A stretch of 64,000 nt of DNA, taken from Selaginella moellendorffii. Taxonomy: Eukaryota; Plantae; Lycopodiophyta. Below the pieces are notes generated by a model that was not told the origin of the DNA, searched no databases, and was given only the letters and a program-made list of their open reading frames with translations. This document shows positions 1-64,000 of the stretch, piece after piece. The position numbers and the translations under genes are program-made. Numbering within the stretch: position 1 is the stretch's first letter; each line of letters starts with the position of its first letter. The DNA lies in contig NW_003314262.1 of the NCBI RefSeq assembly GCF_000143415.4, positions 1,105,960-1,169,959 on the forward strand, read 5' to 3'.

Positions 1-1259
1 TAAAAAAGGACCAATAGTACCAACTTCCTGCCGTTGTGGCAATAAGGAAAGAATGTCTGTAAGGATTGGCTGGCAAATATCTTTTGATACCTAAAGTCAT
101 ATTTGCGACATGAACTAACCAACTTAACCTCAAGACATCACACTTTGGAACTTTTAGTTTCTCCACACCATTAACTCTATGACCCTACCCTAACAACACT
201 TCCCACTTGTATCGAAGTTTTTGCCAAAACAATTGTAGTCATTTGTTATACTAACTATCGGTTAGCATTACAATTTAGTATTCACACACAATTCCTCGTC
301 AAAGTTACTTTCTTCTGTGAACACCTTTCCACGACTTTAGTATAGCATATTTTGCCATCAATGAGATACCCACTGTTCTCATTTTTGAATCTCATGATCC
401 TCCTCATCTTTCGTAGGATATAATACATCTTAGTCCATGTGTTTCCACTAATCCTTTAGGACCATCCTTTGACTCCACTGAGTCATCTAGCTTTCTAGAC
501 ATGCTAATTTGATGATCTCTAAGATTTTAGCTTCATAGCTTCTTTTGGGGTTCCATCTCATTAGAATACAACTTCATGTATTTATGTCTTATTCATAAGG
601 ACTATCTTTGCAAGTGTTACTCTGACACTTGATTATTCTTTGTTTTATGTGAGGTACCTTTGCCTTTTAGGATTATCTATCCATATGATGAAAATACTAA
701 TTCATCCTTTAAGTGCACCCCAAATTCCTTAGGTTGTTCTAGCATTTATTTAAGGTAGCCCTGACTACCATTTCAAGGACTAATATCTTCATTTATATTT
801 GACCTCCTATAGTCACCCACTCTAGTCTCAATTTCTTGAGCATCATCCTCAACTATATAAGGATAATTTTATAACTCTTTTATCATCTAGCAGTTTCCAT
901 TATTCCCGTAATCTGAATTGTAGTTTTTTACCACAATCATATTAGCTAGTTTGCTAAGTCAAACACTTATATGAATTACATTCTCAACTCTCTGAAGAAA
1001 ACCTTTTACTGTTCCTAAAATCTCAAAGTCATTTTCTTATTGGCCCCTTTCTATTCACTATATTGCACACCAATTCACATATGAATTATAGTGGAGAGCC
1101 ATGTCCTCCCAACTTGCTACTCCTCAAATATAGCCCCACTCCTAGGACCTTCCAATATCACTATCAAATGGTAATATTTTTAATTGCCAATAAGAGTCAG
1201 ACTAAGAAACAGTTCTAATACCAAATAATAAGCGACCAAATTTTTCATTCTACTTTAAT
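1..1259 (-). mobile_element. Decayed LTR-retrotransposon internal region, degenerate PBS and 34-bp LTR stub (LTR cut by the DNA transposon)
   Basis: 1090-1222 aligns by eye with 15705-15840. TTCTAATACCA at 1213-1223 is a degenerate reverse complement of the iMet PBS TGGTATCAGAGC. 1226-1259 matches the LTR end seen at 15843-15875 and (reverse) 19041-19073. Confidence 0.7.
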
Positions 1260-1281
1260 GCTCTATTTCGTTAAAGTGGGA
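1260..1281 (+). repeat. Left TIR GCTCTATTTCGTTAAAGTGGGA
   Basis: Exact reverse complement of 14665-14686. Confidence 0.92.
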
Positions 1282-1917
1282 TTTATTCAGTAAAATGGGA
1301 CTAGGTACAAATTTTCAAGTATTTGAAAATGACGTGAAATTATATGTCTTTTGTCCAGGGGCTAGACATATCTGGGGCATGGTGACTAGCGCGGTGACTT
1401 TGTGTCCAGACTAAGTCCATCTGGTTGTATAATAAATCTCATTGTCAAGGTGAACAAGCCGAATCTGAAGCTAAAGAAGAGCAATGGCATGCGCGCACAC
1501 ACTATTTGTTTGTTCATTGAGCGTGTGGTGAGCTTTCCAAAATGAACGTCATTCCTATTAGCCAGACATATAACTTAATGGTGAGAACATTTAGATATTA
1601 TTCAATGTTATCTTTTTCTAACGAATCTAATTGTGAAGGTGTAGCAAGAGGCATTGCTAGTCTGGAGAAGTCATTTAACTCATTTGACCCTTAGTGTATT
1701 TTCATGAAACTAAATAACATTCATATTATTAAGGAATTTCTCTAGTACCTTTTTTTTACGACATAGAGGCTTGCATTTCTTTCAAAGGTGATTTAGTAAA
1801 AGGCCTGAGGGCACATGCCATTCTATTTCTCAGACCGGTATTAAGATATACTAGTGCAAAGGGAAAAAGGTATTTGGTGATCAAGTAAATGGCATGAGGG
1901 CACACACCATTATAAGC

Positions 1918-2192
1918 CTAAGCGCTAGTGGACACCTCCTTTTTGGTACTCTCAGCGGTACTATCATCCTTCTCCGGGTCAGTTGTTTTGCTTTGGATTG
2001 TTGTCTCTGACGTTACTGGGGCGTTCTCGATAGTTGTTAATATTGCCGTTTGTTCAGAAAAATAATCACCTGGAGTATAGTACAGGGAGTTTGGAAGACT
2101 TATATATTCTACATCTTCACCTATCTCCTTCTCCATCTCCTTTTTTGCCTCACTTACAGATTTTGTGCTTGCCATGAGAACGCTCTTCACCC
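1918..2192 (-). CDS. Possible terminal exon of an unknown transposon-borne gene
   Basis: Open frame (KSVSEAKKEMEKEIGEDVEYISLPNSLYY...) downstream of an acceptor-like TATTTTAG. No family recognised. Confidence 0.25.
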
Positions 2193-2888
2193 TAAAATAT
2201 GGAGTTTGTTGTGTTATAAAAGGAAACCAACACACACGCTGCAAGGGAATGATGGTACATAAAGCACGTAAGCCCACAATATGGGTTTATGTGCCATTAA
2301 TATGGGCCACACGCCATATTATTAGATTTATGCATGTGTGATTGGTAAATGCATATGTCACATCATCTTTGTTTTACCTCACACACTATATCAGGCCTAA
2401 TGAACCATATCACATGTGCGCACATGCTATATATATGGAGAAGTATTATGCAAGGATAGAAAAATTCAATGCATGATTATGGAGAGCAATGGCATGAAGC
2501 CACATGCTAAATAACATTTTAGAGAAAGAATTAAAATAGAAACATGCAAACAGTACTGAGTGGACCAAGACTTAGAAGTGCACAATTGAATGAGGTATTT
2601 CTAATAAATATTTCACTCACTTCATATAGGAATGGCTACCACTCTCAAATGGCGTATCGCCTCATGCCATCACCTTGCAATTTGTTATAACAATCCGATG
2701 AATTCATATTTGGCTTGTTCACCTTGAACTTTAAGTAAGATTTGCTAGAACAACTAAGAATTTATACTTGTTATTTGTATCATCTCACCTAGGAATGGTG
2801 TAAGGCCACATGCCATCACACCTCCTCTGATTCAGATTCGGATTGTTCACCTTGAAATAAAATACATTAGAAACTTAGTAAAGGAATA

Positions 2889-5395
2889 TTAATGAATCTC
2901 ACCTTGAACCCGGGTTATGAATGCTCTTGCTGCATCTCTTGCATGGTCTGGCAAGGTGATGGTGGCACTCTGCTTCCGCATCCAACCATGCACAACATTA
3001 TCCACCGATATGCTCATGCTGGGATCCCTTGGATTCAGCACCCATCTCTTTTCTAGGCAATCCTTCGTATATCCGGAACTTGGCTTGAACCACTCCACAG
3101 TTACATTGAAGGAGTTAGTTTCCGCATCCTCCTCTACATCAGTGATGCAGCACCCCACCCATATCATTTGTTTTTTATTACTGGGTCTGACAAGCACGAC
3201 CATTCCTTTGCAGACCTGTACTGGATTGAATGCTGAATCCGGCTTCTTGTTCCTCGGCCCACAATAGTGATCCTCAACATCATTATCTGTCACTGCATTT
3301 CCAGAGGACATTGTTCTGCTACTATCTGGTGCTCTGGGTTCTGGCCAAAAGGACTCTTCCAATTCTTCATATACAACCGGCCCATTTTGGATAGCAGATA
3401 TAATCTTCTCCCAGTACTTGAGCAAAGGCTTGCACCTCTTAAAATAGGATTCTCCACCAAACACCAACCCCCTCTTCCAGAAAGCAATATGCTGTCTAAT
3501 CCCGGCCACTATACTTTCCAAGTCTTTGAGTCCATCCGGGTGTATCGGCCGTGGGGAACCCTGAGGAATCATAGGTTCCCCAGTTATGGGATCTCTCTTG
3601 AAGAGTTCAATGCCGTCCACTGGCAGCCACACTGTGTCCCATTCTCTCATCTTGTACCTCATCACTGGAGCACCGTCACGCATGCTGAAATGAAACTGAA
3701 GAGGCTTGGAGTGGCCAATCAGCATTTCGGATCCGTCCCTGATGTAGCCTCTTACAAACCCCTTAAAGTCTGGAACCTCTGTCACAAGTGTAGCTTCAAC
3801 AGTGCCTTTGATGCAATTTTGGAATTCATCGTAGAGTTGTGGGAGGGTGAGGACATTGGATCGCCGGAGGGACTCTGCCAGGTGACTAAACATGGCATCG
3901 ACGTCTTCATGAGTGTGCCCAACCATGAGAAAGCCAAGTGTAACCGTTTCAAATATGCCTTTGGCAACAAGCATCGCCAAGTACGCAAAGACGTACATGT
4001 TTTTGTTCTCACTGCCAGCATTGTCTGTTTGGAGCAGAAGATGGGGTGGAAGGCCACATCGGCTGCAAGAACTTCCTTGAGATTCTGCTTCGTTTGGATG
4101 AGGCTGTGCATTCACCGGGCGACCAGCCTCGTCGGAATGGCATGAGGCCTCACGTGATAACCCTACAATCTGACGGCCAACATATTCACTGGGATGGCAT
4201 GGGGCCCCACGCGATACTGCAAGCCTTTGCTCCTCCTCTAGTTGAACCCTGTATGGGGTTCGATTGACAAGGGCCTTATGCAAGGGTTGGCCGTTCAACT
4301 CAGTCTGCGCACTTTGCAGAGACCTTAAGTGTTTTGCTAGGGACGCAATCGCACCCCCGCCACCCCATAGAGGTACAAAGAAGTTCCCATAGTTCTGGGC
4401 ACCATGCCCATGAGCGATTATGCCAAACAGAGACACAGGCAGCTGCATGGATGAAGAGATTGCCTTGGGGGTAGGATTGAGTCGAGGTAAGCACGTCTTT
4501 TTCTGGTCCATTTTGTCGTGGATGATGCAGAGGTAAGAGTCAGGTCTCTCCATGGAGAGAATCCTGTTCCATCTTCCAAGAGGCGGGTTTTATGTGGTTG
4601 TTGCTCGCTACATGTCTCGACAAACCTCTTAAAGATTGCCTCTCCATATACAACATGACCCCTGGTTTTGTGCGTACCGTCGTTCCCATGGACTGCCTGT
4701 TGAACCCTTTGTTCCTCGAACTCAGTTTTGATTCTGTAGAATGTGGTTCGAGGGACTCCATAAATGATTCTCCATGCCTTCATGCAGACCAAACCCCTCT
4801 GGAAGACCATGCCCCCCACCTGATGTTCTGAAGCATCAACAAATGACCGTAATGGCTCATACACAAAATTGCAAGCTGCCTTCCAGGACAATGTCTTGTA
4901 TCTTGCTCTCTCCTTTTCAATAGCATCCTAATCAGCATGTTGACAGCACCTCCTCTTGCAACAAGCAACTGTCGAGACCATTCGAACCTCCATCGCCCTT
5001 TTCTACCTTTTCGGTTTGTTGCTCAGATCCCTTTGGCTGCGCTTTAGGAAGGTGTACTTTCTTTGCCCATGAAGAGATGTTCTGTTATCAGTTGTAGTGG
5101 TGTTTGATTGTGAATCCTTCACATTCTCAAACACTAAGTGCCTCAATTTCCACCGCACAATGCTTCCAATAGTCAGACTGTTTTCTTCTGTGTCAACAAC
5201 CTATAAAATTGCAACTCCAATATCATCCCAGCCCAATTCTTGATTAGCAACCGCATCTCTTGGATCGACAACTGTGGCTAAGCCCTCACTTACCACGTCC
5301 CCCTCGGGGTTGTTTAGAAACACCTTTGCCTGAATCCATGTAGCACGGTTCTTAAGATCCACGGAGGGAACATGCATCGCACTTGCGGAGGCCAT
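2889..5395 (-). pseudogene. Transposase, Sola1-like/DUF7869 (DDD type), disrupted
   Basis: Motifs CCKRRCC, VCMKAWRIIYGV, YLCIIHDKMDQKKT, LQTDNAGSENKN and FLMVGHTHEDVDAMFS. One frame runs from 5395 to about 4560 through TAG stops at 5201-5203, 5003-5005 and 4928-4930. A frameshift and probable internal deletion near 4555-4565 leads into ORF 2889-4553. Confidence 0.8.
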
Positions 5396-5759
5396 TCTGA
5401 AAGTGCAAAAAAGAAGTTAAGACAATACAAAAAATGATTGGAGAATGGCCTAAATCATAACATACCAAACAACCTCAATAGCATGAGGCCACATGCCATT
5501 ATTCAAACATGCTATTGACACCACGTGAAATTTCGCATTCACAAAATTGGCATGAGGCCTCATGCCATCTTGATATAAACACAGTTGCAGGCAAGTAAAA
5601 ACATACATGACAATACGCTAGCCATAAAATTGCAAGGGCCCAAGATGGCATATGGCCTCATGCCATTTCTAAATGTGGTCCTAAGCCATTCCATGGTGAA
5701 CATACTAGGAAGCACAAGTGCCGAATATCAAGAGGAAGCGGTAGCCACACCAAAGACAA

Positions 5760-5890
5760 TGCTGCTCGCAACACCGCAACTACTCGTAGTGCCGCTCGCA
5801 ACACCGCAACTGCTCGTAGCGCCGCTCGCACAAACTGCCACTCGCATAAACTGCCGCTCGCAATGGCGCTCGCAATGCCACAACCGCTCG
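5760..5890. repeat. Short GC-rich tandem repeat (about 30-bp unit GCCGCTCGCAACACCGCAACTGCTCGTAGT, decaying)
   Basis: Two near-identical units at 5761-5820, followed by degenerate CGCTCGCAA units. Confidence 0.7.
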
Positions 5891-6689
5891 TAGACGCATA
5901 AACCACAGCTCACAACGCCGCTTACACAAGCAGTGCTCACTGCACTCAACGGAACCAAGAACACGGCGCACAAAAATGATAGACCTAGGAATGAGTTCGA
6001 GAATTCAAAAATAACACACGCTTGAACGTCATATCAAATCCTCTGACAAACCAGATCTTATGATTCCTCTGACAAATTTCAAACTGAGTAGCTTCTAGAC
6101 TTTGCTGTCGGAGGTTGAACTTTGTCACATCATGTCCTTGCCTCGATCCAGCTGTGCCATGTCAGTGATTTGAACTTTGCCATGCCATGTCAGCGATCCG
6201 CGCCAAGATTATTCGCCGTGTAAAGGAATAATTATGCTGTGTGTGTACGTCCATTTATAGCATTATAAGGCCACACGCCATTCAAAGAATAATGCTAGTC
6301 GAGCATTTTTTGGTGCATTTTTGGGTTCAAAATTGCATGAGCCCACACGCTATAAAGTTTACCTGTACCAAAAATAGAAACAACTTTATTTACTTGGGAA
6401 TTTAAGTGGTTGAGGCATTTTTAAACTTACAAACACATGCCCTACTTACATTCCTTTGGTTGCTTAAAATTCAAAAATATTATAAACCTTTCTTTTTGCA
6501 TTTTCAATGTTTTCAATTATGGTTTTTGATTTTTGCAGGACCAGCCTAGTAATCTATTTGCATCCCGTCATGTTTATAGCTAGCTTTCGTTTGTCCCCTT
6601 CGCTAGCCTGAGATACATCTGCTCGGCATCTGCCTCTTACAACATTTGCCCAGAAAGGGCATCTTTCTTCACGCAGCATTTGCCACATG

Positions 6690-6715
6690 TTTAGGGTTTA
6701 GGGTTTAGGGTTTAG
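6690..6715 (+). repeat. Interstitial plant telomeric tract (TTTAGGG)3
   Basis: Read directly. Confidence 0.85.
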
Positions 6716-7558
6716 CAATTCAGTAGCTTGATAAACATGCAAATACAGAACTTGATGCAAAATCCTTTGATATGTCACAATGCCCCTAGGACCATAAACA
6801 CATTTCAATAGAGAGGGTCCTTTCATTTCATAACTCCTTACGTAAATCTTGGTGAAACCAGAGTTAGTGAAGTTAGTTTCTTGTGATCCCGCATCTGATT
6901 GTGATGTCCCTTTGCATTGTCGATGGAAAGGTCAATGCACACCAAACTGTAAAATCTTGGAGCAAAATAATGGTCGGATCTATGGCAAATGCCCCTGAAA
7001 CATTGTAAGGCTCGTGTGGTCTCATGTGGTGTCCAATCGAGATGCTTCTTTGCAAGGTCATCAAGAAAGACATTGTATACCATTCTGTAAAATCTAGTTG
7101 TGATCTAACGGTTGGATCTCCATAAAACTCAAAAAAACCTCGCGCATGTCAGAATATTCTAGGAATATACTCCTATGTGCCCCTGAAAATGGCATGCGTC
7201 CCCACGCCATTCAAGAGATAATGCCAGATGACGCCGAGCAATTTTTGGTGCATTTTTTGGATCAAAATTGCATGAGCCCACACGCTTGAACGTCACATCA
7301 AATCCTCTGACAAACCAGATCTTATAATTCCTCTGACAAATTTCAAACTGAGTAGCTTCTAGACTTTGCTGTTGGACGTTGAACTTTGTCACATCATGTC
7401 CTTGCCTCGATCCAGCTGTGCCATGTCAGTGATTCGAACTTTGCCATGCCATGTCAGCGATCCGCGCCAAGATTATTCGCCGTGTAACTGCTCGGCATCT
7501 GCCTCTTACAGCATTTGCCCAGAAAGGGCATCTTTCTTCATGCAGCATTTGCCACATG

Positions 7559-7583
7559 TTTAGGGTTTAGGGTTAGGGTTTAG
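7559..7583 (+). repeat. Interstitial telomeric tract, duplicate copy with one TTAGGG variant
   Basis: Read directly; lies in the duplicated segment. Confidence 0.85.
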
Positions 7584-10500
7584 CAATTCAGTAGCTTGAT
7601 AAACATGCAAATACAGAACTTGATGCAAAATCCTTTGATATGTCAGGACCATAAACACATTTTAATAGAGAGGGTCCTTTCATTTCATAACTCCTTACGT
7701 AGATCTTGGTGAAACCAGAGTTAGTGAAGTTAGTTTCTTGTGATCCCGCATCTGATTGTGATGTCCCTTTGCAGTGTCAATGGAAAGGTCAATGCACACC
7801 AAACTGTAGAATCTTGGAGCAAAATAACGGTCGGATCTATGGCAAATGTCCCTGAAAAATTGTAAGGCTCGTATGGTCTCATGTGGTGTCCGATCGAGAT
7901 GCTTCTTTGTAGGGTCATCAAGAAGGACATTGTATACCATTCTTTATTTAGCTGAACATCTGGCATTTTTGGAAATACAAGATGCTTTGGAATATCCAAT
8001 CATGCATGGTATAAATATAGCGAGAGTATTAAATGATATCCCAATCATGATCTTTCTTTTGGATTTCGCGTGCATGTAGTCCGAGGAATGATGACGTTGC
8101 GGATTTCTTTTGGATTTCACGTGCATGCATGCGCGCGGCGATCCAGAAATTAATGGTGGCGCCCAAGTCCGAGGAATGATGACGTTGCGGGATTACCAAC
8201 CGTCGTGACATTTCGTGCGTGTGAGGTTAGGTTTTGCATTTTGCTTCGTACTCGCGCTCGCATCGCGCTCCCACTCGCGATCACGCTCACATTCGCGCTC
8301 ATCTACCTTCTCTACAGGTTTCTCGTGTGCATCAGCGTCCACTCGCGCTCGCATCGCGCTCGTGTGCATCGGCGTCCACTTCAAAACACACCCAGTTTGT
8401 AACTTCGCCGCCAACTCCGCCGCCCACTCTGCCACCCACACGCAGCTCACTTGGCGTCCCGGGAGATTTCAGTGCCACTCTCCAACTGTAAGTGGCAGAG
8501 TAGCCTTGCTGCTACGATCCGCTGCACACACAGTGCACATTCGCCAGCGAGTCCGGCCTCGATTGTCACGCCTCCATTCGGCTTCAAATGGTAAGTCTTT
8601 TAGGCCAAGTAGAAAATGGCATGAGGCCACATGCCATTCAGTAGCAACATTGGCATGCATCGATTGGGCTCTCGAGTGCAGTCCGGTTACAGATGGCGTG
8701 TAGCCTCACGCCATCTTAGGATGCAGCCTCAAGACATCTGATGTAGTGGTGAATGGCGTGTGGCCTCACGTTATTTCCAGCTGCTAACTTTTCATCTGTC
8801 AGCTCTAATTGTTGTGCATTTCTGAACAGGCGAGGAATTGCATTCTTCTTCCAACCACTATCAATGTGGATGCAGAGAAGGGGGAGGAGCTCACCAGTTG
8901 GACTTTCGGGATGGAAGGCGAGGATCTGAGGCTGTACAACACAGATGGTGGGAGAAAAGAATGCATGGGGATCCTCATCCAAGTGACAGACACTCCATGC
9001 AGTTCCATGCAAGAATATGGACTGGCACTTGTGGTAGAGACAGCATTCGCCTTCAAGATCCACCTTGCACATCCTAGCGGCTTCCCGGAGGGGGGCAGCG
9101 GCTATGAGGAATTCCTAGAGGGAGCTAGGGAGAGGTTGTCCAGGAGGCCCACAATTTCAAAGACGCTGCGGGTCTATGAAGATCACATGGAATCCACGAA
9201 CCTCACCTACGGCGATGTTCAAAAACTATATTCCAACATTGAGCCGTTGAGAGTGACTCCAGTTCGCGAAGCGAAGGGGAAGGGGGTCGATCTGGAAACT
9301 ACCCCAAAGCAGAAAAGGGTGGTCAAGCTCAAGCCGACGTCTGACTCTCCTGCTCCAAAAAAGAAGCTACTCGGTGATGCCATTGCCTCGGGTTCGAACA
9401 CTACACCCACCAAAACGAAGAGCAGCAAAGAGCAGAAAGAGTAAGAAGAGGCAGCAAAAATTGTTGCAGATAATAGTACTTGTTACTATTCCAACAAAGT
9501 ATATACAATCGACGTGAGCCGTATCGACATCCAAAGCAAATACAACCACAGGCTAGTATCTGATGAGTGGGTGGAGAAATTGAAGCAGAAGATGCTGGCA
9601 AGTCCAGTAACACCCGACATCGCAGACGTGATCCCCTACTACCGAACAATGAAGGGCGAGACGAGGTTTCCAGACTTGATCAATAGGAAGGTGTTGGACG
9701 ATCAGAACATCCGGTTCTATGCCGTCTCCGGGCAGCATTCTAGCTTGGCGATGCAAGAGATAGTTGTGGATATTATGGTGGGCGAGGAGGTGAAGAAAGT
9801 CTTCAAAACAAGAGTTGTCCGCCTGATAAAAGGCAACTCGCCCCTCCGATCTATCATATACATCTCCCACGCGCAGAATGTCAAGCAAGAAACGTGTTAC
9901 AAATCGGGTCTGCACGAAACATTGGCACGAACACGGAAGCTCTGGGTTCAACTGAAGAAGCCACAAAAACCAGGACAAGGACATGCACTAGCAACTAGCG
10001 CCTGGCAGGTAAGCCTCGTTGCATGTGGCATAGCATGTGGCCTCACGCCATTTCCATTGCAGGAATTCTCGAGTCTTCTCTCGAAAACACTGGGGGTCAA
10101 TGACACACTCAGCATCCATAATATTCTACTCGCGACAAAAGTTGTTTTTGACAAATGGGTAGATGTGCTGAGGAGGTACCATGACGGGGAGTTGCTAAAC
10201 TCAATGGGTGTGGAGGACGGTCGGAAGCCCAATGATTTGAAGATCAACACCTTGCGTTTCTCGCGGTCTCTAGACGATGACGACCTTTTGACAGTGGCTA
10301 ATGCTCTTTTACATGGTGAGGTAGTCTTCAACAAGACCAAAATGACTCCCGGCCATATTGTGACATACGAGGACTTGTGCACGACTTTGAGAGCTCGTGC
10401 GCTATTGAAGGATTAGATCTTCGAGCAAGTGGCCATGGAGAGGGTGAGCATTGACACCATGCAAGAGATGATGGAAGAGCTGGAGTTGTCAAATGAAGAC

Positions 10501-11057
10501 ATCGACGAGTACGTGAAGGGGGCCCCCAAGTTCATCGATCTGCTGCGGGATGCCACGAAAAGTAAAGCTGAGAAGTTGGATCAGTATCCAAATTTCATTA
10601 AGAGGTATGTCAACCGCCGGCTTCAGAAACAGCTCGACCCTGCAGCAGAGGCCTATCGAGAACCTTACCGGGTATACGTGAATTCGGATGAGGATCAAAG
10701 GTGGAGGAGCATCGTTTCCCGCGGAGATGAGCAGGTCAAGAACATCTTTTGTGTGATGGACTTCACAAACAAGGAGATCACTCATGCAGACGAAGTCAGC
10801 TCCATGATTGACTTAATGGTGGGACTTGCGGAGGTGGAATCTTCAGTCCACTATATGATCTACGACTCCGAATCCTATCACAAGTTCTGGAAGGCTTTGA
10901 ACGAGGTGAAGGCTCGGTTGAAAGGCAAGGAGATGTGGGAGATCCATGGGATAATGGCTAAGAAGAAGATACCGATGAATGTCCGCATCTTCACACTCGC
11001 CCTTGTTATTGGTCCTGCAGCAAAGTGGGACTGGAGTGACTTCCCAGCTTCGTTCGA

Positions 11058-11157
11058 NNNNNNNNNNNNNNNNNNNNNNNNNNNNNNNNNNNNNNNNNNN
11101 NNNNNNNNNNNNNNNNNNNNNNNNNNNNNNNNNNNNNNNNNNNNNNNNNNNNNNNNN
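11058..11157. other. Assembly gap (100 N)
   Basis: N run. Confidence 1.
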
Positions 11158-13383
11158 TGAAGACGGCTATAGAGCTTTGGAATCCAAAGAAAGCTCCAGG
11201 TGCAGCATGGGAAATGCTCAGCTTGGTCTTCAATGCAATAGCAGGTGGGTCACCTGCTTCCGACTCCAAGGGCAAATGCGTTGTTGAGTACAACTGTGGC
11301 GGACTATTCTTTCGAGCCGCACTACTCAAGGGTGTCCCGTGTGTTGCGGTGACAAACTCCATTGAAGAGGTGACTTCAATGGAGGATATAATTACAGTTG
11401 CCAAAGAAAAACAGTATCTTCTCTGCGAACCTGGTGAGTACGCACTTTAAGTTTAAATGTTATCTCACAAGCTCTGTATGCAGGAGCATGGCCACCCCCA
11501 GATGCTGAAACGGCGTTAACAGCTACTGTTGAAGATACCCATGTTGGGCCGAGCTCACAACCTGCACAAGGTAAGGTCACGTGAGGCCTCACGCCATTTT
11601 GATTATAGATCGTTGTGAATATTCAGACACGAGGACTGAAAAGCGCACTGGTGGCGCGTCGAAGAAGGACAAACAGACAAGCAATAGGAAAAAAGGAGGT
11701 ACAAATTATATTTGCAATGGCGTGTGGTCTCATGCCATTCCTTGCAGGAGACACTTCTTCAAAGGCAAAACAGGCAAGCACCAGCCAAGCTCAAACTGAC
11801 AGTGGTCATAAAAAGCGAAAGCACGTTGGACAATCGTCGGGATCAGAGGCGTTTGATTCGAAAAGGAAGAAGGGCAATGAAAAGATGATAGGTAATGCCT
11901 CGCGGTTATGGCGTGTGTGCTCATGCCATTCATTGCAGATCAAGGGCTGAGTGAAAGCAGCCAGTCACCACCTCCTGACTCAGATTCCTATGGCAAACTC
12001 CCCTTCCCCAATCTCAATGGAGAGGTACAATGGATGAGGGATGCTTTTCAAGTCAGGGCCACGTTTTTCTCATCTCGTCATCTTCGAAGGGTGCAAGAAC
12101 GTGCAGAAACCATGTTAAGATAGTCAGGTGAGAATACGGTCCTAGGTCACACACTAAAACAGGCTATGGATGTCTTGTATTTTGAGATGGAGACTCGGCC
12201 AAATGATTTTCCCAAGATGGTCCTGGAAGAACAAGCCATCCAGCCTGAGCAGCCTATGGAAGAAATGCAGGAGGGGGATGAGGAGCCAGAGAAAGATAAT
12301 GAGCAGGAAGAGCAGAAGGACGAAGAGGAGGACGAAGAAGAGGAGGACAAAGAGGACTTGGATGGTCCTCACAATGGTGACGATCACAATAACGACGACA
12401 ACGATGATGACAACGATAGCCAGCCTGAGGTGGCCAAAGAGCAGCGGAGGAAGGTCATACAAAACAAACCATCAGGTAAATAATAGTTCATCCATTCCTA
12501 ACCTTTTACCATTTCTAACATTATCCATGTAGGTCGCAGAGCAAATGGTAAATAGAGATTATTCAGTTGAATTAAGATACAAACTCTAGCCTTTAGTATC
12601 GAGGAAGGATAGTGCCAAGCAAGGGTCGAAACGTATGTCCAATCCTTCAGAATCAGCAGTGCGCCCAAGTGATATCTGTCCTAGTTCCTCAATAGCAGTT
12701 GATGGTAAATATAGTATAGTCGATTTAATGTGCTAATGAGTTTGTTTTTAGTAGCACGGGAGGATACCATCTCAATCGAAGGGAGATATTTGGACATGCA
12801 TATGGATCCGCCAGTGGACTCTACTTGCTTGCAAGAGTCATCAGAGCTGGTGGAGGCTACTATCCATATCAACACCAAGCAAGCTGACCACGCTCCACTT
12901 GATGCTGCCCATACCACAGAGTCAATCTTGTCCACGTATCCAACTGACAGTGACCAGGCGCCATTGGACCCGCATGAGGCTGCCCCAGCCACCGAGCCGG
13001 TCGTATCCTCATTTCCAATGGACTCAATGTGTGCCCAATCGTCTGACTACGCACCGTTGGAACCTCCCTACACCGCCCCTGCTGCCTGTTCGGTCATGTC
13101 CACTTTGCCAACGGAGGCACCAGCTGAAATGGCGTGTGATCACACGCCATCGGAACCATCCCATGCCACAGTTGAGCCAGTTGTACCAGAGTCTACAGCT
13201 GAAATGGCATGTGCCCACATGCCATCGGATGCGATTGACCCCACATTGCAGAGGAGAGTATTTCCGCCCTTCACGTTTCCTCGACCAAAACCCTCTCAAC
13301 GACCATCGGGAGCACCATTCGCTAATATTGTAGATGGTAAAATTGACTTGTACCATTTTTTATGTTGACGCATTTCATTTCAG

Positions 13384-14246
13384 AGTCACGGAGAAGGTAC
13401 TGTATCGTTTTTGATCTAAACGGTGTCATTTTCTCCCATGAGCGTGGCTCGTCCTCGAATGTCACTGCACCCTCCAAAGCTTGCGGTCGCAAGTTGGTCA
13501 AAAGAGACAGATTCACATTAATCACACGGGAGAAACTGTGGGATCTAATAATGACCATGCGACACTTAAAACAGAGGGCCGGGTTCAATTTGCAATTGGG
13601 AGTTTGGACATCCATGATGCGCCACAATGCATTAACGTTGCTACAGATGATGCATGATCAGACGCGAGTAATATTACCATTTGACTTTCTCCTAACGCAG
13701 GAGGATTGCTTGACTATAGTCCATGTGAGGGGTAGCAAGCCCATCTTCGTCAAGCCAGAGGCTGTAGTGATGAACCGGACTGCTAGGTCAAGTGAAATCC
13801 TCATCATCGATGACTCGCAGATTAAAACTGCAGCGAACACACACACATATGCAGTGCACCCCATCTCTTGCAGTATGAAAACTAGGGAGAAGAAACCGTA
13901 TGTTCTGGGGGACCTTGCAAAACGGCTTGGAGTGATGGTGATAGAGAACCGGCCAGTCCAGGAGGTGGCTGCAGAAATCAACCAAATGGCAGATGGAATG
14001 GTATATCAGAAGCCATTTGATCAGACAGACACCAGTCATCATTTATGGCATGTATATTGTCTAGCCAAGCACTATCCGCATCTCCATAATCTGCTCAACC
14101 GGATGGGTTCTTTGACCACTGAACATGAGCGTGGACGTATTAGAGAAGAGATGGCATTACTATTGGGTTTAAATCCTGATAGTGTGGAGAGTGATGAAAT
14201 TCCAAGATTATTGTATAGGCGTTGGAGGCAAAAAATAACAGTCTGA
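13384..14246 (+). CDS. FCP1/NIF-like HAD-superfamily domain exon (DLNG variant)
   Basis: HAD motif I-like VFDLNGV, motif II-like GVWTS and motif IV-like IIDDS...K. Joined in frame to the upstream exon by intron 13336-13383. Confidence 0.7.
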
Positions 14247-14664
14247 GATGGCATGTATTTATTTTAAAATGTAACTTATTATGGCATGGGGTTCTATGCC
14301 ATTGTATTAATATTAAAAGACAATTCTTTGAGAGGATTTGCATTATACTAGAAGTGTTACAGCATGTTATTGGAAGTCTACGAAGTTGTTTTATTAATAA
14401 GGGGAAAGTAAAGATTGAATGGGGACTTGGGCTCCACCTAGACTCGGAGCAACTGAGCCAATATTAAAAGGATGGAAAGAAATTGGACGACGATGATAAG
14501 GAGAAGAGAGAGGTGAAGTAGTGGCAGGGGGAGGAGAAGTGATTGAGTAGACATTTCCTTGTTTAAAATAAAATGGCATGTGCCTCAATGCAGTTGAATT
14601 TTGTTATATTTATATACTATATAAAGGTTTGGAAACCTTATTTTACAAGTGGGATAATGACAAT

Positions 14665-14686
14665 TCCCACTTTAACGAAATAGAGC
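14665..14686 (-). repeat. Right TIR TCCCACTTTAACGAAATAGAGC
   Basis: Exact reverse complement of 1260-1281. Confidence 0.92.
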
Positions 14687-15149
14687 TTTCCTCCTCCTTT
14701 CCCCAGTTTGGGACTTCGAGACAATGTTTCGAAACACCGTGGCCCTACGCGAGCCCCATAAGTACTCTCCCCACCTTCCACCTTTAAGTGCTATAGCCAT
14801 GGGCTTAGAGCGAGGGTCCGTTGAGCCACGCCAAGTATCCAACTAGGTAGTGCCACCCACATTTGGACTGGGAGCATCGGCCATTCAATCTCCTGGAGGA
14901 ACTAGAGCTGGCTCTTCAATACTTCACTAAATTACCCTGCTTGTTGGTCGGTATTCACTCTAGCCTTGGACTTCCCAATAGTTATCCCATTACCCAACAT
15001 CTGGGTATAGCCTTCATGGGCCAAACTCTCAACCTTTCAAGTCAAAGTTTTTAGTCCAAACGTGTTATATTCGTTTGGCTTTCGCTTCGGCCACTACCAC
15101 GTGGCACCCTTTTGGTTCCACTTTGGGGCTTAGGGATTTGTGTCTCACA
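14687..15149 (-). mobile_element. Remainder of the LTR interrupted by the DNA transposon
   Basis: Ends in TGTGTCTCACA, the reverse complement of the LTR start TGTGAGACACA. Aligns to parts of the 17809-19073 LTR. Confidence 0.75.
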
Positions 15150-15842
15150 ACTCCACCACCCATAAATGAAGTTCAATGTCCTTATTGAACAATAAACTAT
15201 TTTATCAAGTAATACCAACAAATATTACCCTTCCTATCATTGGCACCTAGCCAATATTCGTCAAGGGTTGGACACCAAAAGCTCACCCTGCCTTGTTCAT
15301 CCTCTAAGGAGCATAGTCTCTTCAACATAGAGACTCTATTGACCACTTGTGGTGGTTCTTTCCTTTTTATTGGTTTAGCTCTCGCTAAACCTATTAGAGA
15401 CACCTTCTCGATCTCAATCCCACTACTCCTCCTCGAGTAATTTTAACTTCCATCGATATAACCATTCCTCTTTAGAACTTTTAGTCTTGACTTCTTGAAG
15501 TCAATTTACTAGGTGTCTCCGACACCTTTCATTGCACATATTGTGCAAACTCCACTTCCCCATCCTAGGAAGTTCTCTACTTGAGGGCACCATCATCTTC
15601 TTTCCTATTTTGTGCCACCTTTGGCACTAAGTTCCAATTATCCTAATTCATGCTAGGGCTGTCCACAACCCTATCAACCTTACTTTCAAGTTCACACCTG
15701 AACTGTAGTGGAGAGCCATGTCTTCCCAACTTGCTACTCCTCAAGGATAGGCCCACTCCGAGGACTTTCCAATGCTAACACTAGTGGTGATATACTTCAA
15801 CACCAATAAAAGTCAGACTAAGGAACAGCTTTGATACCAAGT
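15150..15842 (-). mobile_element. Short (about 690 bp) non-coding internal region of a non-autonomous TRIM-like LTR element
   Basis: PBS TGGTATCAAAGC on the minus strand at 15828-15839, next to the LTR end. PPT GGGTGGTGGAGT on the minus strand at 15150-15161, next to the other LTR. Confidence 0.75.
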
Positions 15843-16678
15843 CGTAAGCGATTAATTTTTCCATTCTACTTTAGTCACTTAACCATACTTCCAACCACTT
15901 GGAGAAGTCTCATTCACAACCTCCATAAGTCCTATTCCAAACTTGGGCATACTAGCCCCGAGAAGGGCATCCCTACCACTCAACCTTTGCACTTGGCCCA
16001 AGTGCTCCACATGTCCGATCCCATGACTGACACCCAAAGGTACCACTGACATATTGGCCGAATATTGGCAAATTGGAAAGGAAAAATTTGTGGCTTACAC
16101 CTGCTTGTCGGTCCGCATTCACTCTAGCCTTGGACTTCCCAGTGGTTATCTGGGTACAGCTTTCCTGGGCCAAATTGGCCTTTCCTGGCCAAACTGGCTC
16201 TACTAGAGTCCTCCCCCCTTACTATACTTTTGGAGCTCACCAAACCCCCCTAGGGTCCGGAAGACGAACACTTTGGGCTTTCACCCTCTCAGACTCGGAC
16301 TCGGACTTGAACTCGGACTCGGACTCGGGCTTGGGCTTGGGCTCGGTCTCGGCCTCAGCCTCGGTCTCGGTCTCAGTCCCGATCTCGATTTCAGTCTCGA
16401 CTTCAGACTCCATCTCGGGTCCTTCTCAGACTCTGTCTCGGGTCCATCTCAGACTCTTCCATGTGTCATGTGTCGGTCCGTCTCTTTTGTAGAGACTCAC
16501 TTATTGCTCACTTCATGTTTGTTCCTCAAGCACTTCATTAGGAGTTCCACTCCCACTCTCAACCTTTCAAGTTAGAGCTTTTAGTCTAAACATGTTATGC
16601 TCGTTTGGCTTTCTCTTTGGCTACTACCACATGGCACCCTTTTGGCTCCACTTTAGGGCTTAAGGATTTGTGTCTCAT
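15843..16678 (-). mobile_element. LTR (internally deleted copy) with GAGTCC/GAGACC microsatellite
   Basis: Same termini and internal blocks as 17809-19073 and 63057 onward. Confidence 0.75.
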
Positions 16679-16710
16679 AGTGACCTCTCGGAAAGTCCAA
16701 ATTCAGGACC

Positions 16711-19073
16711 TTACACATTGGTATGACAAAAGTGAATGGGCATGACCTTAGCGTAGCAAACTGATATGTCGATAATACTTTTGGGTGTTGGTAATGGGAT
16801 CAGACATATGGAGCACTTGAACCAAGTGCAAAGGTTGAGTGGCATGGATGCCATTTTCGGGGATAGCATATCCCCAAGTCTAGAATAGGACTTATGGAGA
16901 TTATGAGTGAGATTCCCCCAAAAAGTTGGAGGTGTGGTTAAATGACTAAAGTAGATAGAGCCCATAATAAAAAATGCTAAAGAGACTTACTAGGGGTGAA
17001 CACCCCTTGGACTCAGCAAAGCAAAGCCTTTGATATGGAATCGAAAGAATACCTCGAAGGTGGAGGTAGTGATCCTATGTTGCTTGGTGTAACAATCAAA
17101 GGATAGCAACAAAAGATAAATGGCCAAGAATAATCCATAGAAATCATTAGAAGGAATCCAAATGGCAAAGTTAGGAATACTTAGGTGTTGAATGTTAATG
17201 AATTGTGGAAAAAGAAATATATTTTTAAAGATGAATTTTCAAATGTTTTAATTTGGCGAAAGGGAAAACTCTTAGGGAGGGAGTGGCAAGGTAACCAAAT
17301 GATAGGGCTATGGACAACCCTAATACAAATTATAGATAAATGGAACTTAATGCCAAGGGTGGCACGAAATATAAGAGAGGATGATAGTGCCCTTAAGTAA
17401 AGAACTTCTTAGGATAGGGAAGTGGAGTTTATACAATAAATGTAATATAAGATGTCAGAGATATTTAGGAAATTGACTTTGAAAAGTCAAAATTAAAAGT
17501 TCTAAAGTGTGATAATTATATTGATAAAAGTTGAGACTACTCGGGAATGAGTTGTTGGATTGAGATAGAGAAGGTGTCTTTAATAGCAAAGACTAAACAA
17601 ATATAGACATATGATCAAATGAGTTTCTAAATTAAAGAGACTATACTCATTAGAGAATGGGCAAAGCATGGTGAGCCTTTGGTGTTGAACTAATGATAAA
17701 TATTAGTTACATGCCAAGGATGAAAAAGGGTAATCCATAGTGGGGTTACTTTATTAAATGGTTTATCATTTGATGAGGACATCAAACTTTGTTTATGGGT
17801 GGTGGCATTGTGGAACACAAATCTCTAAGCCTCAAAGTGAAGCCAAAAGCGTGCCATGTGGTAGTAGCTGAGGCAGAAGCCAAATGAATATAACACATTT
17901 GGACTAAAAACTCCAACTTGAAAGTCAAGAGTGGGAGTGGAACTCCCAAATGAAGTGATCGAAGGCCGAGAACGAAATGAGCAACAACTGAGTCTCCAGA
18001 AAAAGGGATCCGAAATGGAGTCTGAGATGGAGTTTGAGATAAACCTAAGATAGAGTCCAAGATAGACCCAAAATAGAGTTCGAGATGGACCTGAGATGGT
18101 GTCCAAGATGAAATTTGATATGGAGTCCGAGATGGACCTAAGACGGAAACCGAGATGGAGTCTGAGATGGACCTGAGATAAAGATAGAGACCGAGACCGA
18201 GAATATACCCTTGTATTTGGTAATGATATAAACACTGAGGAGTCCAATGCTAGAGTGAATATAGACAAACAAGCAGGGTAGCTTGGTGAATTGTTCAAGA
18301 GCCGGCTCTACCTTCTCTAGGGGATCGAATGGTCGATGCTTTTAATCCAAGTGTGGGTGGCACTACCTACTTGGATACTTGGTATGGCTCAATAGAATCT
18401 CACTCTAGCCACATAATTAGGGCACCCAAAGGCAAAAGGTGGGGAGAGTACCCATAAGGCTTGCATAAAGTTGTAATGTTTTCAAATATTGTCCTAAAGT
18501 CCTAGATTGAGGAAAGGAAGAGGAGAAATCCTCTTGTGTGGTGACTAAAGATGCAACCATATGGCAAGGAAGTTCTAGAGATCAGTGGGATGTAATGGTT
18601 CGGCCTTCAAACCTTGACTCAGTGGTAGTGTTAGTGAACACATCTGTGGATAGAAAGGGATTTGGTGGGGACCGAAAGAGGATATTAAGGAAGGTTATTC
18701 CCTATGTTTAAGGGCATCCTAAAAATGCTAAGAAGTGGATTTGGGATGATCATTTATGGATAGATGGCCTAGTCTTTGAAAGACAGGACTGTGATGTAAA
18801 TTGTGTTGGATCACCAGTGTAACAAAGGTGAATGGGCATGGCCTTAGTGTAACGCACTGATATGTCAGTAGTATCTTTGGGCATTGGTTATGGGATCAGA
18901 TATGTGGAGCACTTGAACCAAGTGCAAAGGTTAAGTGGCATAGATGTTATTTTTAGGGTTAGCAAGTCCCTAAATCCAAAATAAGATTTATGGAGATTGT
19001 GAGTGAGACTTTTCCAAGTAATCAAAGGTGTGGTTAAGTGACTAAAGTAGAATGAAAAACTTAGTCGCTTACA
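16711..19073 (+). mobile_element. Second, inverted copy of the same LTR family: LTR fragment 16711-16958, internal region, PPT 17797-17808, full LTR 17809-19073
   Basis: 17300-17808 is the reverse complement of 15150-15670. The LTR has TG...CA ends (TGTGGAACACA ... CGCTTACA). Confidence 0.75.
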
Positions 19074-19079
19074 ATTATA

Positions 19080-19850
19080 TGTTTTTATTCCTTCAGTTCT
19101 TAGTTGTACTCTTAAAAGTTACCCTGTGCTCTAGTTTCTTCATTCCTTGGCTATATACTTAGGAGTTTTACTCCATCCCTTCATTCAAATATTCACTCCT
19201 CAGATCAACCTTGGTAAACATTCAAGCTTCACTAAGCTTATTGAATATATCATTCATATGTGGTATCAACATTTTATCCTTCACTATGGTAGTCAATAGA
19301 TATCCACATTGAATTATTCTTATTCTTCAAGAGCAAGATTGACATACCAAATATAAACTTACTTGGCTAAATAAATCCAAACTTAAATAACACTTTGACT
19401 TATTATTGAATTTTATGTTGTTGAAATGGATGTTGATAGATCAATTTTATCCTAACTCCAGTATAAGCTCATGTTTCACACCTTGTAATAGAGGCAACAA
19501 ATAAGGAGGTTCAGATGGAAAGACATTAACAAACTTTTGAGTACATCCCACATTATTGCTTCTCCCCCACATGTGTTTTAGTCCTTGTAACTTGAAAGTG
19601 TCTTTCCATTATGAAAAGCTTACTGCAAATATATAATGGAGAGCATAACAACTTAAATGTTGCATGCTTAGATCACATTTGATAGACCCATCTCTTAGAC
19701 TTTTGTTATCCTCAATGTAAGCATGCTTACATGTAGTATTTGAGCAAGAAGAGTAAAGTTGTTTTTAGATCTTTATTGATAGGTGTTGCAATCCAACCAA
19801 GTGACATTTGTGCATCATGAAACAACACTTCAGAAAATTAGGAAAAGTTG
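19080..19850 (-). mobile_element. Decayed Ty3/Gypsy pol fragment
   Basis: Minus-strand translation gives VLKKFVNVFPSEP..LLPLLQGVKHELILELG, PSKFIFGMSILLLKNKNNSMWISIDY and TKVDLRSEY. These are degenerate forms of the Gypsy RT N-terminal motifs PSxSPWGAPVLFVKKKDGSxRMCIDY and SKIDLRSGY. Confidence 0.6.
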
Positions 19851-21714
19851 ATAAAAAACAATTAAATGACAAGAATTTCTCATATTTGATCCAATATTAT
19901 TGTAAGAAGATGATATAATCTCTTTGATATTTGTTTGAATTTGCATCAATATATGTCCTTATATAAATTTATAGAGTCAAATTATGTTTAACATCTTGAT
20001 TTTTTAATTACATCTTGATAACACCTGAGCATCATCTTAATGTCAACATATTAATCAACATCTTGATACAAATAAGCTTATTATGCTTCTCTTTTTTCAT
20101 AAGAATATTATTTTAAATTTTATGATCATATGGAGTTATTTCTTCAGGATTATTTATATTCAAAGGTCAAAGCATACTATCAAACAGATAGTAACAACAA
20201 AAAATTAGAAGTATATATTATTATTAGTATTATCATATCATATCTAAAACAGGTCATAGATACATACATATAAATCAGCATAATGGAAGGAAGATTTTCA
20301 ATATAGTAATAAGTACCAACTTTCTGCCAAAATGATAGATGTGTGAATTGTAATATAACATGATCTCACAAGTTAACTGGTAGTGTAAACTTTAATAGTA
20401 CATATAAAAGTATAGTTACAGATATAGTTCATATATATAATGTGTCGATTGTATTAGGATGGAAGTTGGGAAAAGTTCTTACTCTTTTCAAAATAAACTT
20501 CTTGTCATCCAGGTTATCTTAAGAGATGCTTAAAAAAGAAATCAATTTTGATTGATTAGCTTGCCAAAAGATAATCACTATAAGTCAATCAAATCAAGTC
20601 AACAAAATGTGTTAGAAAAACACTTTCTTTTGTTTAATTTCCAAATATTTGAAGTAATAATATATTATAAGTAACAAGTGTGAAATATACAAAATATAAA
20701 GATTTATTTGTAAATTTGACATTAATATCCTATCACATCAGTACTTCTCACAGTCTATCCCAGTGAATTGATGTTTTTTATTAAGTGACTCTAATCTTAC
20801 TCAGCTTCTAAATTACCTGTTTTTCTCTGTTATTTTAATTAAATTTTAAAATTTTTTTTTATCATTGTAATAGAGTTAATATTTGTAGTCAAGAATTTTA
20901 TTTATATTAATAAAAGAGTTTATATTTTATGATCAAGTAAATAGTTCTCTTTTTTTTTAATTCTTCAAGGTGGAGTTTTTTAGTTCATGATTCATACATT
21001 AGTTTTCTCCTTTTGCATATTGTCAACAAAAGTAGATAAAAATTTAATAATACTAAAACTACTAATGTTAGCCCTCTTATAAAGATTTCGTTTATCCTTA
21101 CCTTCATGAAAATTTTATATGGCTAAATCTTCGAAATCATACTAATTTAATTAACTATAAATATTTAATATAATAGAAGAGAAAATATTGGGCCAAGCAT
21201 GGAAATTCCACTCCAAAAGCAAGCAATACAAATTTGCCACTGTTACCACATAGTTTAAAAATCAAAGCTCAAAACACACCATCCATTTAACACTGTATAT
21301 CCAGTACAAAGTCTGGTACCCAACATTTGCCGGGCGATACAGACAACTAGTCTATTGACATTCTTTTGGTGCTCAAATGCTTCCTCTGATTTCGCATTCT
21401 TGTTCCTGGCACAAATGAATGAACGACGATGTCAGGAATGTTGAAGAAAAGTATTCTGTCCTAACAAAGGGTAGCAGATTAGAAAATGATGCTACTCACA
21501 AACATGCGAAGAACTTTGAAAACAATTTGGCCAGTTAAGCGACTTTGGATTTGCACACAGCCACCACCTGTAACATTCCGGCAGGAGTGGTAAAAGAATT
21601 TTATATCCCTTTCAAGCCAAGAACATGCAACTAGCTACTAAGCACTCACCGCTCACCCAGTGATCCTCGTCACCTTCTCAACGTCCGGGTATCGTCCTCC
21701 CGCATTTACCACCG

Positions 21715-23215
21715 TTACTTCCTCCGTCTACGTTGAATCGCCCGCTGTTCCTCAAGCTCCCATGCTCTCCGTGCAGCCTCGTAGCAGACGAAGGAGATAC
21801 CAGCGGCTGGAACCAGCTTCAGCCAGGTGGTCCCAAGTCCTCTGTATAAAGCAAGGAACCCCTCCTCGGCGTAGATCTGCCTTACAACGTCCAGCGTACT
21901 GTTCCTCGCCACAAGTGCAACAGAACCCAGCTGCATTTGTCTCCGCGCCACCTTTGGCAAAATAGCGTTTGGTCTCAGGGAAGAAAGAAATCTTTTTACC
22001 TCCAGAGGGTAAGTAACGGCGCTGGAAGCCGCAGCAGCAACAGCACCAAATAGAAGTGTTAAACCCGTCGGGACGTGCCTTTTTCCGGTTGCACGGTGAT
22101 AAGCACTCCGGAGCCCGTCGTAGACGAAGTAGTTTGTGGCAGCATAGGGGAACACTCCAAGAATGCTAGGCGTAAGACCGGCGTAGAGAGCAGAAAAGCC
22201 CTAGCGAGAGAATCGAGTTGGATCACAAGCAAAAGCAGCAGCGAAGGAAGTAGGTACCTCCTCATTCACCACCGTCATGATAGACTGAAGTGCACCGGTG
22301 TACTTGTGGGGCTGCAGGAGGATCCGAAACGAGGGTGAGCCACTGACAGAGAAGGGCAGACCCGCACAGAAAAGGTGACCATGCCTGCAGCGAAATGCGG
22401 GTCCTGATCAGCTCCAGCGGGTACGTGGCCAGGGTGCCAGCCATCCCCGCAGCACCGCCAGCAACCGGAGCAGCCACCCCGCAGAATGGGTTGCCTTGGC
22501 TGCTCAACATCTTTTTAACAACCTCAAACGTGCAAAGCTCAATGGCCTTGCAGGGCGCCACCCTTATACAGTTGACCCCGTTTCCTGTAGGGGAGTTAGC
22601 TCTGGAGGGCCGTGTGTGCTTGTGCTTACCTCGAAAAAGGCCCAGCCAGCCGTCTCTCTCCCAGATCTCGCAGAAGATGTCGGTGGCACTCTTGTGGTAG
22701 CCATGCACGCCATGCGAAGTGATGAGATGTGTCTACGGAAAAAGAGCAGGCGTGAGAAGGATGCGACGCAACCAGAGGTGGAGAGTTTTAAACCCTACCT
22801 TGATAAGGTCCAGCGGAGCCACGGCCGTCCGGGACACAAGCCCAGCAAAACCCCCACACAGAAAGTTCTTGAGCTCTTCGTGCCTCTTCCCTGATGGGCC
22901 GGTTGGGGCGTCGGGCCTGGCTGGCTTCAGACCGGTAGCAGAGTCCTTGTTCAAGGACGAGACGTGCCCGTTTGCGAGCGCCTCGGATTCCAGGGGAAGC
23001 CACTTGAACACCAGCTTTGTGGCGTGGCCCTGGGGCCTAAACTCGGGCCACAAGCCAAAACTGTCGATCCCTTTCTCCTCCACCCGGATGGACGCAAACA
23101 CCTTGTCCACGAGGGCCGAGTTCATGGTGCATTCCAAGCACGCGCCTTGCTGCTGCCACACCTCCACCTTGATGCCTCTAAACTCGGCCGAGCCAGCCTT
23201 GAGCGACCGATCCAT
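21715..23215 (-). CDS. Mitochondrial carrier family protein, Brittle1 (BT1)-like adenine nucleotide transporter, multi-exon
   Basis: Carrier motifs GGFAGLVSRTAVAPLDLIK, GWLGLFRGNGVNCIRVAP.KAIEL, TYPLELIRTR, YRGLG...KLVPAAGISFVCYEA. Start codon is approximate. Confidence 0.85.
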
Positions 23216-23495
23216 GCTGCCTTTTACAAGCTCCCCTGTGGCGGCGCTAGCGTGCGCAAGGCAAAACATTGCCTGGTGCAACCACCAAGCTCCCACCCAT
23301 GCTCACCGCTGCCTCGCGCAGCGCCTAGGGCGAGGCGAGACCACAAAATAAACTGATTTGTCCACGTCATGCGACCACGTGGCAGTAGCATCGGAGTTTA
23401 AAACTTTGGGGGGAGGACGTGAATTTGACAGAATCTATCTACTTGCTTGCTAATAGAAATTCTACGTGTCCCAATCACCAGTGAAGCCTTCGGAA

Positions 23496-23505
23496 AGCCG
23501 TTAGA
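23496..23505 (-). promoter_or_regulatory. MSA-like element (TCTAACGGCT) upstream of the mitotic kinesin
   Basis: Matches YCYAACGGYY, about 175 bp upstream of the kinesin ATG. A single short motif, so it may be chance. Confidence 0.4.
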
Positions 23506-23678
23506 TGTGCTAGATTCGGTTCAAATTCCACCGTAGGATGCTGTTCTCGTTTTCTTAGGGCTCTTTGATTTTTTTATTTGGCTTTGGAGGGAAAAGAAAA
23601 GCCCCAAGGCTCCCTCGCCTAGGCTAGGGTTTGTGGCAGAGCAGGGAGGGAATGTGGCAGCAGATTCAAGCTTGAGGA

Positions 23679-26600
23679 ATGCCGAGGCTGTCGCCACTGC
23701 GGATTTTTGGGAGCTTGCCCGGTGGCAGCAAAGGGGGGCAATGCGCCGAGTCTGCGGAGAACGAGAGCGCTGGTCGTGTTCCCTTCGGTGAGATCTCTGG
23801 ATTCGATTCGTCTACTCCTTGCAACAGGGCACACACAGCCTCCAATCCGCTTTCGGAGAAGGAGAAGAATGTGGCTTCCGATGGCGTTGCGGACAGGCGT
23901 GCCTTCAATCCCACGCTCAAGCTCAAGTGGATCCAGCAGCAGGCGATCGTCAAGAAGCAGCAGCTCCAGCCCCGTGACGACGATGCGCGATCTGACACCA
24001 GCGAGCAGCAGCAGCAGCAGCCGTTTGGTACCCCGTCCTCGCGCGGCCCCCGCCACCAGCCTTACAGCAGCGTCCAGGCGGCGAGCAAGCACGGCGGAGG
24101 AAGCCAGTTCAGCACCCCTCGGGCTTGCAAGATCGACAACAAGTATGTGACCATGCATTCCGAGCCCGGGAGTAACTCTGGCCATGCCGGGACTGGGACG
24201 CCCAAGAAGAGCGTGTCCAGGACGCTCAAGTATAACCAGGACGCGGGGCTGCGTGCTGCCGGAGCAGTGCCGGGGCCGGTAGTAAAGTCTCTGGGATTCT
24301 GTCAGGGACAGCACGGGGAAGTTTTGGCACCGGCACACTTTGAGCTCGAGGAGGACGTCTCCTTTTGGCAAGACCATAATGTTCAGGTATGCTCGTGAGA
24401 GTCCACACACGCTCTGCATCTTACTGTTTTATCTCTGGCCAGGTGCTCATCCGTATAAGGCCTCCCAGCCCGCTAGAGGTTTCGCTTCAAGGCCCCGGCA
24501 GATGTCTGCGTCAGGATACTGCTCACAGCCTTACGTGGATCGGGCACCCCGAATCAAGGTTTACCTTCGACCATGTGGCCTGTGAAAGCGTCAACCAGGT
24601 TTGCTGGCGTTTCTGCTACTGACTGATGGTGGCTCTGGACTGCACCAACTTTTTCAGGAGAAGCTGTTCAGAGTCGCGGGGCTGCCAATGGTGGACAACT
24701 GTATCTCCGGATATAACAACTGCATGTTTGCCTATGGTCAGGTGAGTGGTTCTGTAGCCCTCGGTCTCATGGACGGTGTAATCATGTGAGCGGCATGCCT
24801 TGGCAGACGGGGAGTGGGAAGACCCATACAATGCTTGGCGATATTGATCAGGAGCAAAGCGAGGAAAGAGGAATGATACCCCGGGTTTTTGAATACCTCT
24901 TTGTAAAGATCCAACTGGTATGTACTCGTCCTTGGAAACTGCCCGTGCTGATTGCTGTCCAGGAAGGGGAAGCTCGCAGATCTCAAGGCCTTGAGTTCGC
25001 ATGTAAATGCTCGTTTCTGGAAATTTACAATGAGCAAGTTTCTGATCTTCTCGAGCCGTCCACCACCAACCTGCAAGTGAGGAGTGCCTTTCTGCTTCTT
25101 CATGTCTTACGCTCTTGCTTTCAGTTGAGGGAGGATGTCAAGAAAGGCGTTTATGTTGAGAACCTCAAGGAAGTAGAAGTCAACAGTGTTGGAGATGTTA
25201 TGAAGCTGCTTAATCAGGTACTGTTTACTGGGTCTTTGGTTGTTATCAATGGCGGATGCTATACAGGGCTCTGCAAACAGAAGAGTGGCGGCTACAAACA
25301 TGAATAGAGAGAGCAGCCGTTCTCACAGCGTTTTCACCTGTGTAGTGGAAAGCAAGGTTTGGAGTCGGTTCAAGATTGCAGCACATAAGTATCAAAACAT
25401 TTGCAGTGGGAGTCGGATGATTCCGTCATCAACACACGTTTTGGACGATTAAATCTGGTCGACTTAGCAGGGTCTGAAAGGTGGTATTATTTTTTTTCTT
25501 TAGAAAACATATCCTATTTCTCCTTAGACAGAAGAGTTCGGGAGCGGAAGGCGATAGGCTCAAGGAGGCTGCTAACATTAACAAGTCCCTCTCTACACTT
25601 GGGTGTGTTGATACTGGATTGCACTTATAACCTCACATGTCCTGTTCGCAGGCTTGTCATCATGGTCCTTGTTGACGCTGCTAACGGCAAGCCGCGGCAC
25701 ATACCGTACCGCGACTCTAAACTTACATTCCTCTTACAAGTAAGGATTCTAGTTGCGTGCATGCAACAATCAACCCGTTTTGCAGGATTCACTGGGTGGG
25801 AACTCGAAAACAATGATTATAGCAACTGTGAGCCCTTCTAACAGGTATAGTTGAAGGGTTTTACGAGTGTTGAGTATTGGTTTTTTCAGCTGCTCTTTGG
25901 AGACTTTGAGCACTCTAAAGTTCGCCCAACGCGCCAAGTTTATCCGTAACAACGTAAGCTATCGATGAAGAATCTTTTTGGTTTAATCGTTTTTGCTGAA
26001 CAAATATTCTTGTGGTAGGCTATCATTAATGAGGACAGCTATGGGGACGTTGTTTCCCTGCGTCAACAGATCCAACAGTTGAAGGTAACCTGAAGGTGGT
26101 TTGACAAATAACATGTCTTGTGTTGCAGGATGAAGTGAACTATCTTCGGAGTCAGGATTGTAGAAACAATGATCAGCCTGTGGAGCCATGTCTTTTACAC
26201 AGTCTGGTACTGGTTTGCCCTTTCCCCCGTTCTTTTTTTTTTTTTTTTTTGTTTGTTTGCATTCTACTATCTAGCCTTCTCTACAGGGTCAAGAAGTACT
26301 TGCTGCTTCTTTGAGAAGAGAGGCAGCGGCGGAATCAGTCATTAAGAACCTTGGGGTGGAGATCAGTCACCTTAAACGACTGGTATAATTTAACCGCTTC
26401 ATGACATCGTGCCTAATGTTCTGCATAGGTGAGGCAAAGGGAGGAAGATACACAACGCGTGAAGATGCTTTTGCGATTTAGAGAGGACAAAATCAGAAGG
26501 CTAGAAGCTGCGGAGGATGGACCCACTGCTGGAGGCTCTTTTTGTTTGGAAGACAGGGAAGCTTTGGTAGAGGAAGTAAAGGTCCTTGGCAGCAGAGTCG

Positions 26601-29600
26601 AACACAACCCTGAAGTTACACGATTTGCAATGGAAAACATACGCTTAATGGAAGAGCTGAAAAGGTTTGTTTTGAAGTCGTCATCTGATGTTATTTAATG
26701 TTGCCTTCAGGTTCCACGAATTTTATGACAACGGAGAAAGAGAAACCATGACTACTGAGTTGTCGAACCTTCGGGATCAGGTAGACTAATTTTTTCTCAG
26801 ATTTAACGTTTGTTGTTTTTGTTTTTACGTTTTTTAAAGCTTATGGAGGTTTTGGAAGCAAATGCGATTTTGAAGGTGCTTCTGTTTGCGCTCTTGTACT
26901 TAATTCTAGTTTTTTCAAACCTTTGCAGGAGGAATGTGGTATTCAGAGCCATTCACGGCTTTTAGAAGAGGTTGAGAATTTCCGCTCTGAGGTTCGGAAG
27001 CTTAGCCAAGCTCTTAGTTCTTATTTTTAAATGTTGTGTCTAGGCGAACGTTATGGAGGAGCATAAGCAGAAATCAGAATCCTTACAACGGGAAAACGGA
27101 GAGCTCATTAGGTATTCTATAGTTGTCTTGATTGAACCCTGTATCTGTTCCCGGGAAATAGGGAGTTGCAGAGTAGAACCAGCGAAATGGAGTTTTACAA
27201 ACGGGAGCTGGACGCGGTACGGTTTTACGTTTTCTTTTGCTTTACTGTTTCCTGATAATCTTCAATTGAACTCTTTTGGCAGTATAAGGAGAGAAAGGCC
27301 TGTGATATAGAATCCAATGCACGCTTAGAGCTGCAGTTAAAAGAGGCAATGAGGGAGAAGCAAGCTCTAGAAGCCAGTCTCGAGGTTTGTTCTGAACTTC
27401 TCAGCTCACTGAGGTGGCAATGTTGTCTGGTGCAGGAAGCAGATGAGTTACGTGAGCAGATGGAAAGCCAGCAGTTAGTGTTAATCAACGAGCTTGAAGC
27501 TGCTCTCTTGAAACAACAAAAATACGAAAGTGACGACAGTACAGCCGTGTTAAGGAGCCAGGTGCAGTTGCTACAGCTTGAACTGAGAAGGAAAGAAGAA
27601 ATCCGCTGCTTAGAGAAGACTGTGGGCTTCGATGAGGCAGAAAAATCTAAGACCGAACAGGAGGTACTGAAGATTAGGGAAGAACTTGACGAGGCACAGG
27701 AGTTGAACAGGCTTTTCTTCAGAGAAAAAATACACAGGCTGGCTATAGAAAAACAGATGGATGTCAGGCGTGCAGAAGTTGAAGCTGAGACGGCAGATAC
27801 TATTTCTAATCTGCATAGGGACCTTCTTATGGCAAATGATAAGTTCGCACTATCTAGTAACCACGAAAAACTCTCATCTGACGAGGTCGAAAGCTTGCAG
27901 CTTGAAAATGCACGGCTAGCAAATTACTGCAACGAACTGAGGCTGGGCAAAGAACAAGAGCTTTGCAAGCTCTGGCAACAGACTACAAGAAGACTAGCCG
28001 ATTATCTATCTGAAGGTGACGCGACACTTGATGCTGCAGCAACGGAAATGGAACGGATTTTTCAGACTTCCTTGCCGGATTGTCCACCAAGCCATTTTGC
28101 TGCGGAGAAGCAAAAGGTTATTCAGGCTTTACAGTTAAAGCTACACCAGGCTTTTGAGTTTGTCAAAGATGCAGAGCAAAAGATGGAGGCTTTAACTGAC
28201 GCGACCTCAAATATGTCGAAAATGCAAGAGACACAGAGAGAGGAGGTGTTGACGACAAGGATTACTGCAGAAGAAGCCATATGCAGAGCAGACTGCCTTG
28301 AAGGGAACATGAGAAAGCTCAACAAATTTCTGGAGGTCGCCTTTATAGTGATTAACAACCTTGCCGAGGCACAGGAACAACAACGGGAACTAGAACGAAC
28401 TGAAGACGCGGGTTTAATATGCTCACTAAGGAGGAGTCTGCTACTATCCGAGAAAAGAGGACACGCCGCTCTTTTAGTTGTAAAGCATTGCGTTGGCGTG
28501 GAGGAGCAGCTGAGATCAAAGATTTGCGACGGTGCAAGTATTATTTCGGAACAGCAAACAGCTATAGCTATTCTTCAGGAGAAGAATGACACCCATATCC
28601 GTGTTTTAGAACAGACTCGAACCGAGCTACAAGAACACTCGACTAGACTACATGAGGCTGAAGAGCTTTGGTGCGCCGAAAAGGAACGGCTGTTGACGGA
28701 TGTGAAAGTGTTAACGTCTCAGACCGATTATCTCGCGAAAGACTGTAGTTACTCGAGTTCAACACTACTCAAGCAGATGGTCAGTTTCGAGCAGCAGGTG
28801 CACGATTCCAAGTTACTGGTCGACGACGCGTTTCGATCTATCTCCCATGAAGGATTGTCAACACTGCATGCGGTTAAGATCGACATATCAGAGGCCCGAA
28901 ACTTCGTTAACGCACTCAGGGAGGACAGTGACGCGAATGTTTTAAAAGGCTACAAGGAGGTCGTTGCGACAAGGCTTGCGTTGGAAAAGGCCCGAGCGAC
29001 ACATGCTTCTGACATGTCCAAGGCGAATCTGGAGTTGGACATGCTCCGAGAATCAGCTGAAGTTGAAAAGCTGCGATTGCAAATGGCAATAGCTAATGCT
29101 CAAGAGAAGCTTTCGTCGTTGCAGTTCAAAGTTGGCGAGCAATCTTTGGAACTTCAGAAAGCTCAGCACAAGTGCGAGGCTTACGAGAAAGACTGTATGG
29201 TGGCTGTATCAGAAATGCATGAGCTGGACATAAAGGTTCAGGAGCTGGATGACCACATCGCGCGGCTTGAAGCAGAAAACGGGGCGTTGAAGGGCAGGGT
29301 CGCCTCGTTGCTGGAAGATATCGAAAGGAAAAATGCTGCGTGCAAGGAGCTAGAGATTTCTGTTCAGGAGCTCGTTGAGGAGGCAAGGAAGAAACAAGAT
29401 GACACTTTACAGCTTCGGCAAGAGATGCATTCCAAGGGTGACAACATTCTCCGGTTGGAAACGGTGGTTCGTAATGCCCATGAGGAGCTTTCACGATCGA
29501 ACCATGAAGTGGCTGCGACAACAAAGGAGTTACAATCTTTGAAGGACGCGACACTGGCAGAGAAGTCCACATTGAAGTCTAGTATTCAAGAATTGGAATA

Positions 29601-32330
29601 TAAGATGGTGGACTTGAATCTTATAAAATCGAAACTTGAGGAAAAGAACAACGTCCTCGAGCAGCAGGTTGCGGTGCTAGAGCGGAACTCCAGAGCGTCA
29701 CATTCGGATTACGAAAGTAAAATTTCGAACGAGATCGAAAAGAAAGAGTCTATTATCAAGGGCTTGGAATTTGACATGGGTTTACTTCAGGAGTCATTCG
29801 CTGACATGGCTGAGACAAAAGCTGACGTTCTGGAAACCAATGCGAAGCTACAGCATGAATTGTCCTTGAGGTTGAACGATCTTTCAGAAGCACAAGGGCT
29901 TCTTGCAAGTGCGCGCGGGGAGCTCTCGGAAAAATTGAGTAGTCTGCGCTGCCTGGAAGGCGAGGCTGATACGCTGAGAGATCTTAAGGCGACTTTGGCA
30001 TCAGAAAACAACGCTCTCGTTAAGAAAATTGAAGAACTCGTGTTTGAAAAGAACAACGTTCAAGACGAGTTGGAAGAAAAGTCGCATTTAGTTGAGAGTT
30101 TGGATCTAGAGCTTTTGGAGCTGAGCTCCTTGGTGGAACAGAAGGTGGCAGAGGCTGTTAGTTCTGTACAGGAGGAGCTGAATGCTGTACTTCAGGAGCG
30201 GGACAGGCTAAGTGCGGACCTGTTGGTTGTTACCGAGCAGCTTGACATGGCCCAGTCACTCGCTGACGAAAGAGAAATCGTGGCAGTCGAGGCTCGNNNN
30301 NNNNNNNNNNNNNNNNNNNNNNNNNNNNNNNNNNNNNNNNNNNNNNNNNNNNNNNNNNNNNNNNNNNNNNNNNNNNNNNNNNNNNNNNNNNNNNNNNNNN
30401 NNNNNNNNNNNNNNNNNNNNNNNNNNNNNNNNNNNNNNNNNNNNNNNNNNNNNNNNNAGGTGGGTGAATATATGATGTTTGGGTGTTACTATATTCTGTT
30501 GATCAGGTTGGGATAATAAAACGTGAAGCACAAATGCAGCGGTTGATGAGAGAAGATTTAGAAACTGAAGTGCAATCCCTACGACATGAGATCACTCTGA
30601 GAACCGGGATGATTGCAGCGTACGACATTTGTTTGCATTTTAAACGTGACATGTTACTGTAACAACTTCATTGTTACAGGAAGAAAACAGACGAAGAAGC
30701 AATCCTGAAGCTAAAGGAAGAAATTGCCAAGCTTTCTGAAGATTGTTTCGAGAAAGAGTCACAGGTAAAGGAATTCTTGATCTCACGTCGTAACATCTTT
30801 TATCTACAGATCCAGGCGTACAACAAGCATATTTCAGATCTAACGACTGCCTCCACCAGACAAGCATCCCACTATCAACAAAAGGTACGTCAACCCCCGT
30901 GCTCTCTATAGCTGGCTCTAATCGGTAACGGGACATGTTAGATCAACGAGCTGGAAACGTTTTTGGATCAGGCAAAAGCGACGAAAACAAAGGGGTCGAG
31001 CTCACCATTCAAGTGCATAGGGAAAGGTCTTTCGCAGCAGATGAACTCAGAGTTCGACGAAGAGCTATCTGCAGCAAGGCACCGTATCAGCGAACTTGAA
31101 ACTATCGCTGCCGGCCGACAAAGAGAGGTGTTTATGCATCATTTTTGTTTCTCTAAATGCGAGGCTTTTTTTTTGTCTTTGACAGGTGTACATGCTAAAC
31201 TCGAGGCTTGCAGAAGCGGAAAGTATGACACATGATGTCGTCAGAGACCTTCTTGGAGTTAAAATGGACATTACAAATTACGCTGTGAGTGGCGTTTTGG
31301 CATAGTGTGAGGTGCTTACCTACTTTTCAGTCGCTACTTGGCCAGGATCGTTTTCCAGATTCGTCAAACCATGAGGTAGGTGGTCTGTTTTTTTCTGTGC
31401 AATGTCAACTTTTATGTTTTGCTTCAGAACGTTCAACTCTTGCAAAAGCAACCTGAGGAGTATATTGAAGAACGGGATAGGTTGTATTCTATTTCTTTGT
31501 TCATTTGGATCCTGATATTTAGTCTGTTTACAGTTGTCTTGACGAAATAGACCACCGTCAGAATGAAGTTGCTGCCATTCGTGTAGCAGCTGAGAAGCTC
31601 CGGCTGCGAGAGCAAGCGCTAAACAGTGAGAACGAAAAACTGAAGGTACGTGAAACGTCATTTAATGGCAGGCAATGGTGTTTGGTACAGGGAGAACTTG
31701 ATGCATTCAAAAAGCACAAGTCTGGTTTAGAGAACGAGGTACGGAAGCTATCCGGACAACAGAACCTTCAGCAAAGAATTCATCATCATGCCAAGATCAA
31801 GGTTTAAATTCTTCAGAAGGGGTCGGTCTTATGTTGATATCGTGCAGGAGGAAAACAATCTGCTAAAAGCTAAAAACGATGAGCTTTCGACTAAGCTTCG
31901 AAACATGGAAATACGTTTGAGTCGCGTCCATGAGGAACTTGACCAACATCGTGACGCAAATGGGAAGCCACGATATGAGGTTGAGCAGCAACTTCGCAGC
32001 AAACTAAAGGTATCATCGTTTTCTTTATCCACATTGAAGTAACGATTTTCTGCTTTACAGGAGGCCGAAGATGATAATCTCCAAATGGCCGAAGAGTTAT
32101 CAAACATGTGCAAGAAGATCATGCAGGTAAAACGTCCCAGCTAATCCAGCTGGAGGTTCTGAAAATTTATCTGATAGGTTTCGGGCGCTTATCACACTGA
32201 GGGCCATGTGGATACTTCAGTGGCATGGCAGTCATTGGAGATGCTTCATCATCAGCTCGCTGATAACCAGAAGCAGGTGGCCGACCTCAAGCATATAATA
32301 GCTGACTACCGTAGAGTTGTAGACCGTTAA
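23679..32330 (+). CDS. Kinesin-12, phragmoplast-orienting kinesin (POK1/POK2)-like, many exons
   Basis: Motor motifs AYGQTGSGKT, SFLEIYNEQ, NRESSRSHSVF, LVDLAGSER and HIPYRDSKLTFLLQ. Long coiled coil. POK-type tail motifs GSSSPFKCIG and LSGQQNLQQRIHHHAKIKEEN. Confidence 0.9.
30297..30457. other. Assembly gap inside the kinesin gene
   Basis: N run. Confidence 1.
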
Positions 32331-33149
32331 CAGCCAATTGGGATCCTGCGCGAGGGCAATGGTTCGCCTAAGTCTCTGGTGCGCTACGTCTTGCGCGCTG
32401 CTATTGGTTATCTAGAAAATTCTTGAGCAATGAAAGTTGCGATTTTGATGAAGCTCTTGCTGCTCACAGGTAGCAGAACAACTGTACACTTTGTGCTAGA
32501 CACTACAGGAAATGTACTGGCTGGCTTTCTGCGAGTGTGGCCGAAGTCCCAAGAAGCGTTACAGATAAAGAACTTTTTTTTCCCAATGTTGGTTACTGTA
32601 CACTCGCAACCATTGCTGAGCGACTTGGTATCGATTCGTCAGACATTGTTGATACGCTCAGCTGAGGCGCCACCAGTGGGTCAGCGTTCTATATTTTGTA
32701 GAACTGCTTACTTCAACAAAAAGTCGGAAGTTTTGTTACGCGTGAGTCAAGCAAAGTCAAGCACTAAGAACTAGAATGGCTTTCACGAACTTGCAAATAA
32801 ATTGCTGAACACTTGAAAAGTTGAACACATGCAATTCAGGGCATTCAGTTTCAAGAGTTGAAAATTGCTTAGTAATCCCTCGTCCCTTTCGAATTGGTTT
32901 TTGTCCGGTAATTGAAATTACATGGCTAATCTAGAATCTATGATCACGACGAAGATACATAGGATCACAACGTAATTCATTTGACACAGCCATTAACAAG
33001 TATGTTCTGTATTGTAATGGCACAATCAAACTGAGTTTTCTAACAACGGATGAACGCTATATGGAGCATTATGTTCTTCTATATTAAAGTGTCACAATAT
33101 CATTTCCAGTAAACTCAATTGTATAAACAAAAGATAGAGCTTTTAGAAG

Positions 33150-34563
33150 TAGCCTTCGGACTCTTCTTTGGCAGCAGTCCGAGAAATCAGAAGGTTTTCA
33201 TTTCCATCTTGTGTAGCAAAGGTTCAGGAGAGTAAAAATTTAACCTCAAGCTGCATTCTTGAAAGCAATGAAGTTCCCTCACATTCCAGGCCTACATGCG
33301 ACTGCGTTTATACTTTCCACAGCTGGACTTCCATGCGCTTAACACAGCGGCGATCCATCAAAGGCCACACTAACAGGATCTCATCCAAGCCATTAACCCA
33401 GCTTTTATAGGACATCTATCTATCTATCTCCAGTCAAGTGCTAGGCAAGCATATTTATGTTGTTGGTGCTATAAACCGCGCTGGCCATCTGGACGAGGTA
33501 TCTGCGTACCCCGCAAATCCCGACCACTTCAAATTATCTTGTAGTGCATAGCTCGTCCATGTCTCCTCTTTGCTTTTCTGTGATCTTCTACAGTGTCCTC
33601 TGCTATGATGGCTACGTGTCAGGGAACCATAACAAGTTCTGTCGCCATATATTTCATACGCTCCTTAGCATTTGATTGAAGAACTGAATGCAAAAATTCT
33701 CCTTATAAAGCATGTGAATATCTAAAACCAGAGCGTATTATAACGACTGTACCCGTCCGTGAAACTATACAGCTTATAATCTACCACCTCGTTAAGCACC
33801 GCATCAGTAAACGATCATTGAAATTTGTCTCAGCTTCTGACAATTCACACGCACCCGGAGCTTGCCATTTTCTTCATCCAATTCTGTCGTCTCAACTTTG
33901 TAAGCCAGCTTTGACGCTTGTTTCCGAACAGTCTTGGAGTACATTGGATACATTTACAGAGCACTGCTTCTAGATGTAGATGAAAACGGTGTTGAGCAAC
34001 CTGGATGTCAACTTTGCATAAGTCGAAACGCTTTCAAGAGCCCGAGATATCGTCCCTGAAATTTGAATAGCTGTCAGCTGAATAGCACACTTGTTCTCCA
34101 GTACAGATGCTCCAAAAAGCGGACAAGATGTGAAGCTAAATCCTGATCAACACTCTCGTTCAGTATACCAAAGGTGCTTTTTGTTGCGAATCTGGACCTT
34201 GTTGGTACACTAAGCGTATCTGGCACTCTACTGCCATGCCTCCGTACCAAAGGTATTCTAAGTGGTAATATTCATCCTGAATAACAACTTTGACGTCCCC
34301 GACCTTTCCCACCACGAGAGAGATACACCAACACCAACAGCTTACCGTGCCAGTAGATCCCAGTCTGAAATGGTAACCCGCAGCTCCAAATGTATCCCAC
34401 TATATCTCAAAGTTCCAGTACCGATACTTACATGGATCGTGGGCCTCCAATTCCTGATTATGGAGCGATGAGATCCAATCCATGGCCCAAAGTTGACGCC
34501 CCTGATCGCCTGCCCTGCTGATAACGGAACTACCATCCTGACGGCCAGAATCATGGCCATCAC
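33150..34563 (-). pseudogene. Possible decayed GH5 (exo-glucanase-like) gene
   Basis: Hydrophobic N-terminus, then IRGVNFGPW (compare GH5 RGVNLGGW) and LRIP near 34250. Frames are broken throughout. Confidence 0.25.
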
Positions 34564-36436
34564 GACAGGGAAAAGAAAATCAAACTTTTATTTATCCTCT
34601 TCAGCACTGTAGCCTCACGCCCTTCAGCATCTTTAACTGTCAAAAGTGTTGGCTGCTAAAATCAAAAGTGCCCGTCCGTAGCCAATGCGTCCCAAGATCT
34701 GCTCTGAAGGCACCAGCAGCCGCTGTAGAAAATGCAAACTGCCTGCCACATTTAAAGTGAACTAATAGTCTTAAGATTTAGGGACTCTTTGATGCATAGA
34801 GTTCTGGTCTTTGTTCTAAGTTTTGGTCCTTTGTGGCGTTTTAAGTTTGTTCAAGTTAAGGAGAACGAAAAGTTTCTTACCAGCGGCCTCTCGTGATTCT
34901 CTGTCATCTCGTTTCTCACATGCTTTCACATTCTGACCATGCGTCCTTCTGCACATGTAAAACTTTTTGCGCTATGGCCTTGTTCTGCCAGGAAAGTCGT
35001 TGCTGATTAAGTTACAAAAGCTGGTTGTACACACCATAAAATGAAATGTATACCGAGTTTATATGGCATATAACATATTGCACCACATATATCGAAAAAA
35101 ATTCGTCTATACTTCAAGGAAACCTGTTAACGACGTTGGGAATGACACTTTTGAAGACTCACGGGAATGACACTTTTGCTATGTTCTACAACTGATCAAA
35201 GCAAACTTCAAAGCGATTAACGTACGAACAGATTTTCTTTTATTTTCCGATCTGCAATCAATGAGAGATTCTGTTGTGTCTGTTCTTCGACCTGATAAGG
35301 TGGAGCTATGCGTTGATTTTTGTCCAGCTGCTCAAATGCATCGCAGTCTCAAAGTTAAGGAAGTTGTACTGAGCTCCCGTATCCTTGCTGCCAGTCCCTC
35401 TATATACGTATCAATACTTACATGGCTCGGGAACCCCTTCAATTCATATAAAATATAATCGTCTGCAGAACATAGGAAAGGCATATTCAGCAAGGTCCCG
35501 GATGTTTATCTCTTCTCAACGAGCTTGCAAAACATTTTTTATTTGGCGATGCCCATATAACATTTTTCCGATCTGCAATCAATGACTTCCCATCCCTTCA
35601 CATGAGGGATTCCCCATCTTGCGTCTGTTTTTCCACCTCATCTGCTATGCGAGGGTTAACTTGAGATCTTGTCCTGGACATAAATATTACCATTGTCTAA
35701 AAAGCTTAGCAGAAGTTCATAAACAGTGCCTTACCTTGATTCCTTGCTTCTCAGTGCACTGCATCTCACGTCTTCTTTTGCCCCTCCACCAGTGTATGTG
35801 AGACCGTACCACACTATAAGATTGTTGCTTTTGAGAGACAAACCGTCGTTCCCAGAGCTAAATTTTCAGAATTGCCGTTATCAATGAACTATGTGGAATG
35901 ATGAGCTCACATCAGAAAAGAAAAATACCTGGCTATTACATGTAGAGAAAGATTTCCAAGATGCATTCAAGTATTATCTGCAGAAAGAGAACAAAGAATC
36001 ATAGGATCCAAAAACGTACAAACGAAGACAAATGGCCGCAACAGGCGCAATACGATTTCCTCCACCACAGGTTTGTTTCGCTTTCGTCTGAAGGCACAAG
36101 ACCCTTCCAAATCTGAAAGAGGAGCAAAGTAAACCAAAAGCATGGCTGTTTTGCTGCGTTGTAACTTTAAAAGTGACTGGCAACTCGCGGATGTGTTGTG
36201 CAGCTGCTTGACTACATTAGTCGAGTGGAGGCGTGACATGACCAACCATTTAACAAGTGGCAACTGAGCTTCATGACTTTGACAAAATGCAGTAACATCA
36301 TCCCGACTCTGCAATGAAGTTTGTCAAGCCAAAGTTAGAATATGAAAAATCGGTCGGCTCTTCCGCTATCTATATATAGGTACACTAGTTACGCGCGTCG
36401 ATAGGCAGATCGAGATCCGTAGCGTAGCGTAGAGGG

Positions 36437-37189
36437 TTAGTAGCGCTTGAGCGACTCGTATCTGCAGCTGTTGAGCGCGGCAGTGACGTTGTCAAACTCG
36501 GAGAGGACGGAGAGGTAAGGTATGAGCTCAAGCAGCTCTCGGTCCCTGGGGTTGTCAATAAAGGAGGTGATGGGCACGGCATTCTGCGGCTGCAGTGCGT
36601 ACGAGTGGGGGCTGTTGTCCACGATGATCACCTTGTGCAGGTCCCGGCCCAAGATGGACAGGTCCTTGACGAGGCCCCCGCCGTAGAGCCTACACGACTC
36701 TCTGTAGAGGCGGTGGCGGATGGCCGAGTAGTAGTCGAGGCGGTCCACCAGCGGGTCTGCGTACTTTTGCAGGCTGGCGGTGAAGAGCACCACCTCGAAC
36801 TTGTCGGCCATGGCGCGCAGGAACTGCTCCACGCCCGGCCGCTTGACGACGTAGACGGTCTGGAGCTTGTTGTCGATGTCTACTCTAATGGTGAAGTCGT
36901 ACCTGGGGATGGGCACGAAGGACGAGTGCACCAGCGTCTCGTCCAGGTCGAGGACGAGCGTCACCTTGTCGCGCTCCTGAGGGGCCAAGGGAGGAATGCC
37001 ACACTCGCCGTGGATGGGCAACGAAACGGGGCTCGGGGGCACGTAGCACTCGCAGTCGTCCAGAGAGTCGTGCAGGCTGCTGCTTTCGGCCAGGCTCGAC
37101 GACAGCTCCAGCCTCGCCGCCGCCGCCTCCCTCGACGTGCGGACCAGCCGGTCCTGCATTGCTGCCCGCCATAGCCGCGCATTAGACAT
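36437..37189 (-). CDS. SCP1-like small CTD phosphatase (FCP1/NIF family)
   Basis: LVLDLDETLVHS, VVKRPGV, LFTASLQKYAD, VKDLSILGRDL, IIVDNSP. Single ORF. Confidence 0.92.
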   Translation of the reverse strand: MSNARLWRAAMQDRLVRTSREAAAARLELSSSLAESSSLHDSLDDCECYVPPSPVSLPIHGECGIPPLAPQERDKVTLVLDLDETLVHSSFVPIPRYDFTIRVDIDNKLQTVYVVKRPGVEQFLRAMADKFEVVLFTASLQKYADPLVDRLDYYSAIRHRLYRESCRLYGGGLVKDLSILGRDLHKVIIVDNSPHSYALQPQNAVPITSFIDNPRDRELLELIPYLSVLSEFDNVTAALNSCRYESLKRY

Positions 37190-37429
37190 CTATTTCAGCA
37201 GCAAGTTGGGCACTACTACAGCCTCTCCCCGCCCGCCATCTTTTCGCTCACCTCGCGCGCGCGCGAGATGATTTCATGCAACAAGAAAAATATTGGCCAC
37301 CTTTGCCCTAAAACAGATATCCACCGTCGGCAACGCTTGGGCCACGTAGGATGCCCGTTCTGTTTTTGTTTTCTACATTTTCTACAGTAAATACCAGTAC
37401 ACTGTAGCTATTCAGGCGGCGGAGGAGGA

Positions 37430-38123
37430 ATGCTGGCGCTGCCGCTGCCGCCGTTGTGTGCACCCTGGCCAAGCCAAACGAATGAGAGAAGGAGCAGGCA
37501 CAAGAAAGAAAGAAATCCAACCTCGTCTTGCACGTTGAGTTGCTTATTCAGCGAATTCCGAAGGTCCTGAAACTCCTGAACCACCACACAAGCTTTTTCG
37601 TAAAACGACAGAAATAAAAAGATGAAAATGCTATACTTACACTCCTCAGCTGCTCCACTTCCGAGTTCAATGTGCTGCGGAGCTCTCCAAGCTCCTGAGC
37701 ATTTCATTCGTGAGGTGATCGTCATGGATGAGAGAAACAATACCTCGCGGTAGTTCTTCACCTGAGAATCCAGCTTCCCCCGCCAGTCTTGCAAGTCCTG
37801 CCAGTGCCACCCCCCCACATAATGAGCCAAGCCCGCTGCAATCAATGTCTACCTTCTTGAGGTTCTGGACCCGAGCAAGCAGCTCGGCTCTCGACTTGTT
37901 GATCTCCTGCCCCGCCCCCCACACACAACACGGTCCATGAATACCAGCACAAGATCTAGCTAGGAGAGCACTCACAGAGACGGGATCACCATCGCGCTCA
38001 GCAGTCGTCGCCCCCTCCTCGCCATCGCCCTCTCCAAGAGCCTTCCAGTAAGGCACAAAGCATCGAGATCAAACACGCAGAGCACAGAGCAGCGCATACC
38101 TTGGGGAGATCGCTCCTGTCCAT
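37430..38123 (-). CDS. Small conserved plant coiled-coil protein, multi-exon
   Basis: Short GT-AG-bounded exons EINKSRAELLARVQNLKK / DLQDWRGKLDSQVKNYRE / ELGELRSTLNSEVEQLRS / EFQDLRNSLNKQL. Ends approximate. Confidence 0.65.
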
Positions 38124-38479
38124 GTCGTGCTGCTGTTGTTCGTTGTGAGTGTGTGTGTGCGAGAGAGAGAGAGAGAGAGAGAGAGAAGAAAGGGGGGCGG
38201 CAAACCTGTGCGAGAGCAATAGAGTCGTGGCGCTCCTCCTCCATGGCCCTAGGTAGCAGCTATAGCTGCTGTAGCTGTAGCTTCTTCCCTTGCTCGTCGT
38301 CCTGGATGGGTCTCGAACCCCAGACGAGAGCCCAGGAAATAACTCGGTTTTGTTTTGGATTTGTTAGCCATTTTAAAGGGGCGCCATCCGAGTGGAGCGC
38401 CGGGCGGTGTAGAATTACATGGTTGGGGAGGTGCTGCTGCCGCTCAAACACAGACAATCACTCGCGTCGAGTCGGTCAG

Positions 38480-41100
38480 TCAGTCGCTTGGCCGATCAGC
38501 AGCAGGCGCAGGAGCGCCATCTTTCTTGGCCAGATGAAACGCCCGACTCACCGTCGAGTGCAGCTGCTCCTTGGTCAGCGACACGTGTTCCCGCATCTGC
38601 ATCACCACGAAATATTGTGTAAGGCAAGCGCATGGAATGCGAGAGTGGGCGAGAGAGAGAGAGAGCTTGCTTGCTTTGGTACCTTGACAATGACGGTGTG
38701 GAGGAGGTGGTGGCGGTCGAGGCTGGAGATGCTGGCGTGCTCCACCTGGAGCTGGAGCTCGTCTTGCAGCGTGACGAGGAGGTTGGCGACGGGGTAGCTG
38801 TCCTTGGGGCACTTGACGCGCACCAGTGCCTCCGATCCCACAAGGTGCACGTAGACGTCCGGCTGCTGCTCCCGCTCCTTGTAGCGCGACCGCACCTCCG
38901 ACTGCGTGTCCAGCACATCGCCGCCGGCGCTGGCACTGGGAGAGGTGGCCAGGCTACTCTGCTTTCCCAGGAGCCTCGTCGCATCGTTGGTGTTGGTAGC
39001 AGCAGCAGCAGCAGCAGCAGTAGCAGCAGCGGCAGCATGAGTAGCATGACGAGACGACGCCGACGACGCGTGGAGCTGCATCTCCTTCATCTGTGTTTCC
39101 AAGTTTTGGACCTTGTCCCGCAGCTCCTTGATGTACTTGATGGCGTCTTCCAGCAGCGATGCTTTGTCCATCTAGAAAAGAAGCATTGTAGACTCAGCGC
39201 ATAAAGAACTGGCAGAGAATTGCCTACCTTGGAAACGTTTGGAACCACCGAGCGCAGCGCGTAGAAGCGCTGGTTGAGCTTCTCCCGCCGTTGCCGCTCC
39301 GCCTGGACGTGATTCAAGGGCTCCTCGCGGTCGTTTGCAGGCTTCCGGCCACGCTTCCTTGGAGGCTTTTGCACCACGTTGAGGCTGCAGTCTGCCGCTT
39401 CTCTAAACGACACCTCCGCTTCCGAGTCCAGCTCCTGCTCCGTCTCGATGCTGGAGCGCGGTGGATTCATCAGAGCTGCCACCGTCGCCTCCGATTGCTG
39501 CTGCTGCTGCTGCTGCTGCTTCATGCCTCCTGGCTTGGGACCCGAGCTCTTGCTGGCTGCCTCCCTCAAGTACGTCATGCTTGCCGCTTGCTTTTGCTGC
39601 TGCTGCTGCTGCTCGGCCACCCTGCGGCTCTTGGAGTCCATGGACGTGACAATCTCACTACTCTCCGCTACAAACGCCTGGAACTTGTTGCTGTGGCCGG
39701 GCCTGATGCTCCCACCACCTTTGTTGCTGGGTGGTGCCCCGAGCTGGAAAAAGTGCTTGTCGTCGTACGACTTGGATGAGTACGGGGGCAGGATGACGGG
39801 CACGCTCTCTTTGTCGCTGTCCAGGCTTGGCATGTCGTAAGGGTCGGACGAGTAGAAGTACTCCATCCCGGTGCTGCTGCCCAGGGCCGAGGAGCTAAGC
39901 TTGTCCGGATAGGACGCCTTGAGCGACGGGTTGAGGTGTGCGCCACGCTCCATGCCCGAGTTGACGGTGATGCTGCTGGAGCTGGACAAGGGGCCAGAGA
40001 GGAGAATGCTCTCGTATGCTGAAGCCTGGTGATGATGATGCTGTTGCTGCGGTTGCTGCTGCGGCTGCTGCTGCGGCTGCTGCTGCACATCCGCCACCTG
40101 GAATGTACCTGGCTGCTGCTCCTCCTCAAAGTATCTCCTTATGTCTTGGAGTGTCCGCGAGCACTCGTTAACCTGCGGCACCACATATATCATCTCCAAC
40201 AAAGAGAAGCGAAAAACACGAAAGCTTACGATTTCGGTGGATCCCAGCTCCACAACTCCGTTTCGGGTGGGAACACAGACGATTGTCTGCAGCGTGGAGT
40301 ACGTGAGAGATCTATACAACATGGCCAGTTCAACTTTTTGTTACCTGAATTCCTGCGCTCTGGGCACAAGCACAGAGGGGAGGAGTGAAGTCAGCACGCA
40401 ATCTTGGAGCACAAGAAAAAAGAATACGTTACCTTGGCAAGCTCCAGTCGCGCACACTGGAAGTTAATGGGCTTGACAGTGTCGCAAATCCATATGTGCT
40501 GCCCAAACTGGAACGCCCGCCCTGGAATGCTGCGAGTTCTCCTGGAGCTTATCAGCCTTGGAACAAGACAAGAAGCGTGTTTCTACGTACCCTTCACCGC
40601 AGGGGAAATTCCACGACATGGAGAGGAGATAGAACCACTCCTGGTCGGTGACATGGTCCACCTCTCGGAGGTCCTCCTCGGGATGGCACAGGTCGTGGAG
40701 CTCGCGGAGGACCCTGCGCCTGAGAATTTGGTCGGCATCGAACTTGGCCTCGTTCCGCTGGGTACTGTTCTCGTTGGTGGAGAAGTAGCCGTCGCCCCAG
40801 CCCAGAATCCTGGAGTGAAGTGAGCCCTTTTAGAACCATGGCAGATGATGCTAGGTGATGCTACGGGGGGGGGAGAGAGAGAGAGAGAGCTTACATCTGG
40901 CCGTCGGCGCTGGAGAGCTGCCAGAAGATTGCATACGTCCAGCAGCAGAGGGACGAGTTGTCGACGAGCAAGGTGAGCTTGTGCTGCAGCGCCGTGTCCG
41001 CAAACGTGCTCTGGATGCCCCCCCCTCCGCCCACCTCCTCCTGGAACGGATTGAAGTCGGGGCTAGAACCCCCTAGAAAGGACGAGAAATCGAAATCCAT
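38480..41100 (-). CDS. MYC-type bHLH transcription factor (subgroup IIId/e, MYC2-like), multi-exon
   Basis: bHLH-MYC_N motifs [20 protein letters not shown] and GVVELGS. b[55 protein letters not shown]-terminal ACT-like domain. Confidence 0.9.
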
Positions 41101-41538
41101 TCCCCCTCTCCCTCTCCCTCTCCCTCTTAGAGCTGCTACAGGAAGAACACACAAATCTCGCGCAGCATCCCCCAGATCTAGCAGCGGACAAGCTCCCAAT
41201 CAATCTTGCGCTGCCTGGAGCTCCTCTCTCCTGGGCACTGGGGGCACACAAAGAGGGAGCTCTTCTGACTTGGTTGCGATGAGAGAAGCAAAAAAACAAG
41301 CGCGTGCTGCGAAAGGAGTGGAGGTCGCGCGGCGCACGCCTTCCATATGTAAATAATGGCCCCCCTCTCTCTCTCGCTTAGGTAGGTTTAAAGGGCCACA
41401 TTTTCCATTTACCCAGCTGCCTCAAATTGGCGTGAAAACCACGTGCTCAAACACGTTGTCGCGGCCCCACCCCACCTTTTTTTTTTCCCTTTTATCCCTG
41501 GCCCTTGTTTCCTCCTTGCTCGCTCCACGCCTCCAAGC

Positions 41539-44170
41539 TTATCCCTTGGGCACCGTCACGTTGAGAATTTTCACGTCCTGGTATGGCTTGTCGCTCTTGT
41601 CCGTCTTCACCTTCTCGATCGCCTGTTTTTTACGTTCACAAAAACAAATCAATGCCAACACGAGGAGAGAGCGAGAGAGAGATGGGCTTCTCTCTACACA
41701 ACAACGCTGTTGTTGTTGTTGTTGTTGTTGTAGCAATTGCTTTTTACCTGCACGACATCCATGCCTTTGACGACGCGGCCAAACACGGTGTGCTTGTTGT
41801 CCAGCCACGGTGTCGCCACTGTCGTAATAAAAAACTGCGACCCGTTGGTGTTGAGCCCCGCATTCGCCATGGACACGGTAAACGGGCGATCATGTCGAAG
41901 GCTGGTGGACAAAAAAGGCAAAGCACGCCACAAACGTGGTGCTATTTGAGCACACAAGAAACACGACAATGATGCAAGCTCGCCTACCTCTTGTGGAACT
42001 CGTCTTCGAATTCACCCCCCCAAATTGACTGCCCGCCTGTGCCGTCTCCCAGCGGGTCGCCCGTCTGGATCATAAAGCCTCTGATCACCCGATGGAATAT
42101 CAGGTTGTCGTAATAACCATTCCGACAGTGCGTAGTAAAGTTCTCCACGGTTCTCGGGCATTCCTCGGGGTAGAGACGTATGTGAATGTCTCCCAAGGTC
42201 GTATGCATCATCTGGAGAAAACAATTCAGGCCTCGCCATCAATTCCGAACATAACATACATACCACGTTCAGGGGCAAGGAAGTAGTGGTAGCCTTGCCA
42301 ACGTCCGATATTGCCAGCAACTCCTCAGGCGGGGGTTTCTCGTTGAAGACATCCCGGCCCTTGGATGCATCCTCTGCTTCTTCAGGCTCCCTCCGGCTAC
42401 AGATCACAGAATGGCTTTAGCGTAAAGCGAGTGCACAGCATTGCCTACCTGAAAATATAGAAACGGTGCTTTTTAAATGCGCAGCAGATGAGGGTTGGAT
42501 CTGTCACGGACTCCTTCTGGTCCACAGCATTGGCACCAGCAGCGGGAATCTTCTTGACCTTTTTGACGCCGCTTCCCCCTTGGTACAGCGCAATTCTTAA
42601 AAACCTTTCCGTGTTTTCCACCTTACCAAGGATTCTCGCCACTTTGTTGGTGGACAGATTGACAACCTTGGATAAACTTCAACAAATAAGTAAAACGCGC
42701 ATCACATGGCGGAGTGAGAGTGACTTACCTTAACTCCCAAGAGTGTTGCATAAAGCAAAAAGTTGCCACTCTCGTCGAAGATTGCGTTGGCGGGTGGGAC
42801 GTTCTCCGCTTTCTCAATTTCCTTCTCAACGGCCATGCGGCGCCCGAAGTCAAAAGCATCTAGCCGGCACAGTGGCTGGTCACTTCTCTGCAAATCTTGT
42901 GCGACCTGGAAACATTTCCCACGTCAGTATGAAGCATCTAGAATTGGGAACCGATTCAATCATATATACCTCCAGTGATTCATCAAAGGTCCGCCTCAGT
43001 TTACCTGTTTTAAATCTAAACACGCGGATGCGCCTATCTGGTGACGACGTCACAAATTGTAGCCCGTCCTGACTAACCTGCAAAGGAGAAAAGGTCATCT
43101 TTACATCCGAGTGATGAACCACAAGATAAACTCACCTCCAAGGCAGACACTGTTGTTTTACATTTTGCTAGAGTGTACAGATCAGTTTCAGTTTTATACT
43201 TGAAATTCACACTGCAAGCAACAAACGAAACCAGTTAGCTTGCTCGAGCCTGTGTTTTCACTTTTTATGACACTTACACTTTGTAAGGGAACTCCATGGT
43301 TTTTGTCAACCAATACTCAATCATTCCTTTGTCGTCGATCGAGACGACGGTATCGAATGCCGGGATAAACTTCATCAGTTTGACAGGGGAGCCATGCACC
43401 TGCAAAGCCCCATAAGAGAATGAGAGCCCATACTTGACAACTGGTATGTACGTACCTCGTTGGAAATCAGAGGGTCGTTGCTCCCAGAACGAGCATCAAA
43501 AATGTGAACAGCAGGCGTCGCTCTGTCACTAATGGCAAGCTTTGAGTCGGTGCTTCCTTGCTTGACAACCCACTCAGCCGCCCCGGGAACAAAAGAGAGC
43601 CGCAGCATTGAAATCATGTCGTAATTGACAACATCGTAGATTTTCGCGGAGCGATCGTTCGATATAGTACAACAGAGAAGGCCGTCTGCGCTCACCTGGA
43701 GAACCCAAAGACAGAGTGAGAAAGAAGGGCAAGACAAGCAAGATACAGTGACACAAGTGCTTACTTACAGCCAGTCCTTCAATGGGGCCAACATGGGAGC
43801 GAAAGTGCTTCACAAACTCCACTCCAGTTCCTTTCTTCTTCCAAAACTTGAGATGCCCTGTGGCAGAGATCGGGATAAGTGTCGCTCATTCCCTTTCGTT
43901 GCTCACTTACCGTCACAGCTACCAGTGATGAAGAAATCGGCGACGGACACCGCGACGTGCGTGACGACGTCCCTGTGCATGAAGCTCTTCTCGTACCTGG
44001 ACGCAAAGCGGTGAGCCGCAAAGACGAAAGAAATCTGGTGCTTACATGGCGGCACAGGGCAACGCATCCAGGAATGCGTGCTCGAAGTCGAGCGGGCGCT
44101 TGGGCTTGCGCGTAGGCGCGGGGGCTGGGCCGGGCGCCGGCGCAGCATCGCCCTCCTCCTCCACATCCAT
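41539..44170 (-). CDS. CYP71: WD40-repeat cyclophilin (CYP71/PPWD1), multi-exon
   Basis: [43 protein letters not shown], cyclophilin [22 protein letters not shown] and [16 protein letters not shown]. Confidence 0.92.
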
Positions 44171-44369
44171 TCTTCCGCCCTAGAAAGAAAACTATATGTA
44201 TCAACCCTAAATATTTGTCGCGTGTTTAAATCACAAAAACGTGCTTCACATTTATTTCCCTTCGGTCTCCCCGGGAAAGCTCCACGCCGCGTGGTCGTCG
44301 CACAAGAACAAATACCTTTCCTGGTGGCGAATGGCGATGGATTAATCACAGGGAAAGAAAGAGCCTGAG

Positions 44370-45318
44370 GAGAGAGATTACCGTCTCCCATCGGCCTTTG
44401 GTTTGGGCTCGACGAGCGCAGCCATAGTGGAAGCTCTTGCGGCACTTGCTCAAGTAGCATCCCAGCGCGGCGCCTCTGGAGCCACAGGCATGGCACTTGA
44501 GCTTGCTGGCTCTCCCAATCTCCGACTTGACATTGCGTATTTGCTGATCACCGCCCTCCTCTCCCCCATCACCATCGCCTATGTAGTAAACGTTGGGAGC
44601 CCTGCGTGATCAAGAATGGATCATCATCCGTGCACGACAGATGCTGATACGTACCACTCGGCACAACGAAGGTGGACGTGCACGGCTGTCGGGCGATCAT
44701 GGCAAGCTTCTCCTTGATGGCAAGATGTGGCTGGGATCAAGCTCCGGTTCCGATATTCCATGAGCGGCCCTGCCTCCTAAAAGCACACCAAGTTTACCCG
44801 AAACTTCTGTGTCATGTATCAAAGAGAGAAAAAAAAAAAAGAATGCTACCTCTGAATCGCCACTGGCTTGGCAGAAGCGGCACGACCAGGAGAGATCATT
44901 CTCCTGCTGTGCTGTGACCGTCCTTGGATCTGGATCTGGCGCATCCGTTTCAAACACTTCCTCGCGCTTGTTGCTGTTGTTTTGCTCAACCTCTGGGACG
45001 GGCTTCATTGTGTTGTTCTTGGCGTCCGATTCGTCTTGGTGGAGCAAGAGAGATGTGAGGAGCTGCTCCTCCCCAAACTGGAAGGCTACCACGCGTTTCT
45101 TGGCAGGAAGCAATGGAATCCCGCAGAAGCGCTCCCTGACGGTGCCGGCGCTGCTGGCCGCTGGCCGGAATCTCTTCTTGGGCGGGCAGCAGCTCAAGTT
45201 GTAGAGCGGCGCCTCGGTGGAGCAAACCGTGGATTGCTGCTGCACTGGAAGAAGAAAATGTAATGCGCCATGAGATCTATGAGGAGGGAGGAGATTTACC
45301 TGGGCGAGCTTCCATGGC
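44370..45318 (-). CDS. Unknown protein or gene relic with Cys/His zinc-finger-like residues
   Basis: ORF 44697-45245 with PPKKR/PAKKR and WSCRFCQ, then a downstream HLRCAEW. Exon structure unresolved. Confidence 0.3.
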
Positions 45319-45478
45319 GAGCGAGAGAATGCTAGAGCGTGGACGACGATGCCCTAGGGTCGCGTTGAGAGCGCGCGCGCGGTTTCGATTTTTCTTCTTT
45401 CCCGCCTTATGCGACGCAATTCAAGCGAGGTCATATGAAATGAAAGAGCAGGCAAAAAGTTTAGGGTTTAAGGAGGAG

Positions 45479-46444
45479 ATGGTGGTGGTGGCGACGGGCG
45501 CCCTCCCTGCTCCCACGGGATTAGGGCTTGGGCGCAGCAGCAGCAGCAGGGAGAGGAGGAGGACGAGGAGGAGCAGCGGGCAGATCCGCGCGGTATTGCA
45601 GTGGAATCGGCGGCCGGAGCTGGCTGGGAGCCGACCCCGGGTTGTGGTGGTGACATCGGGCAAAGGCGGCGTGGGCAAGACGACGGTGACTGCGAATCTA
45701 GGTATGTGCTTGGCGCGGCTCGACTTCAGCGTGGTTGCCATCGACGCGGACGTGGGGCTGCGCAACTTGGATCTGCTGCTGGGCCTGGAGAATCGCGTCA
45801 ACTACACGGCAATGGAGGTGCTCAACGGCGAATGCCGGCTGGATCAAGCGCTGGTCCGCGACAAGCGATGGACAAACTTGGAGCTCCTGTGCATCAACAA
45901 GCCCCGCTACAAGATGCCCATGGGATTCGGCGGCAAGGCACTGACGTGGCTCGTGGACGCGCTCAAGCAGCGCCCCGACGGATGCCCCGACTTCATCCTC
46001 ATCGACTGCCCCGCGGGGATCGACGCCGGTTTCATCACCGCCATCACACCGGCTAACGAGGCCGTGCTCGTCACCACCCCGGACATCACCAGCCTGCGAG
46101 ACGCGGATCGCGTCACGGGTCTGTTGGAGTGCGACGATATCAAGGACATCAAGATGATTGTCAACCGGGTGAGGAGCGACATGATCAAGGGGGAGGACAT
46201 GATGTCGGTGCTGGATGTCCAGGAGATGCTGGGCTTGCCGCTGCTTGGTGTCGTTCCAGAGGACTCGGAGGTGATCAAGAGCACCAACCGGGGGTACCCG
46301 CTAGTGCTCAAGAAGCCTCCGACTCTGGCCGGACTGGCATTGGAACAGGCGGCTTGGAGACTGGTGGAGAAGGACAGCATGAAGGCGGTGCTCATCGAGG
46401 AGACTCGACCCAAGAGAGGATTCCTGCCTTTCATGGGAGGCTAG
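45479..46444 (+). CDS. MIND1: Plastid division ATPase MinD
   Basis: VVVTSGKGGVGKTT, DADVGLRNLDLLLGLENR, ILIDCPAGIDAGF, with a transit-peptide-like N-terminus. Probable start is ATG 45479. Confidence 0.95.
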   Translation: MVVVATGALPAPTGLGLGRSSSSRERRRTRRSSGQIRAVLQWNRRPELAGSRPRVVVVTSGKGGVGKTTVTANLGMCLARLDFSVVAIDADVGLRNLDLLLGLENRVNYTAMEVLNGECRLDQALVRDKRWTNLELLCINKPRYKMPMGFGGKALTWLVDALKQRPDGCPDFILIDCPAGIDAGFITAITPANEAVLVTTPDITSLRDADRVTGLLECDDIKDIKMIVNRVRSDMIKGEDMMSVLDVQEMLGLPLLGVVPEDSEVIKSTNRGYPLVLKKPPTLAGLALEQAAWRLVEKDSMKAVLIEETRPKRGFLPFMGG

Positions 46445-46741
46445 CTCAGATCTGGTTTGTGTTCTTCTTTCAAACTTCTCCACTGTTGTTCTCACTCCTT
46501 CCCTCGCTCCCTGTGCAGCAGGGGAACGTCTTCTTAAGGTTGCGATTAAGTACCGGTAAATACACTGCCCAGGATGATGAGGAAGGGATTTTAAAGCACA
46601 TTGGATTGGAGGCCAACAGATAATAAGTGGACGGTGGGCATGGCTTCGCGCGGCATGAATCGAGGTAAGCCTCCGGCGTCGCTGCAATGACAAGGCTGCC
46701 GACTATCCTCGGATGACTGCGTCTCGAATACAACTTCAAGG

Positions 46742-49700
46742 ATGACTGCCGCAACCACGGCTCTGCTGTGCCAACAATGTACCACCGGTACACTTCAATC
46801 CTTCCATCATGGACTGAGCTGGGAATGGAGGCCCAGAAAGCGCATGGCTTCCGGCTTATCTCCCTCGCCTTCACCCTCCTGGAGGACTTGGAGAGCTGAA
46901 CTTCCGCGGTCTCACAGGGGTCCTCTCTTCACTTCTAGCACCACCACCACCACCACGTCTACGCGTGCGTCCTCGGCTACGACAGGAACCACCGCCGAAG
47001 AGAAGGAAGAGCCAACCATCGACGAGCTCCTCACCAATCTTGAAAAGAGCGAAGCTGGGGCTTCTGATACTGCTGCTGGAACTCAGAGACGAAGACCACC
47101 GGCAGGTACGCCGTCAAGGATCACACGGACCTTCCCCGTGCAAGACGAGGACTTGGTTGCGGACAAGGTCCTGACTGGACGAATCAAGTCCATCATGACG
47201 TTTGGTGCCTTCGTGGATCTCGGTGCTAGAGTAGACGGCTTGCTCCACATTTCGAAGCTGGGTGAGGGGTTCGTCAAGGCTGTGGAGGACGTTGTACAGG
47301 TCGGGCAGGAGGTGCAAGTTCAGATACTCGAGGCGGACTTGCAGAATAGACGCGTGAAGCTCAAGCTGTACGATCCCACTCCCAAGCCAGAACCAACAAG
47401 AGCACCCTCTTCTGGTGCTCCGGCCACAGGCGGTCGAGAGGCCTTCCGTGGAAAGATTGCCGGAAGGGGTGCTCCAGGGGCAGCAGGCCAAAACCGACGA
47501 GCAGCGACTGACAAGCCGAAGACGTCAAACTACCAAAAGGGACAGGCTGCGACAGGTGTTGTCAAGAACTTGACAAGAAGAGGCTGTTTTGTGGAGCTCC
47601 CTGGAGGCGAAGAAGGCTTCATGCATGCGAATGAGATCAGCGTGGCCGGGGAGAATGTTCCCATTGAGACCCTCGTTAAAGTGGGACAGGAAGTGAAGGT
47701 GAAGGTGCTCCGCATCATCGAGGGAAGAATCAATCTGACCATGAAGGAAGAGCTGGACCTGAAGAAGGTGAATGAGGAGTTTAATGGAAGCATGACCGCC
47801 ACCAACGCATTTGAGCTTGCTTTCCGAAAAAATGCTGCCATCAGGAAGTATTTAGAGGAGTCAGGGAGGCTTCCAGTTGTGGAGGCAGCCGACAAGAAGA
47901 GCAAGAAAACGAAGGCGGAAGAGGCACATGTGAACGCTGAAGCACCAGAAGACCCGGCATCGACGGCTGACGAGGCCGAAATTGTGAAAGAGGAGGCCCC
48001 TGCCTCACAAGAAAAGGAACCTTCCGTGGAACAAGAGGCTACGGAAACAGTAAGTGCAGTCCGAGAGGAGTTGCCCAAGGAAGAGGAGGAGGAGCTATCG
48101 GAACCAAAGGATGTGGTTGCTGCTGATGCTGTACCAGACGTGGAAGATAAGCGTGTGGAAAAAGAGCCACAGGAAGCCGTCGAAAACGTGGAAAAGCCTG
48201 GGGACGAGGAGGTGCCGGTAGCAGAGGTTGAAAATGAACTTGTTGAGAACAAGGAAGAGCCAGCAGAGGTGACAAGTGCAGCTGTCCAAGACAAGGAACC
48301 TCAGCAGAAAGAGGACGTGAAAGAGGAAGAAGATGAAGTTTCGGAGACAAAGACGGAAAAAGCGCTGGAGGATGATAAATCTGCCGACGATGAAAAGGCA
48401 AAAGAGGCGATTGCCGAAGTGAAAGAGAATGTGGAGGAGACAAAGGAAGAAAGTACGACGAAGGAAGAGATGCTGGCCACGGAAGCAGAGTCTGTCGGCA
48501 CAGTGATTTCCGCGGCATTGGTGAAGTCTCTCAGGCAGCAGTCAGGAGCAGGCATGATGGACTGCAAAAAGGCTCTGGTGGAAACAAACGGAGATTTTGA
48601 GTTGGCCATCGAGTATCTGAGGAAAAAGGGGCTGGCTGGTGCGGATAAAAAGGCTAGCAGGATCGCCGCCGAGGGAGCAATCGGGAGCTACATTCATGAC
48701 GGTCGGATTGGTGTCCTGCTAGAAGTCAACTGCGAGACAGATTTTGTGTCTAGGGGCGAGCTCTTCACGCAGCTGGTGGAGGACTTGGGAATGCAGCTGG
48801 CTGCATCTCAACAGGTTGAATACGTGTCTGTGGACGATATTCCGGCCGAGGTGAAGAGCAAGGAGTTCGAGATTGAGATGCAAAGGGAAGACATACAGAG
48901 CAAGCCCGAGGCTGTACGTGCCAAGATTGTGGAGGGACGAGTTGCGAAGAGGCTCGCGGAGCTAGCGCTGCTTGAGAAAACGTTCATCAAGAATGACAGT
49001 CTTCTCGTCAAGGATCTGGTTAGGCAGACAATTGCAGCCGTGGGTGAAAACATCCAAGTGAGGCGGTTTGCAAGATACATTGTTGGAGAAGGCCTTGAGA
49101 AACGCAGCTACGATATTGCAGCTGAAGTCGCTGCTCAAGCCGAAGCACAGGCACAGAAGGTCGTCGAAGCACCGGCCACGGAAAGCACCAGCGATAGCAG
49201 CGGCAGCTCCGAGACGGACAAGGATGCTCAAACCATCGCCATCTCGGCTTCTTTGGTGAAGCAACTACGGGAAGAAACAGGAACTGGCATGATGGACTGC
49301 AAGAAAGCTCTGGTAGCATGCAAAGGCGACTTTGAACAGGCGAAGGACTACCTGAGAAAGAAGGGACTGGCAAGTGCGGAGAAGAAGGCTGGGAGAATAG
49401 CGGCAGAAGGGATGGTGGTGAGCTACATTCATGCGTCACGTATCGGCGTGCTGGTGGAGGTCAACAGTGAGACGGACTTTGTGGCGAGGAACACAGTGTT
49501 TAAGGAGCTGGCCGACGATCTGGCGATGCAACTGGTCGCTTGCCCGCAGGTGGAGTACGTGTCTGTGGACGACATATCAGCTGACATCAAGGACAAGGAA
49601 CGCGAGATTGAGATGCAAAGGGACGACTTGCAGAACAAGCCCGAGCAGATTCGTGCCAAGATTGTCGAGGGGCGCCTGAGCAAGCTGCTGGCGGAGAGAG

Positions 49701-49885
49701 CCCTGCTTGAGCAACCGTATCTCAAGGACGACACCAGGCTCGTCAAAGATGTGCTGCAAGCCAAGACGGTGAGCTTGGGCGAGAACATCCGCGTCCGGAG
49801 GTTTGAACGCTTTACGTTGGGAGAAGGCATCGAGAAGAAGGCTCACAATCTTGCCGAAGAAATCGCTGCGCTGAAGCCAGTGTGA
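46742..49885 (+). CDS. PETs: Plastid polyprotein of EF-Ts (two S1 domains, acidic linker, two EF-Ts domains; PETs/EMB2726-like)
   Basis: S1 motifs [16 protein letters not shown] and [15 protein letters not shown]. Two copies of LVKxLR..[11 protein letters not shown] and EVN[CS]ETDFV. Confidence 0.93.
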
Positions 49886-51841
49886 CTTCCAGGTTTCGCT
49901 CCTAATTTTTGTTGTCCTCGATGAATCTGTGTAGCCAACGTTTTGCATTGCAGTCCGAATGTGCTGAAGTGATCAACCAGGAACTTCCATTCCCCCGACG
50001 CTGCGTCGTAAGAAATGAAGTGTGAGCCTTGCCTCTCGGATTCATCCCTGAGCATCATCTCGAACTGCTGCTGCTGCTGCTGCTCTTGCTGTTCTTGGCC
50101 GTCTAGATTGTCGTTCCAGCGGATGTTAAACAGAGTAACTTCAGCTGGTTTATTGAGCCCGTCACCCACGCCAGGCTTTTTGCTCTCGTCCATGTAGACA
50201 ATCACCTGGTTCTTGTCGAACTGGACAGCGTCGCACACGTCCAGCTCTCGCACATCTGTCCGGCCGATGAAGCGGATCTCCCCGTGCTGCTTGCGCCCGA
50301 CTACAAAGTTGTCAACTCGGTGGCAGTATCCTCCCGGCGTGGAAAGGTGACGCTCTCGGATCTCCTCCGGGCTGGGCTGGATGTAGTAGTCTGAGCCCGT
50401 CACCTTGGGTGTTGGCACGAATGGCTCTGCTTCTGGTTCCGCTACTTGGTTGCTCGGACCCGGTTCACTGCTCTCGGGCATACTTAACGGTGGTGACGAT
50501 GGTTCCACCGGAGTTTCGTGCTCGTTTGCTTGCGGCGGGATGAAGAGCGATCTTGGGTTCTTGGTTGCTCGCAGGAAAATTTCTGGAGGCGGCGGCTCGT
50601 CCCAGATTACTGGAGGTGCGGTGCGTGCTTTTGATCTGCTCGTCTGGAAGCGGCTGCGTAGAACTGGTCTCGATGGTAGAACCAGCAGAGGGGAGCCGGA
50701 TCTGGTGCCAACGCTCGTCGGCGGAAAAGTGTTGCTGCTCTTGAAAGATATCTGCTGGGCGTGAGGGAGCTTTCCAAAGGGATGGCTGGATTTGAAGGTG
50801 AAAGAGCTCAGACTTGGCCTGCACATATCCACGCTTTTAAGTTTCGTAAGCAGGTTTCAGAGGTGAGTATATTGCTTGCTTGCGATCAGATCTAAAGCTT
50901 CACTTACAGTTGTTGCTGCTGCTGCTGCTGCTGGGGATGGCTTCGTGAATGGTCGTGTAAACTACGCTCGTCAGTTACCGTCGCCGGAGGAGGAGGAGCA
51001 GCACAAAAGACCAAAGGCTGCGAGCCAGAAGTGAGTATCTGGAAAGATAACTATGTAAAGCTTACCGTGATGAGCGGTAACGATGGTGGTGGTGACCATT
51101 GTGACGCCGGAACGAGGTAGTAAGTACCAGGAGGCAAAGCGCCTGCGATGCCTTTGGTGCTTGGCGATGGTGTGGGAAGCGATAACGGATCGGCAAGCAT
51201 GGGATCACCGCGGCAGTAGCAATCCCATCGGATTTCCTCGTGGCTCTTGTTCCTGTAGAAGCTCATGGCCGAGATGGACAGGATGGTGAATCCTGTCTCA
51301 GGATCAAGCGTTGGGCAGTAGTACAAGGTAGCACCGCTCGCGTTGAGCTCCTGGATCTGCATCTGATCATCTGTGAGCTCCAATGATCAGCAAGTTCTAA
51401 GCTGCTCGCATCCATCCATGAAGTAAGTTTTTGGTTTGGATGGTTGATTATCTTACCTGGGCTGAGTGCTCCCGCGTGATCGATCAATCCAGGCGGGCTG
51501 CACGATGGTGGCCAGTCCTGTTGATTCCCCGAGTTGTAGAGACCGAGTGGCTGTCTCGCCATATGCTGCTGCTCAAGGACAACTCCGGCCGGCTTCATGA
51601 CTTGTCTGTGCGAGGAGAAAAAGTTGCCGCGATTGATACTTGGATGCTGCTGCTGCTGAATCCATGGCGCAGCTCCTACACTCGATCTGGGTGTGGTCGT
51701 CATTGGGACGTCATCAGTGTTGTTCCAAGAAAATGGGGAGTTCATTGCCGCTCCATAGCGCTGCCCGTGCGATCTGTTACCGCCATAGCCGCCATAGCCG
51801 CCATTTCCATTGCCATAGCCATAGCCATAGCTGCCTACCAT
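49843..51841 (-). CDS. Divergent Nup98-like nucleoporin (GLEBS-like motif and peptidase S59 autoproteolytic domain), multi-exon
   Basis: [21 protein letters not shown] (GLEBS-like). [34 protein letters not shown] and WKFLVDHFS (HF|S cleavage site). Confidence 0.75.
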
Positions 51842-52026
51842 CGCCGCTTTGCTTCACATCTAGGTTTTGTGAAGTTTTGAATTTTGAATCGCAACAGGCG
51901 CCAAGAATTTTAATGACGTGGCAACCGGCGGCAGACGTGGCTGAATGACTGAAACAAAAAGCTTCTCCAATTGCTATTGCTTGGAATTAATTTCGTCAAT
52001 AGCTATCTCTGGTATTGGTTATGCTG

Positions 52027-52205
52027 GGATCCTTCGGTGCATCGCGACGTAAGTTTCTTGCTCGCCGAGACATCCTCCGTGGTTTAAGTCTCTCTGTTGA
52101 TCGATCCAGGATGGCGCCGAGAAGTAGATGAGCACCGAGCGGCGTTATAAGCTGCTGGGGGTCGAGAAGATTATCCAGAAGCGATGGAAGGACGCCAGAC
52201 TTTGT
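52027..52205 (+). pseudogene. Duplicated fragment of the LeuRS 5' UTR, intron and first codons
   Basis: Near copy of 52722-52915, with AAG changed to a TAG stop. Confidence 0.8.
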
Positions 52206-52239
52206 TTCCCTGGTCCATTGTTGCACTTACTGGAACATT

Positions 52240-52480
52240 AACTCCAAGCCCTCTACAGTATGTGGCAGCTACTGAGCAGATTGCTGGCATTCTTGCTTCA
52301 AGCATCGTGCAGGCCAAAGTTCCTGCTGTGATCTGCTCACGAATAGAGTGGTGAATCGCGCATGCAGATTGATTGTCAGAATAACTCACTGTAGGTTCTT
52401 CTTGCTGCTGCTGCACACCGGCTAGAAGATCATGAAGCCCCACGGCCTCTTGAGCAGCCAGCGTCAAGGCTGTGTCACAG
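52240..52480 (-). mobile_element. Ty1/Copia RNase H relic
   Basis: AAQEAVGLHDLL...EPTVSYSDNQSA...HSIRE matches the Copia RNase H pattern ExxWLxxLL...PxxxxCDNQSA...HFIRE. Confidence 0.55.
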
Positions 52481-52809
52481 CAATACCATCGCTGCACACT
52501 GTCTTTGCTTCACATCTAGGTTTGCTTAATCAAGCTCAATGGCTATGGCCGACTCTATCTCCACCGAGAGACTTTGGCTAGTAGGATAGAATGCCATTGG
52601 TTATGGGTATCGAACCCCTGACCATCGTAGGTGCATTGCCAGTGAGAATTAGGGTTTACGAGAACGAGAGCTTCACTGTGCTGCGGCGGCTGCGACGGCA
52701 ACACGGGAGGCTCTCTACGTCGGATCCTTCGCTGCATCGCGACGTAAGTTTTCTTTGCTCGCCAGGAGATCCTCCGTGGTTTGAGTCGCATTTTCTGTGT
52801 CCATCCAGG

Positions 52810-55800
52810 ATGGCCAGCGATGGCGCCGAGAAGAAGATGAGCACCGAGCGGCGTGACAAGCTGCTGGGGATCGAGAAGATTATCCAGAAGCGATGGGAGG
52901 ACGCCAAGATCTTTGAGGTCGATGCGAGCGACGAGCCGCCCAAGCCCGGTGAGAAATATTTCGGGAATTTTCCATACCCGTACATGAATGGGGTCCTTCA
53001 CTTGGGCCACGCGTTCTCGCTCTCCAAGCTAGAGTTCTCCGCGGCGTTCCAGAGGCTTTGTGGCACGAAGGTGCTGCTGCCAATGGGATTTCACTGCACA
53101 GGGATGCCGATCAAGGCTTGTGCCGATAAGCTGGTCCGCGAGAGCGAAGAGTTTGGGTGTCCTCCAGTGTTTCCTACCGAGGTGACGGACGAAGCTCCAG
53201 CTCCAGTTGCGAACAAAGAAGAGGTTCCAGTGGAGGTGAAATTCAAGGCCAAGAAAAGCAAGGCTGTGGCAAAGTCCGGTGCTTCCAAGTATCAGTGGAC
53301 GATCATGAGGTCTTTGGGTCTGGAAGACGATGAGATTGCCAAGTTTCGGGATCCACTCTACTGGCTGGAGTACTTTCCGCCCATCGCCAAGAACGACTTG
53401 AAAGTCTTTGGGCTAAGCTGTGACTGGAGACGCTCTTTCATCACCACAGAGGCGAATCCTTACTACGACTCCTTCGTAAGGTGGCAGTTTGAGCACTTGC
53501 GTGAGAAGAAGAAGGTGGGCAAGGATTTGAGGTATGCCATCTATTCTCCTCTGGACAGGCAGCCTTGTGCCGACCACGATAGAGCTTCCGGCGAGGGTGT
53601 GGCTCCTCAAGAGTACGTACTTATCAAAATGGAGGTCCAGCCTCCTTTCACGGGGAAACTCAAGGCTTTGGAAGGGAAGAAGGTTTTCTTGGCAGCTGCC
53701 ACCTTGAGGCCGGAGACCATGTATGGTCAGACGAATGCATGGGTTCTGGCAGACGGTGACTACGGTGCTTATGAAGTCAGTGCGACGGAAGTTTTCGTGG
53801 TGACGGCTCGGGCTGCCTTAAACATGGCTTATCAGAACTTGTCACGGGTCCCGCAGCAACCAACGTGCCTGGTGGAACTTAAAGGACAGGACTTGATTGG
53901 TTTGGCGGTTGTTTCTCCGCTTGCAAAGAATCCGGTGGTTTACGTGCTGCCGATGCTGAATATCAAGACGGACAAAGGTACTGGCGTCGTGACAAGTGTG
54001 CCAAGCGACTCTCCCGACGACTACATGGCGCTCTCGGATTTGAAGTCGAAGCCTGCGCTGCGGGCGAAGTTTAACGTCCAAGACGAGTGGGTGCTACCTT
54101 TCGAAGTCCTTCCGATCATCAACGTTCCGGAATTCGGGGACAAGTCGGCGGAAGCGGTCTGCATCAGCATGAAGATCAAGAGCCAGAACAACCGGGATGA
54201 TCTGGAAGCTGCGAAGAAGATGACTTACTTGAAGGGGTTCACAGACGGGAAGATGCTGGTCGGTGACTATGCCGGAATGAAAGTCCAGGAGGCGAAGCCG
54301 CTGATCAAGAAGCTGCTGGTGGAATCAGGCCAAGCCGTTATCTATAGCGAGCCCGAAAAGAAAGTGATATCGAGGTCAGGAGACGAATGTGTGGTGGCCT
54401 TGACGGACCAGTGGTACTTACAGTATGGCGAGGAGGAATGGAAGTCACAGGCGGAAAAATGCCTGACGCAGATGGAGCTCTACAGCGACGAAACGAGGCG
54501 CTTGTTCGAGCACGCTCTTGGATGGCTGAACCAATGGGCCTGCTCGCGTTCTTTCGGGCTGGGCACAAAGTTTCCTTGGGACCAGGACTTTTTGATCGAG
54601 TCGCTGTCGGATTCCACCATCTACATGGCGTACTACACGCTGGCACATATCTTACAGGAGGGGGACTTGTATGGCAAAGGTGATCATGCTGTGAAGCCCA
54701 ATCAGATGACGAGGGATGTCTGGGACTTCGTATTTGGCATGGGACCTCTTCCAGAGAGCGAGATTCCGGTTGAAACTCTGAAGAGGATGAAGAAGGAGTT
54801 TGATTACTGGTATCCGTTCGACTTGCGCGTCTCTGGGAAGGATCTCATCCAGAACCACCTGACTTTTAGCATCTACAATCACACCGCCATGTTCCCGGAG
54901 GAGAGGTGGCCTCGTTCGTTCCGGTGCAATGGTTTCCTGCTGCTCAACGGGGAGAAGATGGCCAAATCGACAGGGAACTTCCTCACCATTCGGGACGCTG
55001 TAAGTGACTTCTCGGCAGATGCAACGAGGTTTGGCCTGGCGGACGCTGGAGACTCGGTCGACGATGCAAACTTCGTCAAGCTGACAGCAAACTCGGCCAT
55101 CCTGCGCCTGACCAAGGAGATGGCCTGGATGAGCGACGAGGTCATTGCTGCTGAAAAGGATCTGAGGAAGGGATCCCCCACTACATTCGCAGACCGCGTA
55201 TTCGAGAACGAGATCAACATTGCTATCAACCAGACGGAGAGGAACTACAAGGCTCTGATGTTCCGTGAGGCGCTCAAGTCGGGTTTCTACGATCTCCAGA
55301 TAGCCAGGGACGAGTACCGGCTGGCGTGCTCCTCCTCGGGCATGAACAGGGACTTGATCTTCAGGTTTGCAGACGTCCAGACGCGGCTACTGACTCCAAT
55401 TTGTCCGCACTACGCCGAATACGTCCGATCGGAGATCTTTCACCAGGAAGGATTTGCAGTGACGGCAGGCTGGCCAGCCTCAGGAACTCCCGACTTGACC
55501 CTCCAGAGAGCGAACAAGTTCTTCCAATCCATCCTTGCCGACTTCCGGAAGGCCTTGCAGAAGCACCTGGCCGCCTCGAAGAAGGCCAAGAAGGGACAGG
55601 CAGCAGTGCCTCCGGCGGCTCCACTGGCGGGCTTGATCTACGTAGCCGAGAAGTACGAAGGCTGGAAGGAGGAGTCCCTGAAGATTCTCCAGTCGTGCTA
55701 TGACAGCGGCAGCAAGACTTTCACTTCGGACGTGGAGATCTTGTCCCGGCTGCGCGAGAGCTCGGTGGGACAGTCCGGGGACTTCAAGCAGATCCAGAAG

Positions 55801-56100
55801 AAGTGCATGCCGTTCGTCAAGTTTAAGAAGGACGAGACGCTGTCGGTTGGGCCCCAGGCACTGGAGCTGCGGCTGCCATTCGACGAGCGGTGGGTGTTTG
55901 AGGAGAACTTGGAGCTGATCAAGGCGCAGCTGGGGCTGGAGAGCATGATGGTGGTGCCGGTTTCGTCCTCGTCCTCAGGCAAGATCGCTGCTGCTGCTCA
56001 AGCCGCGTCTCCGGGGAGTCCAGTGATTGTTTTCGTCACAGTTCCAGAAATGGTCGCAGCTCTCGCGTCGAACGGAGTGGCCCAAGTCACCGTCTCTTGA
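52810..56100 (+). CDS. Cytosolic leucyl-tRNA synthetase
   Basis: FPYPYMNGVLHLGH (HIGH motif), editing motifs ATLRPETMYGQTN and GTGVVTSVPSDSPDD, SGKDLIQNHL, and KMAKS (KMSKS variant). Start is probably ATG 52810 after a 5'UTR intron at about 52743-52809. Confidence 0.95.
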   Translation: MASDGAEKKMSTERRDKLLGIEKIIQKRWEDAKIFEVDASDEPPKPGEKYFGNFPYPYMNGVLHLGHAFSLSKLEFSAAFQRLCGTKVLLPMGFHCTGMPIKACADKLVRESEEFGCPPVFPTEVTDEAPAPVANKEEVPVEVKFKAKKSKAVAKSGASKYQWTIMRSLGLEDDEIAKFRDPLYWLEYFPPIAKNDLKVFGLSCDWRRSFITTEANPYYDSFVRWQFEHLREKKKVGKDLRYAIYSPLDRQPCADHDRASGEGVAPQEYVLIKMEVQPPFTGKLKALEGKKVFLAAATLRPETMYGQTNAWVLADGDYGAYEVSATEVFVVTARAALNMAYQNLSRVPQQPTCLVELKGQDLIGLAVVSPLAKNPVVYVLPMLNIKTDKGTGVVTSVPSDSPDDYMALSDLKSKPALRAKFNVQDEWVLPFEVLPIINVPEFGDKSAEAVCISMKIKSQNNRDDLEAAKKMTYLKGFTDGKMLVGDYAGMKVQEAKPLIKKLLVESGQAVIYSEPEKKVISRSGDECVVALTDQWYLQYGEEEWKSQAEKCLTQMELYSDETRRLFEHALGWLNQWACSRSFGLGTKFPWDQDFLIESLSDSTIYMAYYTLAHILQEGDLYGKGDHAVKPNQMTRDVWDFVFGMGPLPESEIPVETLKRMKKEFDYWYPFDLRVSGKDLIQNHLTFSIYNHTAMFPEERWPRSFRCNGFLLLNGEKMAKSTGNFLTIRDAVSDFSADATRFGLADAGDSVDDANFVKLTANSAILRLTKEMAWMSDEVIAAEKDLRKGSPTTFADRVFENEINIAINQTERNYKALMFREALKSGFYDLQIARDEYRLACSSSGMNRDLIFRFADVQTRLLTPICPHYAEYVRSEIFHQEGFAVTAGWPASGTPDLTLQRANKFFQSILADFRKALQKHLAASKKAKKGQAAVPPAAPLAGLIYVAEKYEGWKEESLKILQSCYDSGSKTFTSDVEILSRLRESSVGQSGDFKQIQKKCMPFVKFKKDETLSVGPQALELRLPFDERWVFEENLELIKAQLGLESMMVVPVSSSSSGKIAAAAQAASPGSPVIVFVTVPEMVAALASNGVAQVTVS

Positions 56101-56249
56101 ACGTCTCTTTGCCTGATTCCGCGCTCGAATATTCTCACGTATGAGGGAAAGAATCCCAAGGAGGAAAGGCTCGTTCTGGGTTTCTCTTCTTTTGCTAAAG
56201 ATAGTGTCGAAAGGATTTACAGAACTTTGGAGACGATTTTGAGCTTCTG

Positions 56250-56720
56250 GGAATGTGGGCGTGTCCTTCCCATCACATGTTGAGGCGCTCCAGCCTCTCG
56301 GTCCTGGCATTGAGGTAGCACCACAGGCCACACTGGCTACTCTCGAGCGCAGGGCCCGAGTGGTGCACGAAGTAACCGGCATGGTGATCCAACACCAACA
56401 AGTTCTGCTTCCACAGACCAGAGGAAGTGGTATTAATTTTGGAGGCCATGACTTTGGCAAAACGAAAGAGCACTGAGGGTAGCTTGAGCTCTTGCCTGTG
56501 GCGCAACCACAGTGACGCTCCAAAGGCGTATATGTAGCAGCACTTTTCCTGGAGGGAGATTGTCAGGATCCGGGGGCCTGCGTTGCCCACAGGTGGCAAA
56601 AGGTACGTGACTTGATGATGGAGTTCCATGACTTGCAAATGGCAGCACAACCCGACAGCATGCCCAGCTCCATCTGATGCTGTGAGTGGAGCGTTGTAAG
56701 TGTGGTGCACAGCCTCAGGT
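56250..56720 (-). pseudogene. F-box gene relic
   Basis: CAAICKSWNSIIKSRTFCHLW resembles the end of the plant F-box motif (xVCKxWxSLIxSxxF). Stop and frame breaks follow. Confidence 0.5.
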
Positions 56721-57299
56721 TCCAACGGGCCTCGGAGGGGAATTCGAGGCTGGCAAGCATGCGCGCTGTGCTTTGCTGCAGCCACAGGCCAGCAGTACTT
56801 TGCAAGTGCCGGCTGTGAGGAGGCTGATGGTTTTGGCGTGTGGAGACTTGTGTTACAAATTCTGTTGTGCGTAGAAAAGACACTATAAGGGTATATTTCT
56901 GGAGCCTCGTGTACTTCTTGTGTGAGGACTCAATTGTGGTTTATGGCTTGGACCACAGACATTTGAGGTGGGATAGTTGATATGGATAGTTACTGATATT
57001 ATGATGATGAGATTTTTACAGCCCTCCTGATTTTGCATTCTTATCACTCTGGATTCTCCACTAGGCTAGACAATAGAAAGAGAATGGAGGAAATTAGCAA
57101 GGATTGTTATCAGCAGCAAGGAAAAACTTCATTATTAAGGCCTTAACATGCTAGAAGATTTATTAAGACAGTTTAGATTTTAGACTTTATTTTTTCAATG
57201 TGGAAATAGAAATGAAATATAAAAATGTGCATATTCAATTAACCCTTGGTTTGAACTGCTTATTGAATGTTATAATGAATCTCAAAAACTTGTGGTTTA

Positions 57300-58620
57300 A
57301 CTTGCCATTCCATTGAATAAGAAGCTTTTTAGAAAAACCATATACCATAAGATTAAGAAAATAAGATCATCAACTTTGTACTCTATTGGTGGACAATAAT
57401 GAGAGTTGTAGTATCATTGTTGTCCTAGTTATATGCAGCTTAAGTATTGAATAAATTTCACTTGAACCAATGAAATAATATTTATTAAATATTGATCTCA
57501 AGACCTTACATCAGCAGCTCATTGCAATCACTCTATTAGCAATATTGGATTATGATCATATAAAAGTTCATATGGTGAAACACTAATAACATATACATAT
57601 AAAAGGGATGGCAAAATAACCATCCCAATCCAAATGTTAAAAGTTCACATATTTCGCAATCATCTCTTTGAATGTTTGAATGAGCCATTCTACCAAACCT
57701 TTCATTTCGGGATGATAAACACTTATGAAAGTGTGGCATATCTCCAACCAAGATGTTAAAATATAAAATGCTTTAACCATTATTTAAGAGAATCCACTTT
57801 GATATAAATGCTAAAACATCACTCGATTGAGGAGGAAGTATTTAATATTAGTTGTATATACACTACCAACAATACCAACTTTCACTTAGTGAGTCAAATA
57901 GTCAATGGCAATAATAACACACTCATTGCTAATAATCGACTATCCCTAGTTTAAATGCCACCAACTCAAACAGATAAAAAATTACAATTGACACTAACCA
58001 TCATTCCATAACATAAAGAGGAGTATTATGAGTTTAGCAAATATAACTATGTACATACTGAATAATATTATGTCACATATCAGGCCAATAGAAAAACTTA
58101 CACAACTTCTTAATCACACGATAATGTTTTATAGGCCCGTTGAGAATAGAAGAATCACGATAAACATAGAAAAAGTGTGGAATATAGATCAAAAGTACTA
58201 TCAGCTATAAATGATCATCAAGATCCATTCTACAAAATAAAAAAGGTCATCCTCAAAGTGATATTGAGAATGTAAATGTTAAAATGGCAAATCATTAGCA
58301 AGTGATGTAGAATTTTCAAATCTATTGTAAAGCCTTTGGATTTATAGCTTGATCTTTTGAGCCTCATGAACTTTGTTAAAAGAAAGTAAATCTTGTTTTG
58401 CACTTTGTGAATATTGCACATTAAATATATCAATTGTCGATGGTATGGAATCTTCATCCAAAAAATCCACAAATGTTGGAAAAACATGCTCATCAGGAAC
58501 ATGAGAAGAGAAAAAAAAAAGGGAGACGAGCTTGAAAAGGGGCATTAGCATCAACCATAAAACTCCCTAAGCAATAAACAACCTTAAAAACATATATATA
58601 AAGCTTTAGAGCCCACTAAT
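57300..58620 (-). mobile_element. Heavily decayed LINE-like RT fragment
   Basis: Minus-strand remnants resemble QxAFxxGRSIxxN (about 57930-57965) and IKVDxxK (about 57785-57810), in the expected order. Confidence 0.35.
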
Positions 58621-59007
58621 TAATATGACCAACTAAGTTCTTTTACTTCAATAATGAAGTAATTGTAGCATGATCACCTTCTACTAATATCTAAAAACCA
58701 TATAAATATATATAAAACTTCTCAAACTATACAAACTGCTACTAAACAATCCTCTATAGGGGAGTAGTTAGTTGTAATGTACAATAGAATAATGTTAATT
58801 AGGCATTCTTGTGCTCTTTTGCATTAAAACACCCTTGAGAATGATATCAAAAGCATTCACACACAAAATAAAAAGTTGAGTGTAGTCAAAGTACTTCTCC
58901 CTAGCCAATCCAAAAGATTAATAGTGTGAGGAAGAAGGTACACATCCGGGATAATCACTTTATTTATTGAATGATAGTCGATGTAGTAGCAAATACTCCT
59001 ATCTATC

Positions 59008-59370
59008 AGGCTCCATCACAAGATCAAGTTCATATGGCCAAAGACTCTATGACTTTCAAATAACACCCTTCTTCAATATCTCTTTGACATTTGCACATAA
59101 AATCTTAATCTTCTTTGGTGATTGATATTGAATAGAAATCTTGATTAAACAAACCTCTTGTAAGCTCCTAAGTTTGGACTTCCCGTAGATAGGCTCCATC
59201 ACAAGATCAAGTTCATATTGCCAAAAGATTCTATAACTTTCAAATAACACCCTTCTTCAATATCTCTTTGACATTTGCACATAAAATCTTAATCTTCTTT
59301 AGTGATTGATATTGAATAGAAATCTTGATTAAACAAACCTCTTGCAAGCTCTTGAGTTTGGACTTCCCGA
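59008..59370 (+). repeat. Tandem duplication of a unit of about 183 bp
   Basis: AGGCTCCATCACAAGATCAAGTTCATA...TTTGGACTTCCCG occurs twice, starting at 59008 and 59191. Confidence 0.9.
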
Positions 59371-59415
59371 GAGGTCACCCAGCCTAGTACTATTCAAACC
59401 CAAGGATGCTTAACC
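59360..59415 (-). other. 5S rRNA-derived fragment (A-box to C-box region) embedded in a repeat
   Basis: Minus strand GTTAAGCATCCTTGGGTTTGAATAGTACTAGGCTGGGTGACCTCTCGGGAAGTCC versus plant 5S GTTAAGCGTGCTTGGGCGAGAGTAGTACTAGGATGGGTGACCTCCTGGGAAGTCC. The 5S 5' and 3' ends are absent. Confidence 0.8.
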
Positions 59416-61421
59416 CCAAATATCCCAAGACCCTTAATCGATTGAAAAAAAAGGTGCACTCTTGTTTATGGGCCTTTTCCCTTTATATTTGAACCCTAAC
59501 GGATCGTCTCTCGAGTTGTTCCCTTTAGTTGTTTACACCTCTTTAGTTGGAATAGGATGATGTATTGCAATTTTAGCCCTAGATGACAAATTAAAGTAAA
59601 TAACTCCTTCATAAGCCAGTCAACCATTACAACACAAAAAACATCAAAAAGATTTAAAGAGGGAATAAAGGAGTAGGATAGAAATATAGTAAAAGGTAAT
59701 AGAGAAATAAAAGTGATTTAAGCAAAAATAGAAACTAAGGGATGAAATGGAATAAAAATAAAACCAATGGAAGAAAATTGAGGAAGTATGAAATAAATTT
59801 AAAAAAACTTAAAGTCACACTTGATATGATTATGCTGCAACTAATCCATACCAAAGATGAGGTTAAAAGTTGGACTCAACATCACTCACAATGATTGAAA
59901 CTCAAGCTCAAGATCACCTACACATACAGAGGTTTGCCTCATTTGTGCATACCTATATATACGGCCATTGCTATAGAGAATGAAGATTGGCTCTGCCATA
60001 TAGCGCAAATATAGATGTCAACATATGGTAATAAATTGAGCACCAAAAGAAAAATTTAAATTTATATCAACTAACACAATAAAGAAATTTTGTTATAAAA
60101 CAAGTTTTGAAAGTAAACCTTAGATAAACTAGTGCCAAGTGAACCCCTTAATAGTTCTCTCAAAAGAAGGATGGAGAGGTCACTAACTTATTTACCCAAA
60201 ACCCTTCACTACTCATATAACTCTTTGTTTCCCAAAAAAATCTCTATATCAAGACCATCCATTGTAGTTGCACTAATAAGACATTATTGATGTCAAGGCC
60301 TCTACTTAGGAAATGGAGGGCACTAATTTAGAAAATGCCAATAATGCCAATACATATGGCCAACCTTATTATATACTGAATAATGAATATCACAGCCATG
60401 ACCACATCCTCACCCTTATCCTTGAATATGGGCAGTATGTTGCAAATGTGACTTCAGGTATCAAAAGTTAACTGTCAGCTAATCTTTCTGGATATTCTTT
60501 CCTTATTGCCACGACAGTAGGAGGTTAGTATTGCTAGACCGTTATCAGTTCCCACTTGAGCTAGTTGAGAAATTGGTCAATACCCATGCTAAATCGGATA
60601 AACATAAGGTAGGAACTATATGTGTTTCTTACTAAGCATACTCGGCCTGATTTGAGAAACTTGTGTTATTGGCTTGCACTTGCCAGTATTAAAAACCCCC
60701 ACGATATTGAGATTGGTCCTTTAATATTCGCTAAATGATAGCTTACCGTGTTTGCCAAACACTTTCGCTATCATGCTCTTTGTGTTAGTCTCATTCTGGT
60801 CCCAAATACTATTCAAATTCGCAATTTAGGGACATTCCATATTTAGTAAATTTTGAGCTTGTCCTAGAGACTAACTCCTACTATTAAGGGAGGCTTGGGT
60901 GAAAGCCCAAAACGTATTCCTCAATGCAGAGGGGGGCTTCAAATATATAGTAGGGATAGTGGGTAAGTTAAGCATAGCTGACCAACTTAAGGCAAAGTCT
61001 AGTTTCTGCTTGCATATTTGTCCTTGTTTTACATCTGGCTTAGGTCTAAACCCAAGTTCCATACTATGCTAGTTGGTGGAATACTTATATCCTTACATTA
61101 GGCCACTAGTATGCTTAAATAGCACAAAACTTTGTTTGGCTTTATTTTGTGTGTTGGTTCTAGCATTGGGATGCTAAATGCTTTAGGACTATTTTAAATC
61201 ACTCCGTGCTCTTGTCCTTTTACGTTTTGGGTTGTATGCTTGAGAGTTGCTCCATGTTTCAATTCCTTCACTCCTTGGCTCCATGCTTAGGAGTTTGGCT
61301 TCGTTCTTTCATTCGATGGCCCAAGGCTTTGAAACTAGGGTTCTGTACCATTGTCCTTTGGACACGTGGCATGTGGCATATGTGACACATGGCATATGGA
61401 GGGTTTAGGTTCTGCTCATGA

Positions 61422-61450
61422 TTATCCTATGGTAAATTACCATAGGATAA
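61422..61450. repeat. Perfect 29-bp palindrome TTATCCTATGGTAA-A-TTACCATAGGATAA
   Basis: 14-bp arms with a 1-nt spacer. Confidence 0.85.
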
Positions 61451-61479
61451 AGGGTATAAACCACATACGGTACACTATG

Positions 61480-62700
61480 CTAACTTTACGAAAGGAAAAG
61501 TGATCGATATTAAAAATATTGGTTCTTTGTTTGACTTGAGTTAAGGATATATCGATCATTGATAATTCTTTTTATGCTTATTATGAAGTGAGTTATATCT
61601 TGCTATAGATGGATTCATGGAGGATCGGTTTGGTGGTCACTTGTTAAGCATAATTTTATTATGCTTAGCTTTTAGATTGATGTAAATATGCTCTTCATTA
61701 GTTTTGCATTATGAAGTTTATTTTATGGATATATTGAAGAGGATATTGATTTCTTCTTAGCATTAAACTTACTTCACATGAGACTTATAATCATTATTAG
61801 GCAAGATATGGGTATAAGCTTTTTCAAGCTTTTGGTCCTTTGAGTTTTCATATTCATTGTTCTATTTGTAAAGAGTTGTTAGGGGAAAGCATTTTGTTTC
61901 ATTAATTTCAATGTTGAAGTTGAATTTTGCATCTAGCAATCATTTGTGATGATTAACTATCATCTAAGATAGTTGATTATCCTTATCAAAGGTTTTACTT
62001 AATTATTGTTGATATAAAATGATTTACCATTCTTCGGGATAGTAGATTACTTCTTTGATGATAATTATGCATTTCTTTATTGATAGGATGATTGATGATC
62101 TTTTATGATAATTAGTTGTGTTATTTAATAGTTTATGGCTTTTTGCATTACTATATATTCTTAATAGTTTGCTCTGGATTTGTCTCTTGGGTTTGAGACA
62201 TCAATAAGATGTGGCTGATGCTTACTTGAGCAACTCTGGTTCCTTGGTATTGTTGACTGTGATTTATTTAAATTGGTTACTGTGATAATTAACATAAACG
62301 AGTGTTTGTTAATTTTACTGCATTCAATTTGTTCTGTTAATTGTTGATACAATTGGTTATGATAGATTCAATATTATTTTCCTTTTCTTCGAATGATACA
62401 CTTGCAAGAATTTTTCTTGCAAGTCGATGATATTTTATATTCTTGTAGTTTTCTTTCGTAAGTTGTTTGGCATGCTATCTACAATCTTTGGTAGTTAAGT
62501 TTTATCATTGAGTATTCTTGATGGCACACTTGCTATTGAATTTTGTTAGATGGTGAAAATGATAACTTATATGAAATACTTTTGTGTTCTAATCTAAGAT
62601 TTATTCACTAATAATTAAGTCTATAAGATATCATCATCTTTGACTTCGATATTGTCCAATTATTGATCTTTGAGTTTGGGCCAATATAGGCAAATTAGCT
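61480..62700 (+). mobile_element. Probable decayed retrotransposon pol debris
   Basis: AT-rich with no ORFs. FDLS*GY near 61530 resembles Gypsy LDLxSGY. Confidence 0.3.
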
Positions 62701-63056
62701 TCGGCACTTCATGTGCATAATAAAATTTTTAGTCATGGGGTAACTACTGTCAACTGGTCACATCATCCACTTCTCTCGATGTTCCTTATTTCATAAGGCA
62801 TGACCATGTAAACAACTCACTATCTGTATACAGTAGTTTATCTAAACCTTACCGACGAGTTTGGTTTCTTTGCTTAGGAGGGTTGGGGCCTTTGGCTTTT
62901 CTCTCTATGTTCCTATAGGAAGGGGCGTATCACACTTTTGTAAGTTGGGTGACAGCCAGAGCAACAAGGGTGGCTAACTCCATTGGTCATTTCCTTGTTG
63001 GCGACGGCCGAATAGGTCTGAGTTGGTAATGCATTTGCGTTAGAAAAAGAGGTTAT

Positions 63057-64000
63057 TGTGAGACACAAAATCCCTAGGCCCCAAAGTGGAGCCGGAAGGG
63101 TGCCACATGGTAGTGGCCGAAGCGAAAGCCAAACGAGCGTAACATGTTTGGACTAAAAGCTCCGACTTGAAAGGTCGAGAGCGGGAGTGGAACTCCCAAC
63201 AAAGGGCTTGAGGAACAAGAATGAAGTGAGCAATAAGCGAGGCTCCAAAAGGGGGCCCAAAAGGACCAACACATGACACGTGGAAGTGTCCGAGATGGAG
63301 TCCGAGATGGACCCAAGTTGGAGTCCGAGATGGAGTCCGAGGTGGACCCGAGATGGAGTCCGAGGTGGAGCCCGAGATGGAGTCCGAGGTGGAGTCCAAG
63401 ATGGACACGAGTTGGAGTCTGAGGTGGAGTCCAAGATGGACCCGAGGTGGAGTCCGAGATGGAGTCCGAGGTAGACCCGAGATGGAGTCTGAGATGGAGT
63501 CCGAGAAGGACTTGAGATGGAGTCCAAGATGGACCCGAGATGGAGTCCGAGATGGACCCGAGATGGAGTCTGAGATGGACCCAAGATGGAGTCCGAGATG
63601 GAGTCTGAGATGGACCCGAGATGGAGTCCGAGATGGAGTTCGAGATGGACCGAGATGGAGTCTGAGATTGAGTCCGAGATGGACCCGAGATGGAATCCAA
63701 GATGGAGTCCGAGAAGGACCCGAGATGGAGTCCGAGGTCAAGATCGAGACCGGGACTGAGACTGAGACCGGGATTGAGACTGAGACCGAGACCGAGACTG
63801 AGACCGGGACCGAGACCGAGACCGAGACCGAGCCCGAGCCCGAGCCCGAGTCCGAGTCCGAGTCCGAGTCCGAGTTCGAGTCTGAGAGGGTGAAAGCCCA
63901 AAGCATTCATCTCCCAGACCCTGGGGGGTTTGGTGAGCTCCAAAAGTATAGTAAGGGGGAGGACTGTAGTGGAGCCAGTTTGGCCAGGAAAGGCCAGTTT
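63057..64000 (+). mobile_element. LTR of the same family as 14.7-19 kb, running off the window end
   Basis: Starts TGTGAGACACA; reverse-complement homology to 16180-16678. Confidence 0.8.
63290..63885 (+). repeat. LTR-internal satellite: mixed GAGATGGAGTCC (12 bp) and GAGATGGACCC (11 bp) units, then 6-bp GAGACC/GAGCCC/GAGTCC units
   Basis: Read directly. Confidence 0.9.

Follow-up and report, generated by a model that had tools for sequence, protein, structure and literature searches.

A 22-bp palindrome dispersed through a Selaginella transposon, a candidate recognition site for the element's own ParB-fold protein

We analysed a window of 64,000 nucleotides from Selaginella moellendorffii (RefSeq assembly GCF_000143415.4, contig NW_003314262.1, positions 1,105,960 to 1,169,959), which between positions 1260 and 14686 contains a decayed 13.4-kb transposon bounded by terminal inverted repeats (TIRs; inverted pair 1257-1284/14662-14689, 93% identity). 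On the left, the contig of another copy departs from the window at 1258; on the right, contigs of other copies run into five different flanks after 14686 or 14688. A target duplication is absent in the window, where the element is flanked by TAAT and TTTC, and in other copies the bases adjoining the TIR are AT or TT. The Sola superfamilies (Sola1-3) are defined by the transposase clade, the TIR ends and a 4-bp target duplication. The element carries two divergent genes, a transposase and an accessory gene (gene 2), both broken here (Table 1). DUF7869 is the sole family that matches the transposase, and none matches the front half of gene 2; neither a Mutator-type transposase nor a VANC domain was recognised. 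Relative to the family protein P0002, the transposase gene has three stops in its 5' part, and about 0.3 kb is absent near 4565-4568, where the contig of another copy is ~307 bases longer; gene 2 has stops at 9442 and 10414 and an N-run at 11058-11157. All introns are predictions, and a single run guessed to be RNA yielded unspliced pieces. The predicted first intron of the transposase gene ends with an acceptor at 5397, immediately ahead of the ATG, and has a candidate donor near 5704, while that of gene 2 (GT 8591 to AG 8829) follows in frame the ATG at 8588. No ParA-like ORF was found in the element; a MinD/ParA-family host gene lies at 45140-46444, 30 kb away. A literature search on DUF7869, PF25273 and DUF8039 found no paper.

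Table 1. Features of the element and location of the palindrome sites (window coordinates)
Feature	Position	Strand	Location or remarks
Left terminal inverted repeat	1260..1281	+	22 bp identical core
Seven sites (1484, 1800, 1889, 2409, 2489, 2649, 2795)	1484..2816		Between left TIR and transposase stop; PWM 21-30 bits
DUF7869 DDE-type transposase gene	2889..5395	-	PF25273 E=2e-41
Two in-frame sites (4137, 4194)	4137..4215		Poorly conserved transposase loop
Three sites (5478, 5547, 5645)	5478..5666		Predicted intron just upstream of transposase start codon
Hub sites (6332, 7189, 7267; weak 6260)	6260..7288		In ~860-935 bp internal duplication
Accessory gene 2	8588..14246	+	About ten predicted introns; broken copy
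Three sites (8616, 8693, 8753)	8616..8774		Predicted intron 1 of gene 2
Predicted ParB/Srx-fold domain (SGQHS motif) and helical domain	9445..10413	+	Model pLDDT 83
Site 10030			In 54-nt in-frame predicted intron 10009-10062 of gene 2
Helical linker and degenerate beta-class N6/N4-methyltransferase-like region	10417..11438	+	
Three sites (11576, 11717, 11908)	11576..11929		One per short predicted intron
Two sites (13129, 13204)	13129..13225		75-bp duplicated, low-complexity coding stretch
FCP1/NIF (HAD)-like C-terminal domain	13347..14246	+	DxN replacing DxD; PF03031 E=4.9e-4, below cut-off
Site 14281 and weak site 14573	14281..14594		Near right end
Right terminal inverted repeat	14665..14686	-	

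Searches of Pfam, PHROGs, NCBIfam and PDB sequences named no ParB-like domain in gene 2, and the assignment of its front half comes from the predicted fold. The first ten rows from Foldseek contained only Noc, ParB and KorB (alignments of 233-325 columns with E between 1.2e-3 and 1.9e-2), none of the matches reaching E 0.001, and VIA Z was 9.4 to PadC (rmsd 3.1, 99 aligned), 8.7 to KorB (rmsd 11.3, 150 aligned) and 8.4 to pNOB8 ParB (rmsd 6.2, 215 aligned). The helical domain falls within the alignments to KorB, pNOB8 ParB and Spo0J, but its own match to isolated ParB/SopB DNA-binding domains is weak (Z 2.8-3.0), so that a helix-turn-helix reader in gene 2 is not established. A homodimer formed via the N-terminal domains was predicted with a score of 0.58 against 0.00 for the best control, the mark used being reached by 21/30 solved homodimers and 0/23 monomers (17/29 and 0/30 for eukaryotes); the dimer models, which included ATP and Mg, agree in at least 72% of contacts and have pLDDT of at least 73, although this pass may stem from likeness to solved ParB dimers. 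In Box II the GxxR arginine occurs in 0/20 sequences, which have instead GQHS (17), GQHT (1), GQHL (1) or GAHS (1). That arginine is required for nucleotide binding in the tested ParB folds (PMC12704722). Word-index protein searches found no longer relatives of gene 2, and there were none in the viral contigs or phages searched. P0059, a repetitive chance match, was excluded from alignments A2, A4, A5 and A6 but is a row of A3.

Downstream, the segment 11160-11447 aligns with residues 766-802 of P0092 (E=9e-5), adjoining and overlapping the PF01555 match of that protein (residues 727-788; E=5.8e-4, which does not reach the curated cut-off). Beta-class N6/N4 DNA methyltransferases that are active possess a catalytic (D/N/S)PP(Y/F) and a SAM motif FxGxG. 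The SAM-motif region, which in P0092 aligns with M.RsrI, reads EYNCGG in the window, and inspection by eye revealed no DPPY-type word at the likely place, where DFTN, DLTH and DLRR are found. A fold search with a low-confidence model of the P0068 methyltransferase region gave no usable match. The C-terminal NIF match is above cut-off in the gene-2 homologues P0066 and P0092, and the order of ParB, methyltransferase-like and FCP1-like parts recurs in the latter, R1sor_025532 of the liverwort Riccia sorocarpa. A literature search joining ParB, methyltransferase, transposon and Selaginella found no paper.

The original prediction described a 22-bp palindrome dispersed through the element and confined to it. 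Only one site matches the proposed pattern exactly, with 21 sites at up to three mismatches and 25 at up to five. A symmetrised position weight matrix (PWM) detects 25 sites of at least 12 bits in 13,407 element positions and 0 in 50,530 positions outside, which within the window bears out both the dispersal and the confinement; at 8 bits or more the element contains 27 sites, the maximum among Markov shuffles of it is 1 to 3 at 12 bits, and every one of the 21 seed sites scores 22 to 36 bits in a leave-one-out test. The sites span 1484 to 14281, with weak ones at 6260 and 14573, so that the range initially given (1800 to 14302) is populated but starts slightly too late. The TIR contains no half-site of the palindrome, which is therefore not the end-recognition sequence.

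The symmetry itself was thought to be maintained, on the grounds that the arms co-vary, and the palindrome to serve as a dimeric protein site or a hairpin. All four examples of covariation quoted are correct, yet the 11 arm positions yield 204 symmetric pairs where 203.0 are expected (p=0.45), positions 6/17 are complementary in 12/25 sites against 12.2 expected, and positions 9/14 carry the same, non-pairing base (A..A or T..T) in 15/25 (p=0.007). Real arms also fold no better than swapped ones (-7.8 vs -8.0 kcal/mol). Since the arms lack covariation a hairpin is unlikely, and maintained symmetry likewise fails as an argument for a protein site. The pattern nevertheless fits a dimeric protein site by its enrichment, its placement, the presence of a gene for a predicted ParB-like fold, and an asymmetry at the CpG dinucleotide, which in 50 half-sites reads CA in 29, CG in 17, TG in 3 and CC in 1. 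Thus, C5 is retained while G6 tolerates A, an imbalance that symmetric CpG decay would not give, and plain decay is insufficient as the origin of the R/Y positions.

The sites lie, as proposed, in subterminal DNA, predicted introns, the intergenic hub and coding sequence, but mostly in DNA under low constraint: 21/25 are outside predicted coding sequence (4/25 coding vs 56% expected, p=5e-5), and the four coding sites are all in variable or low-complexity stretches. At the two in the transposase loop, the top-residue share is 0.16 and 0.02, while the conserved blocks on either side reach 0.49-0.61. Each gene has three sites in its first predicted intron, and 5/10 predicted introns of gene 2 carry one or more, three of these sites being 9-11 nt before the acceptor, with the T..T form predominating on the sense strand. 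Other copies have an additional site-bearing acceptor before 11786, and a variant contig has a full site adjoining 14647. The description of the flanks as unrelated, and of the sites as something other than a tandem repeat, also holds: only 4 of 351 site pairs (6332/7267, 1484/2795, 13129/13204 and 4137/11908) exceed the 99.7% null point of flank similarity, which rules out a tandem-repeat origin for most sites. A mobile-intron origin is unlikely, since homologue ORFs stop where the site-bearing intron 10009-10062 lies, in WKV-like words, and 15/25 sites are outside predicted introns.

We surveyed for palindromes 63 of 80 related transposase loci (those of 2.4 kb or longer), the 80 loci forming 35 groups and hence not being independent, and refined 13 picked for high counts with PWMs trained on each locus's own sites. 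Related loci were found to possess their own, different palindromes of similar length, of seven motif types, although many short loci show nothing above the host-DNA control (2-3 sites; 5 in one CAG repeat). From the sequences, such family-specific palindromes suggest that the reader and the element evolve together. No gene-2 homologue was detected in any of the 80 loci, most of which are short.

We lean, with moderate confidence, towards reading the palindrome as a parS-like self-tag, i.e. the recognition site of the ParB-fold protein encoded by gene 2. The front half of this protein would dimerise and read two half-sites, in the manner of ParB at parS, Noc at NBS and KorB at OB. Selection would maintain many sites along the whole element, and the protein would coat the family copies and no other DNA, acting in trans from intact copies; the window copy is broken. 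Coating could place the two C-terminal parts, methyltransferase-like and FCP1-like, on the element and regulate it, which is the least secure step; by analogy to VANC of VANDAL elements, the likeliest regulation would be that both divergent genes are kept transcribable against host silencing. The missing GxxR arginine speaks against the self-tag.

The serious rival reader is the transposase, because two TIR-bounded relatives that look complete, L012 (7.1 kb, 98-bp TIRs) and L058 (4.65 kb, weaker AT-rich TIRs), bear palindromes and encode the transposase alone, with no detectable ParB-like gene. The palindrome would then be an internal site of the transposase or its N-terminal DNA-binding domains, for end synapsis or self-activation, and gene 2 a passenger or second-hand user. 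A weak HTH_psq match in the transposase (E=0.28) agrees with this, as does the binding and activation of its own copies by a Mutator transposase alone (bioRxiv 2026.08.24.746577). The same study, however, places the AtMu1 transposase peaks at the TIRs, whereas here the TIR and the motif have no half-site in common, and sites occupy gene 2, in its introns as well as its coding stretches, at distances of kilobases from both ends. In L012 the strong sites are 1.9-2.9 kb inside the left end with none near the right, and relatives with the transposase alone may have arisen by deletion and be served in trans; we consider this reading possible but unlikely.

Neutral spread and homogenisation by local duplication and gene conversion, with no protein reader, seems quite improbable. 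Sites 6332/7267 and 13129/13204 do lie in duplications, relatives L027, L080 and L068 contain tandem palindrome arrays, and conservation among family copies is weakly shown (0 differences in sites vs ~3 expected, p=0.05; among 80 of 345 differences), but most flanks are unrelated and the same 22-bp block recurs everywhere, persisting in frame in coding DNA. Slightly less probable still is that the element exploits a conserved transcription factor of the host. Clustering of sites in the first intron of both genes and in the upstream region that they share would suit this, and several family motifs include GGCC, yet each family has a different palindrome, and the 50 kb around the element, which contain at least six host genes, have no site at all. 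Least probable of all, a single-strand hairpin or splicing signal would suit the intron sites near acceptors with their sense-strand bias, and the CTCAY of the motif, which resembles the branch-point consensus yUnAy, but it is contradicted by the lack of compensatory change, the non-pairing excess at 9/14, the absent folding gain and the majority of sites outside predicted introns; a few sites may be secondarily constrained by use as branch points.

The pairing of a ParB-like protein with palindromes has already been proposed for transposons of red and brown algae; what is new here is the land-plant case, the element-wide dispersal and the defined site. Two features are common to the algal accessory genes and gene 2, namely a ParB-like domain fused to a domain of DNA-modifying type (the methyltransferase match here being below the Pfam cut-off) and element-borne inverted repeats, here 25 and dispersed rather than tandem. 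The accessory gene of Sola1-1_Ec32 from the brown alga Ectocarpus has no binding site named in the accessible text (PMC12477816); in Selaginella the methyltransferase-like part looks degenerate and is followed by an FCP1-like domain, and the transposase is DUF7869. PAG3 of the red-algal Plavaka (EnSpm/CACTA) elements is a ParB-like accessory protein fused to a 2OG oxygenase, with inverted repeats of its own element, in tandem arrays beside the gene, as proposed binding sites, and it accompanies another transposase (bioRxiv 10.1101/2025.02.11.637652). The Selaginella sites are, in contrast, single, in unrelated contexts and spread over the whole element of a land plant, introns and coding sequence included.

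The bacterial pairs KorB/OB, Noc/NBS and ParB/parS share with gene 2 the predicted fold, the predicted N-terminal dimer and a palindromic site repeated along the element, and KorB regulates genes at a distance from its 16-bp OB site (PMC11790492, PMC12704722). Gene 2 differs in the absent arginine, the lack of a ParA partner, the 22-bp site, the extra C-terminal domains and the setting of eukaryotic chromatin. In Arabidopsis VANDAL elements, an accessory protein (VANC) reads a family-specific motif in non-coding DNA and introns that varies between families, but the motifs are same-orientation tandem repeats of 8-9 bp, the element is of Mutator type and the accessible text reports no ParB fold (PMC5735166); anti-silencing is demonstrated there for VANC, and for Selaginella we propose it by analogy. 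According to bioRxiv 2025.02.11.637652, no transposon group other than VANDAL is known to bind its own sequence and modify it. If the gene-2 protein reads the palindrome, this would be a second means of self-recognition for transposons, independent of the first and bacterial in origin, together with a set of orthogonal pairs of protein and DNA. The element supplies a defined 22-bp site, a foldable candidate reader of 320 residues and seven other family-specific palindromes, in lycophyte- and liverwort-type plants.

A bolder version, which we regard as doubtful, is a bacterial-type clamp in plant chromatin: a ParB-fold dimer would load at private palindromes about every 1.2 kb, spread over the whole transposon by means of a rewired nucleotide site (GQHS and an invariant arginine, residue 123) or none, and carry modules, methyltransferase-like and FCP1-like, by which its own family alone is protected from silencing; between families, the protein and its palindrome would change together. 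Compared with 25 uniform sites the spacing is unremarkable (P=0.19). The clusters are spaced more evenly than under a null that preserves them (P 0.005-0.04 at four thresholds chosen post hoc), a hint only, as long exons could explain the evenness.

Within the 64-kb window the palindrome is a real motif and is confined to the element, throughout which it is dispersed, in agreement with the original prediction. Pattern matching places it at 21 positions in the window with at most 3 mismatches and at 25 with at most 5. The weight-matrix comparison of element and surroundings that had been proposed, run on the window with a symmetrised matrix, gave 25 sites of at least 12 bits in 13,407 positions (1260-14687) and none in the other 50,530, against at most 1 to 3 sites in the shuffle control; leave-one-out scores of the sites are 22-36 bits. 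The flanks of the sites were also correctly described as unrelated, bar a few site pairs. Of the 25 sites, 4 fall in predicted coding DNA, against a coding share of 56% of the element (p=5e-5): two in a variable loop of the transposase and two in a low-complexity duplication. Three sites lie in the first predicted intron of each of the two genes, and 5 of the 10 predicted introns of gene 2, the accessory gene, contain sites. Clusters are spaced by ~0.5-1.5 kb, more evenly than under a cluster-preserving null, which is a post-hoc hint only.

The two arms had been thought to co-vary, as if the symmetry itself were maintained, but the statistical test did not bear this out. Complementary arm pairs, summed over the 11 positions, number 204; permuting left and right arms among the sites gives 203.0 (p=0.45). 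Positions 6/17 are complementary in 12 sites (12.2 expected), positions 9/14 share one base in 15 of the 25 sites (p=0.007), and swapped arms fold at least as well as the real pairs. Therefore, the half-sites vary independently, the behaviour expected of a site that a protein reads in double-stranded form; the dimeric site of the original prediction fits, while its hairpin gains nothing in folding over swapped arms. The CpG of the 50 half-sites reads CA in 29, CG in 17 and TG in only 3, and C5 looks protected, because symmetric deamination would yield CA and TG equally. Site selection could slightly bias these counts; scores fall sharply from ~20 to 10 bits with one site in between, and TG variants would therefore have shown up.

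Contigs from public runs (one organism, few samples) span the element end to end, and where they exit at its TIRs in these few samples the flanking DNA varies (five flanks on the right, one on the left); the element thus belongs to a multi-copy family. Most differences between the window copy and the others are C-to-T and G-to-A changes. Its minus-strand gene, with stops and ~0.3 kb missing relative to other copies, encodes a DUF7869 transposase (E=2e-41), which may be linked to Sola; of its 57 relatives the named ones are mostly from liverworts. No target duplication was found at the window copy, because its two flanks are different parts of an LTR-retroelement-like repeat, pieces of which, partly inverted, lie on both sides. 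The neighbouring genes are ordinary plant genes.

Coordinates of features in the window and, in the last row, in a metagenome locus
Feature	Position	Strand	Remarks
Element	1260-14686		bounded by identical 22-bp inverted repeats
Gene 2	8588-14246	+	predicted introns (GT-AG and frame as sole criteria)
Gap of 100 N	11058-11157
Match to Riccia methyltransferase-like stretch	11160-11447		E=9e-5
Pieces of one LTR-retroelement-like family	1-1257, 14687-19100, 57000-64000
Departure of contigs from window	5568
TTTAGGG units	6692-6712, 7558-7580		three units
CGCTCGC-containing short repeats	5760-5900, 8250-8370		5' of both genes
Intron-poor host genes	27259-56100		long coiled-coil ORF, SCP/NIF phosphatase, MYC-type bHLH, MinD/ParA-family ATPase, S1-EF-Ts fusion, Nup98 autopeptidase-only ORF, leucyl-tRNA synthetase
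Eleven palindrome copies in L001	524-1830 (of L001)		~100-145 bp steps

For the front half of gene 2 no match was found among profile families, and a search of 1.84 billion representatives returned 22 weak matches with an SGQHS motif in common; named homologues come from Selaginella, Diphasiastrum, Riccia and Calypogeia. The front-half model is confident (pLDDT 83). Its ten top Foldseek matches are all Noc, ParB or KorB proteins; the best has E 1.2e-3, and no match falls below 0.001. An independent aligner ranks PadC (Z 9.4), KorB (8.7) and pNOB8 ParB (8.4) before a serine kinase, sulfiredoxin and SbnI. The N-terminal domains are predicted to join two copies into a dimer (score 0.58, with 0.00 for the highest-scoring of three controls), a prediction that may reflect likeness to solved ParB dimers. 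The whole domain order is present in a Riccia sorocarpa protein of 1064 residues (R1sor_025532), from the cluster of one match: ParB-like, helical, N6_N4_Mtase (E=5.8e-4), acidic and NIF (E=1.9e-5). Its methyltransferase-like stretch matches the window (Table) and, at E=0.18, M.RsrI; no DPPY-type motif is visible in this region, and a fold search with its poor model was empty. Gene 2 in the window also ends in a NIF-like domain, for which no direct alignment with the Riccia NIF was obtained. In a contig of another copy, ~53 bases stand in place of the 100-N gap, and the gene-2 frame stays open across them. An ESM Atlas feature search with the gene-2 homologue P0061 put fungal DUF3723 clusters on top (0.93, 151/256 features), a lead only; DUF3723 occurs as a gene in fungal Starship elements and is possibly a remote relative with the ParB fold.

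The gene-2 protein is not a member of the canonical ParB CTPases. The arginine of the Box II GxxR motif, as defined in PMC12704722, occurs in 0 of 20 sequences. According to PMC12260392, ParT can load at sites and diffuse without CTP; it differs in that the CTPase fold is wholly absent. The combination of ParB and palindrome is already in print, as a proposal, in two reports: Ectocarpus Sola1-1_Ec32 carries a ParB plus N4/N6-methyltransferase gene opposite the transposase (PMC12477816), and red-algal Plavaka has PAG3 with tandem inverted repeats (bioRxiv 2025.02.11.637652). The gene-2 system is a variant of this proposed algal kind; literature searches, among them on ParB-type transposon accessory genes, found no example from land plants, nor any paper that mentions DUF7869.

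We lean towards the view that the palindrome serves the ParB-fold protein as a parS/OB-like tag: the protein would bind it, spread, coat the copies of the family and regulate them, probably to counter silencing through a VANC-like effect on chromatin. As precedents, PMC5735166 has VANC acting against silencing, and PMC11790492 has KorB regulating at a distance from OB-like sites. Related transposases occur in 80 metagenome loci (35 groups), none of which contains the window motif. Among the 63 loci of at least 2.4 kb surveyed for palindromes, several exceed the host-DNA control, and the 13 refined loci display seven different palindromes of ~14-22 bp in 4 to 23 copies each, dispersed in L001, L012, L017, L058 and L074 and partly tandem in L027, L068 and L080. 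Thus, a private palindrome is common in this transposon group. These loci also make the transposase a real candidate reader of the palindrome, an explanation we regard as possible but unlikely: no gene-2 homologue was detected in the 80 loci, L012 and L058 are apparently TIR-bounded with a transposase only, and a transposase is able to activate its own copies (bioRxiv 2026.08.24.746577). However, the gene-2 profile is shallow and most loci are too short for a second gene, and transposase-only elements could be served in trans. Neutral homogenisation of the copies seems quite improbable and recognition by a host factor very improbable; a hairpin, with its lack of folding gain, or a splicing signal is the most improbable of all.

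Several minor features accompany the element. In contigs of three runs, the site at 5547 is followed by a perfect 14-bp palindrome and another copy of the motif. Together they make a longer perfect inverted repeat that the window lacks, due either to variation within the family or to a fold-back in assembly. Telomere-type units, presumably telo-box-like, lie in the duplicated hub that separates the two genes. The CGCTCGC repeats (6 copies in the element, 4 elsewhere in the window) are perhaps a second, promoter-near motif. In L001, the regularly stepped palindrome copies lie 5' of an intact transposase frame of 1070 codons.

What the first reader, a model, noticed from the sequence alone, without database searches (positions are those of the whole stretch)
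8591..11938. Palindromes occupy the branch-point position of the cargo gene's tiny introns
In the predicted introns 8591-8644, 10009-10062, 11571-11608, 11699-11747 and 11892-11938, and before the AGs at 8718-8719 and 8779-8780, the palindrome ends about 5-11 nt upstream of the 3' AG. Its CTCAC/CTCAT core resembles a YTNAY branch site. Some of these introns are little more than GT + palindrome + AG (38-54 nt). Similar short GT-palindrome-AG units occur on the minus strand near 2640-2675 and 2790-2822. Inference: introns may let the element hide DNA binding sites in coding regions, the motif may act as a strand-symmetric intron-generating module, or the hairpin may regulate splicing.
Basis: partly seen in the sequence, partly recalled or inferred. 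Interest (0 to 1): 0.8.

Follow-up and report, generated by a model that had tools for sequence, protein, structure and literature searches.

The report
Transposon DNA sites doubling as branchpoints
A DNA transposon in what is likely a spikemoss genome carries 25 copies of a 22-letter palindrome, likely docking sites for its own ParB-like protein, and in four host-sized short introns of that protein's gene the palindrome overlaps the predicted splicing branch point, so it likely does two jobs at once.

Summary
Partly confirmed. The palindrome (ATGGCRTG-N6-CAYGCCAT) occurs 25 times in a 13.4-kb terminal-inverted-repeat transposon and nowhere else in the window. Four of the seven cited cases are convincing introns (10009-10062, 11571-11608, 11699-11747, 11892-11938). 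In each, the palindrome's CTCAY puts an A at -16/-18, where palindrome-free introns of the element carry YTNAY (-14 to -17). The three 5' cases fit better inside one 239-nt intron with its own branch motif, and the two minus-strand units lie at or after the transposase stop. The introns are not unusually small for this host (44-65 nt in a neighbouring gene), except one of 38 nt. The motif did not create intron 10009-10062: its position is shared with homologues at 24-34% identity. The two arms do not covary, which argues against a selected RNA hairpin. The cargo protein is predicted to have a ParB/Noc-like fold. Best reading: element-wide DNA binding sites kept out of coding sequence, as in VANC/VANDAL, and overlaid on the branch site in short introns. 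Binding and branch-point use are untested; no RNA junction was recovered.

The parts
1260..14686 (.). DNA transposon, about 13.4 kb, multi-copy, two divergent genes; this copy is decayed
   Evidence: Inverted repeat 1257-1284 / 14662-14689, 93%; DNA-like contigs of X9 cover 8150-14688 and leave for other flanks near 14688 and 14696; no target-site duplication seen
2816..5395 (-). Transposase gene (DUF7869); intron 2902-2851; stop at 2818-2816; carries a premature stop and an internal deletion
   Evidence: Pfam E 2e-41; 42 homologues; P0042 is 94% identical over the aligned quarter and shows the missing stretch (compared by eye); 3' model
8588..14246 (+). Cargo gene, predicted 10 introns: ParB-like domain, helical domain, unassigned alpha/beta part, low-complexity region, NIF-like domain
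   Evidence: Models; fold; NIF E 5e-4, below cut-off; the stops at 10414-16 and 12121-23 are sense codons in other copies; the stop at 9442-44 is not resolved
8591..8829 (+). Intron A, predicted 239 nt, holding three interior palindromes (8616, 8693, 8753) and its own CTAAT at -22
   Evidence: In-frame join to the ORF; branch motif; not shown by RNA
10009..10062 (+). Intron B, 54 nt, phase 0, old position; palindrome 10030-10051, core A at -18
   Evidence: read-through residues fall in a pLDDT<50 stretch, 178-203
11571..11608 (+). Intron D, 38 nt, phase 1; palindrome 11576-11597 with a degenerate left arm, core A at -18
   Evidence: Frame; shorter than all 13 host introns modelled
11699..11747 (+). 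Intron E, 49 nt, phase 1; palindrome 11717-11738, core A at -16
11892..11938 (+). Intron F, 47 nt, phase 1; palindrome 11908-11929, core A at -16; last 31 nt 90% identical to E
11434..13383 (+). Palindrome-free control introns C 11434-11483, G 12476-12532, H 12548-12596, I 12705-12751, J 13337-13383 (47-57 nt, phase 1)
   Evidence: YTNAY at -17, -15, none, -16, -16
1484..2816 (.). Palindromes near the left end and in the transposase 3' region (1484, 1800, 1889, 2409, 2489, 2649, 2795)
4137..7210 (.). Palindromes in a variable transposase linker (4137, 4194), upstream of the transposase ATG (5478, 5547, 5645) and between the genes (6332, 7189)
13129..14594 (.). Palindromes in a low-complexity cargo exon (13129, 13204) and near the right end (14281, 14573)

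Best explanation
The 22-bp palindrome is repeated 25 times along one transposon and is likely a double-stranded DNA site for an element-encoded dimeric protein, most likely the predicted ParB/Noc-like cargo; in four short cargo introns it overlaps the predicted branch point and likely serves as that signal too. Shown: copy number, confinement to the element, avoidance of coding sequence, position of the core A at -16/-18, lack of covariation between arms, old position of intron B, host-normal intron size. Predicted: the gene models and the ParB-like fold. Inferred: the protein binds the two half-sites and marks or protects its own family (self-recognition, anti-silencing or self-modification). 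A 22-bp site fills 41-58% of a 38-54-nt intron, so it is kept where the TCA of the right arm can stand in for YTNAY without breaking splicing. The site plus acceptor tail may have been copied between introns as a cassette.
For: 25 copies against 0 outside and 0.3 shuffled. 4 of 25 in coding sequence, P=5e-5. Arm pair 6/17 is independent (9,7;4,4; P=1.0) and pair 9/14 is complementary in only 8 of 25, as expected for two half-sites read separately. The cargo model (pLDDT 78.8) matches Noc (E 5.5e-4), ParB and KorB in Foldseek and PadC (Z 9.1, rmsd 3.5, 100 aligned) and KorB (Z 8.1, rmsd 10.1, 148 aligned, model 18-321) in VIA-align. Branch position matches six control introns; three of the four antisense readings give CACAY instead. 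Precedents: VANC21 binds its motif in introns, intergenic and terminal regions (PMC5735166, passages); a Sola1 element with an opposite-strand ParB-like/methyltransferase gene is proposed to bind and modify its own sequence (PMC12477816, passages); ParB-family VirB is an anti-silencer (PMC10653881, abstract).
Against: No binding data. No splice junction in any of the 8 runs laid (of 23 listed); the three raw RNA runs have zero depth over B, D, E and F. The DNA-binding-domain match is weak (ParB DNA-binding domain 6s6h Z 3.1; TM-scores 0.2-0.35 by query). The ParB arginine patch (recalled motif) is replaced by SGQHS. Two half-sites around a 6-bp spacer is not the recalled parS/NBS geometry. The branch argument rests on four non-independent introns, and T at position 14 is favoured on the sense strand across the element (11 of 14 polar copies, P=0.057; hand tally, test). 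Only 3 of 13 host introns show YTNAY at -14 to -22, so the host may not need a strong motif. 85 of 100 differences from X9 are of the C>T/G>A type in the window copy, which suggests this copy was methylated. No related family could be checked for its own palindrome.
Confidence: 0.55

Rival explanations
1. The palindrome is a transposase binding site spread through the element; the cargo is not the binder. The branch overlap would be as in the main reading.
For: 5 of 25 copies lie near the ends. The transposase N-terminal part has a very weak helix-turn-helix hit (HTH_psq E 0.28). Transposases can act as sequence-specific regulators of their own copies (bioRxiv 10.64898/2026.08.24.746577, abstract only).
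Against: 20 of 25 copies are internal; the first lies about 220 bp inside the left end and none is in the inverted repeat. The cargo is predicted to have a fold whose members bind palindromes.
Confidence: 0.2
2. The overlap with the branch position is geometric or historical: the motif spreads by duplication and conversion, and a 22-mer in a 38-54-nt intron can hardly miss the branch zone. The real branch A need not be in it.
For: No enrichment in short introns (P=0.13). B, E and F share palindrome plus tail, so they may be one event. Sense-strand T bias is element-wide. In D, 5 of 9 placements would fit.
Against: Joint placement probability 0.008; 3' gaps are 7-9 nt while 5' gaps range 5-21 nt. 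None of the four introns has another YTNAY between -14 and -30.
Confidence: 0.13
3. The motif acts as RNA: a hairpin hides the branch A and tunes cargo splicing.
For: E and F fold into the expected stem, which pairs the core A (z -2.53 and -1.72; 5 and 8 of 200 shuffles as good).
Against: B and D do not form it (z 0.45, -1.17). No covariation across 25 copies. Most copies are outside short introns, some between the genes. It could still be a side effect in E and F.
Confidence: 0.07
4. GT-palindrome-AG is a strand-symmetric intron-generating unit (introner) moved by the element.
For: All four introns follow an exonic AG (4 of 4, against 1 of 5 controls); D is little more than donor, palindrome and acceptor; B, E and F align (z about 6). 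The age of D, E and F could not be tested.
Against: B's position is shared with distant homologues. Similarity does not reach the 5' boundary (scores -2, 0, -7). No copies outside the element in 50 kb. No paired minus-strand introns. A genome-wide survey found no introners in land plants (PMC9860276, passages).
Confidence: 0.05

Closest known systems
Giant Sola1-1_Ec32 (Ectocarpus) and related algal transposons with a ParB-like/DNA-methyltransferase accessory gene (PMC12477816, passages; its refs 50 and 51 not read)
   Same: [quoted passage not shown]
   Different: Land plant; methyltransferase domain not shown here; extra NIF-like domain; the passages read name no target motif, while this element offers a 25-copy candidate; Sola assignment untested
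VANC21 / YAGTATTAY in Arabidopsis VANDAL21 (PMC5735166, passages)
   Same: Family-specific motif throughout the element, mainly non-coding, including introns of the accessory gene; accessory gene with fast-changing exon-intron structure
   Different: VANC motifs are 9-bp, same-orientation, tandem arrays; this is a dispersed 22-bp palindrome (median spacing 242 bp). Different transposase and accessory protein. The passages read mention no overlap with splice signals
Bacterial ParB/parS, Noc/NBS, KorB, VirB
   Same: Predicted ParB/Srx domain followed by a helical domain; multiple palindromic sites on the same DNA
   Different: Arginine patch (recalled) not kept, so CTP clamp function is doubtful; site geometry differs; 8-14% identity to the solved proteins
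Introners (PMC9860276, passages)
   Same: Several short introns share sequence
   Different: Similarity only at the 3' end; at least one intron position is old; confined to one transposon gene

Membership tests
Host-type U2 introns (B, D, E, F) | GT-AG ends, removal restores frame or matches homologues | tested here: met
Host-type U2 introns (B, D, E, F) | Junctions seen in RNA | tested here: inconclusive
   No RNA cover over these introns and no joints
Host-type U2 introns (B, D, E, F) | Branch A lies in the palindrome | not testable with these tools
   Position only; needs lariat reads
Introner | Similarity reaches both intron boundaries | tested here: not met
   5' parts of B, E, F unrelated; criterion from PMC9860276
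Introner | Recent insertion at new positions | tested here: not met
   Not met for B; D, E, F untested
Introner | 3-9 bp target-site duplication or terminal repeats (optional feature) | tested here: inconclusive
   Junction repeats are 2-3 nt for D, E, F and 5 nt for B, all ordinary splice-site letters; the palindrome is internal
VANC/VANDAL anti-silencing | Family-specific motif, mainly non-coding, including introns | tested here: met
   only this window could be scanned
VANC/VANDAL anti-silencing | Motifs in same-orientation tandem arrays | tested here: not met
   Dispersed palindromes, spacing 57-1546 bp
VANC/VANDAL anti-silencing | Mutator-type transposase and VANC-type protein (recalled) | tested here: not met
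   Transposase is DUF7869; cargo is ParB-like
VANC/VANDAL anti-silencing | Protein causes loss of methylation on its family | not testable with these tools
   Needs expression and methylome data
ParB/Noc CTPase clamp | ParB/Srx N-terminal fold | tested here: met
   Foldseek E 5.5e-4 to Noc; VIA Z 9.1 to PadC; no sequence-level hit
ParB/Noc CTPase clamp | Helix-turn-helix DNA-binding domain after it | tested here: inconclusive
   KorB and Spo0J alignments extend over it, but Z is 3.1 for the isolated domain
ParB/Noc CTPase clamp | Arginine patch for CTP (recalled motif) | tested here: not met
   SGQHS here; G and H invariant, no Arg at the next position
ParB/Noc CTPase clamp | Binds a cognate palindrome | not testable with these tools
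   Inference from co-occurrence
Sola-type giant with ParB-methyltransferase gene | Opposite-strand accessory gene with ParB-like domain | tested here: met
Sola-type giant with ParB-methyltransferase gene | 4mC/6mA methyltransferase domain | tested here: inconclusive
   A conserved stretch (VVEYNCGG) recalls a SAM-binding motif; the homologue model is low-confidence there and searches gave nothing clear
Sola-type giant with ParB-methyltransferase gene | Sola transposase, termini and target-site duplication | not tested
   DUF7869 only; the link to Sola is recalled; the defining paper was not held

The most novel reading that the evidence does not exclude
A land-plant transposon uses a bacterial-style ParB/parS logic: its cargo loads at about 25 palindromic sites to mark or protect its own family, and the site has been fused with the branch point and acceptor into a ~31-nt cassette that can replace the 3' end of any short intron. 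Binding at the DNA site or folding of the RNA could then let the protein control its own splicing.
Probability: 0.2. Interest if true: 0.8.

Novelty: new variant of a known kind. Interest (0 to 1): 0.52.

Why it matters
ParB-like accessory genes of algal transposons have been proposed to bind and modify their own elements, but the passages I read name no target. This element supplies a sharp candidate site and a land-plant family (homologues in Riccia, Calypogeia, Diphasiastrum, Selaginella), which makes the proposal testable by a simple binding assay. The four introns would also be a compact example of one sequence read both as a DNA site and as a branch point. The more dramatic idea, a new intron-making element in land plants, is not supported.

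Tried and rejected
No whole genome is held, so family-wide position statistics were impossible. No RNA holder is listed on record. Laying 8 of 23 listed runs gave no splice joint; parts without cover say nothing about expression. The cargo search over 408-1299 aa found 0 of 7994 candidates; the profile search found 1 of 7995. A metagenome scan for related loci gave 152 pattern matches, none confirmed; a palindrome scan gave 6 loci with one match each, treated as chance. Enumeration of 5' splice paths was uninformative. PHROGs, NCBIfam and PDB sequence searches gave nothing significant for the cargo. The second fold, on host paralogue P0029, had mean pLDDT 53 and no clear match, so the methyltransferase idea is neither shown nor excluded. 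P0002 is a repetitive spurious hit; P0003, P0015 and P0019 do not span intron B; all four stay in the denominator of 22. Three earlier-finding look-ups returned nothing. Literature: ten searches listed no paper on this element or motif; (Selaginella + DNA transposon + palindrom + subterminal) gave 0. The Selaginella genome paper, the Sola paper and the Bostrychia paper were not held, no supplements were read, and Repbase could not be searched, so the family may already be catalogued. No complex prediction was run, because the open question is protein-DNA.
Full report
Setting. The finding lies in a 13.4-kb element bounded by a 28-nt inverted repeat (1257-1284 / 14662-14689). It has a minus-strand DUF7869 transposase (E 2e-41) and a plus-strand cargo gene. 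Contigs of run X9 behave like DNA: they cover 8150-14688 unspliced at depth 80-120 and leave for other flanks near 14688 and 14696, so the family is multi-copy. The host is likely Selaginella. This is inferred from a compact gene block with very short introns and from named S. moellendorffii homologues. PMC6157073 (one passage) says that species' intron lengths differ sharply from other land plants. No genome is held.

The motif. ATGGCRTG-N6-CAYGCCAT occurs 25 times in the element, 0 times in the other ~50 kb, and 0.3 times on average in 30 shuffles. By my gene models 5 copies are near the ends, 4 in the transposase 3' region, 3 upstream of the transposase ATG, 2 between the genes, 3 in cargo intron A, 4 in short cargo introns and 4 in coding sequence. 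Coding sequence is 56% of the element, so 4 of 25 is a strong depletion (P=5e-5). Those four lie in a transposase linker that varies among homologues and in a low-complexity cargo exon. Among 21 non-coding copies, 4 in short introns is not an enrichment (P=0.13).

Which introns are real. After the N gap, eight GT-AG introns of 38-57 nt, all phase 1 and none a multiple of three, give one 900-codon frame with a single internal stop that is a sense codon in X1 contigs. D, E and F are among them. Intron B is in frame, so homologues decide. The RefSeq host paralogue reads WQ|EFESF with no insert. Twelve of 22 homologues at 24-38% identity read a valine at that point, most followed soon by a stop, as expected when a gene caller runs into a phase-0 GT. 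Five are colinear without the insert, one is divergent, and four are uninformative. I read this as a real and old intron. For the 5' cases, one 239-nt intron (8591-8829) joins the ATG in frame and has CTAAT at -22. The short alternative runs into a stop unless further introns are added, one candidate donor (8743) is GC in five other data sets, and RNA-like contigs from three studies cross the AGs at 8644, 8719 and 8780 without a gap. Those contigs come from a different copy that lacks the 8591 donor, they also cross 8829 unspliced, and contigs drop rare forms, so this is modest evidence. The minus-strand unit 2821-2789 holds the transposase stop and touches the next donor; 2673-2636 is past the stop and lacks a branch-like core.

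Size. Thirteen introns modelled in the neighbouring kinesin gene restore the motor motifs and measure 44-65 nt. B, E and F (47-54 nt) are ordinary; D (38 nt) is the one outlier.

Branch position. In B, D, E and F the A of CTCAY is at -18, -18, -16, -16, and no other YTNAY lies between -14 and -30. Six of seven palindrome-free short introns of the element have YTNAY at -14 to -17. Random placement within the four introns would give this with probability 0.008, a post hoc figure for copies that share ancestry. The T that makes CTCAY is present in 4 of 4, against 15 of 46 other readings (P=0.017) or 9 of 21 sense readings (P=0.057). Near other copies a YAG is no commoner than background (13 of 46 against 21-24%). 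Only 3 of 13 host introns show the motif in that zone. The overlap is real and probably functional, but it rests on four cases and no lariat.

DNA site or RNA hairpin. The variable arm positions 6 and 17 are independent (P=1.0), and spacer pair 9/14 is complementary in only 8 of 25 copies; it gives the site a polarity instead. E and F fold into the stem, B and D do not. This fits two half-sites read by a dimer better than a selected hairpin.

Candidate binder. A model of 9445-10413 (pLDDT 78.8; intron read-through disordered) matches Noc, ParB and KorB in Foldseek (best E 5.5e-4) and PadC (Z 9.1) and KorB (Z 8.1) in VIA-align. The Atlas lists ParB clusters, below its naming bar, for a liverwort homologue. 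The N-terminal fold is supported; the DNA-binding domain is only suggested, and the recalled arginine patch is absent. A methyltransferase-like part is possible but not shown.

Comparison. The architecture resembles Sola1-1_Ec32 of Ectocarpus, whose opposite-strand ParB-like/methyltransferase gene is proposed to bind and modify its own element (PMC12477816, passages). The distribution of the motif resembles VANC21 targets in introns, intergenic and terminal regions (PMC5735166, passages). It works like these; it is not a VANDAL, and Sola membership is untested. It fails the introner criteria of PMC9860276 (passages): the 5' parts of the introns are unrelated and B is old. B, E and F do share palindrome plus acceptor tail, so copying of a site-branch-acceptor cassette into existing introns remains open; TTGCAG also ends 3 of 13 host introns, so convergence is possible.

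Verdict. The introns are host-normal in size and were not made by the motif where that could be tested. The most likely reading is an element-wide protein binding site, overlaid on the branch point where space is short (confidence 0.55). It is a new variant of a known kind, interest 0.52, mainly because it hands a testable target to the ParB-like transposon accessory proteins.

Noticed in passing
window 8485-8524: A 40-nt piece upstream of the cargo ATG matches an abundant RNA exactly (100-240 reads per run with foreign flanks). The flanks look like the 3' region of large-subunit rRNA (recalled): a captured rRNA fragment.
   Followed up: no
window 8596-9087: RNA-like contigs from three studies join a foreign 5' sequence to 8596 and read on unspliced: a transcribed, 5'-truncated copy fused to host sequence, or a host exon spliced to the AG at 8594-8595.
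   Followed up: partly
P0011/P0029-P0031 (EFJ30523, XP_024528744): A S. moellendorffii gene is homologous to the cargo's middle part but lacks the ParB-like domain in its models; possibly a domesticated copy. It keeps intron B's position.
   Followed up: partly
window 13384-14246 and P0009: The cargo ends in a NIF-phosphatase-like domain; a Diphasiastrum protein also joins the ParB-like part to a NIF domain.
   Followed up: no
window 11434-13383: All eight introns of the low-complexity half are phase 1; H, I and J share ATG|GTAAA and weak similarity (z 3.1-3.5 for H-I and I-J), suggesting duplication of symmetric exon-intron units without the palindrome.
   Followed up: partly
window 1445-1506 and 2702-2856: The transposase's last intron-exon unit is duplicated in tandem, and again inverted near the left end, each with a palindrome behind it.
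   Followed up: no
window 6015-7944: Internal duplications between the two genes, each copy with a short TTTAGGG run.
   Followed up: no
window 1484-14594: The palindrome has a polarity (T..T or A..A at spacer ends); 11 of 14 polar copies point with the sense strand of the nearer gene (hand tally; P=0.057).
   Followed up: partly
window 8150-14688: 85 of 100 differences from X9 contigs are C>T or G>A in the window copy, a methylation-deamination signature; the 100-N gap is 53 letters in X9.
   Followed up: no
window 1074-1257, 14690-19100, 63040-64000: Flanks are fragments of another repeat family; the two sides of the element match different parts of it and no target-site duplication is visible.
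   Followed up: partly
window 21700-56100: Compact host genes read from ORFs (names recalled): mitochondrial carrier, kinesin, NIF phosphatase, bHLH factor, MinD, plastid EF-Ts fusion, leucyl-tRNA synthetase.
   Followed up: no
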